From NCBI GenBank assembly GCA_965247145.1, contig CBDFGH010000008.1, forward strand, positions 32,345 to 96,344: a stretch of DNA of 64,000 nucleotides, in the 5' to 3' direction. Position 1 is the first letter of the stretch. The number at the start of each line of letters is the position of its first letter. Below the pieces are notes generated by a model. The model searched no databases. It was given only the letters and a program-made list of their open reading frames with translations, and was not told the DNA's origin. Positions 1 through 64,000 of this stretch are shown one piece after another. The DNA is from Rickettsiales bacterium. GTDB lineage: Bacteria; Pseudomonadota; Alphaproteobacteria; Rickettsiales; JAIXRX01. The translations under genes were made by a program, and so were the position numbers.

Positions 1-213
1 CTGAGCATTCCACAGGCGCATGCCATTGCGCGATTGCTGACCTTAGAGGAACTGGACATCGCACGCGAAGCGCTGGAACCGTTCAGAGAGGGCCGTGGGG
101 AAGAGATCAACCGCAAACTGGTGAAACTGGAACAAACCGCCGCTTTCTTAAGCACCACCGACGACATCAACCACATCACCCAGCCGGAACGGGCGTACGA
201 CCGGCCGCGCTAA
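1..213 (+). CDS. 3' end of a hypothetical protein (partial, runs off the window start)
   Basis: Frame 1 is open from base 1 to TAA at 211-213 (LSIPQAHAIARLL...QPERAYDRPR*) and converges on the esterase gene. Confidence 0.55.
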   Translation: MSIPQAHAIARLLTLEELDIAREALEPFREGRGEEINRKLVKLEQTAAFLSTTDDINHITQPERAYDRPR

Positions 214-860
214 GCGCCGAACGCCTTTAGTAGAAACCGCACGCAGGCCTCCAGCCCTTCGGGGTCGATGCCGTGGCCGAGCATGGGGCGGGTGTGCACT
301 TCCAGCGGAACGCCCGCCGCTTTGAGCGCAGTTTCCGCCAGGCCCAGCGCCACGAAGGGCACGATCATGTCCTGCTCGCCGTGGATGAGGCAGACGGGCG
401 GTTTGCTCTTGATCTGGCCCGGCAGGGCTTCCGACCCCAGCAGCGCACCGGAAAAGCCGACCACACCCGCCAGCAGGGAGCTGCGGCGCAGGCCGACATG
501 CAGTGCCATCATGCTACCCTGCGAAAACCCGACCAAAGCGGTCTGCGCGTCGCTCAAGCCATATTTCGCCTGTTGTTCGGTGACGAAGGCATCCAGCCCC
601 GCCTCGGCCTGCGTGCTGCCCGCGAACATGGCAGCGGGCGTGCGGTCCTGCAGCGAGAACCATTGGAAACCGTACGGGCTCATGTCGCAGCGCTGCGGTG
701 CGTTCGACGCATTGAACACCGCATCCGGCAGCACCTGCGCCACGGCGGGCGCGAGGTCGATGAGATCCGCCCCGTCCGCACCCAGGCCGTGCAGCAGGAT
801 GATCAATTGTTTGGGCACGCCGCCGGAAGCGGGGCCGAAGGTGGGGCCGGAAAGGGACAT
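210..860 (-). CDS. Phospholipase/carboxylesterase (alpha/beta hydrolase, YpfH-like)
   Basis: LHGLGA, GFSQG nucleophile motif, HGEQD and GHGI motifs. Start placed at ATG 860 because the extension to 887 runs into a palindromic repeat. Confidence 0.9.
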   Translation of the reverse strand: MSLSGPTFGPASGGVPKQLIILLHGLGADGADLIDLAPAVAQVLPDAVFNASNAPQRCDMSPYGFQWFSLQDRTPAAMFAGSTQAEAGLDAFVTEQQAKYGLSDAQTALVGFSQGSMMALHVGLRRSSLLAGVVGFSGALLGSEALPGQIKSKPPVCLIHGEQDMIVPFVALGLAETALKAAGVPLEVHTRPMLGHGIDPEGLEACVRFLLKAFGA

Positions 861-881
861 GTCAAAACTCGCTCTAGGATT

Positions 882-957
882 CGTCATCCTGCGCGAAGTC
901 GCAGGATCTGGTTGGTGTATGCGGCGTAGGGATCCTGCGACTTCGCGCAGGATGACG
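882..957. repeat. Palindromic REP/RPE-like element (GTCATCCTGCG subfamily)
   Basis: CGTCATCCTGCGCGAAGTCGCAGGATC ... GATCCTGCGACTTCGCGCAGGATGACG inverted arms; near-identical copy at 20677-20750. Confidence 0.9.
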
Positions 958-1048
958 TTGCTGGAGAAGTGACATAGGTGCTGCTGGAACTTTTGGCAAA
1001 TAACCCAAACTATTTGCGGATGCGCTCCGGGGCGCTTAAGTATGGGGC

Positions 1049-3931
1049 ATGTCCAATTTCGATCTCTTCGCCCCTGCCCCGGCGCCCGCCCCCGAACCCG
1101 GCGCCGCCCCGGCGCCCACCCCCGGCCTAGCGGGCAAGCGCCTGTATCTGGTGGATGGCTCGGGCTTCATCTTCCGCGCCTTTCATGCGCTGCCGAAGCT
1201 GACGCGCGGCGACGGCACGCCCGTGGGCGCGGTCATCGGCTTCATGAACATGATGATGAAGCTGATGGACGGTCACAGCACCGACTATGCCGCTGTCATC
1301 TTCGATGCGGGCCGCCACACTTTCCGCAACCGCATGTACGACCAATACAAAGCCAACCGCGGGGAACCGCCCGAAGAACTGATTCCCCAATTCCCCCTGG
1401 TGCGCGAAGCCACCCGCGCCATGAACCTGCCCGCCCTCGAAGTGGTGGATTTCGAGGCGGACGATCTGATCGCGACCTACACGAAACAGGGCGTGGCCGC
1501 AGGCATGGAAGTGGTCATCGTCTCCTCCGACAAGGATCTGATGCAGCTGATCGAGCCCGGCGTGTGGCTGTTCGACGCGATGAAGAACAAGGAAATGCAC
1601 GAAGACGCCGTGCAGGAAAAATTCGGCGTGGCCCCGGACCAGTTGGGGGACGTGCTGGCGCTGATGGGCGATAGTTCGGACAATATCCCCGGCGTGCCCG
1701 GCATCGGCCCCAAAACCGCCGCCGAGCTGATCCAGCAATTCGGTAGCCTGGAAGGCTTGCTTGCGGGACTCGACCAGGTAAAGCAGCCGAAACGCCGCGA
1801 CGTGCTGGCCCTGCACGCGGAAAACGCCCGCCTCAGCCGCCGCCTCGTCGCGCTGGTCGAAGACGCGCCCGTGCCGATGCCGCTCGAAGAACTCATCATC
1901 CGCGCCCCCGACCCCGCCATGCTGATCGATTTCGTGCGCCAGCAAGGCTTCCGCGCGCTGCTGTCGAAGCTGCAGGACCGGTATGGCGTGATGGAAGGCA
2001 CCGCCGCCGTGCCGGACGAAACGCGCAAGGAAAGCGGTATAGCGAAAGCGGCTTATTTCAGCGCCAAACCCGCAGCCCCCACTGTGCAGACGACCGTCGA
2101 AGCCGCGTCCATCGACCGCACGAAATACCAGCTCGTCCAATCCATCGACGAACTCCACGCTTTGCTCAAGCGCGCCACCGAATCCGGGCGTTTCGTCTTC
2201 GACACCGAAACCACCGGGCTGGATGCGCTGCGCGCCAATCTCGTCGGCGTCTCCTTCGCGCTTGCGCCGAACGAAGCGTTCTACATTCCCCTCGGCCATG
2301 TCGATATGCTCGACCAGCCCATTCCCGGCCAGATTCCGTTGCAAGGCGCAATTGCCCTTCTCAAGCCCGTTCTGGAAGACCCGGCGGTGCTGAAGGTCGG
2401 GCACAACATCAAATACGACGCGCTGGTGCTGCGCAGCCACGGTATCGTCACCGCGCCCTTCGCGGATACCATCGTGATGAGCTACACGCTCAATGCCGGG
2501 GTGCACCCGCACAATATGGACCTGCTGGCGGAGCGTTACCTCAAGCACCTCACCATCAGCTACGACGATGTGACGGGCAAAGGCCGCGCGCGCAAGAATT
2601 TCGCCCAGGTCGATCTGCCCGAAGCCTGCGCCTATGCGGCGGAAGATGCGGACGTGACGCTGCGGCTGTATGAATTTTTCTGGCCGCAGATCGTCGAAAA
2701 GAAACTGCTGCGCGTCTATGAGATGGATGTCGGCATTATCCCCGTATTGATCGAAATGGAACGGGCGGGCATCGCGGTGGACCGCGCGCATCTGGGCCTG
2801 CTCACCGGTATTCTCGCCACGCGGGCGGCGGAGCTGGAAACCGAGATCCATGCCATCGCGGGTCACCCTTTCTCCATCGGCTCCCCCAAACAACTGGGCG
2901 AAGTTTTATTCGGCGAGCAGAAGCTGCCCGGCGCGAAACGCAACGCGAAAACCGGGCAATATGCCACCGGCGCGGAATTGCTGGAGCAGCTTTCCGAAGA
3001 CGGCCATATCCTGCCCGCCAAGGTGCTCGAATGGCGGCAATCCACCAAGCTGATGAACACCTACACGGTCAGCCTGCCCGAACAGATCGACCCGCGCGAC
3101 GGGCGGGTGCATACCTCCTTCAACATCACCGGCGCCGCCACCGGGCGTCTTTCCTCATCCGAACCCAACCTGCAGAACATCCCCATCCGCACGGAGATCG
3201 GTCGGCGCATCCGCGATGCTTTCGTGGCCGAGCCGGGGAACAAATTGCTCAGCGCCGATTACTCCCAGATCGAGCTGCGTTTGCTGGCGCATGAGGCGGA
3301 TATCGTGGAGCTGAAGGAAGCTTTCCGCATCGGTCGCGACATCCACACCGCCACTGCCTCGCAGATGTTTCAGGTGCCGGTGGAGGAAGTGAACGGCGAT
3401 CTTAGGCGCAAAGCGAAGACGATCAATTTCGGCATCATCTACGGCATCAGCGCCCATGGCTTGGCGGTGCGGTTGCAGATCTCCCGCCAGGAAGCCGGGG
3501 CTTACATCGCACAATATTTCGAACAATATCCGGGTATCCGCGCCTACATGGAACGCAAAAAGGAAGAAGCGCGCGAGAAGGGCTACATCGAAACCGAATT
3601 CGGTCGCCGCGTGCATGTGCCCGGCATCAACGAACGCAACCCCAACATGCGCGCCTTCGCCGAACGCCAAGCCATCAACGCCCCCCTCCAAGGCACCGCC
3701 GCCGACATCATCAAACGCGCCATGCGCAGCCTGTCCCCCTTAATGGATGCGCATGCCGGGCGCGCCAGATTACTGCTGCAGGTGCATGACGAACTCGTCT
3801 TCGAAATCGAAGAAACCCTCGCCCCCACCCTCGCCCCCCAGATCAAAAAAATCATGGAAACCGCCGCCCACCTCTCCGTGCCTTTGGTCGTAGAAACCGG
3901 CACCGGCCAACATTGGGGCGAGGCGCATTGA
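1049..3931 (+). CDS. polA: DNA polymerase I
   Basis: 5'-3' exonuclease (LVDGSGFIFRAFHA, GDSSDNIPGVPGIG), 3'-5' exonuclease (FDTETTG), polymerase motifs ADYSQIELR, KTINFGIIYG, QVHDEL. Confidence 0.99.
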   Translation: MSNFDLFAPAPAPAPEPGAAPAPTPGLAGKRLYLVDGSGFIFRAFHALPKLTRGDGTPVGAVIGFMNMMMKLMDGHSTDYAAVIFDAGRHTFRNRMYDQYKANRGEPPEELIPQFPLVREATRAMNLPALEVVDFEADDLIATYTKQGVAAGMEVVIVSSDKDLMQLIEPGVWLFDAMKNKEMHEDAVQEKFGVAPDQLGDVLALMGDSSDNIPGVPGIGPKTAAELIQQFGSLEGLLAGLDQVKQPKRRDVLALHAENARLSRRLVALVEDAPVPMPLEELIIRAPDPAMLIDFVRQQGFRALLSKLQDRYGVMEGTAAVPDETRKESGIAKAAYFSAKPAAPTVQTTVEAASIDRTKYQLVQSIDELHALLKRATESGRFVFDTETTGLDALRANLVGVSFALAPNEAFYIPLGHVDMLDQPIPGQIPLQGAIALLKPVLEDPAVLKVGHNIKYDALVLRSHGIVTAPFADTIVMSYTLNAGVHPHNMDLLAERYLKHLTISYDDVTGKGRARKNFAQVDLPEACAYAAEDADVTLRLYEFFWPQIVEKKLLRVYEMDVGIIPVLIEMERAGIAVDRAHLGLLTGILATRAAELETEIHAIAGHPFSIGSPKQLGEVLFGEQKLPGAKRNAKTGQYATGAELLEQLSEDGHILPAKVLEWRQSTKLMNTYTVSLPEQIDPRDGRVHTSFNITGAATGRLSSSEPNLQNIPIRTEIGRRIRDAFVAEPGNKLLSADYSQIELRLLAHEADIVELKEAFRIGRDIHTATASQMFQVPVEEVNGDLRRKAKTINFGIIYGISAHGLAVRLQISRQEAGAYIAQYFEQYPGIRAYMERKKEEAREKGYIETEFGRRVHVPGINERNPNMRAFAERQAINAPLQGTAADIIKRAMRSLSPLMDAHAGRARLLLQVHDELVFEIEETLAPTLAPQIKKIMETAAHLSVPLVVETGTGQHWGEAH

Positions 3932-4548
3932 TGCAGCCCGCCATCAGCGAAGGCCGTCTGGTCCGCCAGGCGCTTGGCGCGGATTGGGAGAAACTGCCGG
4001 AGACGGTCCGGGCGCGGTTCGCACAGGATCCGGCGGAGGTCACCCATTACACTGGCATCATGACGGAAGTGGCCTGCTCGCGCTTGGGTTGGCTGATGGC
4101 GCAGATGGGGCGGTTGGTGCGCGCACCGCTCATCCCCCACCAAGGGCATAACATTCGCATCGCGGTGCATGTGTTCGCCCCGGGAGATGGCAGCGTGATG
4201 AAGGAACGCACCTATTTCTTTCCCGGTAAAAAGCCGCTGCGCGTCACCTCCGCCATGCGCATCGGAGCGGCGGGATATTTTCAGGAATGCGTGCATGGCG
4301 GCATCGGCATGAATATGCGGATTTTTGCCGAAAACGATGCACTGCATTTCGTCAGCGATCATTATTTCTGCACCTTGTTCGGGCGGCAACGGCGCATCCC
4401 CCACCTTCTCACCCCCGGCACCACCCATGTGGTGCATTCGGATGCAGAGGATGGGCAGTTCCGCGTACATCTGGAAATGCATCACCCGCTTTTCGGGCGC
4501 ACCTTCCTGCAATCGGGATTGTTTCGCGAAACGGACGGTCGCCGTTAG
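3931..4548 (+). CDS. DUF4166-like protein
   Basis: ATG overlaps the polA stop (TGATG). Pattern LGADWEKLPETVRARF...HPLFGRTFLQSG is typical of DUF4166. Confidence 0.7.
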   Translation: MQPAISEGRLVRQALGADWEKLPETVRARFAQDPAEVTHYTGIMTEVACSRLGWLMAQMGRLVRAPLIPHQGHNIRIAVHVFAPGDGSVMKERTYFFPGKKPLRVTSAMRIGAAGYFQECVHGGIGMNMRIFAENDALHFVSDHYFCTLFGRQRRIPHLLTPGTTHVVHSDAEDGQFRVHLEMHHPLFGRTFLQSGLFRETDGRR

Positions 4549-5057
4549 AACGCAAGCCCGGATTGATGCTCGCCCGTGGCGAAATCCTTCCGGTGCTGGC
4601 GCAGATGACTCAATGCATCGCGCAAAGTATTTGCGGCGATCTGCGGAAAATCTTGCGGAGACACGGAAAAGATGTCGAGCGCGTCCGGGTGCATCAGCCG
4701 CAGCGCGTCTTTCAACACGGGAATCAAACGCCGGGCATCGGTCACTCGACTTGCCAACAAGACACGCTCTTTCTCGCACACGATACCTTGCGGCTTGCCG
4801 CTGCGTTGCGCCTGTTCGAGACATTCCAGCAAATCGGCGGCGGTAAGAAAGATTTCCCGGGTTTCCTTAAAATTCTGCCCGATGCGCTGCACTTTTTCGG
4901 CCTCGGTTCCAAGAACACAATGCGGATGCGACGACTCGCCACCACCGCCCAAAGCCAGTAAATGCGATGCCACTGCGCGGCAGCGATTGGAAAATTTCTT
5001 TTCCGTACTTTCCGAAGGAACATCGCAATCAGGATTGTGTTCGAGAATATTCGTCAT
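4545..5057 (-). CDS. Hypothetical protein (orphan, helical)
   Basis: ORF 4545-5213, probable start MTNILEHNPD at 5057; stop overlaps the DUF4166 stop; no recognisable motif. Confidence 0.5.
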   Translation of the reverse strand: MTNILEHNPDCDVPSESTEKKFSNRCRAVASHLLALGGGGESSHPHCVLGTEAEKVQRIGQNFKETREIFLTAADLLECLEQAQRSGKPQGIVCEKERVLLASRVTDARRLIPVLKDALRLMHPDALDIFSVSPQDFPQIAANTLRDALSHLRQHRKDFATGEHQSGLAF

Positions 5058-5238
5058 TCGCCATGGCCCGTGTGTTGAATAGATTAGGGGTTCGGTTGGG
5101 CAAGGTCGGTTTGTTGACGTATATTGGCCAGTTGAACGTCGATCTTCGCCAATGCTTCGCGGCGCATACGGTCGTAATCGCGTTCCACGCTTCGACGTGT
5201 ATCCAGATACCATCGGTCAAAATCACTCACGGCCATCA

Positions 5239-5784
5239 CTATACCCTGCCCTTATGTATCTCGGATTCTTTTGTTAACCCAGCCAATACATCCCGCTGCT
5301 TGAAACTGAAGATGGCTACGTTTTCCAGCGCCTTATCAATTAGTTGAACTGCGTCGAATTCGGCGGATGAGTTGTAGGAGCGACCGGTTTGCAGCGCTTG
5401 CGGTTTCAACGCTCCGATGTTGCCGCGTAAATCCTTCATTAGCCTCTCTTTGCCGTCGCGATCAATGGTGGCGATGGCGCGATAGATGTCACTGTTCAAG
5501 TCGATCGTCGACGGATCGCGCTCCAAAGCATCGCTCATGTTTAGTACGCCGAGCAGCAACTCATAACTGGCGACGAGCGGCTTGGCGCAGTCGACATTGG
5601 CACCGTGGGCATTGCGGTCCTTGTACGGTATATTGGCGGCAAGGTTGTTGCGGCCGAGCGGTTGACCCAGCAACGTGTAGAGCAGCAGACGCGCGGGTTG
5701 AACAGCATTACTCAGCGTTTTCGCGGCTTGGCGCAATTCCTCGATCTGTCTCGGGGTCGGTGTTTCGGTGGGGGCAGGCGGCAT
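5239..5784 (-). CDS. Hypothetical protein (orphan, helical)
   Basis: 181-aa ORF with GAGG upstream of the ATG; protein-like composition; no known motif. Confidence 0.6.
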   Translation of the reverse strand: MPPAPTETPTPRQIEELRQAAKTLSNAVQPARLLLYTLLGQPLGRNNLAANIPYKDRNAHGANVDCAKPLVASYELLLGVLNMSDALERDPSTIDLNSDIYRAIATIDRDGKERLMKDLRGNIGALKPQALQTGRSYNSSAEFDAVQLIDKALENVAIFSFKQRDVLAGLTKESEIHKGRV

Positions 5785-5993
5785 TCATACCTCGGTATTG
5801 ACTGGAACTATTCCCAGTGTAGCCGCCTTGCGTTACTATTTTATGAAGGCCGGGTAGTTTATCACCCCGGTTTCGCTTGCATCCCCTGCACCCGAGCGCT
5901 ATTTCCTAGCCCATGGAAAAGCCCGATTCCGGGCGAATGAACTACCTGCCCGGTTCCGGGCAGATGCACGTTTAGGAAAGGACGCGCCTTCGC

Positions 5994-7424
5994 ATGAGCA
6001 GTCTGGCCGTAGCCGAGGACAGTTTCGCCCGCAAATTGGGTACCGTCCGTATCGGCGGCAAGGAAGTGTTTCCGATCATCGAAGGCGGCAAAGGCGTGGC
6101 GATCACGACCGGCCACACCGCAGGCGCGTTCGCCGCCGCCGGAGCCGTGGGTACTTTTTCGGGCGTAAACGCCGATTTTTACGACGAAAACGGTGAAGTC
6201 ATCCCGCAGATCTATTATGCCTCCACCCGCCGCGAGCGGCACGAGGAGTTGGTCGCCTTCGGTATCAAGGGCGGCATCGAGCAGGCGCGCATCGCGCATG
6301 AGATTTCCGGCGGCCAGGGCCGGGTGCATATGAATATCCTGTGGGAAATGGGCGGCGCGGAGCGCGTGCTGCGCGGTATTCTCGAAGGCGCACCGGGCAT
6401 GGTGCATGGCGTGACCTGCGGCGCGGGCATGCCCTACAAACTCAGCGAGATCGCCGCCGAATACGGGGTCTATTATTACCCGATCGTTTCTTCCATGCGC
6501 GCTTTCCGCGCTTTGTGGAAGCGTGCCTATTCCAAAACGGTCGAATTGCTGGGCGGTATCGTGTATGAAGACCCCTGGCTGGCGGGCGGACATAATGGCC
6601 TCTCCAACGGCGAAGACCCCACCAAACCCGGCGACCCCTACCCCCGCGTGGCGGAACTCCGCACCTTCATGAACGAAATGGGCCTGCATCATGTGCCAAT
6701 CATCATGGCGGGCGGTGCATGGTATCTGAAGGATTGGGAGCATTGGCTCGACAATCCCGAAATCGGCCCCGTCGCCTTCCAGTTCGGCACCCGGCCGCTG
6801 CTGACTCAGGAATATCCGATCTCGGACGCCTGGAAACGCAAGCTGATGGCGCTGCGTCCGGGGGATGTGTTCCTGAACCGCTTCAGCCCCACGGGGTTCT
6901 ATTCCAGCGGCGTGAACAATGCCTTCATTCAGGAATTGCGCGGCCGCGAAGAGCGCCAGATTCCCTTCGTCACCGAGCCGAGCGGCTATCTCAGCGAGCC
7001 CTTCCCCTTCGGCCCCCGCAAACGCCCGATCTATATGACGCCCGAGGATAAGGAAAAGGCCGATCAATGGGTCAGCCTCGGCTTCGAGGAAGCGATGAAA
7101 ACGCCGGACGATACCTTGATTTTCATCAGCAAAGAAAAGCAGGAAGAAATCGTTAAAGACCAGATCGAATGCATGGGCTGCCTCAGCCACTGCCGCTTCT
7201 CGAACTGGAAGGACCATGACGATTTCACCACCGGCAAAAAAGCCGATCCGCGCAGCTTCTGCATTCAGAAAACCCTGCAGGATATCGGGCATGGCGGGGA
7301 TGTGGAGCACAATCTCATGTTTGCCGGCCACAACGCCTATAAATTCGCCCAAGACCCCTTCTATTCGAACGGCTTCGTACCCACCGTCAAACAACTGGTC
7401 GAACGCATACTCAGCGGATATTAA
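5994..7424 (+). CDS. Nitronate monooxygenase-family flavin oxidoreductase
   Basis: PIIEGGKGV, GVTCGAGMPY, EDPWLAGGHNG and FQFGTR motifs with C-terminal CMGCLSHC. Confidence 0.9.
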   Translation: MSSLAVAEDSFARKLGTVRIGGKEVFPIIEGGKGVAITTGHTAGAFAAAGAVGTFSGVNADFYDENGEVIPQIYYASTRRERHEELVAFGIKGGIEQARIAHEISGGQGRVHMNILWEMGGAERVLRGILEGAPGMVHGVTCGAGMPYKLSEIAAEYGVYYYPIVSSMRAFRALWKRAYSKTVELLGGIVYEDPWLAGGHNGLSNGEDPTKPGDPYPRVAELRTFMNEMGLHHVPIIMAGGAWYLKDWEHWLDNPEIGPVAFQFGTRPLLTQEYPISDAWKRKLMALRPGDVFLNRFSPTGFYSSGVNNAFIQELRGREERQIPFVTEPSGYLSEPFPFGPRKRPIYMTPEDKEKADQWVSLGFEEAMKTPDDTLIFISKEKQEEIVKDQIECMGCLSHCRFSNWKDHDDFTTGKKADPRSFCIQKTLQDIGHGGDVEHNLMFAGHNAYKFAQDPFYSNGFVPTVKQLVERILSGY

Positions 7425-7531
7425 AAAACGCTGGCAGCGAATTACTGTACTATGCTATCCTAAGGCCCTGAATCACATAATTGCATTGCATGCTTATGCG
7501 ATGCCGACAGAAATCGGATGAACGGGTGGCC

Positions 7532-7948
7532 ATGCTGAGAGAACAATATCACGATATTGCGCAGCGTCTGCATCAAGCGGGTATGCGGCCTACCCGCCAG
7601 CGCCTGATGCTCGGGCATTTGATCCTTTCCCGTGGTCATCGCCATATGACCGCCGAGGCTCTGTACCGCGAATCCCGATTGCTGAGTTCCCAGGTCTCGC
7701 TTGCTACGGTCTATAATACTTTACATCAGTTTATGGCCTGCGGCCTATTGAAAGAAATCGTGGTGGATGGCGGCCGCGCTTATTTCGACACCAACACCGA
7801 AGTGCATCACCATTTCTACACCCCCGAAACCGGAGAGCTGGTGGATGTGCCGCATCACCATGTCGAAATCCTCCGGTTACCGAGTTTGCCCGAAGGCATG
7901 GCGGTCGATCAGGTGGATGTAATGATCCGTCTGAAGCGCGCGGCGTAA
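7532..7948 (+). CDS. irr: Fur-family iron response regulator (Irr-like)
   Basis: GMRPTRQR, HMTAE, SLATVYNTLHQF, YFDTNTEVHHHFY; no CxxC motifs, as in Irr. Confidence 0.88.
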   Translation: MLREQYHDIAQRLHQAGMRPTRQRLMLGHLILSRGHRHMTAEALYRESRLLSSQVSLATVYNTLHQFMACGLLKEIVVDGGRAYFDTNTEVHHHFYTPETGELVDVPHHHVEILRLPSLPEGMAVDQVDVMIRLKRAA

Positions 7949-8003
7949 GCAGACCGGTGTAGACGAACTCGACATTGCCATGAATCGGCGCTAGGTTCTT
8001 CCC

Positions 8004-8774
8004 ATGTTCATCACTGCCGATTTCGATTATCAGCGTCAATATGCTCGGCACCTGAATTTGGCGGAGTTTGGCGAAGCGGCGCAGTTGCGCCTTCATTCTT
8101 CCCATGCATTGATTGTCGGGGCCGGAGGGTTGGGCTCCGCTTCCGCCAGTTATCTTGCCGCCGCCGGGATCGGTAAGATCACATTGGTAGATTTCGACCG
8201 CGTCGAACTTTCCAACCTGCACCGCCAGATATTACACGAGCGTGGCGACATAGGACGCCCGAAAGTGCATAGCGCAACGGACCGCCTGCGCGATCTCAAT
8301 CCAGATGTGCATATTCGCGTATTCGACGCACGGATCGAACATATCCTTGCCGCGCCAGGCGCGCTGGACGACATCGATGTGGTGCTTGACGGCAGCGACC
8401 GCTTCGAGACGCGACTGGAAGTGAACATGGCTTGCGTATCGGAAGGCGTGCCCCTGGTATCCGCTGCCATTCTGGGCTGGGAAGGGCAAATCGGCGTATT
8501 TGCGGGACATCTGCCCGATCAGCCGTGTTATGCCTGTCTCGTCCCCGAAGTGCCGCCGGATGCGCCGAACTGCCGCAGCAATGGTATTCTCGGGCCGGTG
8601 GCCGGTATCTTCGGCAGTTGGCAAGCGATGGAAGCCATCAAGATCGTGACGGCAACCGGTATGCCTTTGCTTGGGCGCCTCGCGCGGCTCGATGGCCGCA
8701 CCGGGCGCATGCAGGAAAGTCTTCTGCAAAAAGATGCTTCCTGCCCTATTTGCGGGCCGCAATCCGTGGGCTGA
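8004..8774 (+). CDS. moeB: MoeB/ThiF-family adenylyltransferase
   Basis: YARH, GAGGLGS, DFDRVELSNLHRQ, CYAC and C-terminal CPIC. Confidence 0.9.
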   Translation: MFITADFDYQRQYARHLNLAEFGEAAQLRLHSSHALIVGAGGLGSASASYLAAAGIGKITLVDFDRVELSNLHRQILHERGDIGRPKVHSATDRLRDLNPDVHIRVFDARIEHILAAPGALDDIDVVLDGSDRFETRLEVNMACVSEGVPLVSAAILGWEGQIGVFAGHLPDQPCYACLVPEVPPDAPNCRSNGILGPVAGIFGSWQAMEAIKIVTATGMPLLGRLARLDGRTGRMQESLLQKDASCPICGPQSVG

Positions 8775-8858
8775 GCTATCCGCGCGCCTATGCCGAGACT
8801 TGCACGCGACGACGATTTACGGCACGCTGCGGCTCTCCTTTCCTACATATGTGCTACC

Positions 8859-9413
8859 ATGATCCGACTGCCGCGAGCCTTTCCGTTCCTTGCTTTCCTG
8901 CCGCTCGCATGGCTAACGCCCCTGCCTGTCTCCGCCGCTGACCAAGCCCCCAGGCCCGCAACGGAGGAAAGCGCCGCGACGGATGAAGATGCGAAAGCCG
9001 ATGCCCTGCCCCTGCCGCGTTTTGCCTCCCTGCGCAACGGCGAGGCCAATGTGCGCGTGGGCCCGGGCAAGCAATATCCCATGCGTTGGATTTATCATCG
9101 CGCAGGTCTGCCGGTGGAAATCATTGAACAATATGAATATTGGCGCAAAATTCGCGACCCTGACGGCGATACGGGCTGGATTCATAAATCCATGCTCAAC
9201 GGCCACCGCAGCGCCATCGTCAAAGGCGGCGTGCGCCTGTTATTGCGCCAGCCTGAAACCGGAGCGGGCATCGTATTGCGCGCCGAGCCGGGCGTTTCGG
9301 GCGATCTTATCGCCTGCGAAGCCGCTTGGTGCCGCATTCAGATTCACAGCCGCAAGGGCTGGCTGCCGAAGACGCAGTTTTTCGGCGCCTATCCGGACGA
9401 AGTGTTTCAATAA
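8859..9413 (+). CDS. Secreted bacterial SH3-domain protein (two SH3_4-type domains)
   Basis: Signal peptide, LPLPRFASL, NVRVGPG, WRKIRDPDGDTGWIHKSML. Confidence 0.88.
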   Translation: MIRLPRAFPFLAFLPLAWLTPLPVSAADQAPRPATEESAATDEDAKADALPLPRFASLRNGEANVRVGPGKQYPMRWIYHRAGLPVEIIEQYEYWRKIRDPDGDTGWIHKSMLNGHRSAIVKGGVRLLLRQPETGAGIVLRAEPGVSGDLIACEAAWCRIQIHSRKGWLPKTQFFGAYPDEVFQ

Positions 9414-9476
9414 CCGTCATGAAAACGTAACCTTGGGGGTATATTCTAGTGCATCGCACTTTCGCGGGTAGGGATC

Positions 9477-10244
9477 ATGATCAATCGCAGCGCCATCGAC
9501 CAGAATTTCGAACAAGTTGCCCTGGAGCTTGGGGTACTCACGCCTGAGCAGGAACGCCAGGTGTCCGAAGCCGTGCGCAATCATCCGCAGCCCGTCCCCG
9601 CTGGCGGCCAAGTCGCGATCAATCTGGGCTTCCTCGATATGGAGGTGAAGACCGCCGTGTTGATGGCCCAGAGCGGCGAACGCATGCTGCAAGCGCTGGA
9701 AGCCGCCCAGGCGCCGGAAGGCGACCCCGCCGCCCAGGCACGCCTTACCAAATATCAGGAACCCCAACGCTTCAACCGTCTGGGCACGGTAGCGGGCGAA
9801 GACCCCGCGCTGGCGCGCACGCAGAACCAGTGGAAACAGGCCGAGAACTATGCCTTGAAACGCCGCCTGCCGGGTGCGGATGTGACGCCGGAAAAAGACG
9901 CCGCCGCCCGCGAATTCATTCTTACCAACGCCGAGCAATCCTACCGCTTCGCCGCCGCTTGGATGAAGGTGCGCGCACAGGAAATCAGCCCGCAAGATCC
10001 AGCAAAAGCCGCACTCATGCAGAAAGCCGGAATGGAGCTGGAAGTCAGCGCCCAAGCCATTTTCGTGGATGCCCGCGCGCGCTTCAGCGTGCCCGCCGAG
10101 TCGCGCCCCACGGCGGAGCAATTCGAATTTTCGGTGCAGCAATACCGCGAGCGCGAACGCGCCAAAGCCGAAGGCAAAAGCTGGGTGGCCAGCACGGGTC
10201 GCCCGCCCGCAGGGCCGGAAGGCGGAACGCCGGGCGGCTTGTAG
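9477..10244 (+). CDS. Hypothetical protein with degenerate MshEN-like N-terminus
   Basis: FEQVALELGVLTPEQ...GGQVAINLGFLD tandem motif; remainder unrecognised. Confidence 0.65.
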   Translation: MINRSAIDQNFEQVALELGVLTPEQERQVSEAVRNHPQPVPAGGQVAINLGFLDMEVKTAVLMAQSGERMLQALEAAQAPEGDPAAQARLTKYQEPQRFNRLGTVAGEDPALARTQNQWKQAENYALKRRLPGADVTPEKDAAAREFILTNAEQSYRFAAAWMKVRAQEISPQDPAKAALMQKAGMELEVSAQAIFVDARARFSVPAESRPTAEQFEFSVQQYRERERAKAEGKSWVASTGRPPAGPEGGTPGGL

Positions 10245-10247
10245 CGC

Positions 10248-11231
10248 CTAGTCCATCCCGTTGAACAGATCGGTGCTCAGGTAACGCTCGGCCATCGAAG
10301 CGACGATCACAACGATTTTCTTGCCTTTCATCTCCGGACGGCGTGCGATCTCGATCGCGGCGGCCAGGGTCGCGCCGGAGGAAATCCCGGCGGGGATGCC
10401 TTCCAGCCGCGCCGCCGTGCGCGCCGTGTCGAAAGCGGTCTGGTTGCTGATGCGGATGACTTCGTCGATCACGCTGTTATCCAACACCTCCGGCACGAAA
10501 CCCGCCCCGATGCCTTGGATTTTATGTGGCCCCGGCGCACCGCCGGAAAGCACGGGCGAATCCTCCGGCTCGACCGCGACGATCTTCACACCGGGCTTGC
10601 GTTTTTTCAAAATCTGCCCCACGCCCGTGATGCTGCCGCCGGTGCCGACGCCCGCCACAAACACATCCACTTCCCCGTTCGTATCGTTCCAGATTTCCTC
10701 CGCCGTGGTGATGCGGTGGATGCGCGGATTGGCCGCGTTCTCAAACTGCTGCAGCATCATCGCGTTCGGGCGCGAAGCCACGATCTCGGCAGCGCGGGCG
10801 ATGGCGCCTTTCATGCCCTGGGCGGCGGGCGTGAGTTCCAGCTCCGCCCCCAGCAGCTTCAGCATTTTCCGCCGCTCAACCGACATGCTCTCCGGCATGG
10901 TCAGCACCAGCTTATAGCCCTTGGCCGCACACACGAACGCGAGCGCGATGCCGGTATTGCCCGAGGTCGGCTCAACCAGCAAAGTATCTTTCGTCAGCTG
11001 CCCGCTGGCCTCCGCCATCTCGATCATCGAATCGGCGATGCGGTCTTTGATCGAGGAGAGCGGGTTGAAGAATTCGAGTTTGGCCAACACCTCGCCGCCC
11101 GCGCCTTCGGTCATTCGGTTCAGCCGCACCAGCGGCGTGTCCCCGATGGTGGCGAGCACGTTGTCGTAGATTTTCCCACGGCCATGGGTGCGCGGCGCTT
11201 CTTCGGCGAAAGGTTTGGGGGCGAGGCTCAT
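10248..11231 (-). CDS. cysK: Cysteine synthase A
   Basis: [18 protein letters not shown] (PLP lysine), [23 protein letters not shown]. Confidence 0.98.
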
Positions 11232-11247
11232 GTTCGGCTCCTGAATG

Positions 11248-11338
11248 CGTCATTCCCGCGCAGGCGGGAATCTTTGCGTTTGGCATTTCTCGCGAGAGAA
11301 AAGGCGGGTAAAGATTCCCGCCTGCACGGGAAATGACG
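11248..11338. repeat. Palindromic element with ATTCCC-N8-GGGAAT core
   Basis: CGTCATTCCCGCGCAGGCGGGAATC ... GATTCCCGCCTGCACGGGAAATGACG. Confidence 0.88.
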
Positions 11339-11354
11339 ATGGTGGTTAGGAAGA

Positions 11355-11813
11355 TCAGATAGCGTAATCGATGCGGATGGGGCGGGCTGGGGCAAGGCGT
11401 TGACGATGGGCCGAAAGGCATAAATCTTCCAGCGTGGTTCGTTTCAATCCTTCCAAGGCGCGCTGCAGGGCGGAGGACCAAACCGGGGCCAGCACATGCG
11501 CGGCGGGGCTGGCAGGATGCGCGGCAGGCATGGCATCATTGCCCAATTCCTCGGCGGCCATCACCACTTCCAGCAGCGTGATGGATTCGCGTGGCCGATC
11601 CAGCGCATAACCGCCGCGCGGCCCGCGCACGGAACGCAGCAGACCCGCATGCACCATGCGCTGCAAACGCGCCTCGAGATAGCGCGGCGGCAGGCCCAGT
11701 GTCTCGGCCAAGGCATTGGCGCGCAGCGGCTGTCCGGCGGGTGCCAGGGCCACGGTCAGCGCCGCTTCCGCTGCATGCATCCAAGCGGCGGGCCAGAGTG
11801 CGTCCGGGGGCAT
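11355..11813 (-). CDS. Rrf2-family transcriptional regulator
   Basis: LPPRYLE, LRSVRGPRGGYAL, ITLLEVV. ATG overlaps the dut stop; gene lies upstream of cysK. Confidence 0.9.
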   Translation of the reverse strand: MPPDALWPAAWMHAAEAALTVALAPAGQPLRANALAETLGLPPRYLEARLQRMVHAGLLRSVRGPRGGYALDRPRESITLLEVVMAAEELGNDAMPAAHPASPAAHVLAPVWSSALQRALEGLKRTTLEDLCLSAHRQRLAPARPIRIDYAI

Positions 11814-12283
11814 CAGCTGGCTTTGGCGGCGGTGCCGGTGGAACCGAAGCCGCCCTGCCCGCGCGCGGTTTCGCCCAGTGCGCTGCCGCTGTCCCATTCC
11901 ACCCGCGCATAAGGCGCGACGATCATTTGCGCGATGCGCATGCCGCGCGTGATCTCGAACGGCTCGGTGCCGTGGTTGATGAGCAGCACGCCCACCTCGC
12001 CGCGATAATCCGCGTCGATCGTGCCGGGCGCGTTCAGCACCGTCACGCCATGCTTGAAGGCCAGCCCGGAACGCGGGCGCACCTGCGCCTCGTAGCCTTC
12101 CGGCAGGGCGATGGAAAGGCCCGTGGGCACCAGCGCGTGGCGGCCCGGCGCAAGCACCATCGGCGCGGGGATGGCGGCGCATAGATCCATGCCCGCCGCA
12201 TGCAGGGTGGCATAATGCGGCAGTTCCAGCCCTTCGGCATGCGGCAGGGTCTGAATGGCGATGCGGACTGTGTCTTGGCTCAT
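11813..12283 (-). CDS. dut: dUTP diphosphatase
   Basis: [32 protein letters not shown]. Confidence 0.98.
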
Positions 12284-13674
12284 GCAAGTTTCTTTCGTGG
12301 AATCGGTTTCTCGGGGCGGCGGGCTTCCTGCCAGGCGGCGATATCCGCGCCCAGGCGCTCGGCCAGCGCCACTTTCCGCAAGGTGCCCAGACGTTCGATG
12401 CTCGGCGCTTCGCCCGCGCGCGCGCCCGGCGCGGTGCGTTTGAACAGCACGATGTCGGTGATGTCCGCGCCGAAGACGCGGCCTTCGGCGGCGTTGGTCG
12501 CCACCAGCCAATCGCAGCCCTTGGCCAGCAGCTTGCCGCGCGCATAGGCCTCCAGCGCATGCGTTTCCGCACCGAACCCAATGACCAAAGCGGGGCGGTG
12601 TTTCGGGTGAATGCTGATATGCTGGAGAATGTCCGGATTGGCCTCGAGCTTAATGGTGGGCACCGAACCATCGGCGCGTTTCTTGATCTTCTGGCCCATC
12701 GGCTTGGCCACTTTCCAATCCGCCACCGCGGCGACGCCGATGAAGATGTCGGCGGGCAGCGAGGCTTCGCAGGCCTGCAGCATATCTTCCGCCGTGCGGA
12801 TGAGCACGAATTCCACGCCTTCCGGCGGGGTGAGCGCGGTCGGTCCGCTGATCAGCGTGACACGCGCACCAAGGCGCAGCAATTCGGCGGCGATCGCATA
12901 GCCCTGCTTGCCGGAGGAATGGTTGGAGAGATACCGCACGGGATCGAGCGGCTCCTGTGTGGGCCCGGCGGTGACAATGGCGTGGGTGTTCTGGAGAGGA
13001 CCAACTCCGGTAGTTGCCATCTCCCTCTCCCTAGAAGGGAGACTGAGTCGCGAGTCGACGAAGCTGAGGAGAGGGTGATTCTCAACAAGCGCGGGCACCC
13101 GTTGCGATTCACCCTCTCCCTGCCCTCTCCCTGCTAGGGAGAGGGGAATTTCATTGAGCACCGCCAGCATCTCACTCACCTCCGCCAGCCGCCCCTCGCC
13201 CACTTCACCGCAAGCCATCAATCCCGCTGCGGGTTCGATCACGCGCACGCCGTCCGCTTTCAGTTGCGCCAGGTTGCGCTGGGTCGCGGCATGCTGCCAC
13301 ATCGCCACATTCATCGCAGGCGCCACGAACACGGGCGCGCGGGTGGCGAGCAGCAGGGTGCTGGCCAGATCGTCCGCCCGCCCCTGGCTCATCTTCGCCA
13401 GCATGTCCGCGCTCGCAGGCGCGACCAGCACCGCATCCGCCTCGCGGGCGAGACGGATGTGGCCCATCTCGGTCTCGTCCTTCAGCGAAAACAGATCGGT
13501 ATAAGCGGGCGATTCGGCCAGAGCGGCGGCGGCCAGCGGCGTGATGAAAGCCTGCGCGCCCTGGGTCAGCACCGGCGTCACCCGCCATCCCGCCTCCCGT
13601 GCGCGGCGGATGAGATCGAGCGATTTATAAGCGGCGATGGAGCCGGTGATGATCAGCAGCAGATGTTTCGACAT
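12280..13674 (-). CDS. coaBC: Phosphopantothenoylcysteine decarboxylase/ligase, with in-frame palindromic insertion
   Basis: [58 protein letters not shown]. Confidence 0.97.
13022..13146. repeat. CCCTCTCCC/GGGAGAGGG palindromic element inserted in frame in coaBC
   Basis: CCCTCTCCCTAGAAGGGAGA...GGAGAGGGTGA ... TCACCCTCTCCCTGCCCTCTCCCTGCTAGGGAGAGGG; translated as [12 protein letters not shown]...SLPSRERE. Confidence 0.82.
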
Positions 13675-13733
13675 GCGCCGAAACTACCAGCCCTAGCCCC
13701 GATGGCAAGCATTCTGCGCGCCACAACTGTAGA

Positions 13734-13819
13734 ATCCGTCATTGCGAGCGCAGCGAAGCAATCCAGCCGCACCGCGCGTGGAGAAGCTGGATTACCACAC
13801 TGCGCTCGCAATGACGGAT
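13734..13819. repeat. Palindromic element (GTCATTGCGAG subfamily)
   Basis: ATCCGTCATTGCGAGCGCAG...AATCCAGC / GCTGGATT...CTGCGCTCGCAATGACGGAT inverted arms. Confidence 0.88.
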
Positions 13820-13905
13820 AGTTGATGCCTGCACGCGAACATCCGTATGGAATCCGGCTCTTATGTCTAAGAAAATGCGGCTTCATACCAACCAAGGAGC
13901 GCGCC

Positions 13906-14058
13906 ATGCCCAAGCAAAAAGAGCCCTGGGACACCCCCAACCCCAACAAACACCACCACACCCTCACCCCTGTCGAAAAAGCGAAGGCCAAGCGCCTTGC
14001 GAAGAAGGATGGGCGAAGCAAGCCGAGTTTGGTGGATAATATGAATGCGATGAAATGA
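13906..14058 (+). CDS. Small basic hypothetical protein (50 aa)
   Basis: AAGGAG RBS. The WDTPNP...AKAKRLAK...GR...LVDNM pattern resembles a widespread small uncharacterised protein. Confidence 0.7.
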   Translation: MPKQKEPWDTPNPNKHHHTLTPVEKAKAKRLAKKDGRSKPSLVDNMNAMK

Positions 14059-15522
14059 TTATGTGCGCTTAGAATCTTCGGAGCGCGCTTGCACTTCCTG
14101 CTCTAACCAGGATTCGAACTGCTGAAATAATTTCGGCAACCGCCCCAGCAACCCCTTCGCCTCCCCTGCATAAAACTTCACCCGCGCTTTCGGGCTGAAA
14201 TTGTCTTCCATCCATTCGCGGATGAGGGGTTCGGCGAGTTGCCACATGTTGATTTCGGGGTAGAGCATGCGGCCCACGCCTTCGGCTACCACCATGGTTT
14301 TCTGCAGCAGCAGCAGATGCGGCTGGGGGTGCATGTCGTAGGTTTCGGCGATGGTGATGAGCTGGCTGAGCAGCTGCCCCACCGAGATCTCGTTCAGCGG
14401 CTTGCCGGTGATGGGCTTGCCGATGGCGCGCGCCCCTTGCGCGAACTCCTCGATGCGGATGTGGCGGCCGATATAACCCGCCTCCGAATGCACCCGCGCC
14501 ACCATCAGGTAATCCTCGGTGAGGAAGCCATGGAGGATCTGCGCCAGCACCAGACGGTTCGGGTAATCGATGCGGCCCATGATGCCGAAATCCACCACCG
14601 CCAGTTTGCCCTCCGGCGTGACGAAGAGATTGCCGGGATGCAGGTCGGCATGGAAAAACCCGTCCCGGAACACCTGCTTGAAAAAGCTGTTGGCGGCGAT
14701 TTCGACGATGCGTTTGAGATCGTGGCCCGCCGCTTCGATGAGCGCGACGTCCGAGACCCGGATGCCATGGATGCGTTCGGTGGTCAGCACGCGGCAGGCG
14801 GTGCGCGCCCAATCCACGGCAGGCACGTAGAAATCCGCCTCGTCCGCCATATTCTCCGCCAGCTCCACGGCGGCGGCGGCCTCGAAACGCAGATCCAGCT
14901 CCAGCCGCATGGAAACGGCGAAGGTCTCGACCATTTCCTTGTGCCGGAAGCGCTTCAATTCGGGGCGGATGCGGTCGATGGTTTCGGCCAGCCAGAAGAA
15001 AAGTTCGATATCGCGCGCGATGGCTTGGGCGATGCCCGGACGCACGATCTTCACCGCCACTTCGCGCCCATCCGTCGTCACCGCGAAATGCACCTGGGCG
15101 ATGGAGGCGGCAGCCACCGGCACATCCTCGAACGCGATGAATTTCTCACTGATCGGTGTGTTCAGCTCCGCCTCGATGATGGCGCGGGCCTGTTCGGTGG
15201 GAAAAGCCGGAAGCCGGTCGCGCAGATGCGCGAGGCCCAGCGCCACTTCCTCGCCCACCAGATCGGCGCGGGTGGAAAGACTCTGGCCGAATTTGATGAA
15301 GCTCGGCCCCATCGCTTCCAGGGCATGGGCCAGCCGCAAACCGGGGCCTTTATCCCGCAGCGAACGGCGGCGAATGAAGTGCCCGAGACCCATCAAAGCA
15401 CTCGGCGGATTCAGCGCATCGAACACGAACAAAGAGTCGTGCCGGGCAAGGGTCCAGCCGATGCCGAAGACGCGGGCGCTGTTGCGCAGCTGGCGGAAAA
15501 CGCGGCGCAGGAAACCGAACAT
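14059..15522 (-). CDS. ubiB: Ubiquinone biosynthesis kinase-like protein UbiB
   Basis: GPSFIKFGQSLSTRAD, AAASIAQVH, VAVK, FFHADLHPGN, DFGIMG. Confidence 0.97.
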   Translation of the reverse strand: MFGFLRRVFRQLRNSARVFGIGWTLARHDSLFVFDALNPPSALMGLGHFIRRRSLRDKGPGLRLAHALEAMGPSFIKFGQSLSTRADLVGEEVALGLAHLRDRLPAFPTEQARAIIEAELNTPISEKFIAFEDVPVAAASIAQVHFAVTTDGREVAVKIVRPGIAQAIARDIELFFWLAETIDRIRPELKRFRHKEMVETFAVSMRLELDLRFEAAAAVELAENMADEADFYVPAVDWARTACRVLTTERIHGIRVSDVALIEAAGHDLKRIVEIAANSFFKQVFRDGFFHADLHPGNLFVTPEGKLAVVDFGIMGRIDYPNRLVLAQILHGFLTEDYLMVARVHSEAGYIGRHIRIEEFAQGARAIGKPITGKPLNEISVGQLLSQLITIAETYDMHPQPHLLLLQKTMVVAEGVGRMLYPEINMWQLAEPLIREWMEDNFSPKARVKFYAGEAKGLLGRLPKLFQQFESWLEQEVQARSEDSKRT

Positions 15523-16275
15523 CTAGACCCTCCAACCGCGATGGATCGCGACCACGCCCGCGCTCAGCGCGCGCGCCGAAACATTGGCGAAGCCCGCCTC
15601 GCGCATCATGGCGGCGAAAGTCTCGCGGTCGGGGAAACGGCGGATGCTTTCGACGAGATACTGGTAGGAGTCGCGGTCTTTTGCCAGCAACCCGCCCAAG
15701 GGCGGAATCGCCGTGAAGGAATAGGCGTCGTACAATTTGCGCAAGGGCGCGGGCGAGACGTTGGAAAATTCCAGGCAGGCGAACAATCCGCCCGGTTTCA
15801 GCACGCGTGTGGCCTCGCGCAAAGCAGCGGGGATGTCCGTTACGTTGCGGATGCCGAAGGCGATGGTGACGATGTCGAAACTCGCATCCGCAAAAGGCAG
15901 TTTTTCCGCATTGCCGCAGGCCCATCGCAGATCGCGCCAGTTGCGGTCGGTCGCGCGGTTCTGACCCACACGCAGCATTTCGTGGTTGATGTCGCAGAGG
16001 GTGATGCCGACGGCTAATTGCTGCGCCTCGGCGCGCTCGCTCATGCGGAAAGCGATGTCGCCCGTGCCGCCGGCAAGATCGAGCATGGTAAGGTTCGCGC
16101 GCAAGGGCAGTCCCGCCACGAATTCGCGCTTCCATAAGCGATGCACGCCCAGGCTCATCGCATCGTTCATCACGTCGTAGCTTTGCGCCACGCCATCGAA
16201 CACCGCGCGCACACGGCCCTGCTTCTCTTCCCAGGGAATGTCGGTGAATCCGAAATGGGTGGTTTTTTCCTGCAT
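15523..16275 (-). CDS. ubiE: Ubiquinone/menaquinone C-methyltransferase
   Basis: THFGF, YDVMNDAMSLGVHRLWK, LDLAGGTGD, YQYLVESIRRFP. Confidence 0.98.
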   Translation of the reverse strand: MQEKTTHFGFTDIPWEEKQGRVRAVFDGVAQSYDVMNDAMSLGVHRLWKREFVAGLPLRANLTMLDLAGGTGDIAFRMSERAEAQQLAVGITLCDINHEMLRVGQNRATDRNWRDLRWACGNAEKLPFADASFDIVTIAFGIRNVTDIPAALREATRVLKPGGLFACLEFSNVSPAPLRKLYDAYSFTAIPPLGGLLAKDRDSYQYLVESIRRFPDRETFAAMMREAGFANVSARALSAGVVAIHRGWRV

Positions 16276-16364
16276 GCGGTGGTTCTACCGCGCAGGCCGC
16301 GCGCGCGCCAGTGCAAATACGCACGCACCGCGCTATATAGGCGGCATCATTCAGCGAGGAAACC

Positions 16365-17246
16365 ATGCCCGAATTGCCCGAAGTCGAAACCGTGCGCCGC
16401 GGGCTGGAGCCGCATCTGCTCGGGCAGCGCATCACGAAAATCGAGACCATGCGGGCGGATGTGCGGCGCCCTTTTCCGCCGCATCTGGCCGCATCGCTCG
16501 AAGGCGCGACCGTCATCCGCGTGGGGCGGCGGGCGAAATATCTGCTGTTGGATACCGACCGCGGCCAGACCACGCTGGTGCACTTGGGCATGAGCGGCAA
16601 GCTGCTGCTGCGCCCTGCCCGCCCCAACGCCTTGGATAAGCACGACCATCTGCTGATGAGCCTCGCTTCCGGCCAAGTGCTGGTCTTCAACGATGCGCGC
16701 CGGTTCGGGCTGTGGGAACTGGCCGAAACCGAACATCTGGACGAGCATCCCCTGTTGTCCCATCTCGGCCCGGAACCTTTGTCGGCGGATTTCGACGCGG
16801 ATTATCTGCAGGCGGCGCTGGCCAAGCGCAGCGGGCCGCTCAAACCGGTGCTGATGGATCAGGCGCTGGTGGTGGGGGTAGGTAATATCTATGCCGCCGA
16901 GGCCTTGTTCCGCGCACGCCTGCACCCCCAATTGCCCGCCCATACGCTCGGCAAGTTGCAGGTCAGGATTCTGGTGCCCGCCATCCGCCAAGTATTGGAA
17001 GAAGCCATCGAATCCGGCGGCTCGACCCTGCGGGATTACGTGCGCTCGGACGGGGATGCGGGCTATTTCCAACATCATTTCGCGGTGTATGGCCGCACAG
17101 GCAAGCCCTGCACCCGCTGCGCCACCCCCGTCGAGCAGATCGTGCAAGCCGGACGCAGCACATTCTTTTGTCCCAATTGCCAAAAAGCAACGGGCGGAAA
17201 AAAGCTGCCGCCCAAAGCCAAGCGCCCTGCGGCGTCAGGCAAATAA
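16365..17246 (+). CDS. mutM: Formamidopyrimidine-DNA glycosylase
   Basis: MPELPEVET, HLGMSG, GVGNIYAAE, C-terminal zinc finger CTRC...CPNC. Confidence 0.98.
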   Translation: MPELPEVETVRRGLEPHLLGQRITKIETMRADVRRPFPPHLAASLEGATVIRVGRRAKYLLLDTDRGQTTLVHLGMSGKLLLRPARPNALDKHDHLLMSLASGQVLVFNDARRFGLWELAETEHLDEHPLLSHLGPEPLSADFDADYLQAALAKRSGPLKPVLMDQALVVGVGNIYAAEALFRARLHPQLPAHTLGKLQVRILVPAIRQVLEEAIESGGSTLRDYVRSDGDAGYFQHHFAVYGRTGKPCTRCATPVEQIVQAGRSTFFCPNCQKATGGKKLPPKAKRPAASGK

Positions 17247-17296
17247 CTGGCGGATTTCTGCGGCTTTGCGGTGGGGATAAAATTACACAAAGCTGC

Positions 17297-17325
17297 TTGA
17301 CTTCACCCCGCCGCGTGGTTACGTT
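17297..17325 (+). promoter_or_regulatory. Putative sigma70 promoter for rpsT
   Basis: TTGACT-17 bp-TACGTT about 160 bp upstream of rpsT. Confidence 0.55.
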
Positions 17326-17486
17326 CACACCTCCTTAAGACATTCCCACCCGGGCAGCGATGCTCGAAAAATACTCTCCGGGTTCACGCCCGCACCGCCC
17401 ACCCTCCGCATCGAAAAATCGCCACACGATTCCGATCCGGCCCGCATCATTTCGATACAAAAAATTTAGCAGAGAACGATTCCACC

Positions 17487-17753
17487 ATGGCTCACCACAA
17501 ATCCGCACAGAAGCGCATCCGCCAAACCGAGACGCGCACCGCGGTCAACCGCGCCCGTACCAGCCGCATCAAAACCTTCATCAAGAAGGTCGAAAGCGCC
17601 ATCGCCGCCGGTGACCAATCCGCCGCCGCCGAAGCCTTCAAAATCGCGCAGCCCGAAATCGCGCGTGGCGTGACCAAAGGCGTGCTGAAGAAAAACACCG
17701 CTTCGCGCCGCATCAGCCGTCTGGCCGCAGGTCTGAAGAAACTGGCCGCCTAA
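17487..17753 (+). CDS. rpsT: 30S ribosomal protein S20
   Basis: [13 protein letters not shown]...[11 protein letters not shown]. Confidence 0.98.
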
Positions 17754-17908
17754 GGCACGCCCCGGCGGCTTCGCCCGCCGGGATCGAGACCAAAAGCACA
17801 AGATCCAAAAGCATCAACACCGGTGGGCATTGCTACACCGGGGCAGGATTCTATTGTCCGACAGCGTGCACCCGCGCCGGGCCGAACAGAAAACGGGAGA
17901 GCAACATC

Positions 17909-18388
17909 ATGTTGCAGGACGCCTCACTGCGCGAGTTGAACGCGCGCGCGCTTGCCGGATTGGCCATGGCCGATCCGCGCGCGATCGACGTCTCCCCCGA
18001 GGAGGCCTGGGCTGTGCTCGGTCAGGAAGAAACCGCCCAACTGATCGATGTGCGTACCACGGCGGAATGGAGTTTCGTCGGCGTGCCGCATTTGCGCGAT
18101 CTGGGTAAAAACTTCACCGCTCTTTCTTGGCGTAATTTTCCGGATTTCGCGCCCAACGAACAATTCGCCGCGCGCCTCTGTGCCCAATTCCCCGATAAAT
18201 CCACGCCGCTCTTTTTCCTGTGCCGCAGCGGCGGTCGCTCGCTCGATGCGGCCCTCGCCATGCGCGAGATGGGGTATGCAGCGTCTTTCAATATCGCCGG
18301 TGGTTTCGAAGGCGACCTCGATCAGGCACGCCACCGAAGTCAGCGCAATGGATGGAAAGCCGCCGGGCTTCCCTGGGAACAAAGTTAA
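17909..18388 (+). CDS. Rhodanese-like sulfurtransferase
   Basis: LIDVRT.AEW.FVG, CRSGGRS active loop, GGFEG, GWKAAGLPW. Confidence 0.92.
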   Translation: MLQDASLRELNARALAGLAMADPRAIDVSPEEAWAVLGQEETAQLIDVRTTAEWSFVGVPHLRDLGKNFTALSWRNFPDFAPNEQFAARLCAQFPDKSTPLFFLCRSGGRSLDAALAMREMGYAASFNIAGGFEGDLDQARHRSQRNGWKAAGLPWEQS

Positions 18389-18498
18389 GCACCGAAGACC
18401 CAAAGCACCGAAGACCGACAAACGAACCGCAGAGTTCCGAAGAACAAAACCAAAAAGACCATCGCATCCAACATCCGTAGCAGGGGAAATTTCCGCAT

Positions 18499-19944
18499 AT
18501 GAGCCAGCCCACCGCCTCCACCGTTCTCGCCTTGCACCCCGCGGCATCCGCCGCGCTGCCCGCCAGCTTCACCCAGGCCTGGGGCCGCGTGCGCGAAACG
18601 CTGCGCGCCAAACTGGGAGATGCTACGTTTCGCAGCTGGATCTCGCCGCTGGCGCTGCTCAGCCTGGATCAGGACACCGTGAATCTCGGGGCGCCCACGC
18701 GCTTCGTGCGCGAATGGGTTTCCTCGCATTACATCGAAACGCTGCGCGATGCGTGGCGTGTGGAGTTGTCGGCGGTGAATTATGTCGCCGTCACCGTTAG
18801 CCGCGACGGCGCGCAGACGCCTGCCGAACCCGCCGCGCCTACGCTCATCCTCGAGCCCGCTGCGCGTGCTTTCCCCGCCATCGAAGCGGACGGCGTCAGC
18901 GCTCCGCTCGATCCGCGCTATACGTTCGATCACTTCGTGGTCGGCAAACCGAACGAGCTGGCGCATGCCGCCGCGCGCCGTGTGGCCGAAAGCACCTCCG
19001 CCATTCCCGGCGGCAATCCGCTGTTTCTCTATGGCGGCGTGGGCCTGGGCAAAACCCACCTGATGCATGCCATCGCCTGGCATATCCGTCGCACGCAGCC
19101 GGAACGCAAGGTGCTCTATCTCTCGGCCGAGAAATTCATGTATCAATTCATCCGCGCGCTGCGCTCGCGCGAGGCGATGGAGTTCAAGGAACTCTTCCGC
19201 AGCGTGGACGTGCTGATGATCGACGATGTGCAATTCATCAGCGGCAAGGATTCGACGCAGGAAGAATTTTTCCACACCTTCAATGCGCTGATCGACCAGA
19301 ACAAGCAGCTTGTCATCTCCGGCGACCGCAGCCCGAGCGATCTCGACGGCTTCGAAGAGCGCGTGCGCAGCCGCCTGGGCTGGGGCCTGGTCGCCGACAT
19401 CCACACCACCAGCTACGAATTGCGCCTGGGCATTCTGCAGGCGAAGCTCGAAGCCTTGCAGAAAGGCGCTCAGGGCCATGGCGTAACGGTGCCGCAGAAA
19501 GTGCTGGAGCTGCTCGCCCATCGCATCACCTCCAACGTGCGGGTGCTGGAAGGCGCGCTGAACCGCCTGGTGGCGCATGCCACACTCGTCGGCACGCCCG
19601 TCACGATCGAGAGCACCGGCTTGGTGCTGCATGATCTGCTGCTCGCCCATGACCGCCGCCTGACCATCGACGAAATCCAGAAGCAGGTGGCAGCCCACTA
19701 CAACATCAAGCTCTCGGACATGCATTCCGCCCGTCGCAGCCGCGTGGTGGCACGCCCGCGCCAGGTGGCGATGTATCTGGCCAAACAGCTCACCAGCAAA
19801 AGCCTGCCCGAAATCGGTCGCAAATTCGGCGGCAAGGATCACACTACCGTCATGCATGCGGTCAAACGCATCGACGAACTGATGCAGGCCGATTGCGAAA
19901 TCGCCGATGACGTGGCGCTGTTGATGCGGCTGCTGCAGAGTTAG
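18499..19944 (+). CDS. dnaA: Chromosomal replication initiator
   Basis: YTFDHFVVG, GGVGLGKTHL, IDDVQF, NVRVLEGAL, GGKDHTTV. Confidence 0.99.
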   Translation: MSQPTASTVLALHPAASAALPASFTQAWGRVRETLRAKLGDATFRSWISPLALLSLDQDTVNLGAPTRFVREWVSSHYIETLRDAWRVELSAVNYVAVTVSRDGAQTPAEPAAPTLILEPAARAFPAIEADGVSAPLDPRYTFDHFVVGKPNELAHAAARRVAESTSAIPGGNPLFLYGGVGLGKTHLMHAIAWHIRRTQPERKVLYLSAEKFMYQFIRALRSREAMEFKELFRSVDVLMIDDVQFISGKDSTQEEFFHTFNALIDQNKQLVISGDRSPSDLDGFEERVRSRLGWGLVADIHTTSYELRLGILQAKLEALQKGAQGHGVTVPQKVLELLAHRITSNVRVLEGALNRLVAHATLVGTPVTIESTGLVLHDLLLAHDRRLTIDEIQKQVAAHYNIKLSDMHSARRSRVVARPRQVAMYLAKQLTSKSLPEIGRKFGGKDHTTVMHAVKRIDELMQADCEIADDVALLMRLLQS

Positions 19945-19962
19945 CGAGCGAGCGAACAAACT

Positions 19963-19998
19963 AAAAAAAAGGGCCGCTCTGTAGAGCGGCCCTTTTTT
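19963..19998. terminator. Bidirectional intrinsic terminator
   Basis: AAAAAAAAGGGCCGCTCT-GT-AGAGCGGCCCTTTTTT between convergent dnaA and redoxin genes. Confidence 0.92.
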
Positions 19999-20012
19999 GG
20001 CTGGAAAAACGA

Positions 20013-20660
20013 TCAGTATTTTACACTGCAGCCATAAGGCTGGGTGGCTGCGGTTTCTACTTTTTTACCCGCCTGCAGAGATTTTACCGCTTCGCGCACG
20101 TAGTTCTTGGCACTTTGAATATCGGCCAAATCCGGGGTGGGTTTGTCGTCGAGCGCGCCCTGATAGGCGAGCATGCCGCCCTTATCGATGACGAACATGT
20201 GGGGCGTGGTCTTGGCATGGTAGAGACGACCCAATGCACCGTCTTTCCCGTCGAGCACCAGCGCGGTCGGATGGGCGTCGGCGTCGTGGATGAAAGTGTT
20301 GGCGGTGTCGGCGGTCAGATACCCTTCCTTGCCTTCGGCCGACGAATCGACGCTGAGCCAGATCACGCCCTTGCCGGTCAATTCCTTCTGCAGATTCTGC
20401 ATATTGCCGCCATCGCCGACATTGGAATAATGCTTTTTGATGAAAGGACAGCCGGGATTCATCCATTCCAGCACCACGATCTTGCCTTTGTAGGCGCTCA
20501 ATTTCTGGGTTTTACCGTGACTGTCGGTGGCGGTGAAATCCGGCGCGGGTTTGCCGATCTCCAGCGGTGCGGAAGGCGCTTCGATGGCGAAAGCGGGCAC
20601 GGCGAAAGCGAGAGCCGAACCGCCGAGCAAGGCGGCGAAAGCGAGGGAAGCGAGGCGCAT
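20013..20660 (-). CDS. Periplasmic redoxin (AhpC/TSA-like thioredoxin family)
   Basis: Signal peptide, APDFT, LEWMNPGCPF, AKTTPHMFVID, PYGCSVKY. Confidence 0.9.
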   Translation of the reverse strand: MRLASLAFAALLGGSALAFAVPAFAIEAPSAPLEIGKPAPDFTATDSHGKTQKLSAYKGKIVVLEWMNPGCPFIKKHYSNVGDGGNMQNLQKELTGKGVIWLSVDSSAEGKEGYLTADTANTFIHDADAHPTALVLDGKDGALGRLYHAKTTPHMFVIDKGGMLAYQGALDDKPTPDLADIQSAKNYVREAVKSLQAGKKVETAATQPYGCSVKY

Positions 20661-20676
20661 GAAAAGTCTCCTGGTT

Positions 20677-20750
20677 CGTCATCCTGCGCGAAGTCGCAGG
20701 ATCTCTGAATTATCTTGGCACGGAATCCTGCGACTTCGCGCAGGATGACG
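20677..20750. repeat. Palindromic REP/RPE-like element (GTCATCCTGCG subfamily)
   Basis: Same arms as 882-957 with a different spacer. Confidence 0.9.
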
Positions 20751-20762
20751 CGAGCGGCAAAC

Positions 20763-22907
20763 CTACTCCCCGCTCTCCAATGCATCAAGCACGATGCGTG
20801 GCGTAAGCAGCTGCGGCAGGATGAGTGCGGGCTTTCCCTGCGGCGGATAATACACATAGAGCGGCACGCCGTTGCGCCCGAAATCGGCAAGAAATTCGGT
20901 GATCGCAGGATTTTCGCGCGTCCAGTCCGCCACCATGCTCACCACGCCTTTGGCGGCGAAGGCCTGCTTCACCGCTTCGTCGTTCAGGCTGCTGCGCTCG
21001 TTCACCTTGCAGGTGAGACACCAGGCCGCTGTGGCATCCACGAAAACGGGCGTCCCCGCCGCGCGTAGTTTTTCGATTTCCGCGGCGCTGAAAGCAATGC
21101 TTCCCGCATGTGACATGGGCGCACTCACCCGGTCCTGCGCGCCTTGATACAGCAATGCGCCCAACACCAGTAAGACCGCTGCGCCGAACAGAAGGCGGTA
21201 CGAACCCGCGCGGAACTGCACGAAGCGCCAAGCCCAGGCGGCCAATCCGACCCAGAACAAAGCGGCCAGATTCCAGGCCAGTCCCAGCGCACCCAGTTGC
21301 TGCGCCACCACCCAAAGCAGCCAAAGTGCGGCAGCGAACATCGGGAAGGCGAGAATCTCCTTCAGCCGCTGCATCCACACGCCCGGTTTCGGCATGCGGC
21401 GCACCAGATGCGGGAAAACCGATAGCAGCAGGAACGGCAGGGCGAGGCCGATGCCAAGCGCCAGGAAAATCGCCATCGCGGCCAGTGGCGGCAAGGTCAG
21501 CGCCGCGCCCAAAGCCCCGGCCATGAAAGGTGCGGTGCAAGGCGTGGCAACCAAGGCCGCGAGCAGCCCACCGAAGAAACTGGCACCGTAGGGATGATGC
21601 TGCGCGTCCGGCCCATGCGTATTCGCGCCCAGCAAGGGCCATTCGAACAACCCGGCGAGATTCAAGCCCATCAGCAGGAACAAGCAGCACAAAGCCGAAA
21701 CGAAGCCCGGCTGCTGCAACTGGAAACCCCAGCCCAGCGATTGCCCGCCCGCTTTCAACAGCAGCAACCCGCCACCCAGAACCGCGAAGCACAACAGTAC
21801 GCCCGCCGTGTAAGCCAGCCCATGCAGCCGCACCACGCGCGGCGCGGCGTCCGCCTTGCGCGCAATGGCCAAAGCTTTCAGCGAGAGCACCGGAAACACG
21901 CATGGCATGGCGTTGAGAATCAGGCCACCGATCAGCGCAAACAAAATCGCCAACCCGAAGCCCAGCGGCGCGGGCGTATTCGTGGGAAGAGCTGCAGGCA
22001 AAGCCGCGCTGGGTGCGGAAATTTCCGGCTGCGGCGTGGCCGCATTTTCCTGCGAAACTATCGCGGCATTCACCACACCGTGGCGATGATAGGTGACTTG
22101 CCAGGCCTTGATTCCGTCTGTCGTTTTGGCGGTGATCACGGCCTGCACCGAATCCTCCGCCGCCACGGCGCCTTTGGGCAGAGTAAGCGCTACATCTCCC
22201 CCGTCCGTACCGCTGTGCTCGGCCTTGGAAATGGCGGTGACACCGGGCGTCAGCACCAGCAGATCCCATTCGGAAACCGCCTCCTCGGTGGGCGCGACCG
22301 TGTTGAAAGTGATTTCTTTCGCTTCCGGCGAGGTCATGAAGATGGCGCTTTTGTCGGGCCATATCTGCGGAATTCGCGCTTGTGCCGCCGCCAAATTCGG
22401 CGCTTCCATCGCGCTTTTCGCCGCCGCAGCTTGGCCCTTGGTCAAGGTCAGCGCGAATTCCGCTTTCTCCGGCACGCAGATGTCGTGGCAGATGAGCATG
22501 GCGAGCTTGACGGTGACGGGCACCGAACCGGCCAGGGATTTCGGCGGCGTGACCGGCAGCAGGAAAGTGGCCTTGCCCGCATACCCGTAATTATACAGCC
22601 CTTCGGTCTCAAAGCGCTCCGGCACCGGGAAGTGCAATGGCCCGGCGACGAAACCTTCCGGCGCGACCAGCTTCACCTCGGTGGGGATGCCGGAATCGCC
22701 GGGGTTGGCCCAGTAATAATGCCAGTCTGATTGCGATTCGACTTCGACGCCGAGGAAGAACGGCACCTCCCCCGCCACCGCATCCGGCGCGATGAGGCGG
22801 GCGCGGGCATGGCCGGTTCCCACCCAGGGCGAAATGTTTTCCGCCTGTGCGGCGGTAGCGAACAGCAGGCAAAGCAGCAGAGAGAGCCAACGCATGGGGA
22901 AGATCAT
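20763..22907 (-). CDS. Protein-disulfide reductase, DsbD family
   Basis: N-domain WHYYWANPGDSG and CHDIC; membrane domain LNAMPCVFPV and ATPCTAPFM; thioredoxin WCLTC. Confidence 0.93.
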   Translation of the reverse strand: MIFPMRWLSLLLCLLFATAAQAENISPWVGTGHARARLIAPDAVAGEVPFFLGVEVESQSDWHYYWANPGDSGIPTEVKLVAPEGFVAGPLHFPVPERFETEGLYNYGYAGKATFLLPVTPPKSLAGSVPVTVKLAMLICHDICVPEKAEFALTLTKGQAAAAKSAMEAPNLAAAQARIPQIWPDKSAIFMTSPEAKEITFNTVAPTEEAVSEWDLLVLTPGVTAISKAEHSGTDGGDVALTLPKGAVAAEDSVQAVITAKTTDGIKAWQVTYHRHGVVNAAIVSQENAATPQPEISAPSAALPAALPTNTPAPLGFGLAILFALIGGLILNAMPCVFPVLSLKALAIARKADAAPRVVRLHGLAYTAGVLLCFAVLGGGLLLLKAGGQSLGWGFQLQQPGFVSALCCLFLLMGLNLAGLFEWPLLGANTHGPDAQHHPYGASFFGGLLAALVATPCTAPFMAGALGAALTLPPLAAMAIFLALGIGLALPFLLLSVFPHLVRRMPKPGVWMQRLKEILAFPMFAAALWLLWVVAQQLGALGLAWNLAALFWVGLAAWAWRFVQFRAGSYRLLFGAAVLLVLGALLYQGAQDRVSAPMSHAGSIAFSAAEIEKLRAAGTPVFVDATAAWCLTCKVNERSSLNDEAVKQAFAAKGVVSMVADWTRENPAITEFLADFGRNGVPLYVYYPPQGKPALILPQLLTPRIVLDALESGE

Positions 22908-22918
22908 GAAGGGCTCCG

Positions 22919-23500
22919 TTATGGGTGGGATGCGGTGACCGCGCGCACGAATGCCGCATAGCCCCGCGTGATTTCGGCGAGCTCATGCTCAAGCATCGGC
23001 AGCAAAGACCCGTCCGCCTCGAAAGCGCTAGCCGAATCGCCCAGCGCCATTTGGCGGGGATAGAGATGCACATGCAGGGATTCGAGCGGCACGCGCAGCT
23101 GCGCCAGCCCTTGCGAGCCGCCACGGCGGGAGGGCGAGGCCGAAAGCAGCAGCGCGCTTTTATGCGCGAAAGGATTCGGCCGCAGGCAGGAAATCCAATC
23201 GATGAGGTTTTTCAGCGCAGCGGGAAACGACCAATTATATTCCGGGCTGGCGATGACCAGACCATCCGCTTTTTCCAGCGCTTCCAGAAAACGCAGCCCG
23301 CCTTCGGGCATGGTCTCGCGGGTGGGAATCACTTCCGCAAACATCGGCAGCGAGAAATCGTCGAATGCATGCAGCGCCACAGAAGCGCCCGCTTCTTCTA
23401 GATGTGTCGCCGCGCGGCGCAACAGCCGCTCGTTCGAGGAACCGGGACGCAGGGTGGCGGCGAAAGCGAGAAGGCGGGGGGGTGTTTGCATGAATATCAT
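22919..23500 (-). CDS. NADPH-dependent FMN reductase
   Basis: LRPGSSN, SPEYN, LKNLIDWIS, SASP..GG. Confidence 0.9.
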   Translation of the reverse strand: MIFMQTPPRLLAFAATLRPGSSNERLLRRAATHLEEAGASVALHAFDDFSLPMFAEVIPTRETMPEGGLRFLEALEKADGLVIASPEYNWSFPAALKNLIDWISCLRPNPFAHKSALLLSASPSRRGGSQGLAQLRVPLESLHVHLYPRQMALGDSASAFEADGSLLPMLEHELAEITRGYAAFVRAVTASHP

Positions 23501-23575
23501 CGGCTACTGTAATGCCCGCGAAGGCGGGGAATCAGAAGCCCGCAGCGTATCGGGCCACGCGGCTTGGCGCAAGCT

Positions 23576-24196
23576 TTAGGCCGCCTGCAGCCATGCACGA
23601 AACAATGCGAAGGCCTGCGCCCGGTGGCTCATGCCCTGCTTGGCGGCGATGGGCATTTCGGCGAAAGTAGCGGTGTGGCCGAGGGGCACGAACATCGGGT
23701 CGTAGCCGAAGCCTTCCGCCCCACGCGGCGGCCAGGCCAGCACGCCCTCGGCCCGGCCTTCGAACCAGATGCAGGTGCCGTCCGGCGCAGCCAGGGCCAG
23801 CACGCAAGTGAAGTAGGCTTCGGTGCCAACGGGTTCGATGTCGCGGCGGCGCAGCGCTTCTGCCACCCGTTGCATGGCATGACCGAAATCCTTCTCCGGC
23901 CCGGCCCAGCGGGCGGAATAAATTCCCGGCGCACCCTCAAGCGCAGGCACCACCAGCCCCGAATCGTCCGAAAGTGCGAGCAGACCCGACCCCTTGGCGG
24001 AAGCATGCGCTTTCAGCGCGGCATTGGCCTCGAAGCTGTTGCCGGTTTCTTCCGGCTCCGGCAGCCGGAGGGCGGCGGCGGAGGTAATCTCCAAACCGAG
24101 ATCGGCGACCAGTGCACGCAGCTCGACCAGCTTGCCCTGATTGTGGCTGGCCAGCACCAAACGCTCGCCGCGCGTGGGTTTGCGCGGCTCGATCAT
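23576..24196 (-). CDS. rdgB: Non-canonical purine NTP pyrophosphatase
   Basis: [29 protein letters not shown]; ATG overlaps the rph stop. Confidence 0.96.
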
Positions 24197-24948
24197 GCGG
24201 CGGCGGCGCTGACCTGCGCCAAAGCTTGTTTCTGCATATCCACCAATTGCGCGATACCGTGCTGCGCCAGCGCGAGCATTTCCTGCAATTGCGCGGGGCT
24301 GAAGGGATCGTGCTCCGCCGTGCCTTGCACTTCCACCAGCAAGCCCTTGCCCGTCATCACGAAATTGCTGTCCACTTCGGCGGCGCTGTCCTCGGCGTAA
24401 TCGAGATCGAGCACGGCCTGCCCCTTGCTGATGCCGCAGGAGATGGCGGCCACATGGTCGAGCAGCGGGTTGCGCTTGATCTGGCCTTTGGCCACCAACG
24501 TGTTGATCGCCATCGCCATCGCCACATATCCACCGGTAATGCTGGCGGTGCGGGTGCCGCCATCCGCCTCGATCACGTCGCAATCGACGATGATCTGGCG
24601 CTCGCCCAGCGCTTCGAGATTCACCACCGCGCGCAGGCTGCGCCCTATCAAACGCTGGATTTCTATGGTGCGGCCGCCTTGCTTGCCCTTGGCCGCTTCG
24701 CGCGGGTTGCGGCTGTGGGTGGCGCGGGGCAGCATGCCATATTCGGCGGTCACCCAGCCTTTGCCGGTGTTGCGCAGGAAGGGCGGCACGCCGCTATCCA
24801 CCGTGGCGGTGCACAGCACCTGGGTGTGGCCGAAGCGCACGAGGCAGGAGCCTTCGGCATAGCGGCTAATGCCGGTTTGGAGCGATACGGCGCGCATCTC
24901 GTCGGGGCGGCGTCCGGTGGGGCGGGGCGTGAAAACAGGGTCGGTCAT
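24193..24948 (-). CDS. rph: Ribonuclease PH
   Basis: [38 protein letters not shown]. Confidence 0.98.
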
Positions 24949-25105
24949 GGCGTTCCTCGGTGAATCTTTGTTCCTGCATGGCACGGTTGGGCCGCAGCCG
25001 CAACCCACCAGCCCCGAACGCGCCTGAGGGACGGACTTGAAAGGGCGGGCGATATTGCCTACATAAGCGCCCAACGCCTTATCATTTCGCCCGAAGGAGC
25101 CCGCG

Positions 25106-25735
25106 ATGGCCGACGCCGCCCACGCCAACGAAACCCCCGAAGCCGCCATTCCCGCCGAAGATGTCGAGATCATGCTGGAAAACGAGATTCCCGACACGGC
25201 GCCCGACACGGCGGAAGAAACCGCCACCGAAGACGCATCCGCCAGCCTGGAGCAGGAATTGCTGCTGATGAAGGATCAGCTGCTGCGCACGATGGCGGAC
25301 GCGGAGAATTACCGTAAACGCAGCCAGCGCGAGTTGGAAGACGCCAACAAATACGCGGTCACCGCCTTCGCGCGCGACATGGTGGGCGTGCTGGAAAACC
25401 TGCACCGCGCCATCGCCAACATCCCCGCCGAAGCGCGCGCGACCGACAAGAACCTCGATACTTTGGCCGAAGGCGTGGAGATGACGCAGCGCGAGCTGAT
25501 GAGCGCCTTCACCCGCCACGGCGTGCGCCGCCTCGATCCCGTGGCCGAAAAGTTCGACCATAATTTTCACCAGGCCGTGGCGCAGATCGAATCGGCGGAC
25601 GTGCCCGCCGGGCAGATCGCGCAAGTGCTGCAAGCCGGCTACGTCATTCACGACCGCCTGCTGCGCCCGGCCATGGTGGCGGTGAGCAAGGGTTCCGGCG
25701 GCGAAGCTCCGGCTGGGGTGGACACGCAGGCATAA
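25106..25735 (+). CDS. grpE: Nucleotide exchange factor GrpE
   Basis: [31 protein letters not shown]. Confidence 0.97.
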
Positions 25736-25744
25736 CTTAATCTT

Positions 25745-25772
25745 GTCATCCTGCGACTGCGCGCAGGATGAC
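25745..25772. repeat. Collapsed single-hairpin copy of the GTCATCCTGCG element
   Basis: GTCATCCTGCG-ACTGCG-CGCAGGATGAC just after the grpE stop. Confidence 0.8.
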
Positions 25773-25837
25773 GGTGTGTGTTCTTGCCATCCCATATCGC
25801 GCGGCTATGATGCGGCAACTTTGCGCAAAGAGGTTTC

Positions 25838-26746
25838 ATGCTCTCCCGCTTCATGCCCATCCCCGACTTTCCCTTCTCGCGCGATGCATCGTCACGCTTC
25901 CTGCCGTGGATCATCGGGGGGTTGAGTTTTCTCGCGGCCATTCTGCTGTTCGCCGCCGTTTCCATGCAGGCGCAGCTTTCGGCGAACCGGGCGCATATGA
26001 GCCGTATGCTCACCGTGCACATTCCCGCCAATCTCGACGTGCCGCAATCGCTGCTGGTCGGCCAGGTGCAGGAAGCACTGAGCGCAGACGGGCGCGTGGC
26101 CAAAAGCGTGCAGGTGGGACAGACGGAACTGCGCGCCCTGGTCAGCCCCTGGCTGGGCAGCGCCGCCGCCCAAAGCGAAGCCCTGCCCCTGCCCGTGCTG
26201 ATCGAGGTGGAACTGAAAGCCGACGCCAGCGCCGATATCGGGGGCTTGAGCGACACTATTCAGCGCGTGCATGGCGGCATCCGCGTGCAATCCTATGCGG
26301 CGTGGCTGGAGGATTACCTGCACACGCTGCGCGTGATGCAGATCGCCACTTTGGCCCTGGCGCTGCTGCTGCTGGCGGTGGCCGCTCTGGTCGTCACTTT
26401 CGCGGCGCGCATGTCGCTCACCATCCATTACCCGGCGGTGAATCTGCTGCATTCCTTCGGCGCCACGCCGGATTATATCGCCCGCCAGTTTCAATGGCAC
26501 GCGGCCCAACTGGCGCTGAAAGGCGCGCTGCCGGGCATCGCGCTGGGCGGCATTCTCTTCACCGTGATGGGCTTGCGTCTGGCGGGCGGTTCGGGCGAGA
26601 CGCTGCTGCCGGATATGCGCTGGACCATCGGGCATGCCTTCTGCCTGCTGGTATTGCTGGGCGGCACAGCGGGTATCGCCATCGGTTCGGCGCGGCGTTC
26701 GGTGTTGCGCGGATTGCTGCGCCCCGCCCCGCGCGCGGCTTTGTAG
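25838..26746 (+). CDS. ftsX: Cell division permease FtsX-like
   Basis: N-terminal TM, periplasmic PWLG...LPLPVLIEV, LLHSFGATPDYIARQF, three C-terminal TMs. Confidence 0.85.
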   Translation: MLSRFMPIPDFPFSRDASSRFLPWIIGGLSFLAAILLFAAVSMQAQLSANRAHMSRMLTVHIPANLDVPQSLLVGQVQEALSADGRVAKSVQVGQTELRALVSPWLGSAAAQSEALPLPVLIEVELKADASADIGGLSDTIQRVHGGIRVQSYAAWLEDYLHTLRVMQIATLALALLLLAVAALVVTFAARMSLTIHYPAVNLLHSFGATPDYIARQFQWHAAQLALKGALPGIALGGILFTVMGLRLAGGSGETLLPDMRWTIGHAFCLLVLLGGTAGIAIGSARRSVLRGLLRPAPRAAL

Positions 26747-26750
26747 CTCC

Positions 26751-27362
26751 ATGCTGCGCGTAGCCGTCAAAACGCTGCTCCTTTCCTTTTGTGCGATTCT
26801 GCTCGTGAGTTTCATCGCTTTCCTGCTGGCGGTGCCGAATCGCGCCAGCGAAAGCGCGGAGCATGCGGATGCGGTGGTGGTGCTGACCGGCGGCGGCCAA
26901 CGCGTCGAGCTGGGTTTCGAGCGGCTGATGCAGGAACGCGCCGACCGCCTCTTCATCACCGGCGTCAACTGCGATGCGCGCCGCGACGAGATCTTCGCTA
27001 CCTTCAAAAGCCTCGACCGCGCGGCCTACAAAAAACTCAAAGACAAGATCGAGCTCGGCTACGTCGCGCGCGATACGGTAGGCAATGCGCTGGAAGTGGC
27101 GGCCTGGGTCGCCGCGCAGGAAACACCCGTCCATTCCCTGCGCGTGGTCACCGCCAGCTACCATATGCCGCGCGCTTTGTGGGAACTGCGCCGTGCCTTG
27201 CCCGGCGTGCATTTGATCGCGGACCCCGCTTTTCCCGCGCCCTTCGACAACGCCCCCTGGTGGCGCACCGAACAGGGCCGCCGCCTGACGCTCAGCGAAT
27301 ATCTAAAGATCGTCTTCAGTGTCATCCGTCCGCTGCTGCCGCTGCGTGTGGGGCGCGCTTAG
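26751..27362 (+). CDS. YdcF/DUF218-family protein
   Basis: DAVVVLTGG, DTVGNA, VTASYHMPRA, SEYLK. Confidence 0.9.
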   Translation: MLRVAVKTLLLSFCAILLVSFIAFLLAVPNRASESAEHADAVVVLTGGGQRVELGFERLMQERADRLFITGVNCDARRDEIFATFKSLDRAAYKKLKDKIELGYVARDTVGNALEVAAWVAAQETPVHSLRVVTASYHMPRALWELRRALPGVHLIADPAFPAPFDNAPWWRTEQGRRLTLSEYLKIVFSVIRPLLPLRVGRA

Positions 27363-28072
27363 TGCTGTTCCTCCGTTCCCTTGCCTTCAATTTATTGTTC
27401 AGCGCCTGGACCTACGGGCTCGCTTTCTTCGCCCTGCCCTGCCTGATCGCGCCGAAACGCCTGGGCGGTTTCGCCATCGCGCGGCTGTGGGGGCGGGGAA
27501 ATCTCTGGCTGCTGCGCGTCTGTTGCGATATTCACTACCGCATCGAGGGGCTGGAACATCTGCCGCCGGGCCCGGCCCTCATCGTCAGTAAGCATCAATC
27601 GGCGTGGGATACGTTGGTGTTCTGGCCCGTGCTGCGCAAACCAGCTTACGTGCTGAAAAAAGAATTGCTACACCTGCCCTTTTTCGGCTGGTACTTGAGC
27701 CGCCTGGGCATGGTGGCGATCGACCGCCAGGGCGGCGGGGCGGCGGCGAAAGCGATGATCGCCGAAGCGAAACAGCGCGCCGCCGAAGGCCGCAAAATCG
27801 TGATATTCCCCGAAGGCACCCGCGTGCCGTTCGGCAAAAAGGGTGATTATCAGGCCGGGGCCGCCATGCTGGCCGGGCAGTTGAAACTGCCGATCATTCC
27901 CGTCGCGCTGAATTCCGGCGCATTATGGGCACGCAAAGCCTTCACCAAATATCCCGGCACCATCACCCTTCGCTTCCTGCCCGCCATTGAGCAAGGCGGC
28001 GGCACGCGCGAACTGCTCGCGCGCATGGAGGCGGCGGTGGAAGAGGGTTGCGCTGGGCTGATCAAAACATAA
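27362..28072 (+). CDS. plsC: 1-acyl-sn-glycerol-3-phosphate acyltransferase
   Basis: KHQSAWDT (HX4D), FPEGTR, IPVALNSG; GTG overlaps the upstream TAG. Confidence 0.92.
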   Translation: MLFLRSLAFNLLFSAWTYGLAFFALPCLIAPKRLGGFAIARLWGRGNLWLLRVCCDIHYRIEGLEHLPPGPALIVSKHQSAWDTLVFWPVLRKPAYVLKKELLHLPFFGWYLSRLGMVAIDRQGGGAAAKAMIAEAKQRAAEGRKIVIFPEGTRVPFGKKGDYQAGAAMLAGQLKLPIIPVALNSGALWARKAFTKYPGTITLRFLPAIEQGGGTRELLARMEAAVEEGCAGLIKT

Positions 28073-28079
28073 CACTGCC

Positions 28080-28223
28080 CGTCATTCCCCGAATTCCGCA
28101 AAGCGAAATTATAGGGGAATCCATGAGATAGGTCCTGCATAGGGCACTGTATATTTGTCGCAAGAAACCAGGGACTGTGTGGATTCCCCTATAATTTTAC
28201 TGCGTAAAATTCGGGGAATGACG
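28080..28223. repeat. Palindromic element (GTCATTCCCCGAATT subfamily)
   Basis: CGTCATTCCCCGAATT...AATTATAGGGGAATCCA / TGGATTCCCCTATAATT...AATTCGGGGAATGACG. Confidence 0.88.
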
Positions 28224-28240
28224 AGGATCGAATTTTAGGC

Positions 28241-28984
28241 CTAAACCGTCTCGATCACCAGTTTGCCTTCGTTCAGCCGCAGCACGGGATATTGATCGAA
28301 CTCTTCCATCAGCCCCTGATCATGCGTGGCGAAGACGATGGCGGTGCCCCAGCGGTGGAGGGCTTCGAAGAGATACATGATCTTCTTGCTCAGCACGGGG
28401 TCGAGATTCCCGGTGGGTTCATCCGCCAGCAGAATATCCGGCTTGGCGATGACGGCGCGGGCGATGGCGACGCGCTGCTTCTGCCCGCCGCTCAAAATCT
28501 CCGGGCGGCTTGTCGCATGTTTGCCGATACCGACCCATTCCAGCATCTCGCGCACCTGGCGCTGAATCACTTCTGGACGCACGCCCGCCACTTTCAGCGG
28601 CAGGCCCACATTTTCTTCCACGGTCAGATGATGCAGCAGGCGGTAATCCTGCCAGACCACGCCCACGCGACGGCGCAAGGCGGGAAGCTCGGATACTTCC
28701 AAACTGCGCAGATCTTTGCCGAACAGGCTGACCTTGCCGCGGTTCGGCGTGCGCAGCAGCGCGAGAATATTCAACAGCGAGGATTTCCCCGCGCCGCTCG
28801 GGCCGGTGAGGAAATGAAACGTGCCAGCTTTCAACGAAAGATTGATGTCGCGCAGCACATCCTGGCCTTGGCCGTAGGAAAGGAAGATATGTTCCAGCCG
28901 CAGGATGCTGGCGGCCAGTTCCGGCTCCGGCGGGGCGACGGGCGGCTCATGGATCGCTGGGTCGAGGACGGTGCTGGCGAGCAT
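28241..28984 (-). CDS. ftsE: Cell division ABC ATPase FtsE
   Basis: FHFLTGPSGAGKSSLL, QDYRLL, LSGGQKQR, ADEPTGNLD, ATHD. Confidence 0.93.
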   Translation of the reverse strand: MLASTVLDPAIHEPPVAPPEPELAASILRLEHIFLSYGQGQDVLRDINLSLKAGTFHFLTGPSGAGKSSLLNILALLRTPNRGKVSLFGKDLRSLEVSELPALRRRVGVVWQDYRLLHHLTVEENVGLPLKVAGVRPEVIQRQVREMLEWVGIGKHATSRPEILSGGQKQRVAIARAVIAKPDILLADEPTGNLDPVLSKKIMYLFEALHRWGTAIVFATHDQGLMEEFDQYPVLRLNEGKLVIETV

Positions 28985-29162
28985 GCGAAGGACCAAACTG
29001 GGATGGATGTTTTCTTACAGGCGGGGGCATTGTACAAGCGGGCAGGAATGCGGGCTTTCGTTTCCCGGTGCGCGCCGTATAATGCACCCGTATCATGGCC
29101 AGCGAATTTGCGTTTGTCAGCTTCTATCGCACATGTGGCGCCACCTTTGGAAAAGAGATCGC

Positions 29163-29903
29163 ATGATTCTGGAATGCTCCGAATGCCGCGCCCGTTTCCT
29201 GATCGCCGATGCCGCGCTCGGCGTGGCGGGGCGGAATGTGCGCTGCGGGCGGTGTAAGCACCAATGGCACCAGGACCCGCTGATGGACACCACCGCCATC
29301 GGCCCCCTGCCCAAGCCGCGCGCGCGCGATTCGGAAATTCCCGCGCCGCAGGACTTCCTTTCCCACATGGCCGTCCAGGAAAGCGCCGATTCCGCCCTGG
29401 GCGGTATCATCTACGACGAACGCCGCGTGCCCGCCTTGCGCCCTCGCCGCCCCGCGCCGCTCTGGATGCGCGCGGGTGCCGCCCTCACACTGGCCGCTTC
29501 CCTTCTGGTGGCGCTGCTCGCCCATGCGCCTTGGCTGGATGCGCACTTGCCCGCCAGCCGCCCGTTGCTCGCCGCCTTCGGCGCGCGCCCCAGCACCGGG
29601 CTCACACTGGCGGATGTCGCTTTCAGCAAGAAGGAGGAAGCCAACGGCATGCGCTATACCTTGGGCTGCGCGGTGCGCAATATGGGTGCCACCACCCAGT
29701 CTCTGCCGGAATTGCGGATGCAGATGCAGGGGCGCAGCGGCGGGCTCGTGCTGAATGCGCATCGTCTCCTCGCCCCCATCCCCCGCATCGCGGCGGGGGA
29801 CGAAATCCCCTGCGATATTCCCCCCGCTCTGCTGCATACTGGCGCAGCCAGCCGCATCGCGCTCGATCTGGGCAGCCCATGGGAATTGTGGTTGCGCCGC
29901 TAA
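29163..29903 (+). CDS. MJ0042-type zinc-ribbon membrane protein (DUF3426-like)
   Basis: MILECSECRARF...GRNVRCGRCKHQW, central TM; divergent from ftsE as is common in Alphaproteobacteria. Confidence 0.85.
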   Translation: MILECSECRARFLIADAALGVAGRNVRCGRCKHQWHQDPLMDTTAIGPLPKPRARDSEIPAPQDFLSHMAVQESADSALGGIIYDERRVPALRPRRPAPLWMRAGAALTLAASLLVALLAHAPWLDAHLPASRPLLAAFGARPSTGLTLADVAFSKKEEANGMRYTLGCAVRNMGATTQSLPELRMQMQGRSGGLVLNAHRLLAPIPRIAAGDEIPCDIPPALLHTGAASRIALDLGSPWELWLRR

Positions 29904-29986
29904 TCGGCGGATTTCAAGACTTTCCGCTTTACAGCCGCGCCAAGCGCTGGCAATCACAAACCATTCACCCCCATTGATGTGTTTCT

Positions 29987-30517
29987 ATGTCGCGCCCGAT
30001 TCCGGTCTTGTTCACCGCCCAGCAAATCCAGGAACGCATCCATGATCTGGCGGGCGAGATCGCGGCCAGCATGCCGCCGGAAACTGTGCTCGTCGCCCTG
30101 CTGAAAGGCAGCTTCATCTTCGCCGCCGATCTGGTGCGCGCCCTGCACCGCACCGGCATGAAGCCCCAGATCGATTTCATGACCCTGCGCTCCTACGGCA
30201 AAGGCACCGAAAGCAGCGGCAAAGTCGACATCGTGCAGGACATCAGCGAGGAAGTGGCGGGCCGCCCGGTGCTGATCGTGGACGACATTCTGGAGTCCGG
30301 CCGCACATTGGCTTTCGCACGCAACCTGCTCAATGCCCGCGGCGCGACGGATGTGAAAGTGGTGGTGCTGCTGGAAAAGCCCGGCAAGCTCAAAACCCCG
30401 GTCGAAACCGATTTCCTCGGCTTCACCGTGCCGGATCGCTTCGTGGTGGGATATGGCCTGGATTACGCGGGCTATTACCGCGAGTTGCCTTTTGTGGGCT
30501 ATCTCGAGGCACACTAA
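29987..30517 (+). CDS. hpt: Hypoxanthine phosphoribosyltransferase
   Basis: LKGSFIFAADL, VLIVDDILESGRT, FVVGYGLD. Confidence 0.97.
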   Translation: MSRPIPVLFTAQQIQERIHDLAGEIAASMPPETVLVALLKGSFIFAADLVRALHRTGMKPQIDFMTLRSYGKGTESSGKVDIVQDISEEVAGRPVLIVDDILESGRTLAFARNLLNARGATDVKVVVLLEKPGKLKTPVETDFLGFTVPDRFVVGYGLDYAGYYRELPFVGYLEAH

Positions 30518-30714
30518 GCTTCGTGATTCCTGAATGGGCTTTGACGATTGTAAAAGAAATTTACATCGAATTCCTCCCACTCCGCACTTGATGCCGAGTG
30601 GGGACGAAACGCCGGAACAGCACTCCACATCAAGCGTGGCGTGTGAAAGCTTGAAGTTTGCAACATGAACTGCGCCATCATTCCCTTCTGGAAAATTCAG
30701 CGAATGACAAAGCG

Positions 30715-31968
30715 TCAGTCTGACAGCTTCCGATATACGCCGAGCATTTCCTCGTAGCTCTGGCGTGGCCGTGTAAGGTGCGCATCCGCCCCATCCACCA
30801 CCACTTCCGCCGCAATCGGGCGGGCGTTGTAGCTGCTGCCCATGCTGGAGCCGTAAGCCCCCGCCGAGCGGATGACGACCAGATCGCCCGCTTGCAGCGG
30901 CGCGATGGCGCGATCCTTGGCGAAGACGTCGCTGCTTTCGCAGACGGGCCCGACGATATCGGCGGGTTCCAACGCCGCATCGGAAGCCACCACCGGCACG
31001 ATCTCGTGATACGCATCATACATCGCCGGGCGCATGAGGTCGTTCATCCCCGCATCCAGCACCACATAGCGGCGGCCTTCTTCTTCCTTGATGTAGAGCA
31101 CGCGCGAGAGCAGCACGCCCGCATTCCCCGCAATCATCCGCCCGGGTTCGAGCACCAGCAGGCAGCCCAGCGGCTCGACCGCCGCGCGTGCCAGCGCCGC
31201 GTAATCCTCCGGCGAAAGCGTGGGCTGATCCGGCGTGTAGGGAATGCCCAAGCCGCCCCCGAGATCGACCACTTCGATGGTATGTCCCGCCGCGCGCAAG
31301 GCGATCACAAACTCCGCCACCCGCGTGAAGGCGGCGGCGAAAGGCGCGGCGCTGGTCAGTTGCGAACCGATATGCACGGAGACGCCTTGCACGCGGATAC
31401 CGGGCAAGCGGGCCGCCAGATCGTATACCGCTCCGGCGCGGGCGATGGCGATGCCGAACTTGCTTTCTTTCTGCCCGGTCGCAATCTTCGCATGCGTGCC
31501 CGCATCCACATCCGGGTTCACCCGCAGGGCGATGGGAGCGATTTTGCCCAGTCCGCTCGCCACTGCGGAAAGCGCGCGCAGCTCCGGCTCGGATTCGAGA
31601 TTGAACTGGAAGATGCCTTCGCCCAGCGCATAGGCCATTTCCTCACGCGTTTTTCCTACGCCGGAAAACACGATGCGGTCTGCTGGAATACCCGCCGCAC
31701 GGCTCAGGCGGATTTCGCCCGCACTCACCACGTCCGCCCCTGCCCCGGCACGCCCCAATACCTGCAGCACGCCCAGATTGCCATTGGCCTTTACTGCATA
31801 ACACAAACGGTGCGGCAGGCCTTCGAAGCGCGCCGAAAGCACGCTGAGATGGCGGCGCAAAGTGGCGGCGGAATACACGTAAGTCGGCGTGCCGTGAGTG
31901 TCAGCGATGTCGGCCAGCGCCACTTCTTCGGCATGCAATACGCCCCCGCGATACAGAAAATGATCCAT
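30715..31968 (-). CDS. lysA: Diaminopimelate decarboxylase
   Basis: YAVKAN, HIGSQ, DLGGGLG, EPGR, GPVCESSD, GAYG. Confidence 0.98.
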   Translation of the reverse strand: MDHFLYRGGVLHAEEVALADIADTHGTPTYVYSAATLRRHLSVLSARFEGLPHRLCYAVKANGNLGVLQVLGRAGAGADVVSAGEIRLSRAAGIPADRIVFSGVGKTREEMAYALGEGIFQFNLESEPELRALSAVASGLGKIAPIALRVNPDVDAGTHAKIATGQKESKFGIAIARAGAVYDLAARLPGIRVQGVSVHIGSQLTSAAPFAAAFTRVAEFVIALRAAGHTIEVVDLGGGLGIPYTPDQPTLSPEDYAALARAAVEPLGCLLVLEPGRMIAGNAGVLLSRVLYIKEEEGRRYVVLDAGMNDLMRPAMYDAYHEIVPVVASDAALEPADIVGPVCESSDVFAKDRAIAPLQAGDLVVIRSAGAYGSSMGSSYNARPIAAEVVVDGADAHLTRPRQSYEEMLGVYRKLSD

Positions 31969-32166
31969 CTAGGGAGTCCGCACATTGCCGGTCATCGAAT
32001 CCATCATCCGGTCCTGATCGGAAACCGCCCGCGTCGTCGGCACCATGGAAACGGGTTGGGCGACGGTATGTTTTTCGCCGCGCTTGGTACCTTCCAGACG
32101 CAACGGGCGCTTCACGCCGCAGGCGGCGAGCATCGCGCACAATGCGAAGAGAGCAATTATGCGCAT
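31969..32166 (-). CDS. Small lipoprotein (LptM/YifL-like)
   Basis: Lipobox LAAC followed by GVKRPL; sits between argH and lysA, the usual position. Confidence 0.8.
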   Translation of the reverse strand: MRIIALFALCAMLAACGVKRPLRLEGTKRGEKHTVAQPVSMVPTTRAVSDQDRMMDSMTGNVRTP

Positions 32167-32167
32167 G

Positions 32168-33550
<1,383 letters not shown>

Positions 33551-33632
33551 GGGATTGGCCGCACCCGCTGGCGCAGCTGTGCCCGCCGTGCTAGGACGAA
33601 CGCCAACTTTTTGCGTCAAGGGAGACGATGCC

Positions 33633-34289
33633 ATGCCCACTCCTGAAGATGATACGATACTCGGGAATTCCAGCGTTTCCGATACACGCAAACCCCGCCA
33701 TCTGGCAAGCATACTCGCGGTTGGGGCCGTGGTCTTCGGGGCGCTGATCGCCGGATTGATGCTGCCTATGCCGGGCAAACAGGCACCGCTTCCCGCCATG
33801 CCCGCAGCGGACGAAACCGCTTTGGAAGACCCCGCGCAACTGGGCGAAAGCCTGGCTCGCCAAGCGGCGGCCAATCTGCCGGACTTGGAATTTCACACGC
33901 TCGACGGGCAGAAAGTGACTTTGGGCTCGCTGGTAGGCCACCCCGTATTGCTCAATTTCTGGGCCAGCTGGTGTACGCCCTGCGTGAAGGAAATGCCCGA
34001 ACTGAACGCCCTGGCCGCCCGCCACGGCACGCGCGGCCTGCGCGTCGTCGTCGCCTCCCTCAACGCCACCCCGGCGGAAGCGAAGGCATGGCTGGTGAAA
34101 CACAAGCTGAACGCCGTGCTTCCGGTGATGGACCCCGGCGGTGCGCAATTGATGAAAATGGGCCAGGCCGGACTGCCCACCACTTTACTGATCCGCGAGG
34201 ATGGCAGCCTGATGGAACGCATCGACGGCATCCGCCAATGGGACGCGACGGAGATGAAAGCGAAGCTGGAAAAACTGATGGCGAAGTAG
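33633..34289 (+). CDS. TlpA-family thiol-disulfide oxidoreductase
   Basis: GGGAGA RBS, N-terminal [23 protein letters not shown]. Confidence 0.92.
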
Positions 34290-34291
34290 TG

Positions 34292-35119
34292 CTACCAGAC
34301 GAAAGCAGGCAGCACATATTCCGGGCGCGCCCGCTGCTGGGTGAACAAAGTCTCCAGTGCCACACCCGCCTCCATCTCCCGCTTCAGAATCCCGCCTGTG
34401 ATCAGCGCACTGGCGATGCCTGCCGCATTTGCGCCCGCAATGTCCGTATGCAGCGAATCGCCCACGGCCAGGATGCGGTCTTTGGGGATGCCCGCGAAAT
34501 GCTCGAACACCGCATCATACACCACCTTGTGCGGCTTGCCGATATAGGTGATTTTGCCGCCCAGTTCTTCATAGCGCCGCGCCAGGTGCCCGGCGCAATA
34601 GATCACGCTCCCGTCCTGGCGCACCACTTCGTAATCCGGGTTGATGCAGAGCATGGGCAGGTTGCGGGCGGCGCATTTTTTCAGGCGCGTTTCCTGATCC
34701 TGCGGCGGCTGAAACAGGTAATCGTAGCCCGCACAAAAGATGAAATCCGCTTGGTCGGGATGTGCCACGCGCTCAAGCGACAGGCCTTGCAGCACCGGCA
34801 GATCCGCTTCCAGCCCGATGAACACGCAACGGTCGCCCAGATACGCGCCCTGCCCGCTGGCGATCCAATGGTGCGCTACCTCGCCGCTGGTGATCACGCG
34901 CTCGAACTGCGCGGCGGGCACGCCGAAGCGCTTCAATCCCTGCTCCGCCACCACCGCCCGGCGCGGTGCGTTCGACAGGAACACCACATGCTTGCCCGCC
35001 GCATGCAGCTCGGCAAGGCACGCGGCGGCGGAAGGATACATCTCCACCCCGTCATGAATCACGCCCCAGAGATCGAGGATGAAGGCGTCGTAATTGGCTG
35101 CGATATCAAAGAGGCGCAT
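34292..35119 (-). CDS. HAD-IIA hydrolase (TIGR01459-like)
   Basis: DLWGVIHDG, LSNAPR, NPD, GKPH, GDSLHTDIAGA. Confidence 0.93.
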   Translation of the reverse strand: MRLFDIAANYDAFILDLWGVIHDGVEMYPSAAACLAELHAAGKHVVFLSNAPRRAVVAEQGLKRFGVPAAQFERVITSGEVAHHWIASGQGAYLGDRCVFIGLEADLPVLQGLSLERVAHPDQADFIFCAGYDYLFQPPQDQETRLKKCAARNLPMLCINPDYEVVRQDGSVIYCAGHLARRYEELGGKITYIGKPHKVVYDAVFEHFAGIPKDRILAVGDSLHTDIAGANAAGIASALITGGILKREMEAGVALETLFTQQRARPEYVLPAFVW

Positions 35120-35516
35120 GCTGATTTAATCGCCGGAGCGCAAAGAGGTTGGTAAGCAGTAAAATCAATGCCGAAAGGATGGGTATAGGTGTCAATAGAA
35201 CGCCAAATCCGCGTGCTATAACATGGTTGTCGGCACCACCTGGGCCGCTAAAGCTGAAATTGTGCGCATCTGGTAGATTCCAATAGATCCATGCCGTAAT
35301 AAGCGAAACGAGAAGCCGCCATGGAAATCGGCTTTTCTTATAGTCCACTACAACGGAGGTGAGCATGCAAAGGGCAAAGACGATACAGAGGTAAATGTGC
35401 AATGAACTGTAGAAGTTGTCCAAAGCACCATCATTGTCTGGATTTGCTCCAACGGTTCCAGCGGGAACATAGAATGAAGCAGCGATGAGAGATAGCGCTA
35501 CCCAATTTTTTTGCAC
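35106..35516 (-). CDS. AT-rich hypothetical membrane protein
   Basis: GTG overlaps the lysS TAG; signal-like N-terminus and about three hydrophobic helices; stop overlaps the HAD start. Confidence 0.65.
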   Translation of the reverse strand: MQKNWVALSLIAASFYVPAGTVGANPDNDGALDNFYSSLHIYLCIVFALCMLTSVVVDYKKSRFPWRLLVSLITAWIYWNLPDAHNFSFSGPGGADNHVIARGFGVLLTPIPILSALILLLTNLFALRRLNQHAPL

Positions 35517-37105
35517 TACGCCGCCTCCCGCACCAATGCGCGGTCGATCATTTCCGCCGTTTCCGCTTTGCCATACAGCGCGATGAACCCGCCCATGCGC
35601 GGGCCGGTGGGTTGACCGAGGAGGGTTTCGTAAAGACAGCCGAACCATTCGCGCAAATTCTCGAAACCATGCGCTTTGCCGATGGCGAAGATTTCATTCT
35701 GCAGCGCATCCGCCTCCGCATCCGCCGTGTTGGTCAGGTAATCGTGCAGCGCGCTCAGCGCCGCACGCTCGCCCTCGGTGGGAGCGCGGTAGAGTTTGGT
35801 GGGCTTCACGAAATCATGGTAATAGCGCACCGCAAAATCGGCCAGTTTGTTCAGCTGCGGGAATTTCTCCGGCGTCGCGCCCGGCACATAACGCGCGATG
35901 AAACCCCACAGCACTTTCGCGTCTTCCGGGTTGCAGGCGCTGGCGAGGTTGAGCAGCAGATTGAAGGTCAGGCCATGACCTTCCGGCGCGGGCGGGTTGC
36001 CCTGGTGAATATGCCAGACGGGGTTGTCGAGCTGTGCCGCAGGCTCTTGCGTCGCGTATTTCCCAAGCCAGGTCAGATAATCATCTACCTGCTGCGGGAT
36101 CACGTCGAAATAAAGCTTCTTCGCCTTGCGCGGCGCGTGGAACATGTACAGCGACAGGCTCTCCTCGGTCGCATAGGTCAACCATTCGTCGATGGTGATG
36201 CCGTTGCCTTTGGATTTGGAAATCTTCTGGCCCAGCTCGTCGAGGAACAATTCGTAGTTGAACTGATTCGGCGGATTGCCGCCGAGAATTTTGCAGATGG
36301 CGGAATAGAGATTGGCCGAGGAGAGATGGTCTTTGCCATACATCTCGTAATCCACACCCAGCGCCGCCCAGCGCATGCCCATATCCGGCTTCCATTGCAG
36401 CTTGCAATGCCCGCCGGTGACCGGCAGCGTCAGCTCTTCGCCGTCCTCGTCGTCGAAGGTAATTGTGCCCGCTTCGGCATCCACCGCCTTCAGCGGCACA
36501 TACAGCACGCGCCCGGTTTTCGGCGAAATGGGAAGAAAGGGCGAATAGGTCGCCTGGCGTTCTTCGCCAAGAGTCGGCAGCATGACTTTCATGATCTGAT
36601 CGACGCGCTTGAGCCCCAGGCGCAACGCGTCATCATACACGCCCTGCTTGTAGAGCTCGGTCGCGCTGTGGAATTCGTAATCGAACCCGAAGCGATCGAG
36701 GAAGGTACGCAGGCGGGCATTCATATGTGCGCCGTAGCTCTCATGCGTGCCGAAGGGATCGGGCACCTGCGTCAGCGGCTTGCCGAGATGTTCGGCGAGC
36801 ATCGCCTGCTGCGGTAGATTTTCCGGCACTTTGCGCATGCCGTCCATATCGTCCGAGATGCAGAACAATTTGGTGGGAATGTCGCTCAAAGCCTCGAAGG
36901 CGCGGCGCACCATGGTGGTGCGCGCCACTTCGCCGAAGGTGCCGATATGCGGCAGGCCGGAGGGGCCGTAGCCGGTCTCGAACAGCACATAGCCCTTCTC
37001 GGGCACCTTGCCGCCCAGGCGCTCCACCAGCTTGCGCGCCTCCTCGAAAGGCCAGCTTTTGGCGGTAGCAGCAGCGGCTCTGAAATCTTTCAATGCGTTA
37101 GTCAT
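35516..37105 (-). CDS. lysS: Lysine--tRNA ligase, class I
   Basis: [17 protein letters not shown] (HIGH-like), [22 protein letters not shown]. Confidence 0.97.
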
Positions 37106-37202
37106 GGGTACGATCTTTGCGAAACTGTAACAATGCGGTGTTAGGTTACTAGCAGCCCCCCCAGCAAAAACCAAGCGCGCTGCGCGTTTGGCAGGTATGT
37201 GC

Positions 37203-38837
37203 ATGACGAACGATTCTCCGCTCCGCCCCGCCTCGCGCCGTCCTTCCACGGCGGCACGGCTTGCCTTTGCCGGCGGCAGCTTGATCGCGCTGGGTGGACT
37301 GATGGAACATAGAAGCGCCTCCGTTCTGCCGCGCATCGCCGAACCGATAACCCTGTTCACGGACGCCCAGCGCGCTGCGGTGCTGCAGCCGCTGACCATG
37401 CCCAAGCATCATGCAACCAAGCCGCATATTTCCTCCCCGCAATATACGCATTGGAAAGACGACCCTGTCAACGCCGTCGCCACCCCGCCCGAGGAAGGCG
37501 AATGGACGCTGCTGGATTCGTTGTATGATACCAAAACCGTCATGCGTCTGGGCCAACCCGTGCATTCCGATTCGCTGGGCGGACGCGACAGGCCCATGCT
37601 GCTTTCCTGGTTGCCCGATCGCTTCCCGGCCGACAGCGTGCGCGTCAATGCACTGAAAGGCACGTTGCACGTCAAAGACCGGCTGGTGCTTATCTGGCCG
37701 GTGGATAAGAAATGGAAGCGTCAGGAAGGACCGTATATCTATGGCGCGCCCTCTCAAATCAATGTGACCGAAAGCGGCGACACGCTTTCGGATATGCCTG
37801 AACGCCAAACGGTTCTACCGCTTTCCACCAGCGCACATTTCAACCATCCCTTCGGCGAGCGGTTCCTTTATCAACCCGGCAATCTGCATCTGCTGCTGGC
37901 CCATGCCCCACCACCGAAAGACGGCGCATTTTACGATATGAGCAAGCTGCCGCTGCGCACGCCGCAGAAGCAGAATCCGGCGAAGATCACCTTTGCGGAC
38001 ATAGCGCAGAAATACAGGATATGTCGCGAGATGCTGCACAATATCGCGCATTGGGCGCCGCGCGCACAGGATAAGGACTACAAGTCTGAAAACAACTTAT
38101 TTCCGCTAATGACTTTCTGGAAAGAAAGCCGCGAAAACTGTTTACCACCGCTCGATCCGACTATCATCAACCCATATGGCTACGGCGGCCTGCCGCAATT
38201 CGGCCTTTCCAACGGCACCGATCTCGGGGTGCAGAAGCGCAACAGTCTGGTTGCCCTGCGCAGCATCCACATCGTGAACGAAAAACGCGAATGGCGGCCT
38301 TTGAAGATCGACGGCCAGACCCTGCGCGGCCCGGAGGATCTTCTGCGCAACTGGAAGGCACAGATGGTGTGCTACTATACTTTTCTCGGCAGTATCCAAG
38401 AGCGTATGCAAGACGATTTTGCCGCCAATCGTCACCGCCCGCACATGAAGGGTGTCACATTGTTCGGCGTCTGCATGGGAGCATATCTCACGGGCGACGC
38501 ATCGGCGGTCGGCTTCATGCGCCGGGGCGCAAGCAAGCAGGATGCGAACCACACAGGTACGGGAGATTACATTCGGCATTTCAGCGAATTGCCAATGGAA
38601 GCTTTCCGTATACCCAACATAGGACTAGACGCGCAGACGACCGAGTTGGTCACTTCGAATTTCGCCCATACCGATCAGACGGAAATCACGCCGCAGGATA
38701 TGGGCGAGCTGGCGCGCCGCGCGCTGAAGCCGATGGCACCGGATAAGACCATCAATCTGAACAGTCACGCCGAACGCATGATGCGCATGGCGATTGCCAC
38801 GAATCAGGCGTCGATAGACACCAGCAAGCGGCGCTAG
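37203..38837 (+). CDS. Hypothetical protein with putative lysozyme-like C-terminal domain
   Basis: N-terminal hydrophobic stretch; KES...[13 protein letters not shown]...[10 protein letters not shown]...GAYLTG...DANHT..DYIRHF pattern. Confidence 0.7.
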
Positions 38838-38893
38838 GCCGCCGCCTTCCGATCGGCTATACCAATCCAAATCAGCATTACCGGGAGAGTCCC

Positions 38894-40123
38894 ATGCTGG
38901 GGAAAGTTTGGGCGGGGGCGATGCTGGTGGCGTTTGCCATGATTGCAGCACAAGTCGCCTTCGGGGATTGGGACGCGCCGCAGCGCATGGTCGGTGCGCT
39001 GTTCGACCAGGCTGCCGCTTCCGTCACCATCAGCCTGGGGCTGGCGGGTACGCTGGCTTTCTGGATGGGGCTATTCGCGCTGGCGGAAGCCTCCGGCTTG
39101 GCAGCGGGCCTGGGCCGTTTGCTCACTCCGCTGTTGCGCCGCTTGATGCCGGAATTGCCCGAAGGCCACGCCGCCTTCGGGCCCATCGCGCTCAATATCG
39201 CAGCCAATATGCTGGGGCTCGACAATGCCGCCACCCCTGCCGGGCTCAAGGCGATGCAGGCCATGCAGCAAACCAACCCCACACCGGACCGCTTAAGCGA
39301 CGCGCAGGCGATGTTTCTGGTGCTGAATGCGGGTTCGATCACGCTGCTGCCCGTCTCGGTGCTGATGTACCGCGCCCAGGCGGGCAGCCACGATTCCGCC
39401 ATTGTCTTCCTGCCCCTACTGCTGGTGAGCCTGGGCGCGAGCCTCATCGGCATCGCCGCGGCCTTGGCCTGTCAGAAGCGCAACCTGCTGCGCGAGCCGC
39501 TGTTGCTGAGCGTTTTCGCGGTGCTGACCATCTCGGTCGTCGGCCTCGGCCTATGGGCCGGGCATGCCCCGGCGGAAACGGTGCGCCACGCCTCCTCCCT
39601 CATCGGGAACGGATCGCTGCTGGCGGCGGTGGCGGGGCTGCTCGTCGTCGCATGGATGCGCAAGGTGGAAATCCTGCCGGTTTTCGTGGATGGCGCGCGC
39701 GAAGGCATCGTGCTGACTCTGCGCATTCTGCCCTACCTTTTGGCCATGCTGGCGGCGGTGGGCGCATTGCGCGCGGCGGGGTTGATGGACGCATTGACTG
39801 CCGCCATCGGCTGGTTGGCGGCGCAGGTGGGGATGGACACCGCGTTCGTGCCCGCTTTACCCACCGGCATCCTCAAAACCTTCAGCGGCAGCGCCGCACG
39901 CGCATTGATGCTCGACACGTTCCAGGCGCATGGGGTGGATAGCTTCGTGGGCCGCCTCGCCTCGTTGTTCCAAGGCGCGTCCGAAACCACCTTCTATGTG
40001 CTCAGCGTCTATGCTGGCAGCGTCGGCATCACTCGCGTGCGCTGGGCGCTGGGCTGCGCGCTGGTTTCGGATGTTGCCAGCTTGGTGCTGGCCGTGGCGT
40101 TGGGATATGCCTTCTTCGCCTAG
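38894..40123 (+). CDS. Fused SpmA/SpmB nucleoside-recognition (Gate) membrane protein
   Basis: NIAANMLGLDNAATPAGLKAM, FVDGAREG, SGSAARA, SETTFYV. Confidence 0.92.
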   Translation: MLGKVWAGAMLVAFAMIAAQVAFGDWDAPQRMVGALFDQAAASVTISLGLAGTLAFWMGLFALAEASGLAAGLGRLLTPLLRRLMPELPEGHAAFGPIALNIAANMLGLDNAATPAGLKAMQAMQQTNPTPDRLSDAQAMFLVLNAGSITLLPVSVLMYRAQAGSHDSAIVFLPLLLVSLGASLIGIAAALACQKRNLLREPLLLSVFAVLTISVVGLGLWAGHAPAETVRHASSLIGNGSLLAAVAGLLVVAWMRKVEILPVFVDGAREGIVLTLRILPYLLAMLAAVGALRAAGLMDALTAAIGWLAAQVGMDTAFVPALPTGILKTFSGSAARALMLDTFQAHGVDSFVGRLASLFQGASETTFYVLSVYAGSVGITRVRWALGCALVSDVASLVLAVALGYAFFA

Positions 40124-40125
40124 AC

Positions 40126-40177
40126 CCGCGTCATTCCCCGAATTCTTGCTCAGCAAAATGATAGGGCAATGACGCGG
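40126..40177. repeat. Half copy of the GTCATTCCCCGAATT element forming a hairpin
   Basis: CCGCGTCATTCCCCGAATT...GGGCAATGACGCGG between convergent genes. Confidence 0.75.
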
Positions 40178-43100
40178 CTATTTCACCGCCTCGCTCAATC
40201 CCTCTTCCTTCACTTGGCTGCGGTAGCGGCTGAGGAAGCTTTGCATCTGCGTGATCGTCTGCGCCATTTGCGCGATGCTTTGCGGGGTCACCGGCGTGTC
40301 GGAGGTCAGGAAGGCGAAGAGGTCTTTGTGTGGATTCTCTTTCACCAGGGGGCCGAAATAATCGCGTAGATAATGCAACTGGTCGGTGTCTTTCTCGAAA
40401 CTATAGGCCAGCGCGAGCTTCAGCAGCGCCCCCATCTCGGGTTCGGTCAATGCTTTGGTCGGGTCGGGTCGTTGGGAAAGAATGCCTTCGGCCACCGCGC
40501 CGACGTTTTTCCAGTCCCCGATGTCCCAGGCGATATCGAGCTTCAGCAGATTGGCATCCAGACTGCCATCGTCTTCCAGAAGCTTTACCGCGCGGGCGCC
40601 CTCTTTCAAATCAGCCAGGGCGCGCGCGGTAAGCAGGTCGCGTTTCTGCTGCAGTTCCACCGAATTGCCGCCGAAACCGGTGCGCTCCATCACATCCAAA
40701 GCCTGCTGCGGCTTGCGGTCGAGCAGGTAGATCAAGGCCAGCCGCGCGCCCACCCGGCTGCGCTCCTCGCCCTGCAGGCGGAACTGCACCTGATGATCGA
40801 GCAACGCCGCAGCGCGGTCGAGCAGATCCACTTCGGCCAGGCGGTCGGCGAGGTTGCGGATCATCAGATCGCCCTCGGCTTCCACCGGCGTCAGGTCTTT
40901 GAATTCATAATACAGCGTCAGCGCATCCAGCGGTTTCATCGTTTTCGCACCATCGCCGTTGAACAGCATCACGAAGGTTTCGGCCATGCTCTGCGCGGCT
41001 TTGAAGGCGTCCTCGGTGTTGGGATAGGCGGTGGTGATTTCCTTGAGCGTGCGCAGACCATCGCGGTATTTTCCGGTTCGGATCTGCATCTCGCCCAGTT
41101 GCTTCAGTACCTGCAATTCCAGCGGATCGTCGCGCCACAATATGCGCAGCGCATCCAGTTGCGGCATCGCCTCTTCCTCGGTGATTTTCTTCTGCGCGAG
41201 ATTGAGATTGATGCGCGCAAAATTCGCGCGTGCCCGCCAGTAACGGTCGTCCACATCTTCGTTTAAATTCTTCCAGAGTTTCTCCGCTTTGTCCGGGTAG
41301 CCCGTGCGCGCGAGAATTTCGCCCGTGAAGAAATCCATCGCATGCGCGGTCGGCGCGTCATCCCGGTCCAGCCCATCTTTCTTCATGCCATCCAGCGCAA
41401 CCAGGGCTTCGTTGTAACGGTTGCGCGCTACCAGCCGATCGATGGTGACGACACCAATGCGGCGGCGGACTTCTTTGGGATATTGCCGCAGATAGCGCGC
41501 ATTGAAGCGCGGGTAATCGATCAATTCGTCCGACTGCCCGGTCAGCTCGGCGAGGAGGGTGCGCCAGGCGTCCATTTCCTCGTTACCCTGCAGTTCGGGT
41601 GTGCCGAAATCGCGCGCCACTTCCGGCATGCGCCCCATCAGGAAATTGGCCAACCCCGCATAGGCCGAGGCACGCTCGCGGATATAGCCGTCGAGGTTCG
41701 CGTCACGCAAAGTACTGAGCATTCCGAGTGCTTCCGCGCTTAAACCTTCGGCCAGATAAGCCTGCGCCAGCCGCAGCCGGGCCGCATCCGCCAGTGCGCC
41801 GGGATTCAGCAGCAGCGGGAACAGATCCTGTTCCATCGAGCGCAGGGTCTGGCCGTGTTCCGCGGCCATTTCTTCGCGCGCAAACAGGCTGCTATGCGCG
41901 GTTTCCGCCGTCTCTTCCTTGCCCGCAGGTACGCTGGGCAGGCCGGGGCTGAGGCGCAGACCTGCCTCCGCGCTCAGGCGCAATCCGTTGCGCTGCGTCA
42001 CCACGCCGATATCCGGCCCGTGGCTGGCAATCACCACGCCTTGCGCGCTGGGCAGCAGTTCCATCTCCACATAATCGCGACCAGGCGCGATGCCCTGCCC
42101 CGCCGCATAACTCGGTGCGATGCGCAGCACATCCCCCACCACCGGGTCGGTCACATCCACGGGCGGCGAAGTCTCCAACGCATTCACCAGCAGATACGGC
42201 TTGAGCGGCGTGTCGGTTTTCGGTTGCACGATCAATGGTTCACTGGGCAGGCCGAGGCGCGGACTGAGCACCGCGTCCCATCCCTGCCCTTCCGGCGCGC
42301 GCTGCAACCGCACGCCTTTCAGCCCCAGGGTGGAAAGACGCAGAACGATCGCGGAAGGATGGGCCAGCTGTTCGAGACCACGAACCAATGTTGCATCTTT
42401 GATCGAGTCCACATTCAACGCCGCCGGCCGGTCGAACACCAGCCACAGCGCATCGCCCCGTGCAAAAGCGGCAGCGGCAGTGCGTTCCACGAAGGGGAAA
42501 CGCAGCACCACCTGATCCTCCGCCGCCTGGGTCTGTATGGCCAACGCAGGCGCCGTGCTGCGCTGCAGAACGATGCGCTGCGGCTGGGTGGTCGGCGCCG
42601 ATACGGGTACGGCCCCGAGGATCGGTTTGTTTTCCTGTGGCACGGGCACGGCGGCGGGCTTGGGTACGGCTGAAACCGACGCTGCTTCCTGTGCCGGTGG
42701 GGGAGGCGATAAGGGTTCTTGTGGCTCCGTTGCGCGTGGCGGCGGAACGATTGCCGCTTCGGGTGCTACAATATCCGGCTTTGGCGCGTCCGGCTTTGGC
42801 GCGTCAGGCTTCGCCGCAGAAGCGGCCGAAACGGGGATCGCTGGAATGGAGGTGACCGGAGGAGGCGCAGCAGCCGCCTGCTTTTCCTCCGTCACCGCCA
42901 CCTTCGGCACCGGTGCCGCCGTCGCTTTGGGTACCGGTGTGGAAGGCGGCGCGGTGATGATACGGGCCTTGGACGGAATCGACGGAACGGGTGGCTTGGG
43001 CTCCGCCGCTTTGGCGACCGCTTTCTTTACTGCAGGAGGCTTGGAGGCAGGTGCTGGTTTCTTCGCCGCCGTTTTCGCTTCGGACGTTTTGGTTTCCAGC

Positions 43101-43558
43101 TTTTGGGGTGCGGGCTTGACAGCTTCCTCCATCACCTCCGGCGTCGCCGCATCTTCCGTGCCCAGCAGATCGACGCCGGTCAATCGTCCACTCACGAAAC
43201 TGCGCGTGCGGTAGCTTTTATCCAACGTCAACGTCACCGTTCTGCCGTCTGCGCCCAGGGAGGCGGAACGCACCACATTCGGCAGGCGCGTCAGCAGGCG
43301 GCTGAAATCGGGATCGCTCGCTCGGCGGTCGAAGGTGACGACGAGCTTGTTGCCCTCCATGCGCGTTTGCAGCGTGGTGGGCTGCGCCCATTCGAAGGTG
43401 ATGCGGGTGAAGTCGCGCACCACCTGCCCGCTGGCGATCGGGGCGGCGAACGCGCCGAAGGCGATCAGGGAAGCGCCCAGCGCAGACACACCGAGACAGG
43501 CGGCCAGAGCACCGCCCGCCGTCGCTGATGGCCGTAAACCTCGCCAGACCTTCGCCAT
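40178..43558 (-). CDS. Large exported TPR-like protein with Pro/Ala/Lys-rich linker
   Basis: Signal or TM segment, N-domain FTRITFEW, low-complexity linker, helical C-terminus (LADRLAEVDLLDRAAALLDHQVQFRL); start uncertain. Confidence 0.8.
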   Translation of the reverse strand: MAKVWRGLRPSATAGGALAACLGVSALGASLIAFGAFAAPIASGQVVRDFTRITFEWAQPTTLQTRMEGNKLVVTFDRRASDPDFSRLLTRLPNVVRSASLGADGRTVTLTLDKSYRTRSFVSGRLTGVDLLGTEDAATPEVMEEAVKPAPQKLETKTSEAKTAAKKPAPASKPPAVKKAVAKAAEPKPPVPSIPSKARIITAPPSTPVPKATAAPVPKVAVTEEKQAAAAPPPVTSIPAIPVSAASAAKPDAPKPDAPKPDIVAPEAAIVPPPRATEPQEPLSPPPPAQEAASVSAVPKPAAVPVPQENKPILGAVPVSAPTTQPQRIVLQRSTAPALAIQTQAAEDQVVLRFPFVERTAAAAFARGDALWLVFDRPAALNVDSIKDATLVRGLEQLAHPSAIVLRLSTLGLKGVRLQRAPEGQGWDAVLSPRLGLPSEPLIVQPKTDTPLKPYLLVNALETSPPVDVTDPVVGDVLRIAPSYAAGQGIAPGRDYVEMELLPSAQGVVIASHGPDIGVVTQRNGLRLSAEAGLRLSPGLPSVPAGKEETAETAHSSLFAREEMAAEHGQTLRSMEQDLFPLLLNPGALADAARLRLAQAYLAEGLSAEALGMLSTLRDANLDGYIRERASAYAGLANFLMGRMPEVARDFGTPELQGNEEMDAWRTLLAELTGQSDELIDYPRFNARYLRQYPKEVRRRIGVVTIDRLVARNRYNEALVALDGMKKDGLDRDDAPTAHAMDFFTGEILARTGYPDKAEKLWKNLNEDVDDRYWRARANFARINLNLAQKKITEEEAMPQLDALRILWRDDPLELQVLKQLGEMQIRTGKYRDGLRTLKEITTAYPNTEDAFKAAQSMAETFVMLFNGDGAKTMKPLDALTLYYEFKDLTPVEAEGDLMIRNLADRLAEVDLLDRAAALLDHQVQFRLQGEERSRVGARLALIYLLDRKPQQALDVMERTGFGGNSVELQQKRDLLTARALADLKEGARAVKLLEDDGSLDANLLKLDIAWDIGDWKNVGAVAEGILSQRPDPTKALTEPEMGALLKLALAYSFEKDTDQLHYLRDYFGPLVKENPHKDLFAFLTSDTPVTPQSIAQMAQTITQMQSFLSRYRSQVKEEGLSEAVK

Positions 43559-43664
43559 TCGTGGTGCGATGCCCCTCCCTGCCGGTCGATGATTGCGTCC
43601 GGTCGTGTTGGGCGGCATTATGGAGGCATTGCGCCCATGCGTCAAACCCGAGCAAGGCAAAGCC

Positions 43665-44162
43665 ATGCATACCCCATCCCCGATCCGCATTTCTATGCAT
43701 GCCTGTGCCTCCGAAGCCGCGCTTGGCGAAGAAGCGGCACGGTTGGCCGCGCTGATGCGGCGTGGCGATTGCATCCGTCTGGAAGGAAATCTGGGTGCGG
43801 GTAAAACCAGTTTCGCGCGGGCCGCTATCCAGTCCCTTTCCTGCGAAACGGTGGAGGTGATAAGCCCCACTTTCACCCTGGTGCAATCATATCCCGTGCA
43901 GATGGAAGGCAAACCCATGCTGCTTTCCCACGCCGATCTCTACCGCATCGAAAATGCGGCGGATCTGGAAGAGATCGGGATCCACGAACTGCACCTGCAA
44001 GGCGCGTTGCTGGTGGAATGGCCGCAGATCGCCGCCGATTGGCTGCCGCCGGAGGCGCTTACGCTGCGTTTGTCGCCCGGAGACGGGCCCGGGGCACGCC
44101 TGCTGGAATATCTCGCCACGCCGCAGAGTGGTTGGCAGGCGCGACTGCGGCATGCTAGCTGA
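43665..44162 (+). CDS. tsaE: tRNA t6A biosynthesis ATPase
   Basis: LEGNLGAGKTSFARA, SPTFTLVQSY, HADLYR, VEWP. Confidence 0.95.
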   Translation: MHTPSPIRISMHACASEAALGEEAARLAALMRRGDCIRLEGNLGAGKTSFARAAIQSLSCETVEVISPTFTLVQSYPVQMEGKPMLLSHADLYRIENAADLEEIGIHELHLQGALLVEWPQIAADWLPPEALTLRLSPGDGPGARLLEYLATPQSGWQARLRHAS

Positions 44163-44202
44163 ATGGATGTTTTATTGAATTTATTCTTCGAAAGTCACAT
44201 CG

Positions 44203-45246
44203 ATGCATGATTCCGAACGCATGACGCACAAGACGGCCTTCCTGGCGCAAGCCGGCTGGAGTGCCGCGCAGATACGCGTATTGGCGGGCGACGCCTCTTT
44301 CCGCCGCTACGACCGCGCAACGATGCCGGACGGTCGCGTGGCCGTGCTGATGGATGCGCCACCGCCGGAAGAGAATATTGCTTCATTCCTGGCGCTGGCG
44401 CGTTGGCTGCATGCGGCGGGTTTCCCCGCCCCGCAGATTCTGGCAGAAGACCAGATGCATGGTTTTCTGCTGCTGGAAGATTTCGGCGACGATTCCTTCG
44501 GACGTGTGCTGGGCACAGCCCCGGAGCGCGAAGCGGAACTGTATCGCAGCGCGGGCCGTCTGCTGGCCGCCCTGCACCTGCATGAAAACACCCTGCCGGA
44601 CGTGCCGCATTACGACCGTGCGACCCTTCTGCGCGAAGCCTCCCTGCTGCCGGACTGGTATTTGAAAGCGGTGGAAGGCGAGCAGCCCCAGGCACGCGAA
44701 TCTTTCCTGCACGCATGGAATACGGTGCTCGACCAATTGCCGCCCTTGCCCGCCGTGCTGGTGCTGCGCGATTATCATGCCGACAATCTGATGCTGTTGC
44801 CGGAAGATCGGGAACATGCGCATGGTTACGGGCGCGTAGGCCTGCTCGATTTCCAGGACGCGCTGCTGGGTTCCCCCGGCTATGATCTGGTGTCGTATCT
44901 GGACGATGCGCGCCGCGACGTTTCGCCGCATACCCGAACTGCGGTGTTGGAGGAATACGCCCATCTGACCGGCATCGAGCCATCCGCGCTGCGGGTGCAT
45001 TGCGCAGTGCTGGGCGCGCAGCGCAACTGCAAGATCCTCGGCATTTTCATGCGCCTGACGCTGCGTGACGAGAAGCCTCAATATCTGGATTACCTGCCGC
45101 GCGTATGGCGTCTGCTGGAACATGAATTGCACGAACCCCTGCTCGCCCCGGTCAAGGCCTGGTTCGATGCGCACCTGCCTGCTCCGATGCGTATTCTGCC
45201 GCCGCTGACGGAGTTGAAAACCGCTTTTGCACGACATACGGCATGA
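44203..45246 (+). CDS. amgK: Anomeric MurNAc/GlcNAc kinase (phosphotransferase family)
   Basis: GDASFRRY, LMDAPP, RDYHADNL, LDFQDA, KILGIF; tsaE-amgK-murU context. Confidence 0.88.
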   Translation: MHDSERMTHKTAFLAQAGWSAAQIRVLAGDASFRRYDRATMPDGRVAVLMDAPPPEENIASFLALARWLHAAGFPAPQILAEDQMHGFLLLEDFGDDSFGRVLGTAPEREAELYRSAGRLLAALHLHENTLPDVPHYDRATLLREASLLPDWYLKAVEGEQPQARESFLHAWNTVLDQLPPLPAVLVLRDYHADNLMLLPEDREHAHGYGRVGLLDFQDALLGSPGYDLVSYLDDARRDVSPHTRTAVLEEYAHLTGIEPSALRVHCAVLGAQRNCKILGIFMRLTLRDEKPQYLDYLPRVWRLLEHELHEPLLAPVKAWFDAHLPAPMRILPPLTELKTAFARHTA

Positions 45247-45992
45247 GTCAGGCGGCGGACTCCAGCCATCTCGGCCTCCATGCCATCGTTTTCGCAGCGG
45301 GCCTGGGCAAGCGCATGCGACCGCTGACGGAACACATACCCAAACCTTTGATCGCGGTTGGCGGTATCACGATGCTGGACCGCGCATTGAATCTGCTGGC
45401 CCATGGCGGCGTGCAAGCGGCGGTGGTCAATTACGCCTATCTGGGCGAGCAGATCCTCGCCCATCTCGTAGAGCGCAGCCTGCAAGGATGGATGCCGCGC
45501 CTGATCGGTTCTGCCGAGCCCGAACCGCTTGAAACCGGCGGCGCGGTGCGCCACGCCTGGAAACATCTGTCCGCCGCCCCTTTTTTTGCCATGAACAGCG
45601 ATGTGGTGCTGTTGCCCGGCGCACGGCACCCCGCGGCGCGCATGCGCGCATGCTGGACCGCAGACATGGACGCGTTGCTGCTGGTGCAACCAATGGATAA
45701 TGTACGCGGCTATACGGGGGCGGGGGATTTCTTTTTAAGCGACAGCGGCACGCCCCGTTTTCGCCGAGGGGAAGAAACATGCGCCCCCTTCGTTTTCACC
45801 GGCCTTCAACTCCTGCATCCGCGTCTTTTCACGGATATTCCCGAGGGGCCTTTCTCGCTCAACCTGCTGTATCGCCGTTTGTGCGAAGCGCCCGGAACGC
45901 CGCGCATCCACGCATTGGTGCATGACGGCGACTGGCTGCATGTAGGCGATCCGGCGGGGCTGGACTTGGCGGAAAGTTATTTCATGCGTTGA
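45243..45992 (+). CDS. murU: MurNAc-1-phosphate uridylyltransferase (nucleotidyltransferase)
   Basis: AAGLGKRMRPLT...PKPL, LETGG, NSD, WLHVG. Confidence 0.88.
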   Translation: MSQAADSSHLGLHAIVFAAGLGKRMRPLTEHIPKPLIAVGGITMLDRALNLLAHGGVQAAVVNYAYLGEQILAHLVERSLQGWMPRLIGSAEPEPLETGGAVRHAWKHLSAAPFFAMNSDVVLLPGARHPAARMRACWTADMDALLLVQPMDNVRGYTGAGDFFLSDSGTPRFRRGEETCAPFVFTGLQLLHPRLFTDIPEGPFSLNLLYRRLCEAPGTPRIHALVHDGDWLHVGDPAGLDLAESYFMR

Positions 45993-46026
45993 GCGATCCC
46001 AGCGCACGGAATACTCGTAGCCTGTA

Positions 46027-49000
46027 TCAACCACCCTTCAGCTTGCATGCTTTGTCGTCTGGATGTTTCACGCAATAAGACGTGGTTTTATCATCGTTCC
46101 CCGAAGACGAGCAAACCGGTGATTTGGGATTGTCTTTGCAGAAACTCTCGCTGCCGCCGCCGGTGGGATTACACATTTCCTTGGTCGGATTGGTCTTGCA
46201 ATATTCCGCCTCGGCGTTGCATCCCTCGCCGCTCGGGTCGAGGGTGCAGCGGTCCAATTCGGTCGTGATGCATTTCTGATAGACCTCCTGCGGCTTCGAG
46301 AAATCACCCTTGCAAACCTCTGCGGCATCGCAATGCGGTTCTTTGGGTTGGGAAGCGCAGAAATCCTTGTCGTCCTTACAAGAGTCGCTGTTGGGGTCCA
46401 GTCCGCACGGGCCAAGCTGGTCGCGGATGCATTCGTTTGAACCGGAATCGACGATACAAGTGAGAGGCTGCTGCGTAAGGCCAGGATTTTCTGGGTCGAT
46501 GCCTGCTCCTTTGTAGAGTTTGTCGCGCGTGCTGCCATCCGGCACGATAGACTTATCGGGGCATTGATGGTCATCCTGGCCTGAACAGACATCGTTCACA
46601 TCGTCCATCAGTTTGTCCACCTCTTCCTGACGGGAACCGGGCATGCTGTCTTTGTCGTAGGCTTTGCGATATTGATCCATGCCATCATAGGGTTGGGAGG
46701 GAACGTCCGGTTTCTCTTCCTTCCCAGGCGTAGGCTTTGCGTCCAAATTTTGGTCGGGCAGCACATTGATCGCGGGAATGAGCTGTTTGGAGATATCGAT
46801 CGGCAGCACGTCGCCTGCGGAGGGCACGTAGCCTTCCACCGGTGTGAAGGTGTAATATTCGCCCGTTACGTTGCCGTCCTGGTCTTTCTTCTGGTCTTTA
46901 TGCAGCAGGTAATGCATCGGATCGGCCTTCTTTTCTCCCTTGATGACAAACAATTTATCATCCGCCGTGATTTTGATTCGGGCATAGCTGTCAAATTTGA
47001 TCGGCTCCTTGCATTGGCTGCGGAAAGAGACGCCATAGGGGAACGTCAATATACGCTCTTTGCCGGCGGGCACCTGCAACAAGGTATCCGGCGGGGTCAA
47101 CACAAGCACATCACTGTCAAAAATAGGTCTTTCCGAGCTGAGTCCCTGCTCGTATTTGGCTTTCAAATCGTCGTCGCCTACCAGATGATTAGTCAGCGTT
47201 ACCTTACCGTCCTTCACTTTCACGGCATTGTCCATGCAGGTTTTGCCCACGTCGTAGCAAGGCGGGAAGATGATATTGGCAACATCGTTCAACAAACCGC
47301 GAATGGCAAAACCGGGATATTTGGAAATAGCGATATCCGGCACACTTTGCGCCGCGTCCGGCTGGATGTCGCGCCCGTTGGGCGGCGTGCGGTTCAAAGT
47401 GGGTGGCATATGCAATTCCACATCCCCCACCACCACAGCCTGGGGACCTGTAGTGCGCTGACTAATAATCGGGCGCGGCAAGCCATCTTTCGGATTGAAG
47501 CCGGAGGTAGCAACCTGGCTGAGTTGAGTACCCAAGGCTGCGGCGCCGCCCGCATACAATGTATCCAACTGTCCTCGTGCACTCATACCCGCGAGATTGT
47601 CCGGGGCGCGCATCAGATCATCCAACGTTGGATTATCCCGAAGGCCTTCGAAACTATACAGTGCGCCCAAGGCATTGAACCCGGGCTTGATGGTCGATCC
47701 GCTATGGACCGGATCGAAATTCACGCCGATATTCACATCCACCGTCAGGCTGAGCAGCTGGCTGCTCTTGCTGCGCGGCACACCCACGAAGCCGATGTAT
47801 GGCTTATTGGCCATGCCGGGGAACATCGTCAGTAGCCGTGCAACCTGCGGATCCGGCCGCAGGCGGGCCAATACACTGAGAGGCAGATGCGAGATCTGGG
47901 AACCGAGGCTGGTGGTTTCATAACCGGGTCCGCGCACGTCGGCCACCACATCATATTTTTCCGCGTTCTTCATGGTATTGCGTGAGGCTGGCGGCGTGTC
48001 ATATCCGGCGGAAAGACAATCCATCACATCCTTCTCCGGAACCAGATGCATTTCATTGGGAGAAACGTTCGCGATATCCACGCGCTGATTGTTATTCGCT
48101 GCGGCGTTCGGGCGCACCATGCAGCCGCCGCGATAATCGTCGCCGTAAGGACGATAGATGCGCACCATGTTCCAGAGATCGAGCCCCTTGGCAGTAACGC
48201 GCGGGTCCTCGAAGCTGCATTCGCGCAGCATCGGGTCTGCCTGACAGCGGGTGTTGTAGACCGCGAAGCTGGTGTGATTCTGTACACTCTGCTGCACCAA
48301 TGCGTTGGTTTCCGAGTCAGGGAAATTGCAATTGGCACCACCCGCGCCGATGCAGCTTTGGAGACGCTTCAACGCAGTGAGCCTTGCAGCGGGTTTGGCG
48401 TTGTTGGGGTCTTCCAACTGAGCGGCATGACGGTAGATGGTCCGGTGACGGGCATTGCCCGCCAACTCGGTAATGCCGCAGGAATCGGGGTATTGCCCCG
48501 CATTGGTCTGCAGCACATGCACCCAATAGCGGTCGCGGCCCGCGGCGTTGGGCTGTTCACCCGGCTCGGCGGGATTGGCCGCGAGATAACTGCTGTCGTT
48601 AAAAGTTTCCGCTACGTAGCCGATGAAGGGTACATATTCGTCCGCAGCCATTTTGAAATTGTCGATGGCTTTTCCATCGCCGATGGGTTGCCGGGTTACA
48701 CGATCGGGATAGGCCACATTGTAATCCGAAGGATCGAGATAGACGATGTCTCCCGGCTGTGCATTGTCCAGGCCGCGCAGCACGGTGGCGGAAGCGCCCG
48801 GACGTTTGGCGAAATTGGGGAAGCGTGTATCGGAAGGAATATCCCAACGGTATATCTTCGAGTTGCTGTCGGGGATGTTGGCGATCTGCTTATCGTCCAT
48901 CTTCGGATCCCACAGGAACCCGCGATGCGACAAGGGCCATGTCACGGTGTGATCCTTGACGCCATTATTGAGCAACACGCTCCCACCGGCCATTTTCAGC

Positions 49001-52000
49001 ACCACGTCTTCCATCATATTCACTTTGTGCAGCTTTTCGAACTGCCCGATGCAATTGAGACCGGTATTGCGGTATGTGCGCGCCTGATACAGCTTCAATT
49101 CGGTCCAACTGGTCAGGGGGTGGACGGTGTTGTCGTTCGGCAGATGCACGCAAGCATCCCCCTTGAAGCGCGTTTTTCCATTGTCCAATGGATGGAAGGG
49201 ATCGTTATGGATGTTGTTCGTTTTATCCAATGCGGGGTCCAGACTTTTCGCTGTGGGATCCTCCTTGCCGAGATAACCCCAGCCGCCGATGCGGCATGAA
49301 CGCTCCGCCGTACCGACACCCACCACACGCACGCGCGCACCCAGATCGCTGTTCAGATCGATGTTCTTGCCGTTGATTGCACCCCACTCAGTGCCGGTAT
49401 CCCACAGTCGCATGTAAGGGCGGTGATCACCGAAATATTCTTCGAAGGTCGTACCTTCGGCAAACATGTTTCGATCTCTTTCCGCCTTGGTATAGGGCGC
49501 CAGGCGTAGCAGATTGATCGGCGCGAGCGGCTTGTTGATCTCGTTGCAGCAATCTTTGATGCTGACCTTACAGGTGTCCTTGCAGAAATCTTTATCGCGG
49601 TCCGGCATGCTACCCGAGGTGCTGCAGGGCGGGAATTTATTGCGTCCCTGCTTGGTGCGATCGGATTTACAGAAACTGACCGTGCCGATCTTGGCCACGC
49701 CCTGCCCCATTGAAGAATCCTTGCCTTTCTCGAACACGGCCTTGAACCCTTTGCGCAGTACATAGCGCGCGGGGAAGCAGAGTTGCGGGAATTTCCCGCC
49801 AAACCAGCTGCCGCAGATTTTCTTCGCCATGGGCCGCAGCGCGTCCTTCCAGAGTGAGCGATATTCGGATTTGAACTGGCTGTAGGCCTCTGAGAAATCG
49901 TAGGTATCGAAGCTTTGGAATATTTCGCGAATCTGGTTCATGTCCACCTGCCCATCCTCGAAAGGATCAAGCGTGCCCGTCAGGAAGCGGAACCACATGG
50001 TGTCGTAGGGATGGCCGGAGAACGATCCGTCCGAACCGCGCTTGCCTTCTTTCAGCAGCAGGATGAGTGCGCGGATCGGATCGATGATGCTTCGGCACTT
50101 ATTTTTACTGTTTCTTGCTTTACAATCTTTGTCCGAACTTTTCTTCGCCACCATCCATAGATTCTTGGCCTCGTTGTGCCCCATGGGATCGAAGAAAATG
50201 ATGTCCATGATGCCGACCACGATGTCGCCGCAGACCGTGATACCCCAGCATGCCGCTTTCGCAATGTAATAGAGCACAGCGCGAATGACTTCGATGATGA
50301 TCGAAATAATCGGCACGCCCTTGACCTCCGACCACAGACAATCGCGGTTGGTGGTGATGCGGCACATGATGCAATTGTCGAAGCGCTTTTCGCGGAAGCG
50401 GAGAATATCCACCGGGGTTGCGGCACAATTCACCGGCTGACCCCAAACGGGTATGCCGTTCATACCGGGAATCCACCAGAAATTTTTCGATCCGCAATAA
50501 TCCGGTTTATTGTTCAAACTCATCGAAACGCAAACATCGTATTTGTCGCGGTCGTTGGTTTCGAAATCCCAGCGCGGCGTGAAGGGATGCGTCACATCCT
50601 TGATCGACTCATAGGGGTTGGTGATCAGATCGGCGATTTGCGGGCGGAAATTACGCTCGCGGAAATTCAGCACGCCGCGCGGCTGGGGTAGATATTTCCC
50701 CGTTTCGTCTTCGTAATAATGGTCGATCCCCGGCGCCACGATCTGCGCATTGGGGTTGTGAATGTATTTGGTGATGGTCGTATCGTTCGGATTGGCGAGA
50801 TACTTTGCGAATTCCGCATTATATTCGTCCATGTAGCTTTCATCCCAATGATTGATCGTCGGGAAATAGATGGCGGGGAAGTAATTATTGACCATCGTGC
50901 CGTACCAGGCGCGTTCCAGATAACGCCACGCGTCATATTCGTGCCGCACGATACCGGTGGATTTGCCTTTGCTGTCGAGCTTGCATTTGCCGGTACTGGA
51001 ATCCCAATCGGACGGATGCTTGCACCGGTATTCGTCCACCATGCATTTGCCGTTGGCGTCTTTCATGCAATCATTGGGCGGAATGAGGCTGAGCGGCTGG
51101 CAATTGGTAGGCGTCATCGAGGGGCGCGACTGGGTGTCTGCGATATAGGTCGGATACAGGCTTTGGCTGGTGATGTATTGATTGGTGCAGCTGTCCAGCA
51201 TCAGACGCGTAAAGAAAGGTGGATTGCAGCCGTGATAGCTGCAGCCCGCTTTGGCAGGGCGGATCGGGCTGCAGGTAATGGCGTTCTTGATGGTGGGAAT
51301 CAGGATCGTCGTCAAAATATTCTGGCGCACATCCTGCGGCAATTTGAAATCGGTCGATTCGTCGCGGGGTGCAGTGTCGGTATCTTCGCGCAATTCGTCG
51401 ACCTCGTCGGTCAGCCACCCGTAGGTGGCAGGCGTGCGTGGGCAGGTGGAGCGCTCCAACCAGCCTTCGTTCAGGTTCAGCGGCGAAACACGCGGGGTGG
51501 TCATCCGCACCAATGTCTTTTCCGGCACCGACCCCGAAACACCGGCGGTCACCGGTTCGAAATTGAAACCGAAACCCAACACGGCGGTTTGCAATTGATA
51601 GCTCGCCTGCAGCAAGGGCGTGCCCAGGCGCTCAGCCGCACTGATATCGCCCGGTATCATTCCGATAGGGCGGAAATTGGTGTAGCGATTGTCACGCGTG
51701 AAACTGTTGATCATCGCATAAAGATTGGATTGCGAGATCGGCCAGACGATGGGCGGAATGCAGTAATAGATGCTGTAGTTCGGAGCGCGCAAGCACATCT
51801 GCTTGCGTAGATCATCGGCCACAGTGAAGAGTCCGGCAAATTTCTCCACCAGCTTGTCCATTTTATCGCGAAGCTTCGGCACCGCGTTAACCTTGGTGAT
51901 AAGGGCCGGAATCTGACCCGCGACTTTTTGGAAATTGAACAAAGCGGCGGGATTGAAATTCACCGAAATGTTCACCGAGGGTGCTACCGCGCCATCCAAT

Positions 52001-54336
52001 GCACGCATGGCGCCGATGGCGGTATTGAGCGGCCCTTTCATGGCCTCCGCTTTGTCCATCAGGGTGCGCATGGCAGGCGGAATGGGCAATACGGAAGGGG
52101 GACAGGTTGCGAGATTCTGTAGGCAGGCTATCGCCGCGCCATGACCCTGGGCGATTACCGTTTGCATGCGGCCCATCGAATCGAAGAAATGCTGGAATTG
52201 TTCCCTCGTGGGAGGGGGGGCTTGATTGTCTTTTCCCGTCAGATCCTTGCCATCGTTTTTGGCACGGGTCGCCTTTTTGAGCTTGTCCATTACATCCATT
52301 GCGCCGTTGAGGCTGCTGAGGTCGAGATTTTTCCCGCTGGCACTATTCAATGCCTTTGCATTTTCCAGCGCGTTGCTGGTCTCCGCCATACCGGAAGCGG
52401 CGCTCTTGGCGTCGTCCATTTTCTGCGCCATGTCGATGAGTTGTTTCAACGATTGCAGCGCACTTACGGCGCTGCGCACGGTCTGTGCAAAAACCACGAT
52501 CTTTCGGATCGTTTTCGCCGCCTCGTAGATTTTGATGAATAATTGAACAAGACCGGTGAAACCGTTCATGCCCAGCATGCCACTGAGAGAGTCGGTAATG
52601 TCGTCCTTGCTTAAACCGTTCTCCCCCGCCGATTCCAATGTGCTGAGCACATCGCCCAGCATGCCGCCGGTGCATGTGCCCGTGACGGAGGAAATGAGGC
52701 TTTTCACCTTGTCGGCGCTGCCATCCAGGTTGTTGGGAATGCTTGCCAAGGCACCCACGGCATTTCTCATGCCGTTTAGCTGGATGTTATAACCGCTCAA
52801 TTGATTGATGGCGGATTTGACTTTCGGGTCGTCGAGCATTTCGACTTCGGATACCGATCGCGTCATCCCGGTCGAAAGGATGCGGTGTTGCTGCATCAGA
52901 TCCTCAATGGCGGAAATCTCAACCGGGTCGGTTGCCTCCGCGGCCATCGCATTCAAATCCGCCCCCAGCGATTTGAAGTTGTCCACATCCGCCTTCGAGG
53001 CCCGGATGCTGGAAATGGCTTGGTCCAAATTCCCAGAGACGATGGCGCTGGCACCGGCCGCCGCATCCGACATCAGACCCACATTGGCCGCCACACTGCC
53101 AAGATCGCCAATCTTACCGATGACCCCATTGACGTCTTTCATCGTTTCGTCGAATTTATCGAAATCATCCGTTTCGCTGGAATCGACATTCAGACAGGCA
53201 TTGTCGTTGCGAGTGACCCCGGTATTGCTCGGCAACGGACATTGGGCCGCCTGGGCGGGCATCAGATCGTCCGAACTGGGTTTCTCCACCGCTTCCGACG
53301 GTTGGGGACCCGCGGCGTTGCCCAGCCTGGGCTCAGGTTGAAGGGTCGATTCGTCGTCACCGGTGCTGGGGGCGGTAATGCTGCCCTGCAAAGGGTCGGT
53401 ATCTGGCGGGTTTTGGGCCGCAGGGCCAAATTTGTTCGGATCTTCGAAACCGGGGTCGTCTGCCGGTTTCTTCTTATTTACCGGCGGTTCTATGCTGGGA
53501 TCGGGCACTAGGCCCTGCATGACCGATAAGGCAGGCGCGGCCATACCCAGCATACCGCCCGTGCCGGAAACACTGGCTGTTTTCAGCAGAGGATCGTTGG
53601 ATTTTTCGCTGTCTTCACGCGGCAGATGCAGATTGTGCAAAATGCGCACCACGCCTTCCGGACCCCCGAAATTTTTTAATGTCACACCTGCTTCGGGGAT
53701 GCGATCGAGGGCTTGGCGGATAAAGGCCTGATCGTTCAGCATCGGGCGCAATTCATCGATGGAAGAACCCACCGCCTGCATGACCGCCTCTAATTCATAA
53801 TAATCCATGCCGCTGATCGAGCCGACCGCTTTCTGCAGCCGGTCCGGCCCCATTTCGGCCAATACTTTGGCCAGACGGCGCCCTTCCTTGGGCAATTCGC
53901 TGATACTCAGATTCGGCACCGTATGCAACGCCATCACCGAATGCAGGGTGGATTCGACATCCGCGATCGCTTTCTCCGACATGCCGCGCATGTGCCGCGG
54001 CAGCATGTTCCAATTACCTTCCAGATACGGCTTCAATTCCGGCTTGGTCTTCAGCATGTCGTTCCAGAAGCCTTTGATATCGGATTCGGTCATGGGTCGG
54101 TCGGTTTTGGGATCGATCATGTAATGATCGCCTTCACGGAAAAATTCCTTGAACTCTTCCATGCTGATGACAGGCTTGCTGCCGTCATATTTCGCATAGT
54201 CCATCGGTGTCAGCGCGCGGGCGGCGGTGGCGGATAAACACAGCATTCCGAGCATTGCCCAACACGCCCAAAGGCGACCATGTCGCCATGCGCCTACTCT
54301 ACCACGAAGGAATTGGGGAGGATGGAATTGGGACAC
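46027..54336 (-). CDS. Giant (2769 aa) secreted cysteine-rich protein of unknown function
   Basis: Uninterrupted 8.3 kb ORF; signal peptide ending ATAARA; many Cys pairs; C-terminal CxxxPxxxxC repeats. Confidence 0.9.
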   Translation of the reverse strand: MSQFHPPQFLRGRVGAWRHGRLWACWAMLGMLCLSATAARALTPMDYAKYDGSKPVISMEEFKEFFREGDHYMIDPKTDRPMTESDIKGFWNDMLKTKPELKPYLEGNWNMLPRHMRGMSEKAIADVESTLHSVMALHTVPNLSISELPKEGRRLAKVLAEMGPDRLQKAVGSISGMDYYELEAVMQAVGSSIDELRPMLNDQAFIRQALDRIPEAGVTLKNFGGPEGVVRILHNLHLPREDSEKSNDPLLKTASVSGTGGMLGMAAPALSVMQGLVPDPSIEPPVNKKKPADDPGFEDPNKFGPAAQNPPDTDPLQGSITAPSTGDDESTLQPEPRLGNAAGPQPSEAVEKPSSDDLMPAQAAQCPLPSNTGVTRNDNACLNVDSSETDDFDKFDETMKDVNGVIGKIGDLGSVAANVGLMSDAAAGASAIVSGNLDQAISSIRASKADVDNFKSLGADLNAMAAEATDPVEISAIEDLMQQHRILSTGMTRSVSEVEMLDDPKVKSAINQLSGYNIQLNGMRNAVGALASIPNNLDGSADKVKSLISSVTGTCTGGMLGDVLSTLESAGENGLSKDDITDSLSGMLGMNGFTGLVQLFIKIYEAAKTIRKIVVFAQTVRSAVSALQSLKQLIDMAQKMDDAKSAASGMAETSNALENAKALNSASGKNLDLSSLNGAMDVMDKLKKATRAKNDGKDLTGKDNQAPPPTREQFQHFFDSMGRMQTVIAQGHGAAIACLQNLATCPPSVLPIPPAMRTLMDKAEAMKGPLNTAIGAMRALDGAVAPSVNISVNFNPAALFNFQKVAGQIPALITKVNAVPKLRDKMDKLVEKFAGLFTVADDLRKQMCLRAPNYSIYYCIPPIVWPISQSNLYAMINSFTRDNRYTNFRPIGMIPGDISAAERLGTPLLQASYQLQTAVLGFGFNFEPVTAGVSGSVPEKTLVRMTTPRVSPLNLNEGWLERSTCPRTPATYGWLTDEVDELREDTDTAPRDESTDFKLPQDVRQNILTTILIPTIKNAITCSPIRPAKAGCSYHGCNPPFFTRLMLDSCTNQYITSQSLYPTYIADTQSRPSMTPTNCQPLSLIPPNDCMKDANGKCMVDEYRCKHPSDWDSSTGKCKLDSKGKSTGIVRHEYDAWRYLERAWYGTMVNNYFPAIYFPTINHWDESYMDEYNAEFAKYLANPNDTTITKYIHNPNAQIVAPGIDHYYEDETGKYLPQPRGVLNFRERNFRPQIADLITNPYESIKDVTHPFTPRWDFETNDRDKYDVCVSMSLNNKPDYCGSKNFWWIPGMNGIPVWGQPVNCAATPVDILRFREKRFDNCIMCRITTNRDCLWSEVKGVPIISIIIEVIRAVLYYIAKAACWGITVCGDIVVGIMDIIFFDPMGHNEAKNLWMVAKKSSDKDCKARNSKNKCRSIIDPIRALILLLKEGKRGSDGSFSGHPYDTMWFRFLTGTLDPFEDGQVDMNQIREIFQSFDTYDFSEAYSQFKSEYRSLWKDALRPMAKKICGSWFGGKFPQLCFPARYVLRKGFKAVFEKGKDSSMGQGVAKIGTVSFCKSDRTKQGRNKFPPCSTSGSMPDRDKDFCKDTCKVSIKDCCNEINKPLAPINLLRLAPYTKAERDRNMFAEGTTFEEYFGDHRPYMRLWDTGTEWGAINGKNIDLNSDLGARVRVVGVGTAERSCRIGGWGYLGKEDPTAKSLDPALDKTNNIHNDPFHPLDNGKTRFKGDACVHLPNDNTVHPLTSWTELKLYQARTYRNTGLNCIGQFEKLHKVNMMEDVVLKMAGGSVLLNNGVKDHTVTWPLSHRGFLWDPKMDDKQIANIPDSNSKIYRWDIPSDTRFPNFAKRPGASATVLRGLDNAQPGDIVYLDPSDYNVAYPDRVTRQPIGDGKAIDNFKMAADEYVPFIGYVAETFNDSSYLAANPAEPGEQPNAAGRDRYWVHVLQTNAGQYPDSCGITELAGNARHRTIYRHAAQLEDPNNAKPAARLTALKRLQSCIGAGGANCNFPDSETNALVQQSVQNHTSFAVYNTRCQADPMLRECSFEDPRVTAKGLDLWNMVRIYRPYGDDYRGGCMVRPNAAANNNQRVDIANVSPNEMHLVPEKDVMDCLSAGYDTPPASRNTMKNAEKYDVVADVRGPGYETTSLGSQISHLPLSVLARLRPDPQVARLLTMFPGMANKPYIGFVGVPRSKSSQLLSLTVDVNIGVNFDPVHSGSTIKPGFNALGALYSFEGLRDNPTLDDLMRAPDNLAGMSARGQLDTLYAGGAAALGTQLSQVATSGFNPKDGLPRPIISQRTTGPQAVVVGDVELHMPPTLNRTPPNGRDIQPDAAQSVPDIAISKYPGFAIRGLLNDVANIIFPPCYDVGKTCMDNAVKVKDGKVTLTNHLVGDDDLKAKYEQGLSSERPIFDSDVLVLTPPDTLLQVPAGKERILTFPYGVSFRSQCKEPIKFDSYARIKITADDKLFVIKGEKKADPMHYLLHKDQKKDQDGNVTGEYYTFTPVEGYVPSAGDVLPIDISKQLIPAINVLPDQNLDAKPTPGKEEKPDVPSQPYDGMDQYRKAYDKDSMPGSRQEEVDKLMDDVNDVCSGQDDHQCPDKSIVPDGSTRDKLYKGAGIDPENPGLTQQPLTCIVDSGSNECIRDQLGPCGLDPNSDSCKDDKDFCASQPKEPHCDAAEVCKGDFSKPQEVYQKCITTELDRCTLDPSGEGCNAEAEYCKTNPTKEMCNPTGGGSESFCKDNPKSPVCSSSGNDDKTTSYCVKHPDDKACKLKGG

Positions 54337-54523
54337 GCGAATCCGTGCTTTCTTCTCTATTGTTTTTTTTACCGCAAAGAACTTTGGACTTGCGGAGGGG
54401 GCATGAGACGTTTTTCTGCGCGGGCTTCTTGTCTAGACCTATGGTATCAGTCTAATATGTCTCTTTCATGACGACAACCATTCATCGGCGGATAGATTTT
54501 TTATCCGCGCTTCTCGGGTTTTC

Positions 54524-55321
54524 ATGCCACAACCCAATCGTAACAATTCGACCGAAGCGCCAGATTTTGCCCAGGCGGGGGAAGTCGACAGCGGCGTGTA
54601 TTTTCAACGTGCCCGCGCCTGGTCGCGCATGTTGTACGATTTTCCCATCGTCGAGCGCAGCTATGCGTTGCTGGCGCTGTTTATCATATGGCTGACGCTG
54701 CTGTTGGCGATCATCATTTTCTTTTCATTCGATCCGCTGGTGCGGCCCGTGCGCGTACCGTTCGAAAACCCCAACAGTGGCGAAGATATACCGCGTATCG
54801 TCACCCTCTCGGGCCGCGACCGCGCACCGCTGCAGAAATCCGTTGCACGCTACATCGCCCAGCATTACGCCGTGGCACGGGAGAATTATCGTTACGATCG
54901 CGAGACCATCGATTCTCAATATCGTCTCGTTTACAATCTGAGCGCACCCGATGTTTTCGATGCCTACCGCAGCACTCTGCAACCGAGCAACCCACAAAGC
55001 CCGCTGGCGCGCTTTGAGCGTCATACGACATTGCAGGCGCTTTATCCCGTCACCGAACTCGAGGTTTCCGCACCGTCCCGTGGGCTGGTGCGCGGTCAGG
55101 CACGCGTGACCTACACAGAACGTATCAACGGTCCGGGCGGCTACAAACAGGCGCGGCGCAGCGCGACCTTCGAATTTACCATGAGCGAAATATCCGTTCA
55201 CAAAGAGGATAATCGTGTCTACCAATACAATGACCAAACCGGGCAGGATGAAAAGCTGACCGGCGCGATTAATTTCCGCGTGACCCGCTATCAATCCCCA
55301 ACCGAGTCGCCCCGCCCATGA
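54524..55321 (+). CDS. virB8: VirB8-family T4SS protein (RvhB8-like, atypical)
   Basis: YFQRARAW N-terminus, single TM, YAVARENYRY, VYNLSAPDVFDAY, C-terminal FRVTRY; coupled to virB9. Confidence 0.8.
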   Translation: MPQPNRNNSTEAPDFAQAGEVDSGVYFQRARAWSRMLYDFPIVERSYALLALFIIWLTLLLAIIIFFSFDPLVRPVRVPFENPNSGEDIPRIVTLSGRDRAPLQKSVARYIAQHYAVARENYRYDRETIDSQYRLVYNLSAPDVFDAYRSTLQPSNPQSPLARFERHTTLQALYPVTELEVSAPSRGLVRGQARVTYTERINGPGGYKQARRSATFEFTMSEISVHKEDNRVYQYNDQTGQDEKLTGAINFRVTRYQSPTESPRP

Positions 55322-56271
55322 TCCTTCATTCCATGATCTCAGCGTTCCGCTCCCTGCCCTCCATGTTGCGTCCGCTCGCGGTGGCTTTGCTGCTGACCCC
55401 CGCACTGGCAGGCCCTGCTTTCGCACTGCGCGACAGCCGGCCGCTGGCCACCGACCAGCGCATTCACACCATGATGTACAGTGCGGATGAGGTCTATAAA
55501 TTCACCGGCCATTATGGCTTTCAATCCACGATCGAATTCGCTGCCGACGAAGAAATCCAGACTATCTCCATGGGCGATTCGGTAGCATGGTTGTTGGAAC
55601 CTTCGGGCAATCGCATTTTCCTGAAGCCACTGGAACAAAACGCCACCACCAACATGACGGTGCTGACCAACAAGCGCAGCTATCTCTTTGAGCTGCATGC
55701 GCGCGAAGCCAGCGGCATCAGCGATCCGCAGCTCGTTTTCGTCCTACGCTTCATGTACCCCTCCGACAGCAACGATTATATTTCCGGGCTGGGATCGATC
55801 GACAATACCGTGCCGGACCTGGACGACCCGGAAGAACGCGGCAAGCTGAACTTCAATTATACTCTGCGCGGCAAGGAAACCATCGCACCGCTGCGGGTGT
55901 TCGACGATGGGGAATTCACTTTCTTCGAATTCCGCAACAAAAACGCCGATGTGCCCGCCTTTTTTCTGGTCGACAGCACCGGCAAGGAAGCCCTCATCAA
56001 CTACCGCACGCGGGGAGACTACATCGTGGTCGAGCGCGTTTGGGGCGTCTATACCCTGCGTCACGGCTCGGATCTGGTCTGCGTGTATAACGAATCTTGG
56101 AACGGCGGTGCGGGCCGCAACGTAGCCGCCGGAGATAAAGTTTCCGCCGCTCCTGTCTCTGCCCGATCCGCTGCGATGAGCGAATCTAGAGGCGACCTAA
56201 AAAACGAGCAGTTCATCACGCCGACCGGTGCGGGCGCCGCAGCGGCGAGCAACGCACCGGTCGGCCGTTAG
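55318..56271 (+). CDS. virB9: VirB9/TrbG-family T4SS outer-membrane core protein
   Basis: Signal peptide, DQRIHTMMY, ISMGDSVAW, RIFLKP, TNMTVLTNKRSYLFEL, NFNY, VFDDGEFTFFEF, INYR. Confidence 0.93.
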   Translation: MILHSMISAFRSLPSMLRPLAVALLLTPALAGPAFALRDSRPLATDQRIHTMMYSADEVYKFTGHYGFQSTIEFAADEEIQTISMGDSVAWLLEPSGNRIFLKPLEQNATTNMTVLTNKRSYLFELHAREASGISDPQLVFVLRFMYPSDSNDYISGLGSIDNTVPDLDDPEERGKLNFNYTLRGKETIAPLRVFDDGEFTFFEFRNKNADVPAFFLVDSTGKEALINYRTRGDYIVVERVWGVYTLRHGSDLVCVYNESWNGGAGRNVAAGDKVSAAPVSARSAAMSESRGDLKNEQFITPTGAGAAAASNAPVGR

Positions 56272-56277
56272 CCTGTC

Positions 56278-57048
56278 TTAGTTGCGGCGCACACAGCGTA
56301 TTGGGAAACTGTTACCGCGACCGTAATTCTCATATGTGCCGTAACGCATCTGAATGCGCATAACGTCCGAGTCGTTCAGCTCGCTGGAGGTCCAATACGA
56401 AGTGCTGTCGCTTTGAACGAACCCATAGGCAGCTCCCAGTTCATATTGATTGTTGAACAACACACCCATTTCGTACGAAGTGGGTAGATACCAGTCTGTA
56501 TGACCGCCGTAATTTAGGTTTTTGCAATAGAAGTGCGCGGGATAGTTGCTGTTGGCCAAGCTGCGTGTGCCGGGATAACCGTAGCGCATGATATTGCCCA
56601 TGTTTGGATTGCCACCGCCGGATTGCCATTGCATCGAAGGGTCGGTGCCGGCGCCGGTAGGAGAAGCGCAACTGGGTGCGGCGGCGGTTCCGGTGCAGCC
56701 CGCCGGGCTCACTACCAAATTGCCGTCTCCCGCAAAAATTCCGCCGCCGCAATCGCTGCCGATGACGCCGCTACAGAGGGTTACGGTGTAGGTGCCGTCG
56801 GCGCCGATCAGTGGCACGCCATACATGCGGCTGTCGGTGGTGCCGGGCGCAGCGATCACCGTGGTGGTCGTCGTGGTCGTGCCCGTGCCGCCCGGTTCCT
56901 TCCAATCGGTGCCGTTGCAGAAATAAAGTTTTTTCAGCGCGCTGTCATACCGCAACGATCCTTCCGTGCCGGACGGCGAAGCGCAGGCGGCTTGTGCCTC
57001 GATGGGCAATGCAAACATTGCCAGAACGAGAAAAATAAATCCTTTCAT
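56278..57048 (-). CDS. Secreted DUF1566 (Lcl C-terminal)-like protein
   Basis: Signal peptide; YCKNL..GG..DWYLPT.YE...YWTSSE...IRCVRR signature. Confidence 0.82.
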   Translation of the reverse strand: MKGFIFLVLAMFALPIEAQAACASPSGTEGSLRYDSALKKLYFCNGTDWKEPGGTGTTTTTTTVIAAPGTTDSRMYGVPLIGADGTYTVTLCSGVIGSDCGGGIFAGDGNLVVSPAGCTGTAAAPSCASPTGAGTDPSMQWQSGGGNPNMGNIMRYGYPGTRSLANSNYPAHFYCKNLNYGGHTDWYLPTSYEMGVLFNNQYELGAAYGFVQSDSTSYWTSSELNDSDVMRIQMRYGTYENYGRGNSFPIRCVRRN

Positions 57049-57061
57049 GGGGTCTTCCTCT

Positions 57062-57862
57062 CTAATTGCGACGTACGCAACGGATGGCGTAATTTTGGTC
57101 TTTGGTGTCGATATTGGATTGCCCCCCTGTCGAGGTCGGATCTCCAGGCCGTACGAGGTAATGGTATGCCGTTACATGGTGGAAACGCTGCCCGTTATAT
57201 GCTTCGCTCGCCGACATATAATTGATGTTGTAGCCATTGTAATATGACCCCCCGATATCGGAAAGCGACTGCACGAACAATTCCGTTTCGTACAAGGTCG
57301 GCACATACCAATCGCTGTAGGTCACACCGCCCACGCTGAAAGACAGATTCCGGCAATATTGGAAAGCGGGATAGTTGCTGTTGTTGTTCGATTGGTTGGT
57401 CGCATAGCCATAGCGTTGACTCGACATGGTGGTAGGGCTGTTGGAGGTTTCGTAGCGGTTGTAATAAGTGTCCCGCCCCGCATAGGGTGCCTGAGTAACG
57501 CCGCCCACCGTTTCGGTCGGGCAGGTCGTGCCACTGCAGCCCGCACCCGTGGCCACCAGATTGCCGTCCCCGATGTAGAATCCTCCCCCGCACCGGCTGC
57601 CGATGGCGCCGCCGCAGAGATTGACCACATTGCTGCCCCCTGCCCCGACAACGGGAATTCCGTTCAATAAATTCGGCGCTCCGGCAGTATCGACGACCCA
57701 GTTGGTGCCATCGCACTTATACACTCTTCGTTCGGCGCTGACATATTTGTAACTGCCCAAAACGCCAGCAGGGCTTGAGCATGCGGCCCAGGCGGCTTCG
57801 GAAAAACCCATGCACAGAAATGCCATGGCGAGAGATAAACGAAACGTGAGTTGATTCATCAT
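57062..57862 (-). CDS. Secreted DUF1566 (Lcl C-terminal)-like protein, paralog of 56278-57048
   Basis: Signal peptide; YCRNL...DWYVPTLYE...YMSASE...IRCVRRN. Confidence 0.8.
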   Translation of the reverse strand: MMNQLTFRLSLAMAFLCMGFSEAAWAACSSPAGVLGSYKYVSAERRVYKCDGTNWVVDTAGAPNLLNGIPVVGAGGSNVVNLCGGAIGSRCGGGFYIGDGNLVATGAGCSGTTCPTETVGGVTQAPYAGRDTYYNRYETSNSPTTMSSQRYGYATNQSNNNSNYPAFQYCRNLSFSVGGVTYSDWYVPTLYETELFVQSLSDIGGSYYNGYNINYMSASEAYNGQRFHHVTAYHYLVRPGDPTSTGGQSNIDTKDQNYAIRCVRRN

Positions 57863-57868
57863 ACTATC

Positions 57869-59632
57869 CTAATTGGCAATGCACCCCATCCATCCGCTGG
57901 GATCGGCACTCATGCGGTAGATATGGCTGGTACTGTTGAAGATATCGCCCCAGTTGCTGCCGTTTGCGCAGCTCTGCGACTCGGGTGGGCGCTGCCCCGC
58001 ACAACTTGCTGGACATGCTTGCGTTGTGGCGGGTTTGTCGCCGGGGACACAGGTCGCGCCACTGGGGCAATAGACAGTGCGCGTCTGCACCGAACCGGTC
58101 GCGTTGCAGCTGACGGAGCGGGTTTGGAAGCCGCCGCCGCAGGTATTGTCGCAGGTCGTCCAGCTGCCTGCATCCCAGAAAGGTAGAGGGGCGCAGCTGC
58201 CCCAAGGACCGGCCACCCAGCCACCGCAGGGCTGCGCGTTGCAGCTTTGCGATTGCGCGGGCGAAGAGCCGCAACTGCTGACGGTGCAGCTTTCGCTGGA
58301 ACTGGGTTTCACTCCATCGCACACGCCGCTGGCGCAGGTGGGGGTGCGGGTATGAATACCGGTACGGCTGCGGCAGGAAGCGGTGCGGTATTGCGTACCG
58401 CTGCCACAGGTAGCGCTGCACTCGCCCCAATCCGAAAGCTCCCAGTCTCCCACGGTGATGGTAACGCCGGCACTGTCTTTACACGCACTCCATGCGCCCG
58501 GATCCCAGGCATTGGCACATGTGCCTAGATTGCAGGCTTTCTGCGAAGGCGGCGGGGTGGTGGTACAGCCGGTGAAGGGCCGCGAGGTGGGCGGTTTGGG
58601 CGCCAGACAATCGACACCGACCGTCTGCGAACAGCTCGTTGCACCCGCCACGTTCACACAATCTACGTTGAGGCTGAGCGTGCCGCTTGCGGTGGAATTG
58701 CAACTGACCGTGCGGCTTTGCACGCCGTCTCCACAGCTTTGGGAACACGCGCTGTAACCCATATCCGGCGTGCCGTTGTTGTATGTGGTTCCCGCCGCGC
58801 CGTTGATCGCGTTGATGCTCCATTCGCCGCCGGGCGTGGTTCCGGTAGTCGGCGTCACCGACCATCGGCATTCCTGGCTTTTGGATTTGGCATTCTGAAA
58901 GGAGCGACCCGCCAGAATGAACGCGGCATTGCATTTACGCCCGACATTGGCGGCGTAACCGCGTGTGGTCGCATCGCGGCATGCGCCGGCGGTTACGCCA
59001 TTGCCTTCCTCGACCACCATCTGCCCGTTGCTGGGCGAGCCGTCATCGATCATGCGGTCGATGCGCTCGGCTTCTTCCGGTGTGAGCGGCCCACTGCCGC
59101 TGGTTTCGGTAAAAGAACCGTCCGCTGCGGTGATTTGAATCAAGTGGATCACGGCAACCACGCGGTCGGGTTTACGGCCTTCGATGGTCAGGGCCGCACC
59201 GGAACCCGCCGCGCTGGGCGGATAGACTTTGCCGATATTTCGGCTATTGGCGCTGAGCGTGAATTTTATCAGGCCAGCACGGGAAAGATGTTCCCAGAAC
59301 AGGCGCTGCTCGAGCAAAGCCTGCGCCGGGTCGTCGCTTGCCAGATCGATGCGGCCATTGCCATTGCCGTTGCAGCCGCTGCAGGCGAAAAGGCCGCTCG
59401 CATCCGAAGTATCGCCAGGGAAGGAATTGTAGCGCTCCTGATAAATCTGCACGGCGCGGCGCAGATCGGCCAATTCCTTAGCCACGTTGCGCAGCGCCGC
59501 GTCGCGCGTAAGGCTGCTGGCAGCCAGAGTTCCGGCCACGATGAAGCCGAAAATGGCCAACACCATGGCCATTTCTATGAGGGTGAAGCCGCGACGTTTT
59601 CGAACCGATGAGGGGTGGTGCGCTACGGACAT
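57869..59632 (-). CDS. Prepilin-type (type IV pilin/pseudopilin) protein with C-terminal thrombospondin type-1 repeats
   Basis: RKRRG|FTLIEMAMVL cleavage motif; pilin head (YNSFPGD, IDRMIDDG); WGECSATCGSGTQYR and WTTCDNTCGGGFQTR TSP1 motifs. Confidence 0.9.
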   Translation of the reverse strand: MSVAHHPSSVRKRRGFTLIEMAMVLAIFGFIVAGTLAASSLTRDAALRNVAKELADLRRAVQIYQERYNSFPGDTSDASGLFACSGCNGNGNGRIDLASDDPAQALLEQRLFWEHLSRAGLIKFTLSANSRNIGKVYPPSAAGSGAALTIEGRKPDRVVAVIHLIQITAADGSFTETSGSGPLTPEEAERIDRMIDDGSPSNGQMVVEEGNGVTAGACRDATTRGYAANVGRKCNAAFILAGRSFQNAKSKSQECRWSVTPTTGTTPGGEWSINAINGAAGTTYNNGTPDMGYSACSQSCGDGVQSRTVSCNSTASGTLSLNVDCVNVAGATSCSQTVGVDCLAPKPPTSRPFTGCTTTPPPSQKACNLGTCANAWDPGAWSACKDSAGVTITVGDWELSDWGECSATCGSGTQYRTASCRSRTGIHTRTPTCASGVCDGVKPSSSESCTVSSCGSSPAQSQSCNAQPCGGWVAGPWGSCAPLPFWDAGSWTTCDNTCGGGFQTRSVSCNATGSVQTRTVYCPSGATCVPGDKPATTQACPASCAGQRPPESQSCANGSNWGDIFNSTSHIYRMSADPSGWMGCIAN

Positions 59633-60663
59633 GTCGAACCATCCTTCCAATCGCCATCGCAGCAGATCAAGGTGGTGCCGGAAGTGCCTTTCGCTCGTGT
59701 ATCGCCGTGGCGTATGCCCCCCGCTGCCAAAGGAAGCGGATTGGTGCCGGTAAACTTGATGCGCTGCACGCAATTTTCCGGTTGGTTCTTCATGACTGTG
59801 GTTGCGCCCGAGGGCTCGTAGCCGCAACGTACAGGCGGCTGGCAATTTCTCTTTTCCACCAGTATCGGCACTACGACATCGTCGAATACGCCATCTTCGT
59901 TGTGCCAGTTGTCGGCGGTGTAGCGCTGCAGATCGCTGTCGAAATCGCAGTTGGTGGAATCGTAGCCGTTGGCGACGCAACTCTGCATGGTACCGTAAGA
60001 ACTGATGGCGCCGTTTTGGTTGGGCCCGGCACTGATGAGCAGGCCTACCGGGCGTTGCACACCGGCATTGAGCAGCGGCCAACCGCGCAGATCATTGGGC
60101 GTGGTGCTGCCCACGCTGTATATTTGGAACGGCGATCCGTAGGCGGTGGGCAGGACGGTGGGCGAAACACCGGCCGTGGTATTGGCCAATTGCGTATCCA
60201 TCACATAGACGATCTTATTTCCCCAGCCGTCCAGCATCGCGTCTTGCGGCAGGTTCAAGGCCATCACCGGCACGGCGCCTGCCACCACGGTACTGCCGGC
60301 ATTGCAGAATACGCCCTGGTAACTCTTGGTGGTGGGGTCGCAATTACCAGGAATGGCGGCTTTCCAGCAATCCAGCACTGGCTTTTGGAAAGCGGTGGCG
60401 GTGTAGGAACGGTCATAGCGTGCCGGGCATGGCAGAATGCGGTGCCCGACATCGTATTTGCTGTAATTCTGGATCGCCAGTTCGATCATGCGCAGCCGCA
60501 CCTGGGTCGTGCGCAGGCGTTTGCGCGACTCACTCGCTTCGTTGGGCAGAAGCAGCACCACCGCCGCACTCAGCACCAGCAGAATCGCGGCGATGGCGAT
60601 CAAGGTGAACCCCGCCTCCGAAGCATGCGAGCCGATGATGGGGCGCGGGGGCGCGGGGTGCAT
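59623..60663 (-). CDS. Prepilin-type minor pilin/pseudopilin lacking Glu5
   Basis: EAG|FTLIAIAAIL; LPCPA, GAVP...L.LP, DGWGNKIVY, LISAGPN, FDDVV. Confidence 0.87.
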   Translation of the reverse strand: MHPAPPRPIIGSHASEAGFTLIAIAAILLVLSAAVVLLLPNEASESRKRLRTTQVRLRMIELAIQNYSKYDVGHRILPCPARYDRSYTATAFQKPVLDCWKAAIPGNCDPTTKSYQGVFCNAGSTVVAGAVPVMALNLPQDAMLDGWGNKIVYVMDTQLANTTAGVSPTVLPTAYGSPFQIYSVGSTTPNDLRGWPLLNAGVQRPVGLLISAGPNQNGAISSYGTMQSCVANGYDSTNCDFDSDLQRYTADNWHNEDGVFDDVVVPILVEKRNCQPPVRCGYEPSGATTVMKNQPENCVQRIKFTGTNPLPLAAGGIRHGDTRAKGTSGTTLICCDGDWKDGSTCP

Positions 60664-60665
60664 CG

Positions 60666-61553
60666 CTAAAATTGATACGCGGTTTTCCAGCGCACGAAAT
60701 CATCGAAATACGTCGCGGTGGTATCGCTGTAGGTGATGGTGGCGTCGCGGAAAATATTGTTGAACTGGGGCACGGTGATATGGGCATTGGTCTCCTCGAT
60801 CGGACCGCCGCCAATGGTGCCGATGGTGCTGATATTGCGGCGCGCTATGCCGCTGGTGGCGCGATTCGCCCAGGCACCGAAACCGTTGGCGCCATAGGAA
60901 AACAAGACGTAGACCGCCCGTGCGCCCGGCCCCACGGCAGCACAATCGCCGCCGCAATTGGTTTTTTCGTTGCCGTTGGCGTCCTGAATGATGATCGCCG
61001 CCGCGCCGGCAGCGGTGGTGTCCGTGTTCCAGCAAGTCGTCGCGCTTGTGACGCCGCGCGTGTAATTGTTATCCACCACATACATGATGCGATTGTTCCA
61101 GCCATCGAACGCATAGGCATCCGGTATGCTCAGCGTGCGCGTGGGCACCACCCCGACCAGAGTATAACGCGCCTGATCGACGTTGCCCGATCCCCAACAA
61201 GCGGCGGCGCGAGTGCCGTTGCCGAACGCGTAATAGGCATTGGGATGTCCGCCCGCGCAATCCTGCCGCCCGAAGGGGTTCGAGGAAACTTCGTCGATCC
61301 CCGCATCACCCCGCGCTGGACAAGGCAGCGTGCCGTAAGTCTGCACATACAATTTTAATGCATCTTCCACGCGGTCGAGGCGATTGCGCGTTTCCTCTAC
61401 GCGGCCCGCCTGCAGTTTATCTGCATAAATGGAAAGCCCGCCGCCCATGATCACCGCGATGATAGTGAGCACGATGGCCAGCTCGATCAGCGTAAAACCC
61501 ACGCGGTTTGCGCGCTGGGCGACATGCAGAGGTGAGGGGTGGAAATGCGGCAT
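60666..61553 (-). CDS. Prepilin-type N-terminal cleavage/methylation protein
   Basis: RVG|FTLIELAIVL; LPCPA, GVVPTRTL, DGWNNRIMY, SYGANG, FDDFVRW. Confidence 0.92.
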   Translation of the reverse strand: MPHFHPSPLHVAQRANRVGFTLIELAIVLTIIAVIMGGGLSIYADKLQAGRVEETRNRLDRVEDALKLYVQTYGTLPCPARGDAGIDEVSSNPFGRQDCAGGHPNAYYAFGNGTRAAACWGSGNVDQARYTLVGVVPTRTLSIPDAYAFDGWNNRIMYVVDNNYTRGVTSATTCWNTDTTAAGAAAIIIQDANGNEKTNCGGDCAAVGPGARAVYVLFSYGANGFGAWANRATSGIARRNISTIGTIGGGPIEETNAHITVPQFNNIFRDATITYSDTTATYFDDFVRWKTAYQF

Positions 61554-61606
61554 GCGAAAACCTTCGGCGGCGAAGCGGTTTGGGAATCAGACTAGGCCGG
61601 ATAGGT

Positions 61607-61621
61607 TGAATATTTGGTTAA
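61607..61621 (-). promoter_or_regulatory. CtrA-like box upstream of the pilin operon
   Basis: Minus strand TTAA-CCAAATA-TTCA, one mismatch to TTAA-N7-TTAA, about 55 bp upstream of the first pilin ATG. Confidence 0.5.
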
Positions 61622-61887
61622 GATTGCCGCGAATGTCGTGGGCTTTCCAGGGGCTCGGTGGTCCCTGCGTCATTTCGAACCACCTGATATTCACCCTCGA
61701 TCGCACTCGGTACAGAGTTCGGCTGTGGATGGGCGCGCATGGAGCGGCGGAAACGGTGTATCCGCCATGCTAGGAAAACCGCCAGCACGCTGCCCAGCAA
61801 TACCAAAAACACAGTCCCGAAAATCAGCGCCACCAGCAGCAAGCCGCCCAGCGCGATGGAACCGATGGCCCCGAGGATGAAGGCCAT
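61618..61887 (-). CDS. Small hypothetical membrane protein
   Basis: Hydrophobic N-terminal half and AIEGEYQVV tail; starts 2 nt after the fliP stop. Confidence 0.7.
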   Translation of the reverse strand: MAFILGAIGSIALGGLLLVALIFGTVFLVLLGSVLAVFLAWRIHRFRRSMRAHPQPNSVPSAIEGEYQVVRNDAGTTEPLESPRHSRQS

Positions 61888-61889
61888 GT

Positions 61890-62690
61890 CTACCCGCCCC
61901 CAACCCCGATGCCGTAGCTTTTCACCAAACTGCCCGCCACCATGTACCAGCCATCCACCAGCACGAAGAAAATGAGCTTGAAGGGCAGCGAGATCATCAC
62001 CGGCGGCAGCATCATCATCCCCATCGACATCAATACGGAGGCGACCAGCATGTCGATGATAAGAAACGGTATGAAGATCAGGAAGCCGATTTCGAACGCG
62101 CGCTTGAGTTCGGTGAGCATGAAGGCCGGAATGAGCACCTGATAGGGCGTCTCTTCGGCTTTTTCCACTTTCAGATTCGGTTGCATCTGCATGAAGAGTT
62201 CGATGTCCTTGTCGCGCACATGGGAAAGCATGAAACCGCGGAACGGCTCGGCGGCGGCCTTGATCGCCTCCTCCTCGCCCATGCGCTCTTCCATCAGCGG
62301 CTTGATGCCGTCTTCGTAGGATTTCTCGAAGACCGGGGCCATGATGAAGAGCGTGAGGAACAGCGCCAGGCTGGTCAGCACCTGGTTCGGCGGCGTGGTC
62401 TGCAGCCCGATGGCGTTGCGCAGAAAAGACAGCACCACGATGATGCGGGTGAAGGAGGTCATCATGACGAGGATGGAAGGCGCGAGTGCCAGCACGGTGA
62501 CCAGCAACAGAATTTGAATCACCCGCGCACTGGCCGACCCGCTGGAAGGCCCGCCCATGCCCGCCACGTTCAGCGAGAATTGCTGCGCATGCGCGAGTTG
62601 GGGCAAGGCGAAGATTGCAGCGAATATCAACGCAGCGACCACCCAGCCAAACGCGCCGTCGCTGCGAAAGCCGCCCCCCAATCGCGTCAC
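61890..62690 (-). CDS. fliP: Flagellar export pore protein FliP
   Basis: MTSFTRIIVVLS, PPNQV, ELKRAFEIGF, MGMMMLPP, FVLVDGW. GTG start chosen from a GAGGG RBS; the frame stays open to 62837. Confidence 0.97.
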   Translation of the reverse strand: MTRLGGGFRSDGAFGWVVAALIFAAIFALPQLAHAQQFSLNVAGMGGPSSGSASARVIQILLLVTVLALAPSILVMMTSFTRIIVVLSFLRNAIGLQTTPPNQVLTSLALFLTLFIMAPVFEKSYEDGIKPLMEERMGEEEAIKAAAEPFRGFMLSHVRDKDIELFMQMQPNLKVEKAEETPYQVLIPAFMLTELKRAFEIGFLIFIPFLIIDMLVASVLMSMGMMMLPPVMISLPFKLIFFVLVDGWYMVAGSLVKSYGIGVGGG

Positions 62691-62796
62691 TGTTCCCTCA
62701 CTCTCATACTCTGCAGTGGATGCGGAGTACTGACGGGACGGAGCGGCACGCCGCATCCACTGCGGAGTGTGAAAAAATAGAAGTTCGTGGCATGGC

Positions 62797-62823
62797 TGGA
62801 TTCCGGCCTGCGCCGGGATGACG
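62797..62823. repeat. Half copy of a GTCATCCCGGCG palindromic element
   Basis: Minus strand CGTCATCCCGGCGCAGGCCGGAATCCA, in the fliO-fliP gap. Confidence 0.75.
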
Positions 62824-62833
62824 GGGCTAATAT

Positions 62834-63172
62834 TCACTGGGCATCTCCTTCAACCGCCGCAGCGGCAATCTCTGGCAGCACGATGCCCTGCTCCACCACC
62901 TGCGCGCCCTGCGGACCCACGCAAATCAAATGTCCCACATCGCCCCGGCGCACCAACAGCAGCCGCGTTTTGGGGTCGAGATGCAGGGTGCTTTCGATCT
63001 TCATTTTCAGGCTGGGATCCAGGCCCGTGCCCTGCCCGAACAAACGGCGGCCCTGCACGCGCTGCACAATCCAGGCCACGCACAGCAGCAGCACGACCAC
63101 CACCGCCAGCGAAAAGGCGGCGCGGCCGAATTGCGCCAGAGGCTCGCTCATCGCATGGTCGTGCGGATTCAT
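62834..63172 (-). CDS. fliO: Flagellar biosynthesis protein FliO-like
   Basis: N-terminal TM, LHLDPKTRLLLVRR...HLI; directly upstream of fliP. Confidence 0.8.
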   Translation of the reverse strand: MNPHDHAMSEPLAQFGRAAFSLAVVVVLLLCVAWIVQRVQGRRLFGQGTGLDPSLKMKIESTLHLDPKTRLLLVRRGDVGHLICVGPQGAQVVEQGIVLPEIAAAAVEGDAQ

Positions 63173-63525
63173 TCGTCGTCCTTCTTTCCGGTGGGCGTAG
63201 CGCCGCGCATGCCGTAAGCCCGGTGAGCCTGCTGACGGGCTTGCAGATTCTCCAATTCGTCGCGCACCTGGTCCCGCGCTTCGGTGGTGGCGGTGCCCAA
63301 AGTGCCGAAAGCGGCGGCCAACATCTCCAATCGCGGCGCGTAGCTCTGCGCTTCCTCGGTGGGCAAGGCAAGCACTTGGCGGCAGAGCCGCGCCACTTCG
63401 TCATCCACGCCCTGCATATCATCCGGCGTTCCGGCGTCCAGCGCCTGGGCGCAATGGCGCAGATGTGTTTCCAGCGCGTCCAGGCGCTCGGTGGGGTTCA
63501 AGGATTCCGGCAGGCTCCAGCGCAT
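63169..63525 (-). CDS. Hypothetical helical protein in flagellar operon
   Basis: Translationally coupled on both sides; coiled-coil-like with AHRAY tail. Confidence 0.7.
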   Translation of the reverse strand: MRWSLPESLNPTERLDALETHLRHCAQALDAGTPDDMQGVDDEVARLCRQVLALPTEEAQSYAPRLEMLAAAFGTLGTATTEARDQVRDELENLQARQQAHRAYGMRGATPTGKKDDE

Positions 63526-63879
63526 CTATCCCTCGATCACATCGTTCGCCTGCGGGCGGTGGATGGCGTCCGTCCCGCGCGGCTGGCTTAGGCGCGCTTC
63601 CTGCGCATTCGCCTTATAGACATAGCTTAAAATCTCGGCCACCGCCGCATAGGCCTCCAGCGGAATCAGGCTATCCACTTCCAGCATGCCCAGAATCTCG
63701 GCCAGCGGCGCGTCTTCGCGTACCTTGATGCCGTTCGCGAAGGCGATATTGAGGATCTGCTCGGCGATGGCGCCCTGCCCGCTGGCGGAAACGCGGGGTG
63801 CGGCATCCTTGCCCGCCTCGTATTGCAGGGCGACGGCGATGGATTTGGCGGGTTTCTGCGGTTCGTCAGCGCGTGCCAT
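63526..63879 (-). CDS. FlhB C-terminal-like (EscU/YscU/HrcU family) export switch protein
   Basis: AVALQY...APRV.ASGQG.IAEQI...IPLEAYAAVAEILSYVY. Confidence 0.9.
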   Translation of the reverse strand: MARADEPQKPAKSIAVALQYEAGKDAAPRVSASGQGAIAEQILNIAFANGIKVREDAPLAEILGMLEVDSLIPLEAYAAVAEILSYVYKANAQEARLSQPRGTDAIHRPQANDVIEG

Positions 63880-64000
63880 CGCCGCCTCCGCCATTCTCGT
63901 CGTCCCAGTTGGAAAGCGCCTGCATCCAATCATCCGGGCCGTTCATTTCGCCGGTGGCGGCGGCGCGGTTCTCGGCGCTGATCTTATCGTGAATTTCTTT
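63866..64000 (-). CDS. 3' end of an unidentified protein (partial)
   Basis: Open frame KEIHDKISAENR...GDGTR* from the window end; stop overlaps the next start. Confidence 0.5.
   Translation of the reverse strand, partial: KEIHDKISAENRAAATGEMNGPDDWMQALSNWDDENGGGGDGTR

Follow-up and report, generated by a model that had tools for sequence, protein, structure and literature searches.

A family of large proteins with a CHAP-like domain, often encoded beside virB8-virB9 genes in Rickettsiales, as a candidate cell-wall accessory of the rvh T4SS

The rvh T4SS of Rickettsiales is noted for its unexplained duplicates, RvhB4-II, RvhB8-II and RvhB9-II. Among T4SS cell-wall enzymes, VirB1 is an SLT lytic transglycosylase, and TraG of pIP501 is a hydrolase of a Gram-positive T4SS that carries a CHAP domain. 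To our knowledge, CHAP-type T4SS wall proteins are known only from Gram-positive conjugation systems. VirB1-89K of S. suis is described as a further Gram-positive T4SS cell-wall hydrolase with a CHAP domain (PMC3974602), and the domains of PrgK, encoded by pCF10, are given as a LytM-SLT-CHAP trio (PMC11323569). According to the same source, the CHAP and LytM domains of PrgK have no hydrolytic activity, and the protein's binding partner is the VirB8-like PrgL, proposed to position PrgK at the channel. For VirB1, contacts with VirB8-VirB11 have been reported (PMC4676284).

We analyzed a stretch of 64,000 nucleotides (the window) from contig CBDFGH010000008.1 of the Rickettsiales bacterium assembly GCA_965247145.1, in which a very large ORF, P0001, is transcribed away from a virB8-virB9 pair (Table 1). 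A preliminary description of this DNA had reported an ORF of 2769 aa with a signal-peptide-like N-terminus, starting 187 bp from virB8, and the ORF list and translation confirmed all three points. Every motif quoted there is present in the translation, and the internal hydrophobic hairpin and Cys-repeat tail were recovered as a hydropathy peak and as C-x8-C loops in the final ~170 aa; this last part holds 16 Cys, and the whole protein 68 Cys and 31 Trp. The label "giant" fits P0001 itself and describes a trait of its lineage, most relatives being 800-2000 aa long.

Table 1. Features of the P0001 locus (window positions) and the basis of each assignment
Feature	Position	Strand	Basis
Giant ORF P0001, 2769 aa, GTG start	46027..54336	minus	ORF listing and translation
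Putative signal peptide, aa 1-41, A-R-A ahead of L42	54214..54336	minus	reading by eye
Lineage-specific N-terminal region, aa 42-880, Ala/Ser/Met-rich	51697..54213	minus	composition and locus-ORF comparison
Family core part 1, aa ~925-1340, HPFTPRWDF and PVDILRFR..C..CR	50317..51564	minus	jackhmmer blocks
Hydrophobic helical hairpin, aa 1340-1384	50185..50319	minus	hydropathy; helices in AF2 model
Lineage-specific insertion carrying the hairpin, aa 1340-1560	49657..50319	minus	gap in family profile; no homologue in locus ORFs
Family core part 2, aa 1560-1729, Cys cluster, RPYMRLWDTG and GVGT	49150..49659	minus	family profile
Degenerate CHAP/NlpC-P60-like signature domain, aa 1730-2078	48103..49149	minus	alignment, column counts, fold matches, PF05257 in relatives
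Lineage-specific C-terminal region, aa 2130-2769	46030..47949	minus	no match in locus-ORF comparison; shared by P0005 and P0006
Divergent intergenic region, 187 bp	54337-54523	.	between starts of giant ORF and virB8
virB8, divergent paralogue (RvhB8-II type)	54524..55321	plus	PF04335 E 5e-10, 40 bits
virB9, canonical (RvhB9-I type)	55318..56271	plus	PF03524 E 1e-61; TIGR02781 235.8 bits, cut-off 217.7

Read by eye, the putative signal peptide has a basic segment and a hydrophobic one ahead of A-R-A, and alignment revealed an equivalent A-x-A site in both long homologues, P0005 and P0006. The N-terminal region that follows it had a sole sharer among all ORFs of the fetched loci, a same-family homologue (L009/L075), and core part 1 aligned with the confidently folded N-terminal body of a compact homologue. 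Hydropathy showed a single strongly hydrophobic stretch, aa 1333-1384 at the hairpin, and among four aligned proteins the hairpin was confined to P0001, P0005 and P0006. We considered it as a VirB2-like pilin and rejected this: a six-frame genome search gave no TrbC match within the giant gene at E ≤ 1, and BLASTP against a VirB2-bearing relative was also empty. A jackhmmer search started from the C-terminal region found no homologue among the locus ORFs. We likewise rejected the idea that these 640 aa arose by fusion with a copy of the gene that follows the homologue in other families, as the HMM of that partner had no match in P0001, P0005 or P0006.

The virB8-virB9 pair had been called isolated, which holds within the window; elsewhere the genome has further T4SS clusters on contigs C10 (virB2-B4-B6-B8-B9-B10-virD4) and C6 (virB4 and two virB6). 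The C10 copy of VirB8 scores 132 bits with PF04335 as against 40 bits for the copy beside P0001, and the C10 copy of VirB9 matches its profile in two pieces within a 403-aa frame. Counted over the genome, VirB4, VirB8 and VirB9 occur twice each and VirB6 three times, the duplications given as hallmarks of rvh-type systems being those of VirB4, VirB8 and VirB9 together with several VirB6 copies (PMC11077975). The pair in the window, of which VirB8 is divergent and VirB9 canonical, resembles the RvhB8-II/RvhB9-I operon of Rickettsia, and the canonical VirB8 and divergent VirB9 lying with virB10 and virD4 on C10 reproduce the arrangement described for R. typhi (PMC4676284). The likeness to the Rickettsia operon is one of arrangement, and the classical families differ in that the search found no counterpart of the giant gene in them. 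An SLT domain was sought near the T4SS genes and found in none of the genome's three T4SS loci; its three matches lie at C1:407167, C11:36804 and C8:6816. The shared promoter region proposed in the preliminary description was not borne out, since a consensus scan placed no site between the two starts, and its overall count of sites was below that of shuffles.

A family profile search through 1.84 billion cluster representatives retrieved 317 relatives of P0001 at E ≤ 0.001. Ten relative clusters checked for names were all annotated "hypothetical protein", and no description of the family was found in the literature searched. Within whole genomes it was present in 111/301 of the window's order and in 0/398 of the class's other orders; in the genomes searched it is restricted to the rvh-bearing order. 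The classical families of that order (f3, f4, f11, f13, f19, f22, f23 and f26 in our numbering) yielded no homologue of the giant gene. VirB9, by comparison, was found in 299 of the 301 genomes, mostly in two copies, although 190 of the 301 had no family match, and the T4SS therefore does not require the protein.

Co-localisation with T4SS genes had been proposed as a check on the preliminary description, and it was seen widely. Among the 83 loci with at least 2 kb upstream, which we treated as assessable, 52 had an opposite-strand virB8 and/or virB9 within four upstream ORFs, and these represented 12 of 16 families; the ORFs were called in this analysis, and the locus counts include kin and are hence not independent. 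On a tree of the signature domain, virB8/virB9-adjacent members fell in all major clades but the single lpxB-type clade. The other side of the gene is conserved as well: in 56 of 88 assessable loci it is followed by murU/amgK/tsaE, and the order homologue-murU-amgK is common to 10 of 15 families. As these neighbours have no known T4SS role and are also kept adjacent, synteny alone is weak evidence. The adjacency to virB8/virB9 persists in families that have lost the murU side (f2, f17, f27, f30 and most of f16). In most of the order's environmental families, then, this large unnamed gene family neighbours the rvhB8-II/rvhB9-I pair, and in the classical families it was not found.

P0001 as a whole had no match in Pfam, NCBIfam or the PDB sequences, the Pfam search being empty even at E ≤ 10. 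The profiles A1 and A6 (the latter the signature-domain alignment) likewise gave 0 matches among PDB sequences, and the ESM Atlas returned nothing usable for P0001 aa 1555-2135 or for homologue residues 35-590. The relatives were more informative: PF05257 (CHAP) was the Pfam family matched by the largest number of members (18 of 102 domain sequences; best E 4.6e-4), and one full-length relative reached E 4.3e-5 and 24.4 bits, below the cut-off of 26. Since P0001 alone matches no family, PF05257 included, its membership depends on the alignment. In that alignment the Cys is found in 101 of 102 members, the His in 43, the Glu in 49 and Asn or Asp at the last position in 63 and 38, the complete Cys-His-Glu-Asn set being present in 35. 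In papain-type cell-wall hydrolases the catalytic Cys heads a helix, the His stands on the strand that follows the G-D-[IV] strand, and E-x-N provides the third, acidic residue and the oxyanion Asn. The set seen here has the same E-x-N spacing as the residues reported for CHAPK of the phage K endolysin LysK, Cys54-His117-Glu134-Asn136 (PMC4126393). P0001 keeps C1762 (in G-L-N-C-I-G), which we equate with the catalytic Cys by motif and order rather than by residue-level structural alignment, and N1945, whereas the His is replaced by F1904 and the Glu by Q1943. It further departs from CHAP in its long insertions and in its setting within a 2769-aa protein. Because the catalytic His and Glu are missing, an enzymatic role for P0001 is unlikely on sequence grounds. 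Intact and degenerate sets are not scattered at random over the signature-domain tree (5 changes against a shuffled mean of 29).

The AF2 model of the P0001 core (aa 1030-2130; 38 sequences) was poor (pLDDT 57). L128, a compact homologue of 812 aa that has virB8-virB9 on its upstream side, folded at pLDDT 87.1 and pTM 0.90; Foldseek gave no match at E ≤ 0.001 for either model. A fold search with L128 against 48,161 chains listed 50 matches, of which 34 were CHAP, NlpC/P60, C39/C70, endolysin, autolysin, amidase or other cell-wall hydrolase or peptidase chains, all placed on model residues ~583-812. The similarity is weak (all Z ≤ 4.9), the top match being 5t1q (Z 4.9, rmsd 3.0, 106 aligned). 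The poorer model of P0001 itself also matched CHAP chains on aa 1771-2064, namely 2k3a at Z 4.6 and 5t1q at Z 4.5. Together with the alignments, these models weakly suggest that the C-terminal domain, the hallmark of the family, has a papain fold of the CHAP/NlpC-P60 type; in the window's subgroup a body whose fold matched nothing recognisable stands ahead of it. In L128 the first ~550 residues have a confident fold yet no solved-structure match in the searches run, with none at Z ≥ 5 in the whole-model search; as that search barely probed this body, we make no claim of a new fold.

Further domains were found within some relatives. Both f20 members carry in frame an SLT domain (6e-15; 7.3e-5) together with three M23 stretches (1.7e-46; 6.7e-41), and both keep the Cys and His of the signature domain; SLT was seen in no other of the 47 relatives scanned and not in P0001. 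In f8, one member embeds a TrbC/VirB2 pilin domain (9.4e-12) in the same reading frame, and another carries an M23 domain (1.8e-10). The link to an rvh-type T4SS that had been drawn from the sequence alone is supported by these SLT, M23 and VirB2 fusions, alongside the upstream virB8-virB9 genes and the confinement of the family to an order in which VirB9 is near-universal.

By analogy, we propose that the family does for rvh what cell-wall enzymes do for other T4SSs, namely VirB1 in Gram-negative systems and PrgK, TraG and VirB1-89K in Gram-positive ones. Like the latter three it is T4SS-linked and putatively exported and has a CHAP-type domain, and the f20 relatives, though not P0001, even show the M23, SLT and CHAP trio of PrgK; with VirB1 it would share the presumed role of opening or holding a peptidoglycan passage. 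The differences are considerable: the setting is a Gram-negative P-type (rvh) system, P0001 has no detectable sequence similarity to the Gram-positive proteins and is roughly threefold their length, much of the protein is a family-specific body whose fold was not recognised, and P0001 has neither M23 nor the His nor SLT, the domain of VirB1. We give about an even chance to the reading that P0001 serves the rvh T4SS as a cell-wall accessory of the VirB1/PrgK kind, probably without catalysis. The protein would be exported by Sec to the periplasm and recruited to the T4SS, possibly through the divergent VirB8 paralogue encoded next door, much as PrgL brings PrgK, and peptidoglycan, which is indicated by the CHAP-like nature of the one recognisable domain, would be cut or held where the channel passes the wall. 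P0001 itself would most likely be a binder and not a cleaver, as reported for PrgK, whose CHAP and LytM domains are inactive, and its 840-aa N-terminal region, hairpin and 640-aa Cys-loop tail could serve as a scaffold or contact element, perhaps with some adhesive role. If this is true, a CHAP-type T4SS wall protein would exist in a Gram-negative P-type system.

The family could instead provide general envelope or peptidoglycan maintenance in free-living Rickettsiales-like bacteria, with no tie to the T4SS and with the virB8-virB9 adjacency as inherited gene order, an explanation that we regard as unlikely. It draws on the peptidoglycan-recycling genes murU and amgK downstream, on the many VirB9-bearing genomes that lack the family, and on f18. 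There, all 15 assessable loci have the gene after lpxB, on the same strand as the bamA-skp-lpxD-fabZ-lpxA-lpxI-lpxB operon that precedes it, and in all five genomes checked the VirB9 copies are located elsewhere. The persistence of virB8/virB9 adjacency in 12 families, including those without the murU side, argues against it, as do the fusions to SLT and M23 and to VirB2 in relatives and the empty search of 398 other alphaproteobacterial genomes.

A low probability also attaches to P0001 being an exported effector, toxin or adhesin, released through or beside rvh and directed at rival bacteria or hosts, with the CHAP-like domain aimed at foreign walls. In one account, the rvh system of basal, probably free-living Rickettsiales is proposed to kill congener microbes (PMC11077975). 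The type VI amidase effectors Tse1 (Z 3.5) and Tae3 (Z 2.6) are among the L128 fold matches, the order's small-genome families yielded no homologue, and many Cys together with a hydrophobic hairpin would fit an extracellular, membrane-active protein. T4SS substrates taken from the cytoplasm by the coupling protein seldom carry a Sec-type signal peptide, however, and P0001 has a putative one. Nor does an immunity-like gene follow the giant ORF within the window, and the partner gene conserved downstream in other families accompanies degenerate and intact catalytic sets alike; the loss of the catalytic His and Glu from P0001 speaks against this reading as well. An analogy drawn in the preliminary description leads to a third possibility, a mating-pair stabiliser like TraN, TraU or TraH of F-type systems, which we consider highly improbable. 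What P0001 shares with those proteins is general, namely being large, exported, Cys-rich and encoded near T4SS genes, and the system here is P-type rvh. Profiles of TraN, TraU and TraH had no match in P0001, P0005 (no Pfam family at E ≤ 10), P0006 or P0007, no such chain was among the fold matches listed for the P0001 core and L128, in searches that barely probed the N-terminal body, and the recognisable domain is CHAP-like.

Returning to the cell-wall accessory reading, the CHAP-type domain, which some lineages retain intact and others have in degenerate form, makes the family a candidate cell-wall or contact accessory of the ancestral rvh machine. A bolder and distinctly improbable extension is that it is the lost partner of the Rvh-II paralogues. 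RvhB8-II would recruit the CHAP-based giant in free-living Rickettsiales, giving an rvh machine aimed at other microbes a wall-spanning or surface contact structure; in lineages like that of the window the former enzyme would now act purely as a scaffold for binding, its membrane hairpin being pilin-like, and the whole module would have been dropped when the order turned intracellular.

The preliminary description also envisaged an insertion of roughly 15 kb, a cell-contact island separating murU from the flagellar genes. Such an insertion is not supported, given that families share the gene order homologue-murU-amgK, and the GC3 of the giant gene (0.68) lies within the range of its neighbours (0.65-0.72); on shared synteny and GC3 together we rejected a recent horizontal-transfer island. 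The overall GC content of the gene, 0.555, corresponds to the 8th percentile of the genome's 8.3-kb windows.

Translation of the minus strand bore out the giant open reading frame (ORF) and every feature that the preliminary description had listed for it (table); its gene indeed lies 187 bp from the virB8 start, on the opposite strand. The whole product contains 68 Cys and 31 Trp. The putative signal peptide was recognized by eye, and an equivalent A-x-A site is present in both long homologues.

Features of the giant gene, its product and other genes in the window
Feature	Position	Strand	Remarks
Giant gene	46027-54336	minus	Longest ORF of the region; 2769 aa; GTG start
N-terminus of giant protein	aa 1-41	minus	Basic, then hydrophobic; A-R-A before L42
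First third of giant protein		minus	Ala/Ser/Met-rich (translation)
Core of giant protein		minus	Cys and Trp present; all motifs quoted in the preliminary description found (translation)
Sole strongly hydrophobic stretch of giant protein	aa 1333-1384 = nt 50185-50319	minus	
Tail of giant protein		minus	C-x8-C loops
Cys of G-L-N-C-I-G	C1762		Column Cys in 101/102
First residue of strand after G-D-I-V	F1904		Column His in 43/102
x-E-x-N motif, E position	Q1943		Column Glu in 49/102
x-E-x-N motif, N position	N1945		Column Asn in 63/102, Asp in 38/102
virB8	54524-55321	plus	Divergent from giant gene; overlaps virB9
virB9	55318-56271	plus	Overlaps virB8
Two Lcl_C-domain genes	56278-57048, 57062-57862		After prepilin-type gene
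Prepilin-type gene	57869-60082	minus	
Gene of 1246-aa protein	40178-43918	minus	

The giant protein has no match in Pfam, NCBIfam or PDB sequences. Among 4899 candidates, a word-indexed search recovered, besides the giant protein itself, three further proteins (2721, 2570 and 1560 aa; 53, 46 and 31% identity). Scanning species genomes by pattern yielded 37 loci; their MAGs carry the labels Alphaproteobacteria, Rickettsiales or Pseudomonadota and, in three cases, Azospirillaceae or Azospirillum. With a profile of 38 core sequences we found 317 cluster representatives among 1.84 billion (E<=0.001), ranging from ~350 to 2850 aa. Only the name 'hypothetical protein' was met in the ten clusters looked up, and the literature searched holds no description of the family, although supplementary tables of papers may still list it. 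The regions common to other taxonomic families are aa ~925-1340 and 1560-2130. The first 880 aa have a counterpart only in the homologue from the same taxonomic family, and neither the insertion 1340-1560, with its hydrophobic hairpin, nor the last 640 aa has one in other ORFs of the fetched loci; such length thus characterizes the window's lineage.

Homologues are present in 111 of 301 sampled genomes of the window's order (93/242 of good quality), and presence divides sharply along taxonomic families: four of these reach, for instance, 18/18, 22/24, 18/18 and 23/24, against 0/24, 0/24, 0/23 and 0/23 in another four with mostly smaller genomes. A class-wide sample gave matches in 3/401 genomes, namely the window's and two more of its order, and in 0/398 from other orders. 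Among the genomes sampled, the family is confined to the order that bears rvh, the Rickettsiales vir homologue type IV secretion system (T4SS). VirB9 was found in 299 of the same 301 genomes, usually twice, so the T4SS does not depend on this family.

To what fold does the conserved region belong? The model of the window's own core was poor (pLDDT 57), and that of L128, a compact 812-aa homologue from family f9 with virB8-virB9 upstream, reached pLDDT 87.1 and pTM 0.90 from 105 aligned sequences. Foldseek returned nothing for the L128 model at E<=0.001, and a full search of 48,161 chains nothing at Z>=5. CHAP, NlpC/P60, C39/C70, endolysin, autolysin, amidase and other cell-wall hydrolase or peptidase domains account for 34 of the 50 rows listed; each of these alignments takes in about 90-115 residues within ~583-812, and 5t1q (Z 4.9, rmsd 3.0) leads the matches listed. 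For the window's poorer model, the CHAP chains listed over aa 1771-2064 include 2k3a at Z 4.6 (rmsd 3.2, 101 aligned) and 5t1q at Z 4.5. Sequence scan and residue pattern agree with these matches: PF05257 CHAP was the commonest family among 102 copies of this C-terminal signature domain scanned singly (18/102, best E 4.6e-4), followed by a cysteine-proteinase-fold family (4 members).

It has been reported that CHAPK of phage K uses Cys54, His117, Glu134 and the oxyanion-hole Asn136 (PMC4126393, in part). The full C-H-E-N set occurs together in 35/102 sequences, from families f2, f6, f7, f8, f10, f16, f17, f27, f30 and f34 and one f29 member; degenerate sets are C-Y-A-N in f9, C-K-E-D in f12, C-Q-x-D in f18 and C-F-D-N in f29, and the giant protein has C-F-Q-N. 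On the careful tree the intact-versus-degenerate label changes 5 times against a shuffled mean of 29, and the window's sequence is placed together with the f29 C-F-D-N pair (support 99/96). In the window's lineage the catalytic His and Glu would have disappeared and large extra regions would have been added, so the giant protein probably binds and does not cut.

Domain fusions, found by Pfam scans of 47 full-length relatives (20 + 27), would tie the family to wall enzymes and the T4SS. Both f20 members carry, in frame with the signature domain, an SLT domain (E 6e-15 and 7.3e-5) and three M23 stretches (E 1.7e-46 and 6.7e-41); both genes adjoin virB8-virB9. Their signature domains keep Cys and His (C-H-D-N and C-H-D-D), in ORFs that end at an in-frame stop and may lack the domain's end. 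This single stop (TAA in L115, G025; TGA in L116, G059) lies inside the signature-domain match. The same set, LytM(M23)-SLT-CHAP, makes up PrgK, which serves the pCF10 T4SS as its wall enzyme. The LytM and CHAP domains of PrgK are described as having no hydrolytic activity, and PrgK as binding VirB8-like PrgL, which is believed to position it at the channel (PMC11323569, in part). A CHAP-bearing VirB1 is also reported for a S. suis T4SS (PMC3974602, in part), and lactococcal conjugation hydrolases have been proposed as adhesins (PMC11067333, in part). Further matches were M23 in one f8 ORF (E 1.8e-10), a sub-threshold glucosaminidase in another f8 protein (1.2e-3) and CHAP in one f10 protein (4.3e-5); the other 41 of 47 gave nothing, coiled-coil-type or unrelated matches. 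A third f8 protein, L124:4590-10502:- (G094), is 1970 aa long, bears a signal peptide and ends in an intact C-H-E-N CHAP-like domain; its aa 511-583 match the TrbC/VirB2 pilin domain (9.4e-12). Provided that the frame is a single gene, pilin and hydrolase would be fused in an unusual way.

The preliminary description had linked the gene to its virB neighbours, and this adjacency recurs in other genomes. For 107 genomes we retrieved the DNA around the best match, calling ORFs ourselves (longest first, no overlaps) and labelling them by iterative profile searches seeded with the window's genes. Among the 83 loci with at least 2 kb upstream, virB8 and/or virB9 lay within the four upstream ORFs in 52, from 12 of 16 families; murU/amgK/tsaE lay downstream in 56/88 assessable loci (10/15 families). 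No upstream virB gene was found in f6 (0/1), f8 (0/3) or f10 (0/2), and it was missing in part of f9 (4/16) and f16 (5/13). In f18 the homologue follows lpxI-lpxB, the last genes of a bamA-skp-lpxD-fabZ-lpxA-lpxI-lpxB row, on the same strand (15/15 assessable loci); at least two VirB9 matches lie at other places in 5/5 genomes of this type. One lpxB-type member, L084:8459-15694:+ (G303), contains two PF16190 ubiquitin-activating-enzyme E1 FCCH-like stretches (E 1.9e-13). An unrooted maximum-likelihood quick tree of the signature domain (102 rows) gathers the lpxB-type rows into a single clade with good support, and all other major clades contain virB-adjacent rows. Most simply, this would reflect an old order virB9-virB8 / gene / murU-amgK-tsaE with a few later breaks. 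The giant gene's GC of 0.555 falls on the 8th percentile for windows of 8.3 kb, where the genome averages 0.594 (sd 0.029), and its GC3 is 0.68 against 0.65-0.72 for virB8, virB9, murU and amgK. Together with the shared gene order, these values show no trace of a recent insertion, contrary to the proposed island between murU and the flagellar genes.

The window's virB8-virB9 pair represents a recognized part of an rvh-type T4SS, whose hallmarks include duplicated VirB4, VirB8 and VirB9 and several VirB6 copies (PMC11077975, in part). The 2.36-Mb genome (11 contigs) has a virB2-virB4-virB6-virB8-virB9-virB10-virD4 cluster on contig C10 and a second virB4 with two virB6 on C6. Of the two VirB8 copies, the window's is divergent, scoring 40 bits versus 132 for that of C10, and the window's VirB9 is canonical (TIGR02781 above cut-off; the C10 copy matches in two pieces). 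Rickettsia is described as having RvhB8-II and RvhB9-I in one operon, and RvhB8-I and RvhB9-II beside rvhB10, rvhB11 and rvhD4 (PMC4676284, in part); by this arrangement, we infer that the window probably holds the RvhB8-II/RvhB9-I pairing. None of the genome's three SLT matches lies within a T4SS locus. Outside the window, C1:17733-18512 encodes three tandem TrbC/VirB2 domains (E 2.8e-14, 5.6e-13 and 2.2e-9) in one 382-aa open frame, separate from the single virB2 beside virB4 on C10.

The likeliest reading, at about even odds, makes the giant protein a cell-wall accessory to the rvh system, resembling VirB1 and PrgK. Its synteny with virB8-virB9 is suggestive of a functional link, short of proof since the position of unrelated housekeeping genes is conserved to a similar degree; an envelope protein with no tie to the T4SS, a reading that the lpxB-type loci would suit and the f20 fusions would not, is unlikely. 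We consider an effector or adhesin exported to act on other cells to be similarly improbable; this reading fits the proposal that basal Rickettsiales use rvh against rival (congener) microbes (PMC11077975, in part). The analogy to F-type TraN/TraU/TraH first offered for the protein, set beside the CHAP-like fold matches, is highly improbable.

Some other genes deserve mention. Directly after the homologue in families f9, f12, f29 and f34 (loci L076-L136) stands a conserved partner gene, e.g. L128:4907-6268:- and L083:14382-16226:+, both with a signal-peptide-like start; its 39 ORFs encode 278-673 aa and begin -48 to +71 nt from the homologue's stop. Three copies scanned had no Pfam match, and the window has no counterpart. 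The window's 1246-aa protein matches no Pfam family above threshold; most loci of the order conserve it next to tsaE-amgK-murU (tblastn E as low as 1e-158). The prepilin-type protein has its N-methylation motif at aa 161-185, the true start probably being further in, and bears thrombospondin type 1 repeats, a domain best known from animals (PF19030, E 3.9e-19, 3 stretches).

Follow-up and report, generated by a model that had tools for sequence, protein, structure and literature searches.

A five-gene operon of prepilin-type proteins and Lcl_C/DUF1566 paralogs in a Rickettsiales bacterium: a probable pilus-presented adhesion module

Three genes for prepilin-type proteins, one of them carrying thrombospondin type-1 (TSP1) repeats, are followed on the same strand of a Rickettsiales genome by two genes for putatively exported Lcl_C/DUF1566 paralogs, and the question raised by this locus is whether the five products act together and, if so, on what structure. 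The locus lies within a 64-kb stretch of DNA that was analysed as a whole and is referred to below as the window. We conclude that the operon is probably a pilus-presented adhesion module, a variant on modular-pilin and tip-adhesin systems. The first-pass annotation, which proposed a candidate undescribed system, overstates the case because modular pilins and tip adhesins are already a known kind (PMC8179133).

The five co-directional genes occupy positions 56278 to 61553 on the minus strand, and the junctions of 2, -10, 6 and 13 nt previously given for them are exact according to the ORF coordinates. The ORF around gene 3 is longer (57869 to 60082); we set its start at the ATG at 59632, which gives a protein of 587 aa and is backed by the homologs P0010 and P0016, which start at the same place. 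No excess of terminator-like or promoter-like sites was found inside the five-gene block, and no promoter was predicted in the 64-nt gap that separates gene 1 from the small ORF and fliP upstream, so that the operon may extend beyond gene 1. Genes 1, 2 and 3 each encode a leader cleavage motif followed by a hydrophobic stretch, in agreement with the three class III signal peptides reported earlier (G/FTLIE, G/FTLIA and G/FTLIE, where the slash marks the cleavage site), and genes 1 and 3 exceed the Pfam N_methyl cut-off. The N-terminal helices of genes 1 and 3 also match NCBIfam GspH, GspG and GspI models weakly, all far under the cut-offs. None of the five proteins matches a Pfam PilW, PilX, FimU, GspK or PilY1 family, the PilY1 beta-propeller domain PF05567 included. 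A genome-wide search for PilY1 gave no match, but its control gave none in any genome either; the replacement of PilY1 by TSP1 and lectin-like modules that the first-pass annotation inferred is therefore only a possibility.

Gene 1 (60666 to 61553, minus strand) encodes a 295-aa prepilin with the leader ...RVG/FTLIE, an N_methyl match of 25.9 bits (cut-off 21.2) and the motifs LPCPA, DGW and FDDFV of its family. Gene 2 (59623 to 60663, minus strand; 346 aa, leader EAG/FTLIA) is a prepilin-type paralog of gene 1 (28% identity, E 5e-14). It has no N_methyl match and no Pfam family at E <= 0.01, so by sequence it is neither T2SSK/GspK nor PilX, and its NCBIfam matches are confined to the N-terminus and far under the cut-offs. 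The predicted structure of gene 2 (pLDDT 72.6) consists of a helix at residues 21-70 followed by strands, and at least 30 of the 40 VIA-align matches listed for it are pilins or pseudopilins. The best of these (9iuf_A; rmsd 3.7 over 152 residues) has a Z of 5.9, within the range of 4-6 that the tool calls common; GspK (3ci0_K, Z 3.4) is one weak row among many pilins, and no Foldseek match at E <= 0.001 was found for this model. The C-terminal extension of gene 2 is Cys-rich, ends in ..LICCDGDWKDGSTCP and contains a putative CCDGDW hairpin resembling the N-terminal head motif of genes 4 and 5.

The residue that sets gene 2 apart is the one at the Glu5 position (+5), where it has Ala. Its ortholog in G001, which is the family's only other genome and belongs to a sister genus, has Leu (G/FSMLL), and Glu5 is kept in 26 of the 27 other members of the gene 1/2 family examined. 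Judged from sequence, gene 2 and its sister-genus ortholog share the loss of Glu5 as a derived trait. Cap subunits such as GspK and PilX are known for lacking Glu5, and in this respect gene 2 resembles these cap or initiator subunits. The same trio recurs in G001, together with the Glu5 loss and the TSP1 fusion, in the order fliP, small ORF, gene-1-like, gene-2-like (without Glu5) and gene-3-like with TSP1; the contig ends inside this last gene.

Members of the gene 1/2 family, arranged as tandem arrays of two to three genes, are present in 33 of 41 genomes of the order. A PilD homolog adjoins the array in five of ten fetched loci (Pfam-verified in one relative's locus) and rpiB in six of ten. 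In the present genome genes 1 and 2 are located downstream of fliP and not beside pilD; the array has moved here, since rpiB and pilD abut and leave no room for pilin genes between them. In some well-studied bacteria the major pilin gene sits beside pilD, and because the same adjacency would be expected of a major pilin, it does not by itself establish a dedicated tip role for genes 1 and 2. They could instead be fibre-forming major pilins, with gene 3 as an occasional decorated subunit along the shaft, and the motif scan of the genome, which found no short classical pilin of ~150 aa, fits such an arrangement. We nevertheless consider it rather unlikely, because Glu5 is missing from gene 2 in this genus as well as in the sister genus of the family, because the globular part carries motifs strongly conserved across the order, which would be unusual for exposed major pilins, and because 13 stand-alone copies of another pilin family of ~250 aa, to which the pilin module of gene 3 belongs, offer alternative fibre candidates elsewhere in this genome. 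The earlier proposal of a tip or priming complex is upheld in part: the prepilins, the Glu5 loss and the modular gene 3 speak for it, but genes 1 and 2 derive from a relocated, order-wide, pilD-linked array and could be fibre subunits.

Gene 3 (minus strand) falls into two parts. Its pilin module (~residues 1-262; 58847 to 59632) has the leader ..RRG/FTLIE, matches N_methyl at residues 11-35 (28.8 bits, cut-off 21.2) and belongs to the multi-copy ~250-aa family just mentioned, whose matches, found in 33 of 41 genomes of the order, cover residues ~10-250. The C-terminal extension (~residues 263-587; 57869 to 58846) consists of three TSP1 repeats followed by a short tail in which W.GC is conserved. 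The repeats, which had been recognised from the sequence alone, were borne out by profile search: TSP1_ADAMTS (PF19030) matches in three stretches with 79.6 bits (cut-off 23.8) and TSP_1 (PF00090) with 32.2 bits (cut-off 21.6), together spanning residues 293-541. Three CSxxCGxGxxxR cores lie at residues 296, 405 and 494, the second and third preceded by W..W..C, and the protein contains 34 Cys. The joining of a pilin module from a multi-copy family to TSP1 repeats makes gene 3 a modular pilin. The same architecture is present in the metagenomic proteins P0010, P0016 and P0017 (Pfam N_methyl plus TSP1), in P0159 by precomputed domains (61% identity) and, by full-length alignment only, in P0011. 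An extension of 325 residues suits display at the tip or sparse display.

A pilus requires a machine to assemble it, and the window contains no assembly ATPase, secretin or prepilin peptidase, as the first-pass annotation had stated in arguing that these would act in trans. The genome search agrees, and type IV pilus or type II secretion system (T2SS) assembly genes are therefore not missing from this organism. A complete-looking type IVa pilus set is encoded on other contigs: PilB (T2SSE 405 bits plus an MshEN domain), PilC (T2SSF 166.6 bits) and two PilT-like ATPases are all on contig C7, and a 710-aa secretin is on C2. PilD is present, with Peptidase_A24 matches on C2 and C3. A separate Tad set is found on C10. 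The T2SSE-family matches over the cut-off are PilB, the two PilT, CpaF, a VirB11-like ATPase and an orphan ATPase beside lpt/rpoN, the platform proteins are limited to PilC and TadB/TadC, and the secretins number only two; these ATPases, platform proteins and secretins gave no sign of a separate T2SS. The two PilT genes point to a retractile pilus, and as far as its gene content can be read, the genome encodes a single retractile type IVa pilus machine.

Our proposed explanation, to which we give about even chances, is that the five genes form an accessory adhesion module of this pilus. Genes 1 and 2 would be this lineage's copies of the pilin array that in other families stands beside the prepilin peptidase gene. 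PilD would cleave all three prepilins, and PilB, PilC, PilT and the secretin, encoded on the other contigs, would assemble them. We infer that the three pilins would co-assemble, that co-assembly would bring the TSP1 repeats to the tip of the pilus or close to it, and that the Lcl_C proteins may make contact with the pilus. Genes 4 and 5, putatively Sec-exported lectin-like paralogs that seem to share a transcript with the pilins, would contribute a second ligand-binding activity, whether attached to the pilus or set free next to it. By analogy with TSP1 and Lcl binding elsewhere, from which alone the suggestion is drawn, the ligand may be a eukaryote-type sulphated glycan or matrix molecule.

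Gene 5 (56278 to 57048, minus strand; 256 aa) matches Pfam Lcl_C (PF07603) with 49.4 bits (cut-off 34.9), and gene 4 (57062 to 57862, minus strand; 266 aa), which reaches only 19 bits, is clearly paralogous to gene 5 (34% identity, E 5e-40) with an Lcl_C-like C-terminal domain ending in IRCVRRN. Both have putative Sec-type signals recognised by eye (..AQA/AC.. and ..AWA/AC..) and a common N-terminal Cys-loop head motif, C..P.G..G...Y....FC[DN]G..W. Their earlier description as Sec-exported, Cys-rich DUF1566-like proteins holds apart from the Cys content, which at 8 and 9 residues (3.1-3.4%) makes them only moderately Cys-rich. The NCBIfam Lcl equivalog gives only 20.5 bits against a cut-off of 500, a PDB sequence search yielded no significant match, and the predicted model of gene 5 is unusable (pLDDT 38.3).

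The two genes might be independent secreted lectin-like proteins, possibly of phage or other horizontal origin, inserted behind a self-sufficient pilin operon and sharing no function with it. Full-length relatives were found neither in the 400 other genomes of the order nor in the 40 nearest, and only four metagenomic relatives are known; with these paralogs in one of 401 genomes, the conserved linkage between pilin and DUF1566 genes that was anticipated in relatives is not supported. G+C is 0.55-0.57 in genes 4 and 5 versus 0.60-0.62 in genes 1-3, and given this lower G+C the pair may have been inserted later and be linked to the pilins by position alone. In the protein atlas, the look-alike clusters nearest to them consist mainly of phage Lcl_C proteins (at a borderline score of 0.90), gene 5 matches phrog_4245 (E 4.4e-10), the head motif matches phrog_5231 (E 6e-4), and one relative (G005) has Lcl_C proteins and no pilin matches at all. 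On the other side, the genes share one strand and are separated by gaps of only 6 and 13 nt, which makes separate expression difficult to accommodate, no prophage genes were seen beside them, where the neighbours are virB8 and virB9, and no relatives were found in viral contigs. DUF1566 proteins are a known type of target of diversity-generating retroelements (PMC6642488), but the window contains no template/variable repeat of that type, and the repeats touching genes 4 and 5 only reflect their mutual paralogy.

Further evidence against mere adjacency comes from three pilins in two relatives (2444 aa in G034; 1136 and 903 aa in G013) that have a C-terminal Lcl_C-like domain with the motifs WYLP..EL, YWSS and RC.RR. 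Their Lcl_C scores of 22, 33.2 and 29 bits all lie under the Pfam cut-off of 34.9. These fusions tie the Lcl_C domain to pili in the order and indicate that it is used on them. Taking both sides together, we regard adjacency without a common function as unlikely.

The same fusions bear on a different possibility, that the three pilins serve as a pilus or pseudopilus piston or tip through which genes 4 and 5 would leave the cell, either in soluble form or retained at its surface, much as Legionella's T2SS would export Lcl. Type IVb pili export the partners TcpF and CofJ, secreted proteins that depend on the pilus, and genes 4 and 5, which have Sec signals and no pilin leader, could be compared with them by analogy. 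The weak GspH/GspG/GspI matches of genes 1 and 3 and the reported secreted, surface-associated nature of Lcl, the founding DUF1566 protein, in Legionella pneumophila (PMC11162425) also fit export. The genome's ATPases, platform proteins and secretins, among which no separate T2SS was seen, the two PilT genes that point to retraction, and the relatives' fusions, which argue for display over release, make export quite improbable in our assessment. A more specific form of the adhesion-module proposal is that the operon is a non-covalent version of the giant pilin-Lcl_C fusions, in which genes 4 and 5 would dock via their head hairpin onto the C-terminal CCDGDW hairpin of the Glu5-less gene 2 and, with the TSP1-bearing pilin, form a PilY1-independent, exchangeable tip aimed at eukaryote-type sulphated glycans. 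As a whole this remains a long shot.

The most familiar TSP1 repeats are those of animal matrix proteins and apicomplexan adhesins. If the split version of the fusions were true, an environmental relative of obligate intracellular bacteria would attach to hosts via animal-like modules on a retractile pilus, and should host glycans or matrix-like molecules prove to be the ligands, its genes would give defined proteins for studying the onset of extracellular, host-associated lifestyles. The wider context of the order may outweigh the operon itself in importance. Genomes of 1-3 Mb, with ATP/ADP translocases in 9 of 41, encode dozens of pilin paralogs each, among them modular pilins of up to 2444 aa carrying FG-GAP, Sushi-like and Lcl_C modules, which points to pilus-mediated attachment as a major and rapidly diversifying interface in this order.

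Several known systems resemble parts of the locus. The type IVa minor-pilin/PilY1 complex and the T2SS GspI-GspJ-GspK tip likewise combine several pilin-like genes in one operon with one subunit lacking Glu5, and GspK has been placed at the tip (PMC8179133); here, however, the pilins number only three and fall into two order-specific families. PilY1 operons are alike by analogy in that a non-pilin, Sec-exported adhesin gene is part of the operon, but genes 4 and 5 encode ~250-aa proteins with Lcl_C instead of a ~1000-aa beta-propeller protein. The pairs CofB/CofJ and TcpB/TcpF, which combine a bulky modular minor pilin (CofB is at the type IVb pilus tip; PMC8179133) with a Sec-exported protein of the same operon, are an analogy only, and the machinery here is type IVa-like with PilT. 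With Legionella Lcl, whose secretion is described in a source that also treats that organism's T2SS exports (PMC11162425), gene 5 shares an above-cut-off Lcl_C match. The C-terminal domain of Lcl is a C-type-lectin-like trimer that binds sulphated glycosaminoglycans (PMC11162425). Genes 4 and 5 also lack the collagen-like repeat and N-terminal coiled coil of Lcl, and they contain 8-9 Cys whereas its C-terminal domain is described without disulfides (PMC11162425).

The closest parallel to gene 3 is provided by Streptococcus sanguinis, where PilB has a vWA module and PilC a lectin module (PMC8179133, PMC9934059). A modular pilin is defined as an N-terminal pilin module plus a domain that is not specific to pilus biology (PMC8179133), and those of S. 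sanguinis are displayed by the pilus, with host proteins or glycans as their ligands (PMC8179133, PMC9934059). The literature searches yielded no paper describing TSP1 or DUF1566 as part of a pilin, although Dataset S1 of PMC8179133, with 264 architectures, may list a TSP1 pilin. Modular pilins are a recognised bacterial route to many functions from one pilus, and gene 3 shares with PilB and PilC the design of a pilin module with a class III signal peptide joined to an adhesion domain, differing in that the grafted module is three TSP1 repeats and the organism is a diderm proteobacterium.

Five minus-strand ORFs span positions 56278-61553 of the window (contig C8, 32345-96344), within a genome of 2.36 Mb (11 contigs, 94% complete), and the best-supported reading, over which our belief and doubt are evenly balanced, is that they form an accessory adhesion module of a type IVa pilus. 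They are gene 1 (60666-61553, 295 aa), gene 2 (59623-60663, 346 aa), gene 3 (57869-59632, 587 aa), gene 4 (57062-57862, 266 aa) and gene 5 (56278-57048, 256 aa), all on the minus strand and taken as ORF calls except that the ATG of gene 3 was chosen to match homolog starts. The ORF coordinates reproduce the junctions of 2, -10, 6 and 13 nt that the first-pass annotation had read between five co-directional genes, and the class III leaders it assigned to genes 1-3 (G|FTLIE, G|FTLIA and G|FTLIE) are present in the translations, with lengths of 14-19 residues. Pfam assigns N_methyl to gene 1 (25.9 bits, cut-off 21.2) and gene 3 (28.8 bits, same cut-off) and no family to gene 2. The thrombospondin type-1 (TSP1) repeats proposed for the third gene also score above their cut-offs (TSP1_ADAMTS, 79.6 versus 23.8 bits; TSP_1, 32.2 versus 21.6 bits). 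The description of genes 4 and 5 as Sec-exported and DUF1566-like holds as well: Sec signals can be read by eye (..AWA|AC and ..AQA|AC), and the Lcl_C (DUF1566) domain, with a cut-off of 34.9 bits, scores 49.4 bits in gene 5 and 19 bits, below the cut-off, in gene 4, which is its paralog (34% identity, E 5e-40).

Gene 1 is preceded on its own strand by fliO, fliP and an 89-aa ORF, with 64 nt between this ORF and gene 1. Downstream, a VirB8-like gene and a VirB9/CagX gene (54524-56271, plus strand), overlapping by 4 nt, converge on gene 5, the virB9 stop codon being 6 nt from that of gene 5. This virB8/virB9 pair is a second copy; another VirB9 is encoded on contig C10 (67874-68902), near a VirB11-like ATPase. 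Beyond the pair, and divergent from virB8, is a 2769-aa ORF (46027-54336, minus strand) of lower G+C (0.555), which lacks a Pfam match at E <= 0.01 and whose C-terminal part appears by eye to be Cys-rich and repetitive. Between 55800 and 62200, neither promoter-like sites (1 found versus 2.9 expected) nor terminator-like sites (6 versus 6.4) are in excess over shuffles. Two near-perfect inverted repeats were seen in intergenic-looking DNA far from the block, one with 44-nt arms 56 nt apart (28080-28223) and one with abutting 43-nt arms (13734-13819).

Genes 1 and 2 are paralogous (E 5e-14; 28% identical across 189 residues), and their family has 1-9 matches in each of 33 genomes out of 41 from the order. 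In ten fetched loci the family forms tandem arrays of two or three genes, adjoined by a PilD homolog in five and by rpiB in six; one Pfam-verified locus (L041) contains rpiB, glyA, nrdR, two pilins and an A24 peptidase. The genome studied has nrdR, glyA, rpiB and pilD in the same order as its relatives (contig C2, 102715-105853), with rpiB and pilD abutting and no pilin array between them. The array is found instead downstream of fliP in the window and has therefore been relocated. The same position is seen in the sister genus (G001, 75% complete), the sole other genome of the family, where fliP is followed by a small ORF, a gene-1-like gene (G|FTLIE), a gene-2-like gene (G|FSMLL) and a gene-3-like gene with a TSP1 match, within which the contig stops.

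Past the N-terminal helix the gene 1/2 family has no Pfam or NCBIfam assignment. Its globular part carries the near-invariant motifs LPCPA, DGWG, SHGxNGxGAW, ENAH and FDDIV (family alignment A3; loci L030, L039-L049 and L094), which look like a putative binding or metal site. The model of the gene 2 product has a pilin-like layout (pLDDT 72.6); pilins and pseudopilins make up the great majority of the structures that resemble it, with Z no higher than 5.9, and a Foldseek search against the PDB gave no match at E <= 0.001. A complex prediction with the soluble parts of genes 1-3 and gene 2 as partner, run without controls, scored 0.00 against a mark of 0.32, which speaks neither for nor against a complex. 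Glu5, which gene 2 lacks, is kept in 26 of the 27 other family members examined, the exception being the ortholog of gene 2 in the sister genus. The proposal that genes 1 and 2 encode fibre subunits and not tip components, which partly overlaps the reading of an accessory module, has on its side the position of the family next to a PilD homolog in five of the ten loci and has to accommodate the missing Glu5 of gene 2; we regard it as rather improbable.

Gene 3 contains three CSxxCGxGxxxR cores and 34 Cys. Its residues ~10-250 belong to a multi-copy pilin family of ~250 aa, distinct from that of genes 1 and 2, which occurs in 33 of the 41 genomes with up to at least 32 matches per genome and which a motif scan finds in 13 stand-alone copies in the genome studied. 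The consensus of this prepilin family includes GFTLVELSIVLVIIGLI.., LPGD, NGNGNG and ID.K.DDG.P; the family is greatly expanded in the order, whose genomes measure 1-2.6 Mb, and long extensions are attached to many of its copies. Since gene 3 joins a pilin module to TSP1 repeats, it qualifies as a modular pilin in the sense of PMC8179133. Among the 41 genomes TSP1 occurs in two, the genome studied and the sister genus, and only the latter has a gene 3 relative whose match reaches the repeat region; the genome studied has no TSP1 outside gene 3. A library of 1.84 billion representatives yielded four near-full-length alignments to gene 3 (metagenomic proteins P0010, P0011, P0016 and P0017), and all three of those checked with Pfam (P0010, P0016 and P0017) combine N_methyl with TSP1. 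P0016 (592 aa) shares its N-terminus with the gene-3-like protein of the sister genus and appears to represent that protein at full length. Another metagenomic relative, P0159, is closer to gene 3 (61% identical over the repeats). Other matches to the TSP1 region were a protein from a Myxococcota MAG and metazoan ADAMTS-like proteins, and a PDB sequence search with the gene 3 product found nothing significant.

Genes 4 and 5 share a layout in which a Sec-type signal is followed by a Cys-loop head motif (C..P.G..G...Y....FC[DN]G..W), a conserved CGGG.[YF].GDGNLV and a C-terminal Lcl_C domain ending in IRCVRRN. Four proteins encoded by the genome have the head motif directly after a Sec signal; their C-terminal domains are Lcl_C in two, the lectin-like Laminin_G_3 in one (C9, 309-1136, minus strand) and unassigned in one (C7, 150750-151676, plus strand). 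The last is encoded just downstream of pilB; used as a query it had no match in 40 relatives, and hence this adjacency is not conserved. The C-terminus of gene 2 (..LICCDGDWKDG..) also resembles the head motif. Phage protein families are matched by both the head motif and the Lcl_C domain, and the nearest atlas look-alikes of the Lcl_C proteins, at a borderline score, are mostly phage Lcl_C proteins; the two parts look like general, putative receptor-binding modules. No template or variable repeats were found for genes 4 and 5, and the idea that they are targets of a diversity-generating retroelement was rejected. The model of the gene 5 product, built from a five-row alignment, has a pLDDT of 38.3, too low for a fold search, and a PDB sequence search with the A2 alignment returned nothing significant.

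Full-length matches to genes 4 and 5 were absent from the 40 nearest genomes and, in a survey of the order that took in 401 genomes from 190 genera, were confined to the genome studied, where Lcl_C has no further occurrence. The conserved linkage between pilin and DUF1566 genes that the first-pass annotation had anticipated was thus not found, the contig of the sister genus ending in gene 3. Only four relatives were obtained among 5.8 billion clusters. A profile search of genome contigs with the gene 4/5 alignment gave 27 loci, all of them distant C-terminal Lcl_C matches (Bacteroidota, Treponema and similar), and one of metagenome contigs gave four, of which three have the head motif only and one a short Lcl_C stretch only; the fetched stretches of these four contain no pilin-motif ORF, and a scan of viral contigs found no relatives. 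This distribution, together with a G+C of 0.55-0.57 in genes 4 and 5 versus 0.60-0.62 in genes 1-3, bears on the possibility that the two genes merely adjoin the pilins after a horizontal insertion. Considered alongside the short junctions within the block and the architecture of certain pilins in relatives, such an insertion seems unlikely, if worth keeping in mind.

Those pilins are three proteins from two relatives that carry an Lcl_C-like C-terminal domain: one of 2444 aa in G034 (L094, 3960-11294) with N_methyl, 20 FG-GAP stretches and Lcl_C at 22 bits, and two in G013, of 1136 aa (L095, 6233-9643; 33.2 bits) and of 903 aa with Sushi-like matches (L096, 5175-7886; 29 bits). All three Lcl_C scores are below the cut-off of 34.9, and all three proteins have the motifs WYLP..EL, YWSS and RC.RR. 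In G065, of the same genus, an Lcl_C-like match terminates a 2216-aa open frame. The fused pilin gene of G034 is adjoined by a gene for an RTX-repeat protein.

Assembly genes had been expected to act in trans, and a genome search located them: PilB (T2SSE, 405 bits, with an MshEN domain), PilC (T2SSF, 166.6 bits) and two PilT-like ATPases on C7, and a 710-aa secretin and PilD on C2. They constitute one retractile type IVa-like pilus machine. A Tad set lies apart from these on C10, and C3 encodes a second peptidase of the A24 family. C1 carries a third ATPase of the T2SSE family, which was rejected as a second pilus machine: going by ORF inspection only, it is an orphan whose neighbours are lpt/rpoN and response-regulator genes. 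A PilY1 family search, whose control was uninformative, gave no match. No separate type II secretion system was recognised in the genome; that the products of genes 4 and 5 are secreted in a pilus-dependent way strikes us as quite improbable.

In the proposed accessory adhesion module, the prepilins of genes 1-3 would be cleaved by PilD, the Glu5-less product of gene 2 together with that of gene 1 would act as a cap or initiator, and gene 3 would display its trio of TSP1 repeats. Lectin-like binding would be contributed by the Lcl_C proteins of genes 4 and 5, which would be secreted and then either attached to the pilus or set free. Eukaryotic TSP1 repeats have matrix and glycan ligands. The DUF1566 domain of Lcl binds sulphated glycosaminoglycans (PMC11162425). 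Because of these two precedents, a ligand on a eukaryote-type surface is a reasonable guess by analogy.

Flagellar, type IV pilus and Tad genes are present in the genome studied, as is a VirB-type system in which virB8/virB9 occur a second time; the genome is also larger and higher in G+C. Of the 41 genomes of the order, 9 have genes for an ATP/ADP translocase (TLC), among them 5 of the 8 with no pilin match; the genome studied and the sister genus have none. Environmental Rickettsiales families are described in PMC9352585 as having a larger genome, higher GC, flagellum, type IV pilus and Tad and no translocase. The genome studied resembles the environmental relatives of obligate intracellular alphaproteobacteria described in PMC9352585 and PMC10847448. 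In the papers that the literature searches returned, neither TSP1 nor DUF1566 figures as a module of a pilin, though the table of modular-pilin architectures published with PMC8179133 may list a TSP1 pilin. Both modular pilins and tip adhesins have precedents; what appears to be new is a TSP1 module carried by a pilin, its pairing with a second pilin that lacks Glu5 and belongs to an order-specific array, and stand-alone Lcl_C partners that mirror the pilin-Lcl_C fusions of relatives.

Follow-up and report, generated by a model that had tools for sequence, protein, structure and literature searches.

Few extracellular modules of animals and apicomplexan parasites have been studied as closely as thrombospondin type 1 repeats (TSRs). 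The canonical TSR is viewed as a self-contained bead of about 55 residues, with six cysteines paired C1–C5, C2–C6 and C3–C4 and with its segments in the order A-B-C; in arrays, such beads follow one another in tandem. Type IV pilins that carry additional modules are known from Streptococcus sanguinis: the main text of Raynaud et al. 2021 (PMC8179133) describes PilB, which has a vWA module, and PilC, which has a lectin module, and tip display and adhesion are proposed there for such modular pilins. The word 'thrombospondin' occurs 0 times in that main text; its Dataset S1, which holds 264 architectures, may include one with a TSP1 domain.

The protein described here resembles the S. sanguinis pilins, as presented in the main text of PMC8179133, in that an N-terminal pilin module is followed by a grafted C-terminal effector module. 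It differs from PilB and PilC as described there in that the graft is a TSR-derived rod instead of a globular vWA or lectin domain. The finding is best filed as a new, apparently length-doubled TSR variant on a modular type IV pilin, the TSR fold and modular pilins both being known. Proteins from six genomes in three genera of the same class (L021–L026) share with the TSR pilin that they are bacterial and secreted and match TSP1_ADAMTS above the cut-off. Unlike the TSR pilin, they are signal-peptide proteins with ordinary single-length tandem TSRs, and they carry neither the pilin motif nor double units.

The gene lies on the minus strand at 57869..59632 of the window, that is, the whole stretch of 64,000 nucleotides analysed. 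It encodes a modular pilin-like protein of 587 residues, delimited by the open reading frame and by Pfam matches to N_methyl, TSP1_ADAMTS and TSP_1. Translation starts at an ATG at 59632, preceded by an AAGGA-type ribosome site, and ends at the stop codon 57869..57871; at its 5′ end the gene overlaps the one upstream, whose stop codon falls within the overlap. The interval 57869..58870 (minus strand) corresponds exactly to residues 255–587 plus the stop codon, and this 333-residue stalk holds 30 of the 34 cysteines of the protein.

The N terminus is that of a type IV pilin. Residues 1–35 (59528..59632, minus strand) comprise a prepilin leader and a hydrophobic α1-N segment with the cleavage/methylation motif G/FTLIE. 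This is a class III signal peptide of the form G/F-x-x-x-E, with Glu as the fifth residue past the Gly. PF07963 (N_methyl) matches with 28.8 bits (cut-off 21.2) and TIGR02532 with 26.4 bits (cut-off 16.3). When the leader was compared with pilin N-termini in the PDB by phmmer, 9egp_A was matched at E 0.0035; by sequence, the similarity to solved pilins is confined to the N-terminal helix. Residues 36–254 (58871..59527, minus strand) form a pilin-like head with four cysteines, a carrier module delimited by relatives that match the head alone. A search of genome contigs returned eight loci, all head-domain relatives matching residues 1–240, and the five head paralogues read in L031 are proteins of 278–312 residues with no extra module. 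The head family is found in alphaproteobacterial metagenome genomes. The TSR stalk (residues 255–587) is thus a separately recognisable module that follows the pilin module.

The TSR pilin is part of a run of genes on the minus strand. The first gene (60666..61553) encodes a 295-residue pilin-like protein with the motif G/FTLIE and a PF07963 match of 25.9 bits. It is followed by a gene (59623..60663), overlapping the start of the TSR pilin, for a 346-residue pilin-like protein that has a version of the motif lacking Glu5 and matches no Pfam family. Downstream of the TSR pilin lies a gene (57062..57862) for a secreted protein of 266 residues, with a signal-peptide-like N terminus and a weak Lcl_C (DUF1566) match that, at 19 bits, does not reach the cut-off (34.9). 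The last gene (56278..57048) encodes a secreted Lcl_C-domain protein of 256 residues (Pfam Lcl_C 49.4 bits, cut-off 34.9), with weak NCBIfam matches, far below cut-offs, to adhesin Lcl and to a fimbrial tip adhesin. In L030, the one other context read, the trio of pilin-like genes is kept: an orthologue of the 346-residue protein lies beside the TSR pilin (27% identity, E 2e-31), and the 295-residue protein also has an orthologue (38% identity, E 2e-60). The 266-residue downstream gene is absent from L030. Complex prediction for the 346-residue protein with residues 1–254 of the TSR pilin twice gave a score of 0.00 (mark 0.32) with controls that did not fold; the score weighs on neither side of the question of binding.

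The stalk is composed of three units and a cap. Unit 1 (residues 255–372; 58517..58870, minus strand) is a degenerate double unit with a PF19030 match on residues 293–326. Its first Trp segment has no Cys, and in the family alignment its C255 and C334 occur only in the 587-residue protein and in its relative P0002. Unit 2 (residues 373–469; 58226..58516, minus strand) is read as a double-length TSR with ten cysteines, delimited by mapping of its segments to a TSR hidden Markov model (HMM), by AlphaFold2 (AF2) and by DSSP. Unit 3 (residues 470–555; 57968..58225, minus strand) is read as a second double-length TSR; BLASTP aligns it with unit 2 at 35% identity over the entire unit (E 8e-15). The C-terminal cap (residues 556–587; 57872..57967, minus strand), the distal part of the stalk, is defined by the family alignment and contains a Trp, Gly-Asp, Asn-Ser and a final Gly-Trp-x-Gly-Cys. 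It is kept in five of the six family members and shortened in the sixth, P0014. The tenth Cys of unit 3 is probably C584, in the cap.

Pfam recognises TSP1_ADAMTS (PF19030) in three stretches (79.6 bits, cut-off 23.8) and TSP_1 (PF00090) at 32.2 bits (cut-off 21.6). The stalk has in common with canonical TSRs the W-x(4)-W strand, the CSxTCGxG turn, the Arg strand and a K-P closing strand with CxxxxC. All three units have the Trp strand, the turn and the Arg strand, and units 2 and 3 contain two copies of the Trp strand and of the Arg strand. In unit 2, Trp strand a (376–384) is followed by Trp strand b, CSxTCG and Arg strand b (397–420), by Arg strand a (423–433), by a top turn extending to C438, and by closing segments a (439–454) and b (455–469). 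The segment order in units 2 and 3 is A1 A2 B2 B1 C1 C2, with ten cysteines in about 90 residues. Unlike canonical TSRs, the units of the stalk, 86–118 residues long, are therefore not self-contained A-B-C beads arranged in tandem.

We mapped the pieces of 28 double units from 12 proteins onto a canonical HMM built from 120 ADAMTS-type TSRs (54 positions). The first Trp piece falls on HMM positions 1–9 in 25 of the 28 units, and the second Trp piece with its Arg strand on positions of about 1–24 in every unit (9.7–33.9 bits). The second Arg piece, taken to Cys7, starts at position 14–16 in 27 units, and in 24 it extends at least as far as position 49. What follows Cys7 has its best match in the last third of the HMM, again in 24 units. 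Aligned with each other, the 28 units have ten conserved Cys columns, four Trp and two Arg, and 23 of them retain all ten cysteines. The C3–C4 spacing is 11–13 residues in all units, suggesting a continuous strand rather than a loop. Large spacing variation is confined to Ca–C1 (11–20) and C4–C5 (4–25), just where the double-length model places loops, at the junction linker and at the top turn. In the reverse comparison, canonical tandem proteins match the double-unit HMM partially (positions of about 11–48 or 15–78, 11–28 bits). The initial annotation, whose quoted strings all occur in the 587-residue translation, had described a pilin fused to TSR elements that are interleaved rather than tandem, with two Trp, two Arg and two closing strands per unit. 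The N_methyl and TIGR02532 matches, the segment mapping and the 28-unit alignment agree with this description. The first unit, which it had called more degenerate, indeed matches unit 2 by BLASTP over the central 41 residues only (E 1e-5).

An AF2 model of 216 residues, based on a shallow alignment of 12 rows, has a mean pLDDT of 82.4 (77–82 across the five models), with pLDDT of at least 90 in 109 of the 216 residues and a pTM of 0.45. The pLDDT is 85–97 in unit 2 and 74–91 in unit 3. In an earlier model of the 333-residue stalk (6-row alignment), unit 1 is poorly modelled (47–68), and the cap falls below 50 in both models. In unit 2, DSSP assigns strands 41–44, 47–50 and 52–57 (model numbering), leaving between the two Arg strands a single non-strand residue and thus no space for a hairpin; the same pattern is seen in the 6-row model. 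In unit 3, four non-strand residues separate the Arg strands and collinearity is less clear. The topology described here is derived from the DSSP string, the first and last aligned residues of the structural matches, the spacings and the logic of the sequence.

Comparison with solved structures assigns the predicted model to the three-stranded TSR fold. The first 35 rows of the VIA comparison are all TSRs, the best being Sema5A TSR4 (8ckg_A; Z 5.5, r.m.s.d. 2.2 Å, 48 residues aligned), a Z score in the middling range by the tool's own scale. Canonical TSRs used as structural comparators (Sema5A TSR4, 8ckg; TSP-1 TSR2–3, 1lsl and 3r6b; BAI1 TSR3, 7r84 and 7r85; F-spondin TSR4, 1vex) superpose on the predicted inner half with r.m.s.d. 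values of 2.1–2.8 Å over 44–56 residues. Rows for single TSRs (40–58 aligned residues) run from model positions 10–28 to 95–99; they take in 76 residues, beginning with the second Trp strand and ending with the last Cys, of which about 25 are passed over. On unit 2, single TSRs align to model positions 21–25..97–99, equivalent to residues 392–470 of the protein. For unit 3, VIA rows fall on residues 223..305 of the 6-row model. A wide search of 48,161 PDB representatives placed TSRs at ranks 1–17 and found no solved chain that fits the whole unit well; whole-unit matches in that set are weak and are to long three-stranded β-rods (5dbl_A, 1w3a and 6lhz). The match to 5dbl_A, the E-G5 rod of Staphylococcus aureus SasG (75 residues aligned, Z 2.2, r.m.s.d. 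4.8 Å), is at the noise level of the aligner. SasG is an analogue and not a relative: it too is a long, thin, few-stranded β-rod projecting an adhesive end, but it has no sequence relation to the stalk, no disulfides and no Trp/Arg ladder. Foldseek with the 333-residue model returned TSR proteins only, with no match at E ≤ 1e-3 and r.m.s.d. values of about 30 Å (multi-domain rods), a result usable as fold class only. The ESM Atlas gave eukaryotic TSR clusters only, with scores of up to 0.90 (leads only). The TSR-like, elongated fold anticipated in the initial annotation is thus what AF2, VIA and the PDB-wide search return.

Our preferred reading, which we consider probable, is that of a modular type IV pilin-like protein with a stalk of strand-extended, double-length TSRs. 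Residues 1–254 (leader, hydrophobic α1 helix and head) would act as the carrier that inserts the protein into a type IV filament, and residues 255–587 would form a thin stalk of three units stapled by 15 predicted disulfides, with units 2 and 3 as double-length TSRs and unit 1 as a degenerate form of the same. The Trp, Arg and closing strands, each present twice, would run head to tail, down A1–A2, up B2–B1 and down C1–C2. Two stacked Trp/Arg layers would in this way share three continuous strands, whereas tandem TSRs are linked by a single chain crossing. The predicted disulfides of unit 2 are 384–449 and 420–454 at the junction, 433–438 at the top, and 405–464 and 409–469 at the bottom, a pattern of C1–C5-like and C2–C6-like bridges in each half plus a junction bridge, C3–C7. 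The candidate pairs in unit 3 are 480–540, 509–544, 522–528, 494–555 and 498–584. P0003 lacks the equivalents of both C509 (C3) and C544 (C7); this co-loss, a single event in a single protein, is a hint of the C3–C7 bridge and the sole support for the predicted pattern. The stalk may be a stiff spacer that keeps the cap, and perhaps the Trp/Arg faces as well, at a distance of tens of nanometres from the filament, where they could bind a surface or host ligand; the initial annotation had put it at the pilus tip, where it may reside. We further propose, with about even confidence, that bacteria lengthen the TSR fold by extending all strands in the order A1..An, Bn..B1, C1..Cn, giving rigid rods with two disulfides and three crossings of the chain at each junction. 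In this lineage such a rod (n = 2) would have been joined to a type IV pilin to serve as a stand-off adhesin stalk, about 25–30 nm long if a TSR layer is taken as about 5 nm. The case n = 3 would be represented by P0153, a non-pilin protein in which Trp pieces, Arg pieces and closing pairs, three of each, follow the same nested order.

The arrangement of the strands could be read in two other ways. By sequence alone, each unit could be an ordinary repeat with extra Cys-rich flanks, so that the stalk would hold three conventional TSRs with Cys-rich linkers, the additional Trp and closing pieces being decorations that form no second Trp/Arg layer. Pfam would have it so, placing a complete TSP1_ADAMTS (positions 1–55) on residues 397–454 and partial ones on 486–541 and 293–326; the canonical HMM also aligns the stretch from Trp-b to Cys7 as positions 1–54 in 7 of the 28 units, and the second Arg piece presumably resembles strand C of classical TSP-1-type repeats. 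However, the supposed decorations are conserved like the core (ten Cys columns and four Trp over 28 units, with fixed spacings), match the start and end of the TSR profile, are modelled in unit 2 with the pLDDT of 85–97 given above, and are gained one of each kind in the triple version, P0153. In both AF2 models, moreover, solved TSRs reach the last closing piece (97–99), past the end of the Pfam match at 83, and we regard conventional repeats as doubtful. The initial annotation had instead proposed one TSP1 domain inserted within another: a complete inner TSR in a loop of an outer one, so that two distinct three-stranded domains would lie next to each other or at an angle. The Trp-b/Arg-b pair does sit between Trp-a and Arg-a in sequence, and from the second Arg piece onward the unit resembles profile positions 15–54, like the remainder of an interrupted outer repeat. 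Such an insertion predicts the order A1[A2 B2 C2]B1 C1, with an inner closing strand before the outer Arg strand, but the order found is A1 A2 B2 B1 C1 C2, and no such strand exists because C3 and C4 are held 11–13 residues apart. In the model, the alignment of single solved TSRs begins at the second Trp strand and continues to the last Cys, so that the third strand of the inner repeat is the final closing piece of the unit, and DSSP shows the two Arg strands to be collinear. This indicates two copies sharing three continuous double-length strands, not a domain within a domain, and makes a true insertion most improbable.

A different question is whether a stalk of strand-extended TSRs is carried on a pilus at all. 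The protein could be a type II secretion-like pseudopilin, or the prepilin signal could serve anchoring or export only, with the stalk as a spacer in the matrix or envelope. Beyond the generic motif, NCBIfam gives only weak N-terminal matches to GspH, GspI and GspG, far below cut-off; the 2.36-Mb genome contains 14 further matches to residues ~4–259 of the head family, many for classical minor pilins; and the window has no pilus assembly genes, the surroundings being housekeeping genes, VirB8/VirB9 and FliP. Against this, Glu5 is present, two other pilin-like genes are conserved alongside, and modular pilins with adhesive C-terminal modules are established in the main text of PMC8179133. A prepilin peptidase and an assembly ATPase are both present at the level of the genome, which has two A24 prepilin peptidases (Peptidase_A24 matches) and six T2SSE-family ATPases, including a 628-residue PilB/GspE-type frame at 406.9 bits and two of PilT size. 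We therefore think a role away from the pilus unlikely. The genome also has two DsbA-family genes, and DsbD lies within the window.

If the strand-extended form is real, the Trp/Arg ladder can be extended as a single continuous three-stranded ribbon, amounting to a natural disulfide-stapled nano-rod of tunable length, and type IV pilins would gain TSR rods as a further kind of effector module to display. It would bear on annotation as well, in that standard domain calls give '3 TSP1 repeats', with about 40% of the stalk left unaccounted for.

The units carry net charges of 0, −2 and 0, and the cap −1. Heparin binding is known for some animal TSRs; binding of this type, considered by analogy, was set aside since the stalk has no net positive charge.

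The fusion of a pilin with double-length TSRs is very rare. Full-length homologues are P0002 (64% identity), P0003 (42%), P0014, P0016 and P0073, and six proteins combining pilin and TSRs were found. A second homologue search with the six-protein profile gave no new family member (10 proteins, among the best 8000 candidates). The double unit is present in 13 of the 172 proteins of the collected set, all of them metagenome singletons, and the architecture is not that of a common family already catalogued. TSP1 repeats, said in the initial annotation to be uncommon in bacteria, are so in the genomes sampled: PF19030 matched 0 of 14 control genomes and, of 400 others belonging to the same class, six. 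The 333-residue stalk was found in none of 60 relatives, and units 2 and 3 in one of 400 other genomes of the phylum, in a match with five stop codons. A metagenome search recovered a single locus, L030, and the sequence occurs in two sequencing runs from one study, with no RNA run among those listed. In the literature searched (full text), no paper was found that deals with TSR pilins of bacteria or with TSRs that are lengthened or interleaved, and the only pilin paper mentioning 'thrombospondin' does so in a general remark. Recent transfer of TSRs from a eukaryotic host was considered as an origin; the top eukaryote-like matches are 36–41% identical and are plain tandem arrays. The proteins described here contribute data from bacteria to the debate on the origin of TSRs.

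The range 57869..58870 (−), initially annotated as thrombospondin type-1 repeats (TSRs) fused to a bacterial pilin, encodes residues 255–587 and the stop codon of a single open reading frame (ORF). The longest frame opens at TTG 60082; the initial 150 residues of that frame are rich in Arg and share their DNA with the upstream gene, which is read in a different frame. The codon ATG 59632 has an AAGGA-type site 9–10 bases upstream and overlaps the stop of the upstream gene. The product, the TSR pilin, is taken to be a 587-residue protein starting at ATG 59632 (57869..59632 (−)), and all strings quoted in the initial annotation are found in its translation. Pfam N_methyl (residues 11–35, 28.8 bits), TSP1_ADAMTS (three stretches, 79.6 bits) and TSP_1 (32.2 bits) all match this one product above cut-off, confirming the pilin fusion. 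The generic NCBIfam prepilin motif is also above cut-off, the only other NCBIfam matches being weak, sub-threshold N-terminal ones to GspH/I/G. The stalk (residues 255–587) is Ser/Thr/Gly-rich, has no net positive charge and holds 30 of the 34 Cys residues. It comprises unit 1 (255–372), unit 2 (373–469), unit 3 (470–555) and a cap (556–587).

Dividing the bacterial-looking matches at their Cys residues revealed a 10-Cys unit. The same unit is found in the non-pilin proteins P0034, P0061 (alternating with ordinary TSRs), P0077 (alongside LamG and RCC1 repeats), P0099, P0116 (lipoprotein-like), P0153 (with bacterial Ig domains) and P0171. A strict pattern detects it in 13 of the 172 proteins collected, and an HMM of 28 units recovers the same 13 (36–89 bits), together with seven eukaryote-like arrays at a borderline 28–33 bits; canonical tandem TSR proteins align to this HMM only in part. 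Conserved across the 28 units are ten Cys columns, four Trp and two Arg, and all ten Cys are present in 23 units.

A TSR is built from a Trp strand (A), an Arg strand (B) and a closing strand (C). A canonical profile of 120 ADAMTS-type repeats was run on pieces of each of the 28 units. The first Trp piece falls on profile positions 1–9 in 25 units and on 1–7, 3–9 and 6–8 in the remaining three, with scores of at most 9.8 bits that are singly not significant. The second Trp piece with its Arg strand occupies positions of about 1–24 in all 28. The second Arg piece, taken to the seventh Cys, starts at positions 14–16 in 27 of 28 and reaches at least position 49 in 24, and the piece after the seventh Cys has the last third of the profile as its best match (24/28). 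The profile positions of these four pieces indicate that each of the three segments occurs twice per unit, arranged as A A B B C C. The interleaving of TSR elements described initially is thus borne out. A tandem pair would run A B C A B C, and insertion of one TSR within another, the origin originally proposed, would run A A B C B C; the observed order differs from both.

The model of the whole stalk (6-row alignment) is mediocre, with a mean pLDDT of 65.6; values are 75–84 in units 2 and 3, 47–68 in the degenerate unit 1 and below 50 in the cap. For units 2 and 3, a shallow 12-row alignment including non-pilin carriers gave a mean pLDDT of 82.4 (five models, 77–82), with 109 of 216 residues at 90 or above. 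Comparison of this model using VIA-align supports the TSR fold: rows 1–35 are all TSR entries, headed by Sema5A TSR4 (Z 5.5, r.m.s.d. 2.2 Å, 48 aligned) and including BAI1 TSR3 (44/44), F-spondin TSR4 (56/56), C6, UNC5, properdin and TRAP, Z values of 4–5.5 being middling on the aligner's own scale. In a wide structural search of 48,161 representatives, ranks 1–17 are TSRs and no chain covering the whole unit well was found; the sole whole-unit rows, which are weak (Z 2.0–2.2), are SasG E-G5 and two aerolysin-type proteins, long few-stranded β-rods.

Rows for single TSRs begin at the second Trp strand and end at the unit's last Cys (model residues 10–28 to 95–99), a 76-residue span of which 40–58 are aligned. 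In the model, the third strand of the inner repeat would thus be the last closing piece and not the adjacent second Arg piece. This placement argues, as far as the model goes, against the Pfam reading, in which the repeat ends at residue 454, and also against nested insertion. In both models, the Arg strands of unit 2 are collinear by DSSP, and the one non-strand residue between them is too little for a hairpin; four such residues separate the Arg strands of unit 3, where collinearity is less evident.

We favour, with moderate confidence, the reading that a modular pilin displays a new variant of the TSR fold, one with extended strands. Three continuous strands of two segments each would run A1–A2 down, B2–B1 up and C1–C2 down, giving two stacked TSR layers, with loops predicted only at the A1–A2 junction linker and the B1–C1 top turn. 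Inter-Cys spacings agree with these loop positions: Ca–C1 (11–20 residues) and C4–C5 (4–25) are variable, and the others are 3–4 (C1–C2), 8–12 (C2–C3), 11–13 (C3–C4), 10–14 (C5–C6), 3–8 (C6–C7), about 9 (C7–C8) and about 4 (C8–C9). A junction disulfide would link C3, with which the inner Arg strand ends, to C7, the last residue position of the first closing piece; in unit 3 of the pilin-fusion homologue P0003 exactly these two Cys are lost, a single event. In P0153 (1178 residues, bacterial Ig-like domains) the unit at residues ~860–1000 is tripled: Trp pieces, Arg pieces and closing Cys pairs number three each and keep the order of the double unit, the outcome that modular strand extension predicts. 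How the strands pair, how far apart the Cys residues lie and how long the rod is are likewise predictions. The initial interpretation (interleaved, elongated and disulfide-locked, on a pilin) holds in spirit, but 'nested' is the wrong word for it.

A word-indexed search of 5.8 billion clusters returned full-length homologues P0002 (64% identity) and P0003 (42%). HMMER, run exhaustively against 1.84 billion representatives (E ≤ 1e-3), gave 847 matches to the 333-residue stalk, and three more proteins with the pilin and three-unit architecture (P0014, P0016 and P0073) are among the best 150. The fusion thus occurs in at least six proteins, all metagenome singleton clusters lacking a specific protein name. 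None of 60 relatives from the same order has a match to the stalk; in a sample of 400 further genomes from the phylum, units 2 and 3 match one, where the match is interrupted by five stop codons. PF19030, found in this genome only in the TSR pilin, matches six genomes (three genera) in a sample of 400 others from the class, as plain tandem TSRs on signal-peptide proteins. From these counts, TSRs are uncommon, though not unique, among genomes of the class, consistent with the rarity in bacteria noted initially, and the pilin–TSR fusion is very rare. One tandem-TSR surface protein from another genus of the class (L023, G441:C27; 609-residue ORF) ends in a segment that, by eye, looks like a Hint/intein-type domain.

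The TSR pilin is the third gene of a tight five-gene run on the minus strand. Genes 1 and 2 encode pilin-like proteins of 295 residues (G|FTLIE) and 346 residues (motif without Glu5), and genes 4 and 5 encode secreted proteins with Lcl_C (DUF1566) matches below threshold and above cut-off, respectively. The Lcl_C domain is C-terminal in both secreted proteins (56278..57862 (−), 3′ of the TSR pilin), which also have a common Cys-containing N-terminal motif. In one other genomic context, the metagenome locus L030, P0073 again adjoins orthologues of the 295-residue (38% identity, E 2e-60) and 346-residue (27%, E 2e-31) genes, and there is no Lcl_C gene in that locus. From GspK/PilX-type subunits, a minor-pilin set would be expected to look like this: a conserved trio with one Glu5-less member. 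Closest in kind among known proteins are modular type IV pilins, pilin modules bearing a grafted effector module, for which the main text of Raynaud et al. 2021 (PMC8179133) considers display at the tip likely; 'thrombospondin' is absent from that main text, and supplementary Dataset S1 may list a TSP1 architecture. Heparin binding by analogy with animal TSRs was set aside because the stalk lacks net positive charge. We infer that the best candidate for a binding part is the conserved cap, the 32 residues with which the stalk ends.

The head domain (residues ~4–259) has 14 further matches in the 2.36-Mb, 11-contig genome. The five paralogues read are 278–312 residues long without an extra module, and lie at G000:C3:119500-132500 amid sucA/sucB/lpdA/icd-type housekeeping genes; the family occurs at nine more places. 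A Gly/Asn/Asp-rich Cys motif and a DDG motif are common to these paralogues and the TSR pilin. The genome encodes six T2SSE-family ATPases, two A24 prepilin peptidases and two DsbA-family proteins.

The run is flanked by FliP on one side and on the other by convergent VirB8 (40 bits) and VirB9/CagX (208.7 bits) genes (54524..56271 (+)), with no further type IV secretion genes seen among nearby ORFs scanned. Between this pair and an APH/nucleotidyltransferase pair lies a 2769-residue ORF (46027..54336 (−)) with a signal-peptide-like N terminus, for which neither Pfam nor NCBIfam gave a match at the thresholds applied. A 1246-residue ORF (40178..43918 (−)), also without a Pfam or NCBIfam match, has an Ala/Lys/Pro-rich stretch within its first 300 residues. 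The remaining genes of the window are housekeeping genes, among them DsbD (DsbD_N, DsbD_TM, thioredoxin-like; 20013..22907 (−)), adjoining an AhpC/TSA-type redoxin; besides a protein for which 17 disulfides are predicted, the window encodes a periplasmic disulfide-isomerisation path. A class I lysyl-tRNA synthetase, an uncommon type in bacteria, is encoded at 35516..37405 (−) (PF01921, 447.9 bits) and fits with the alphaproteobacterial relatives of the head domain.
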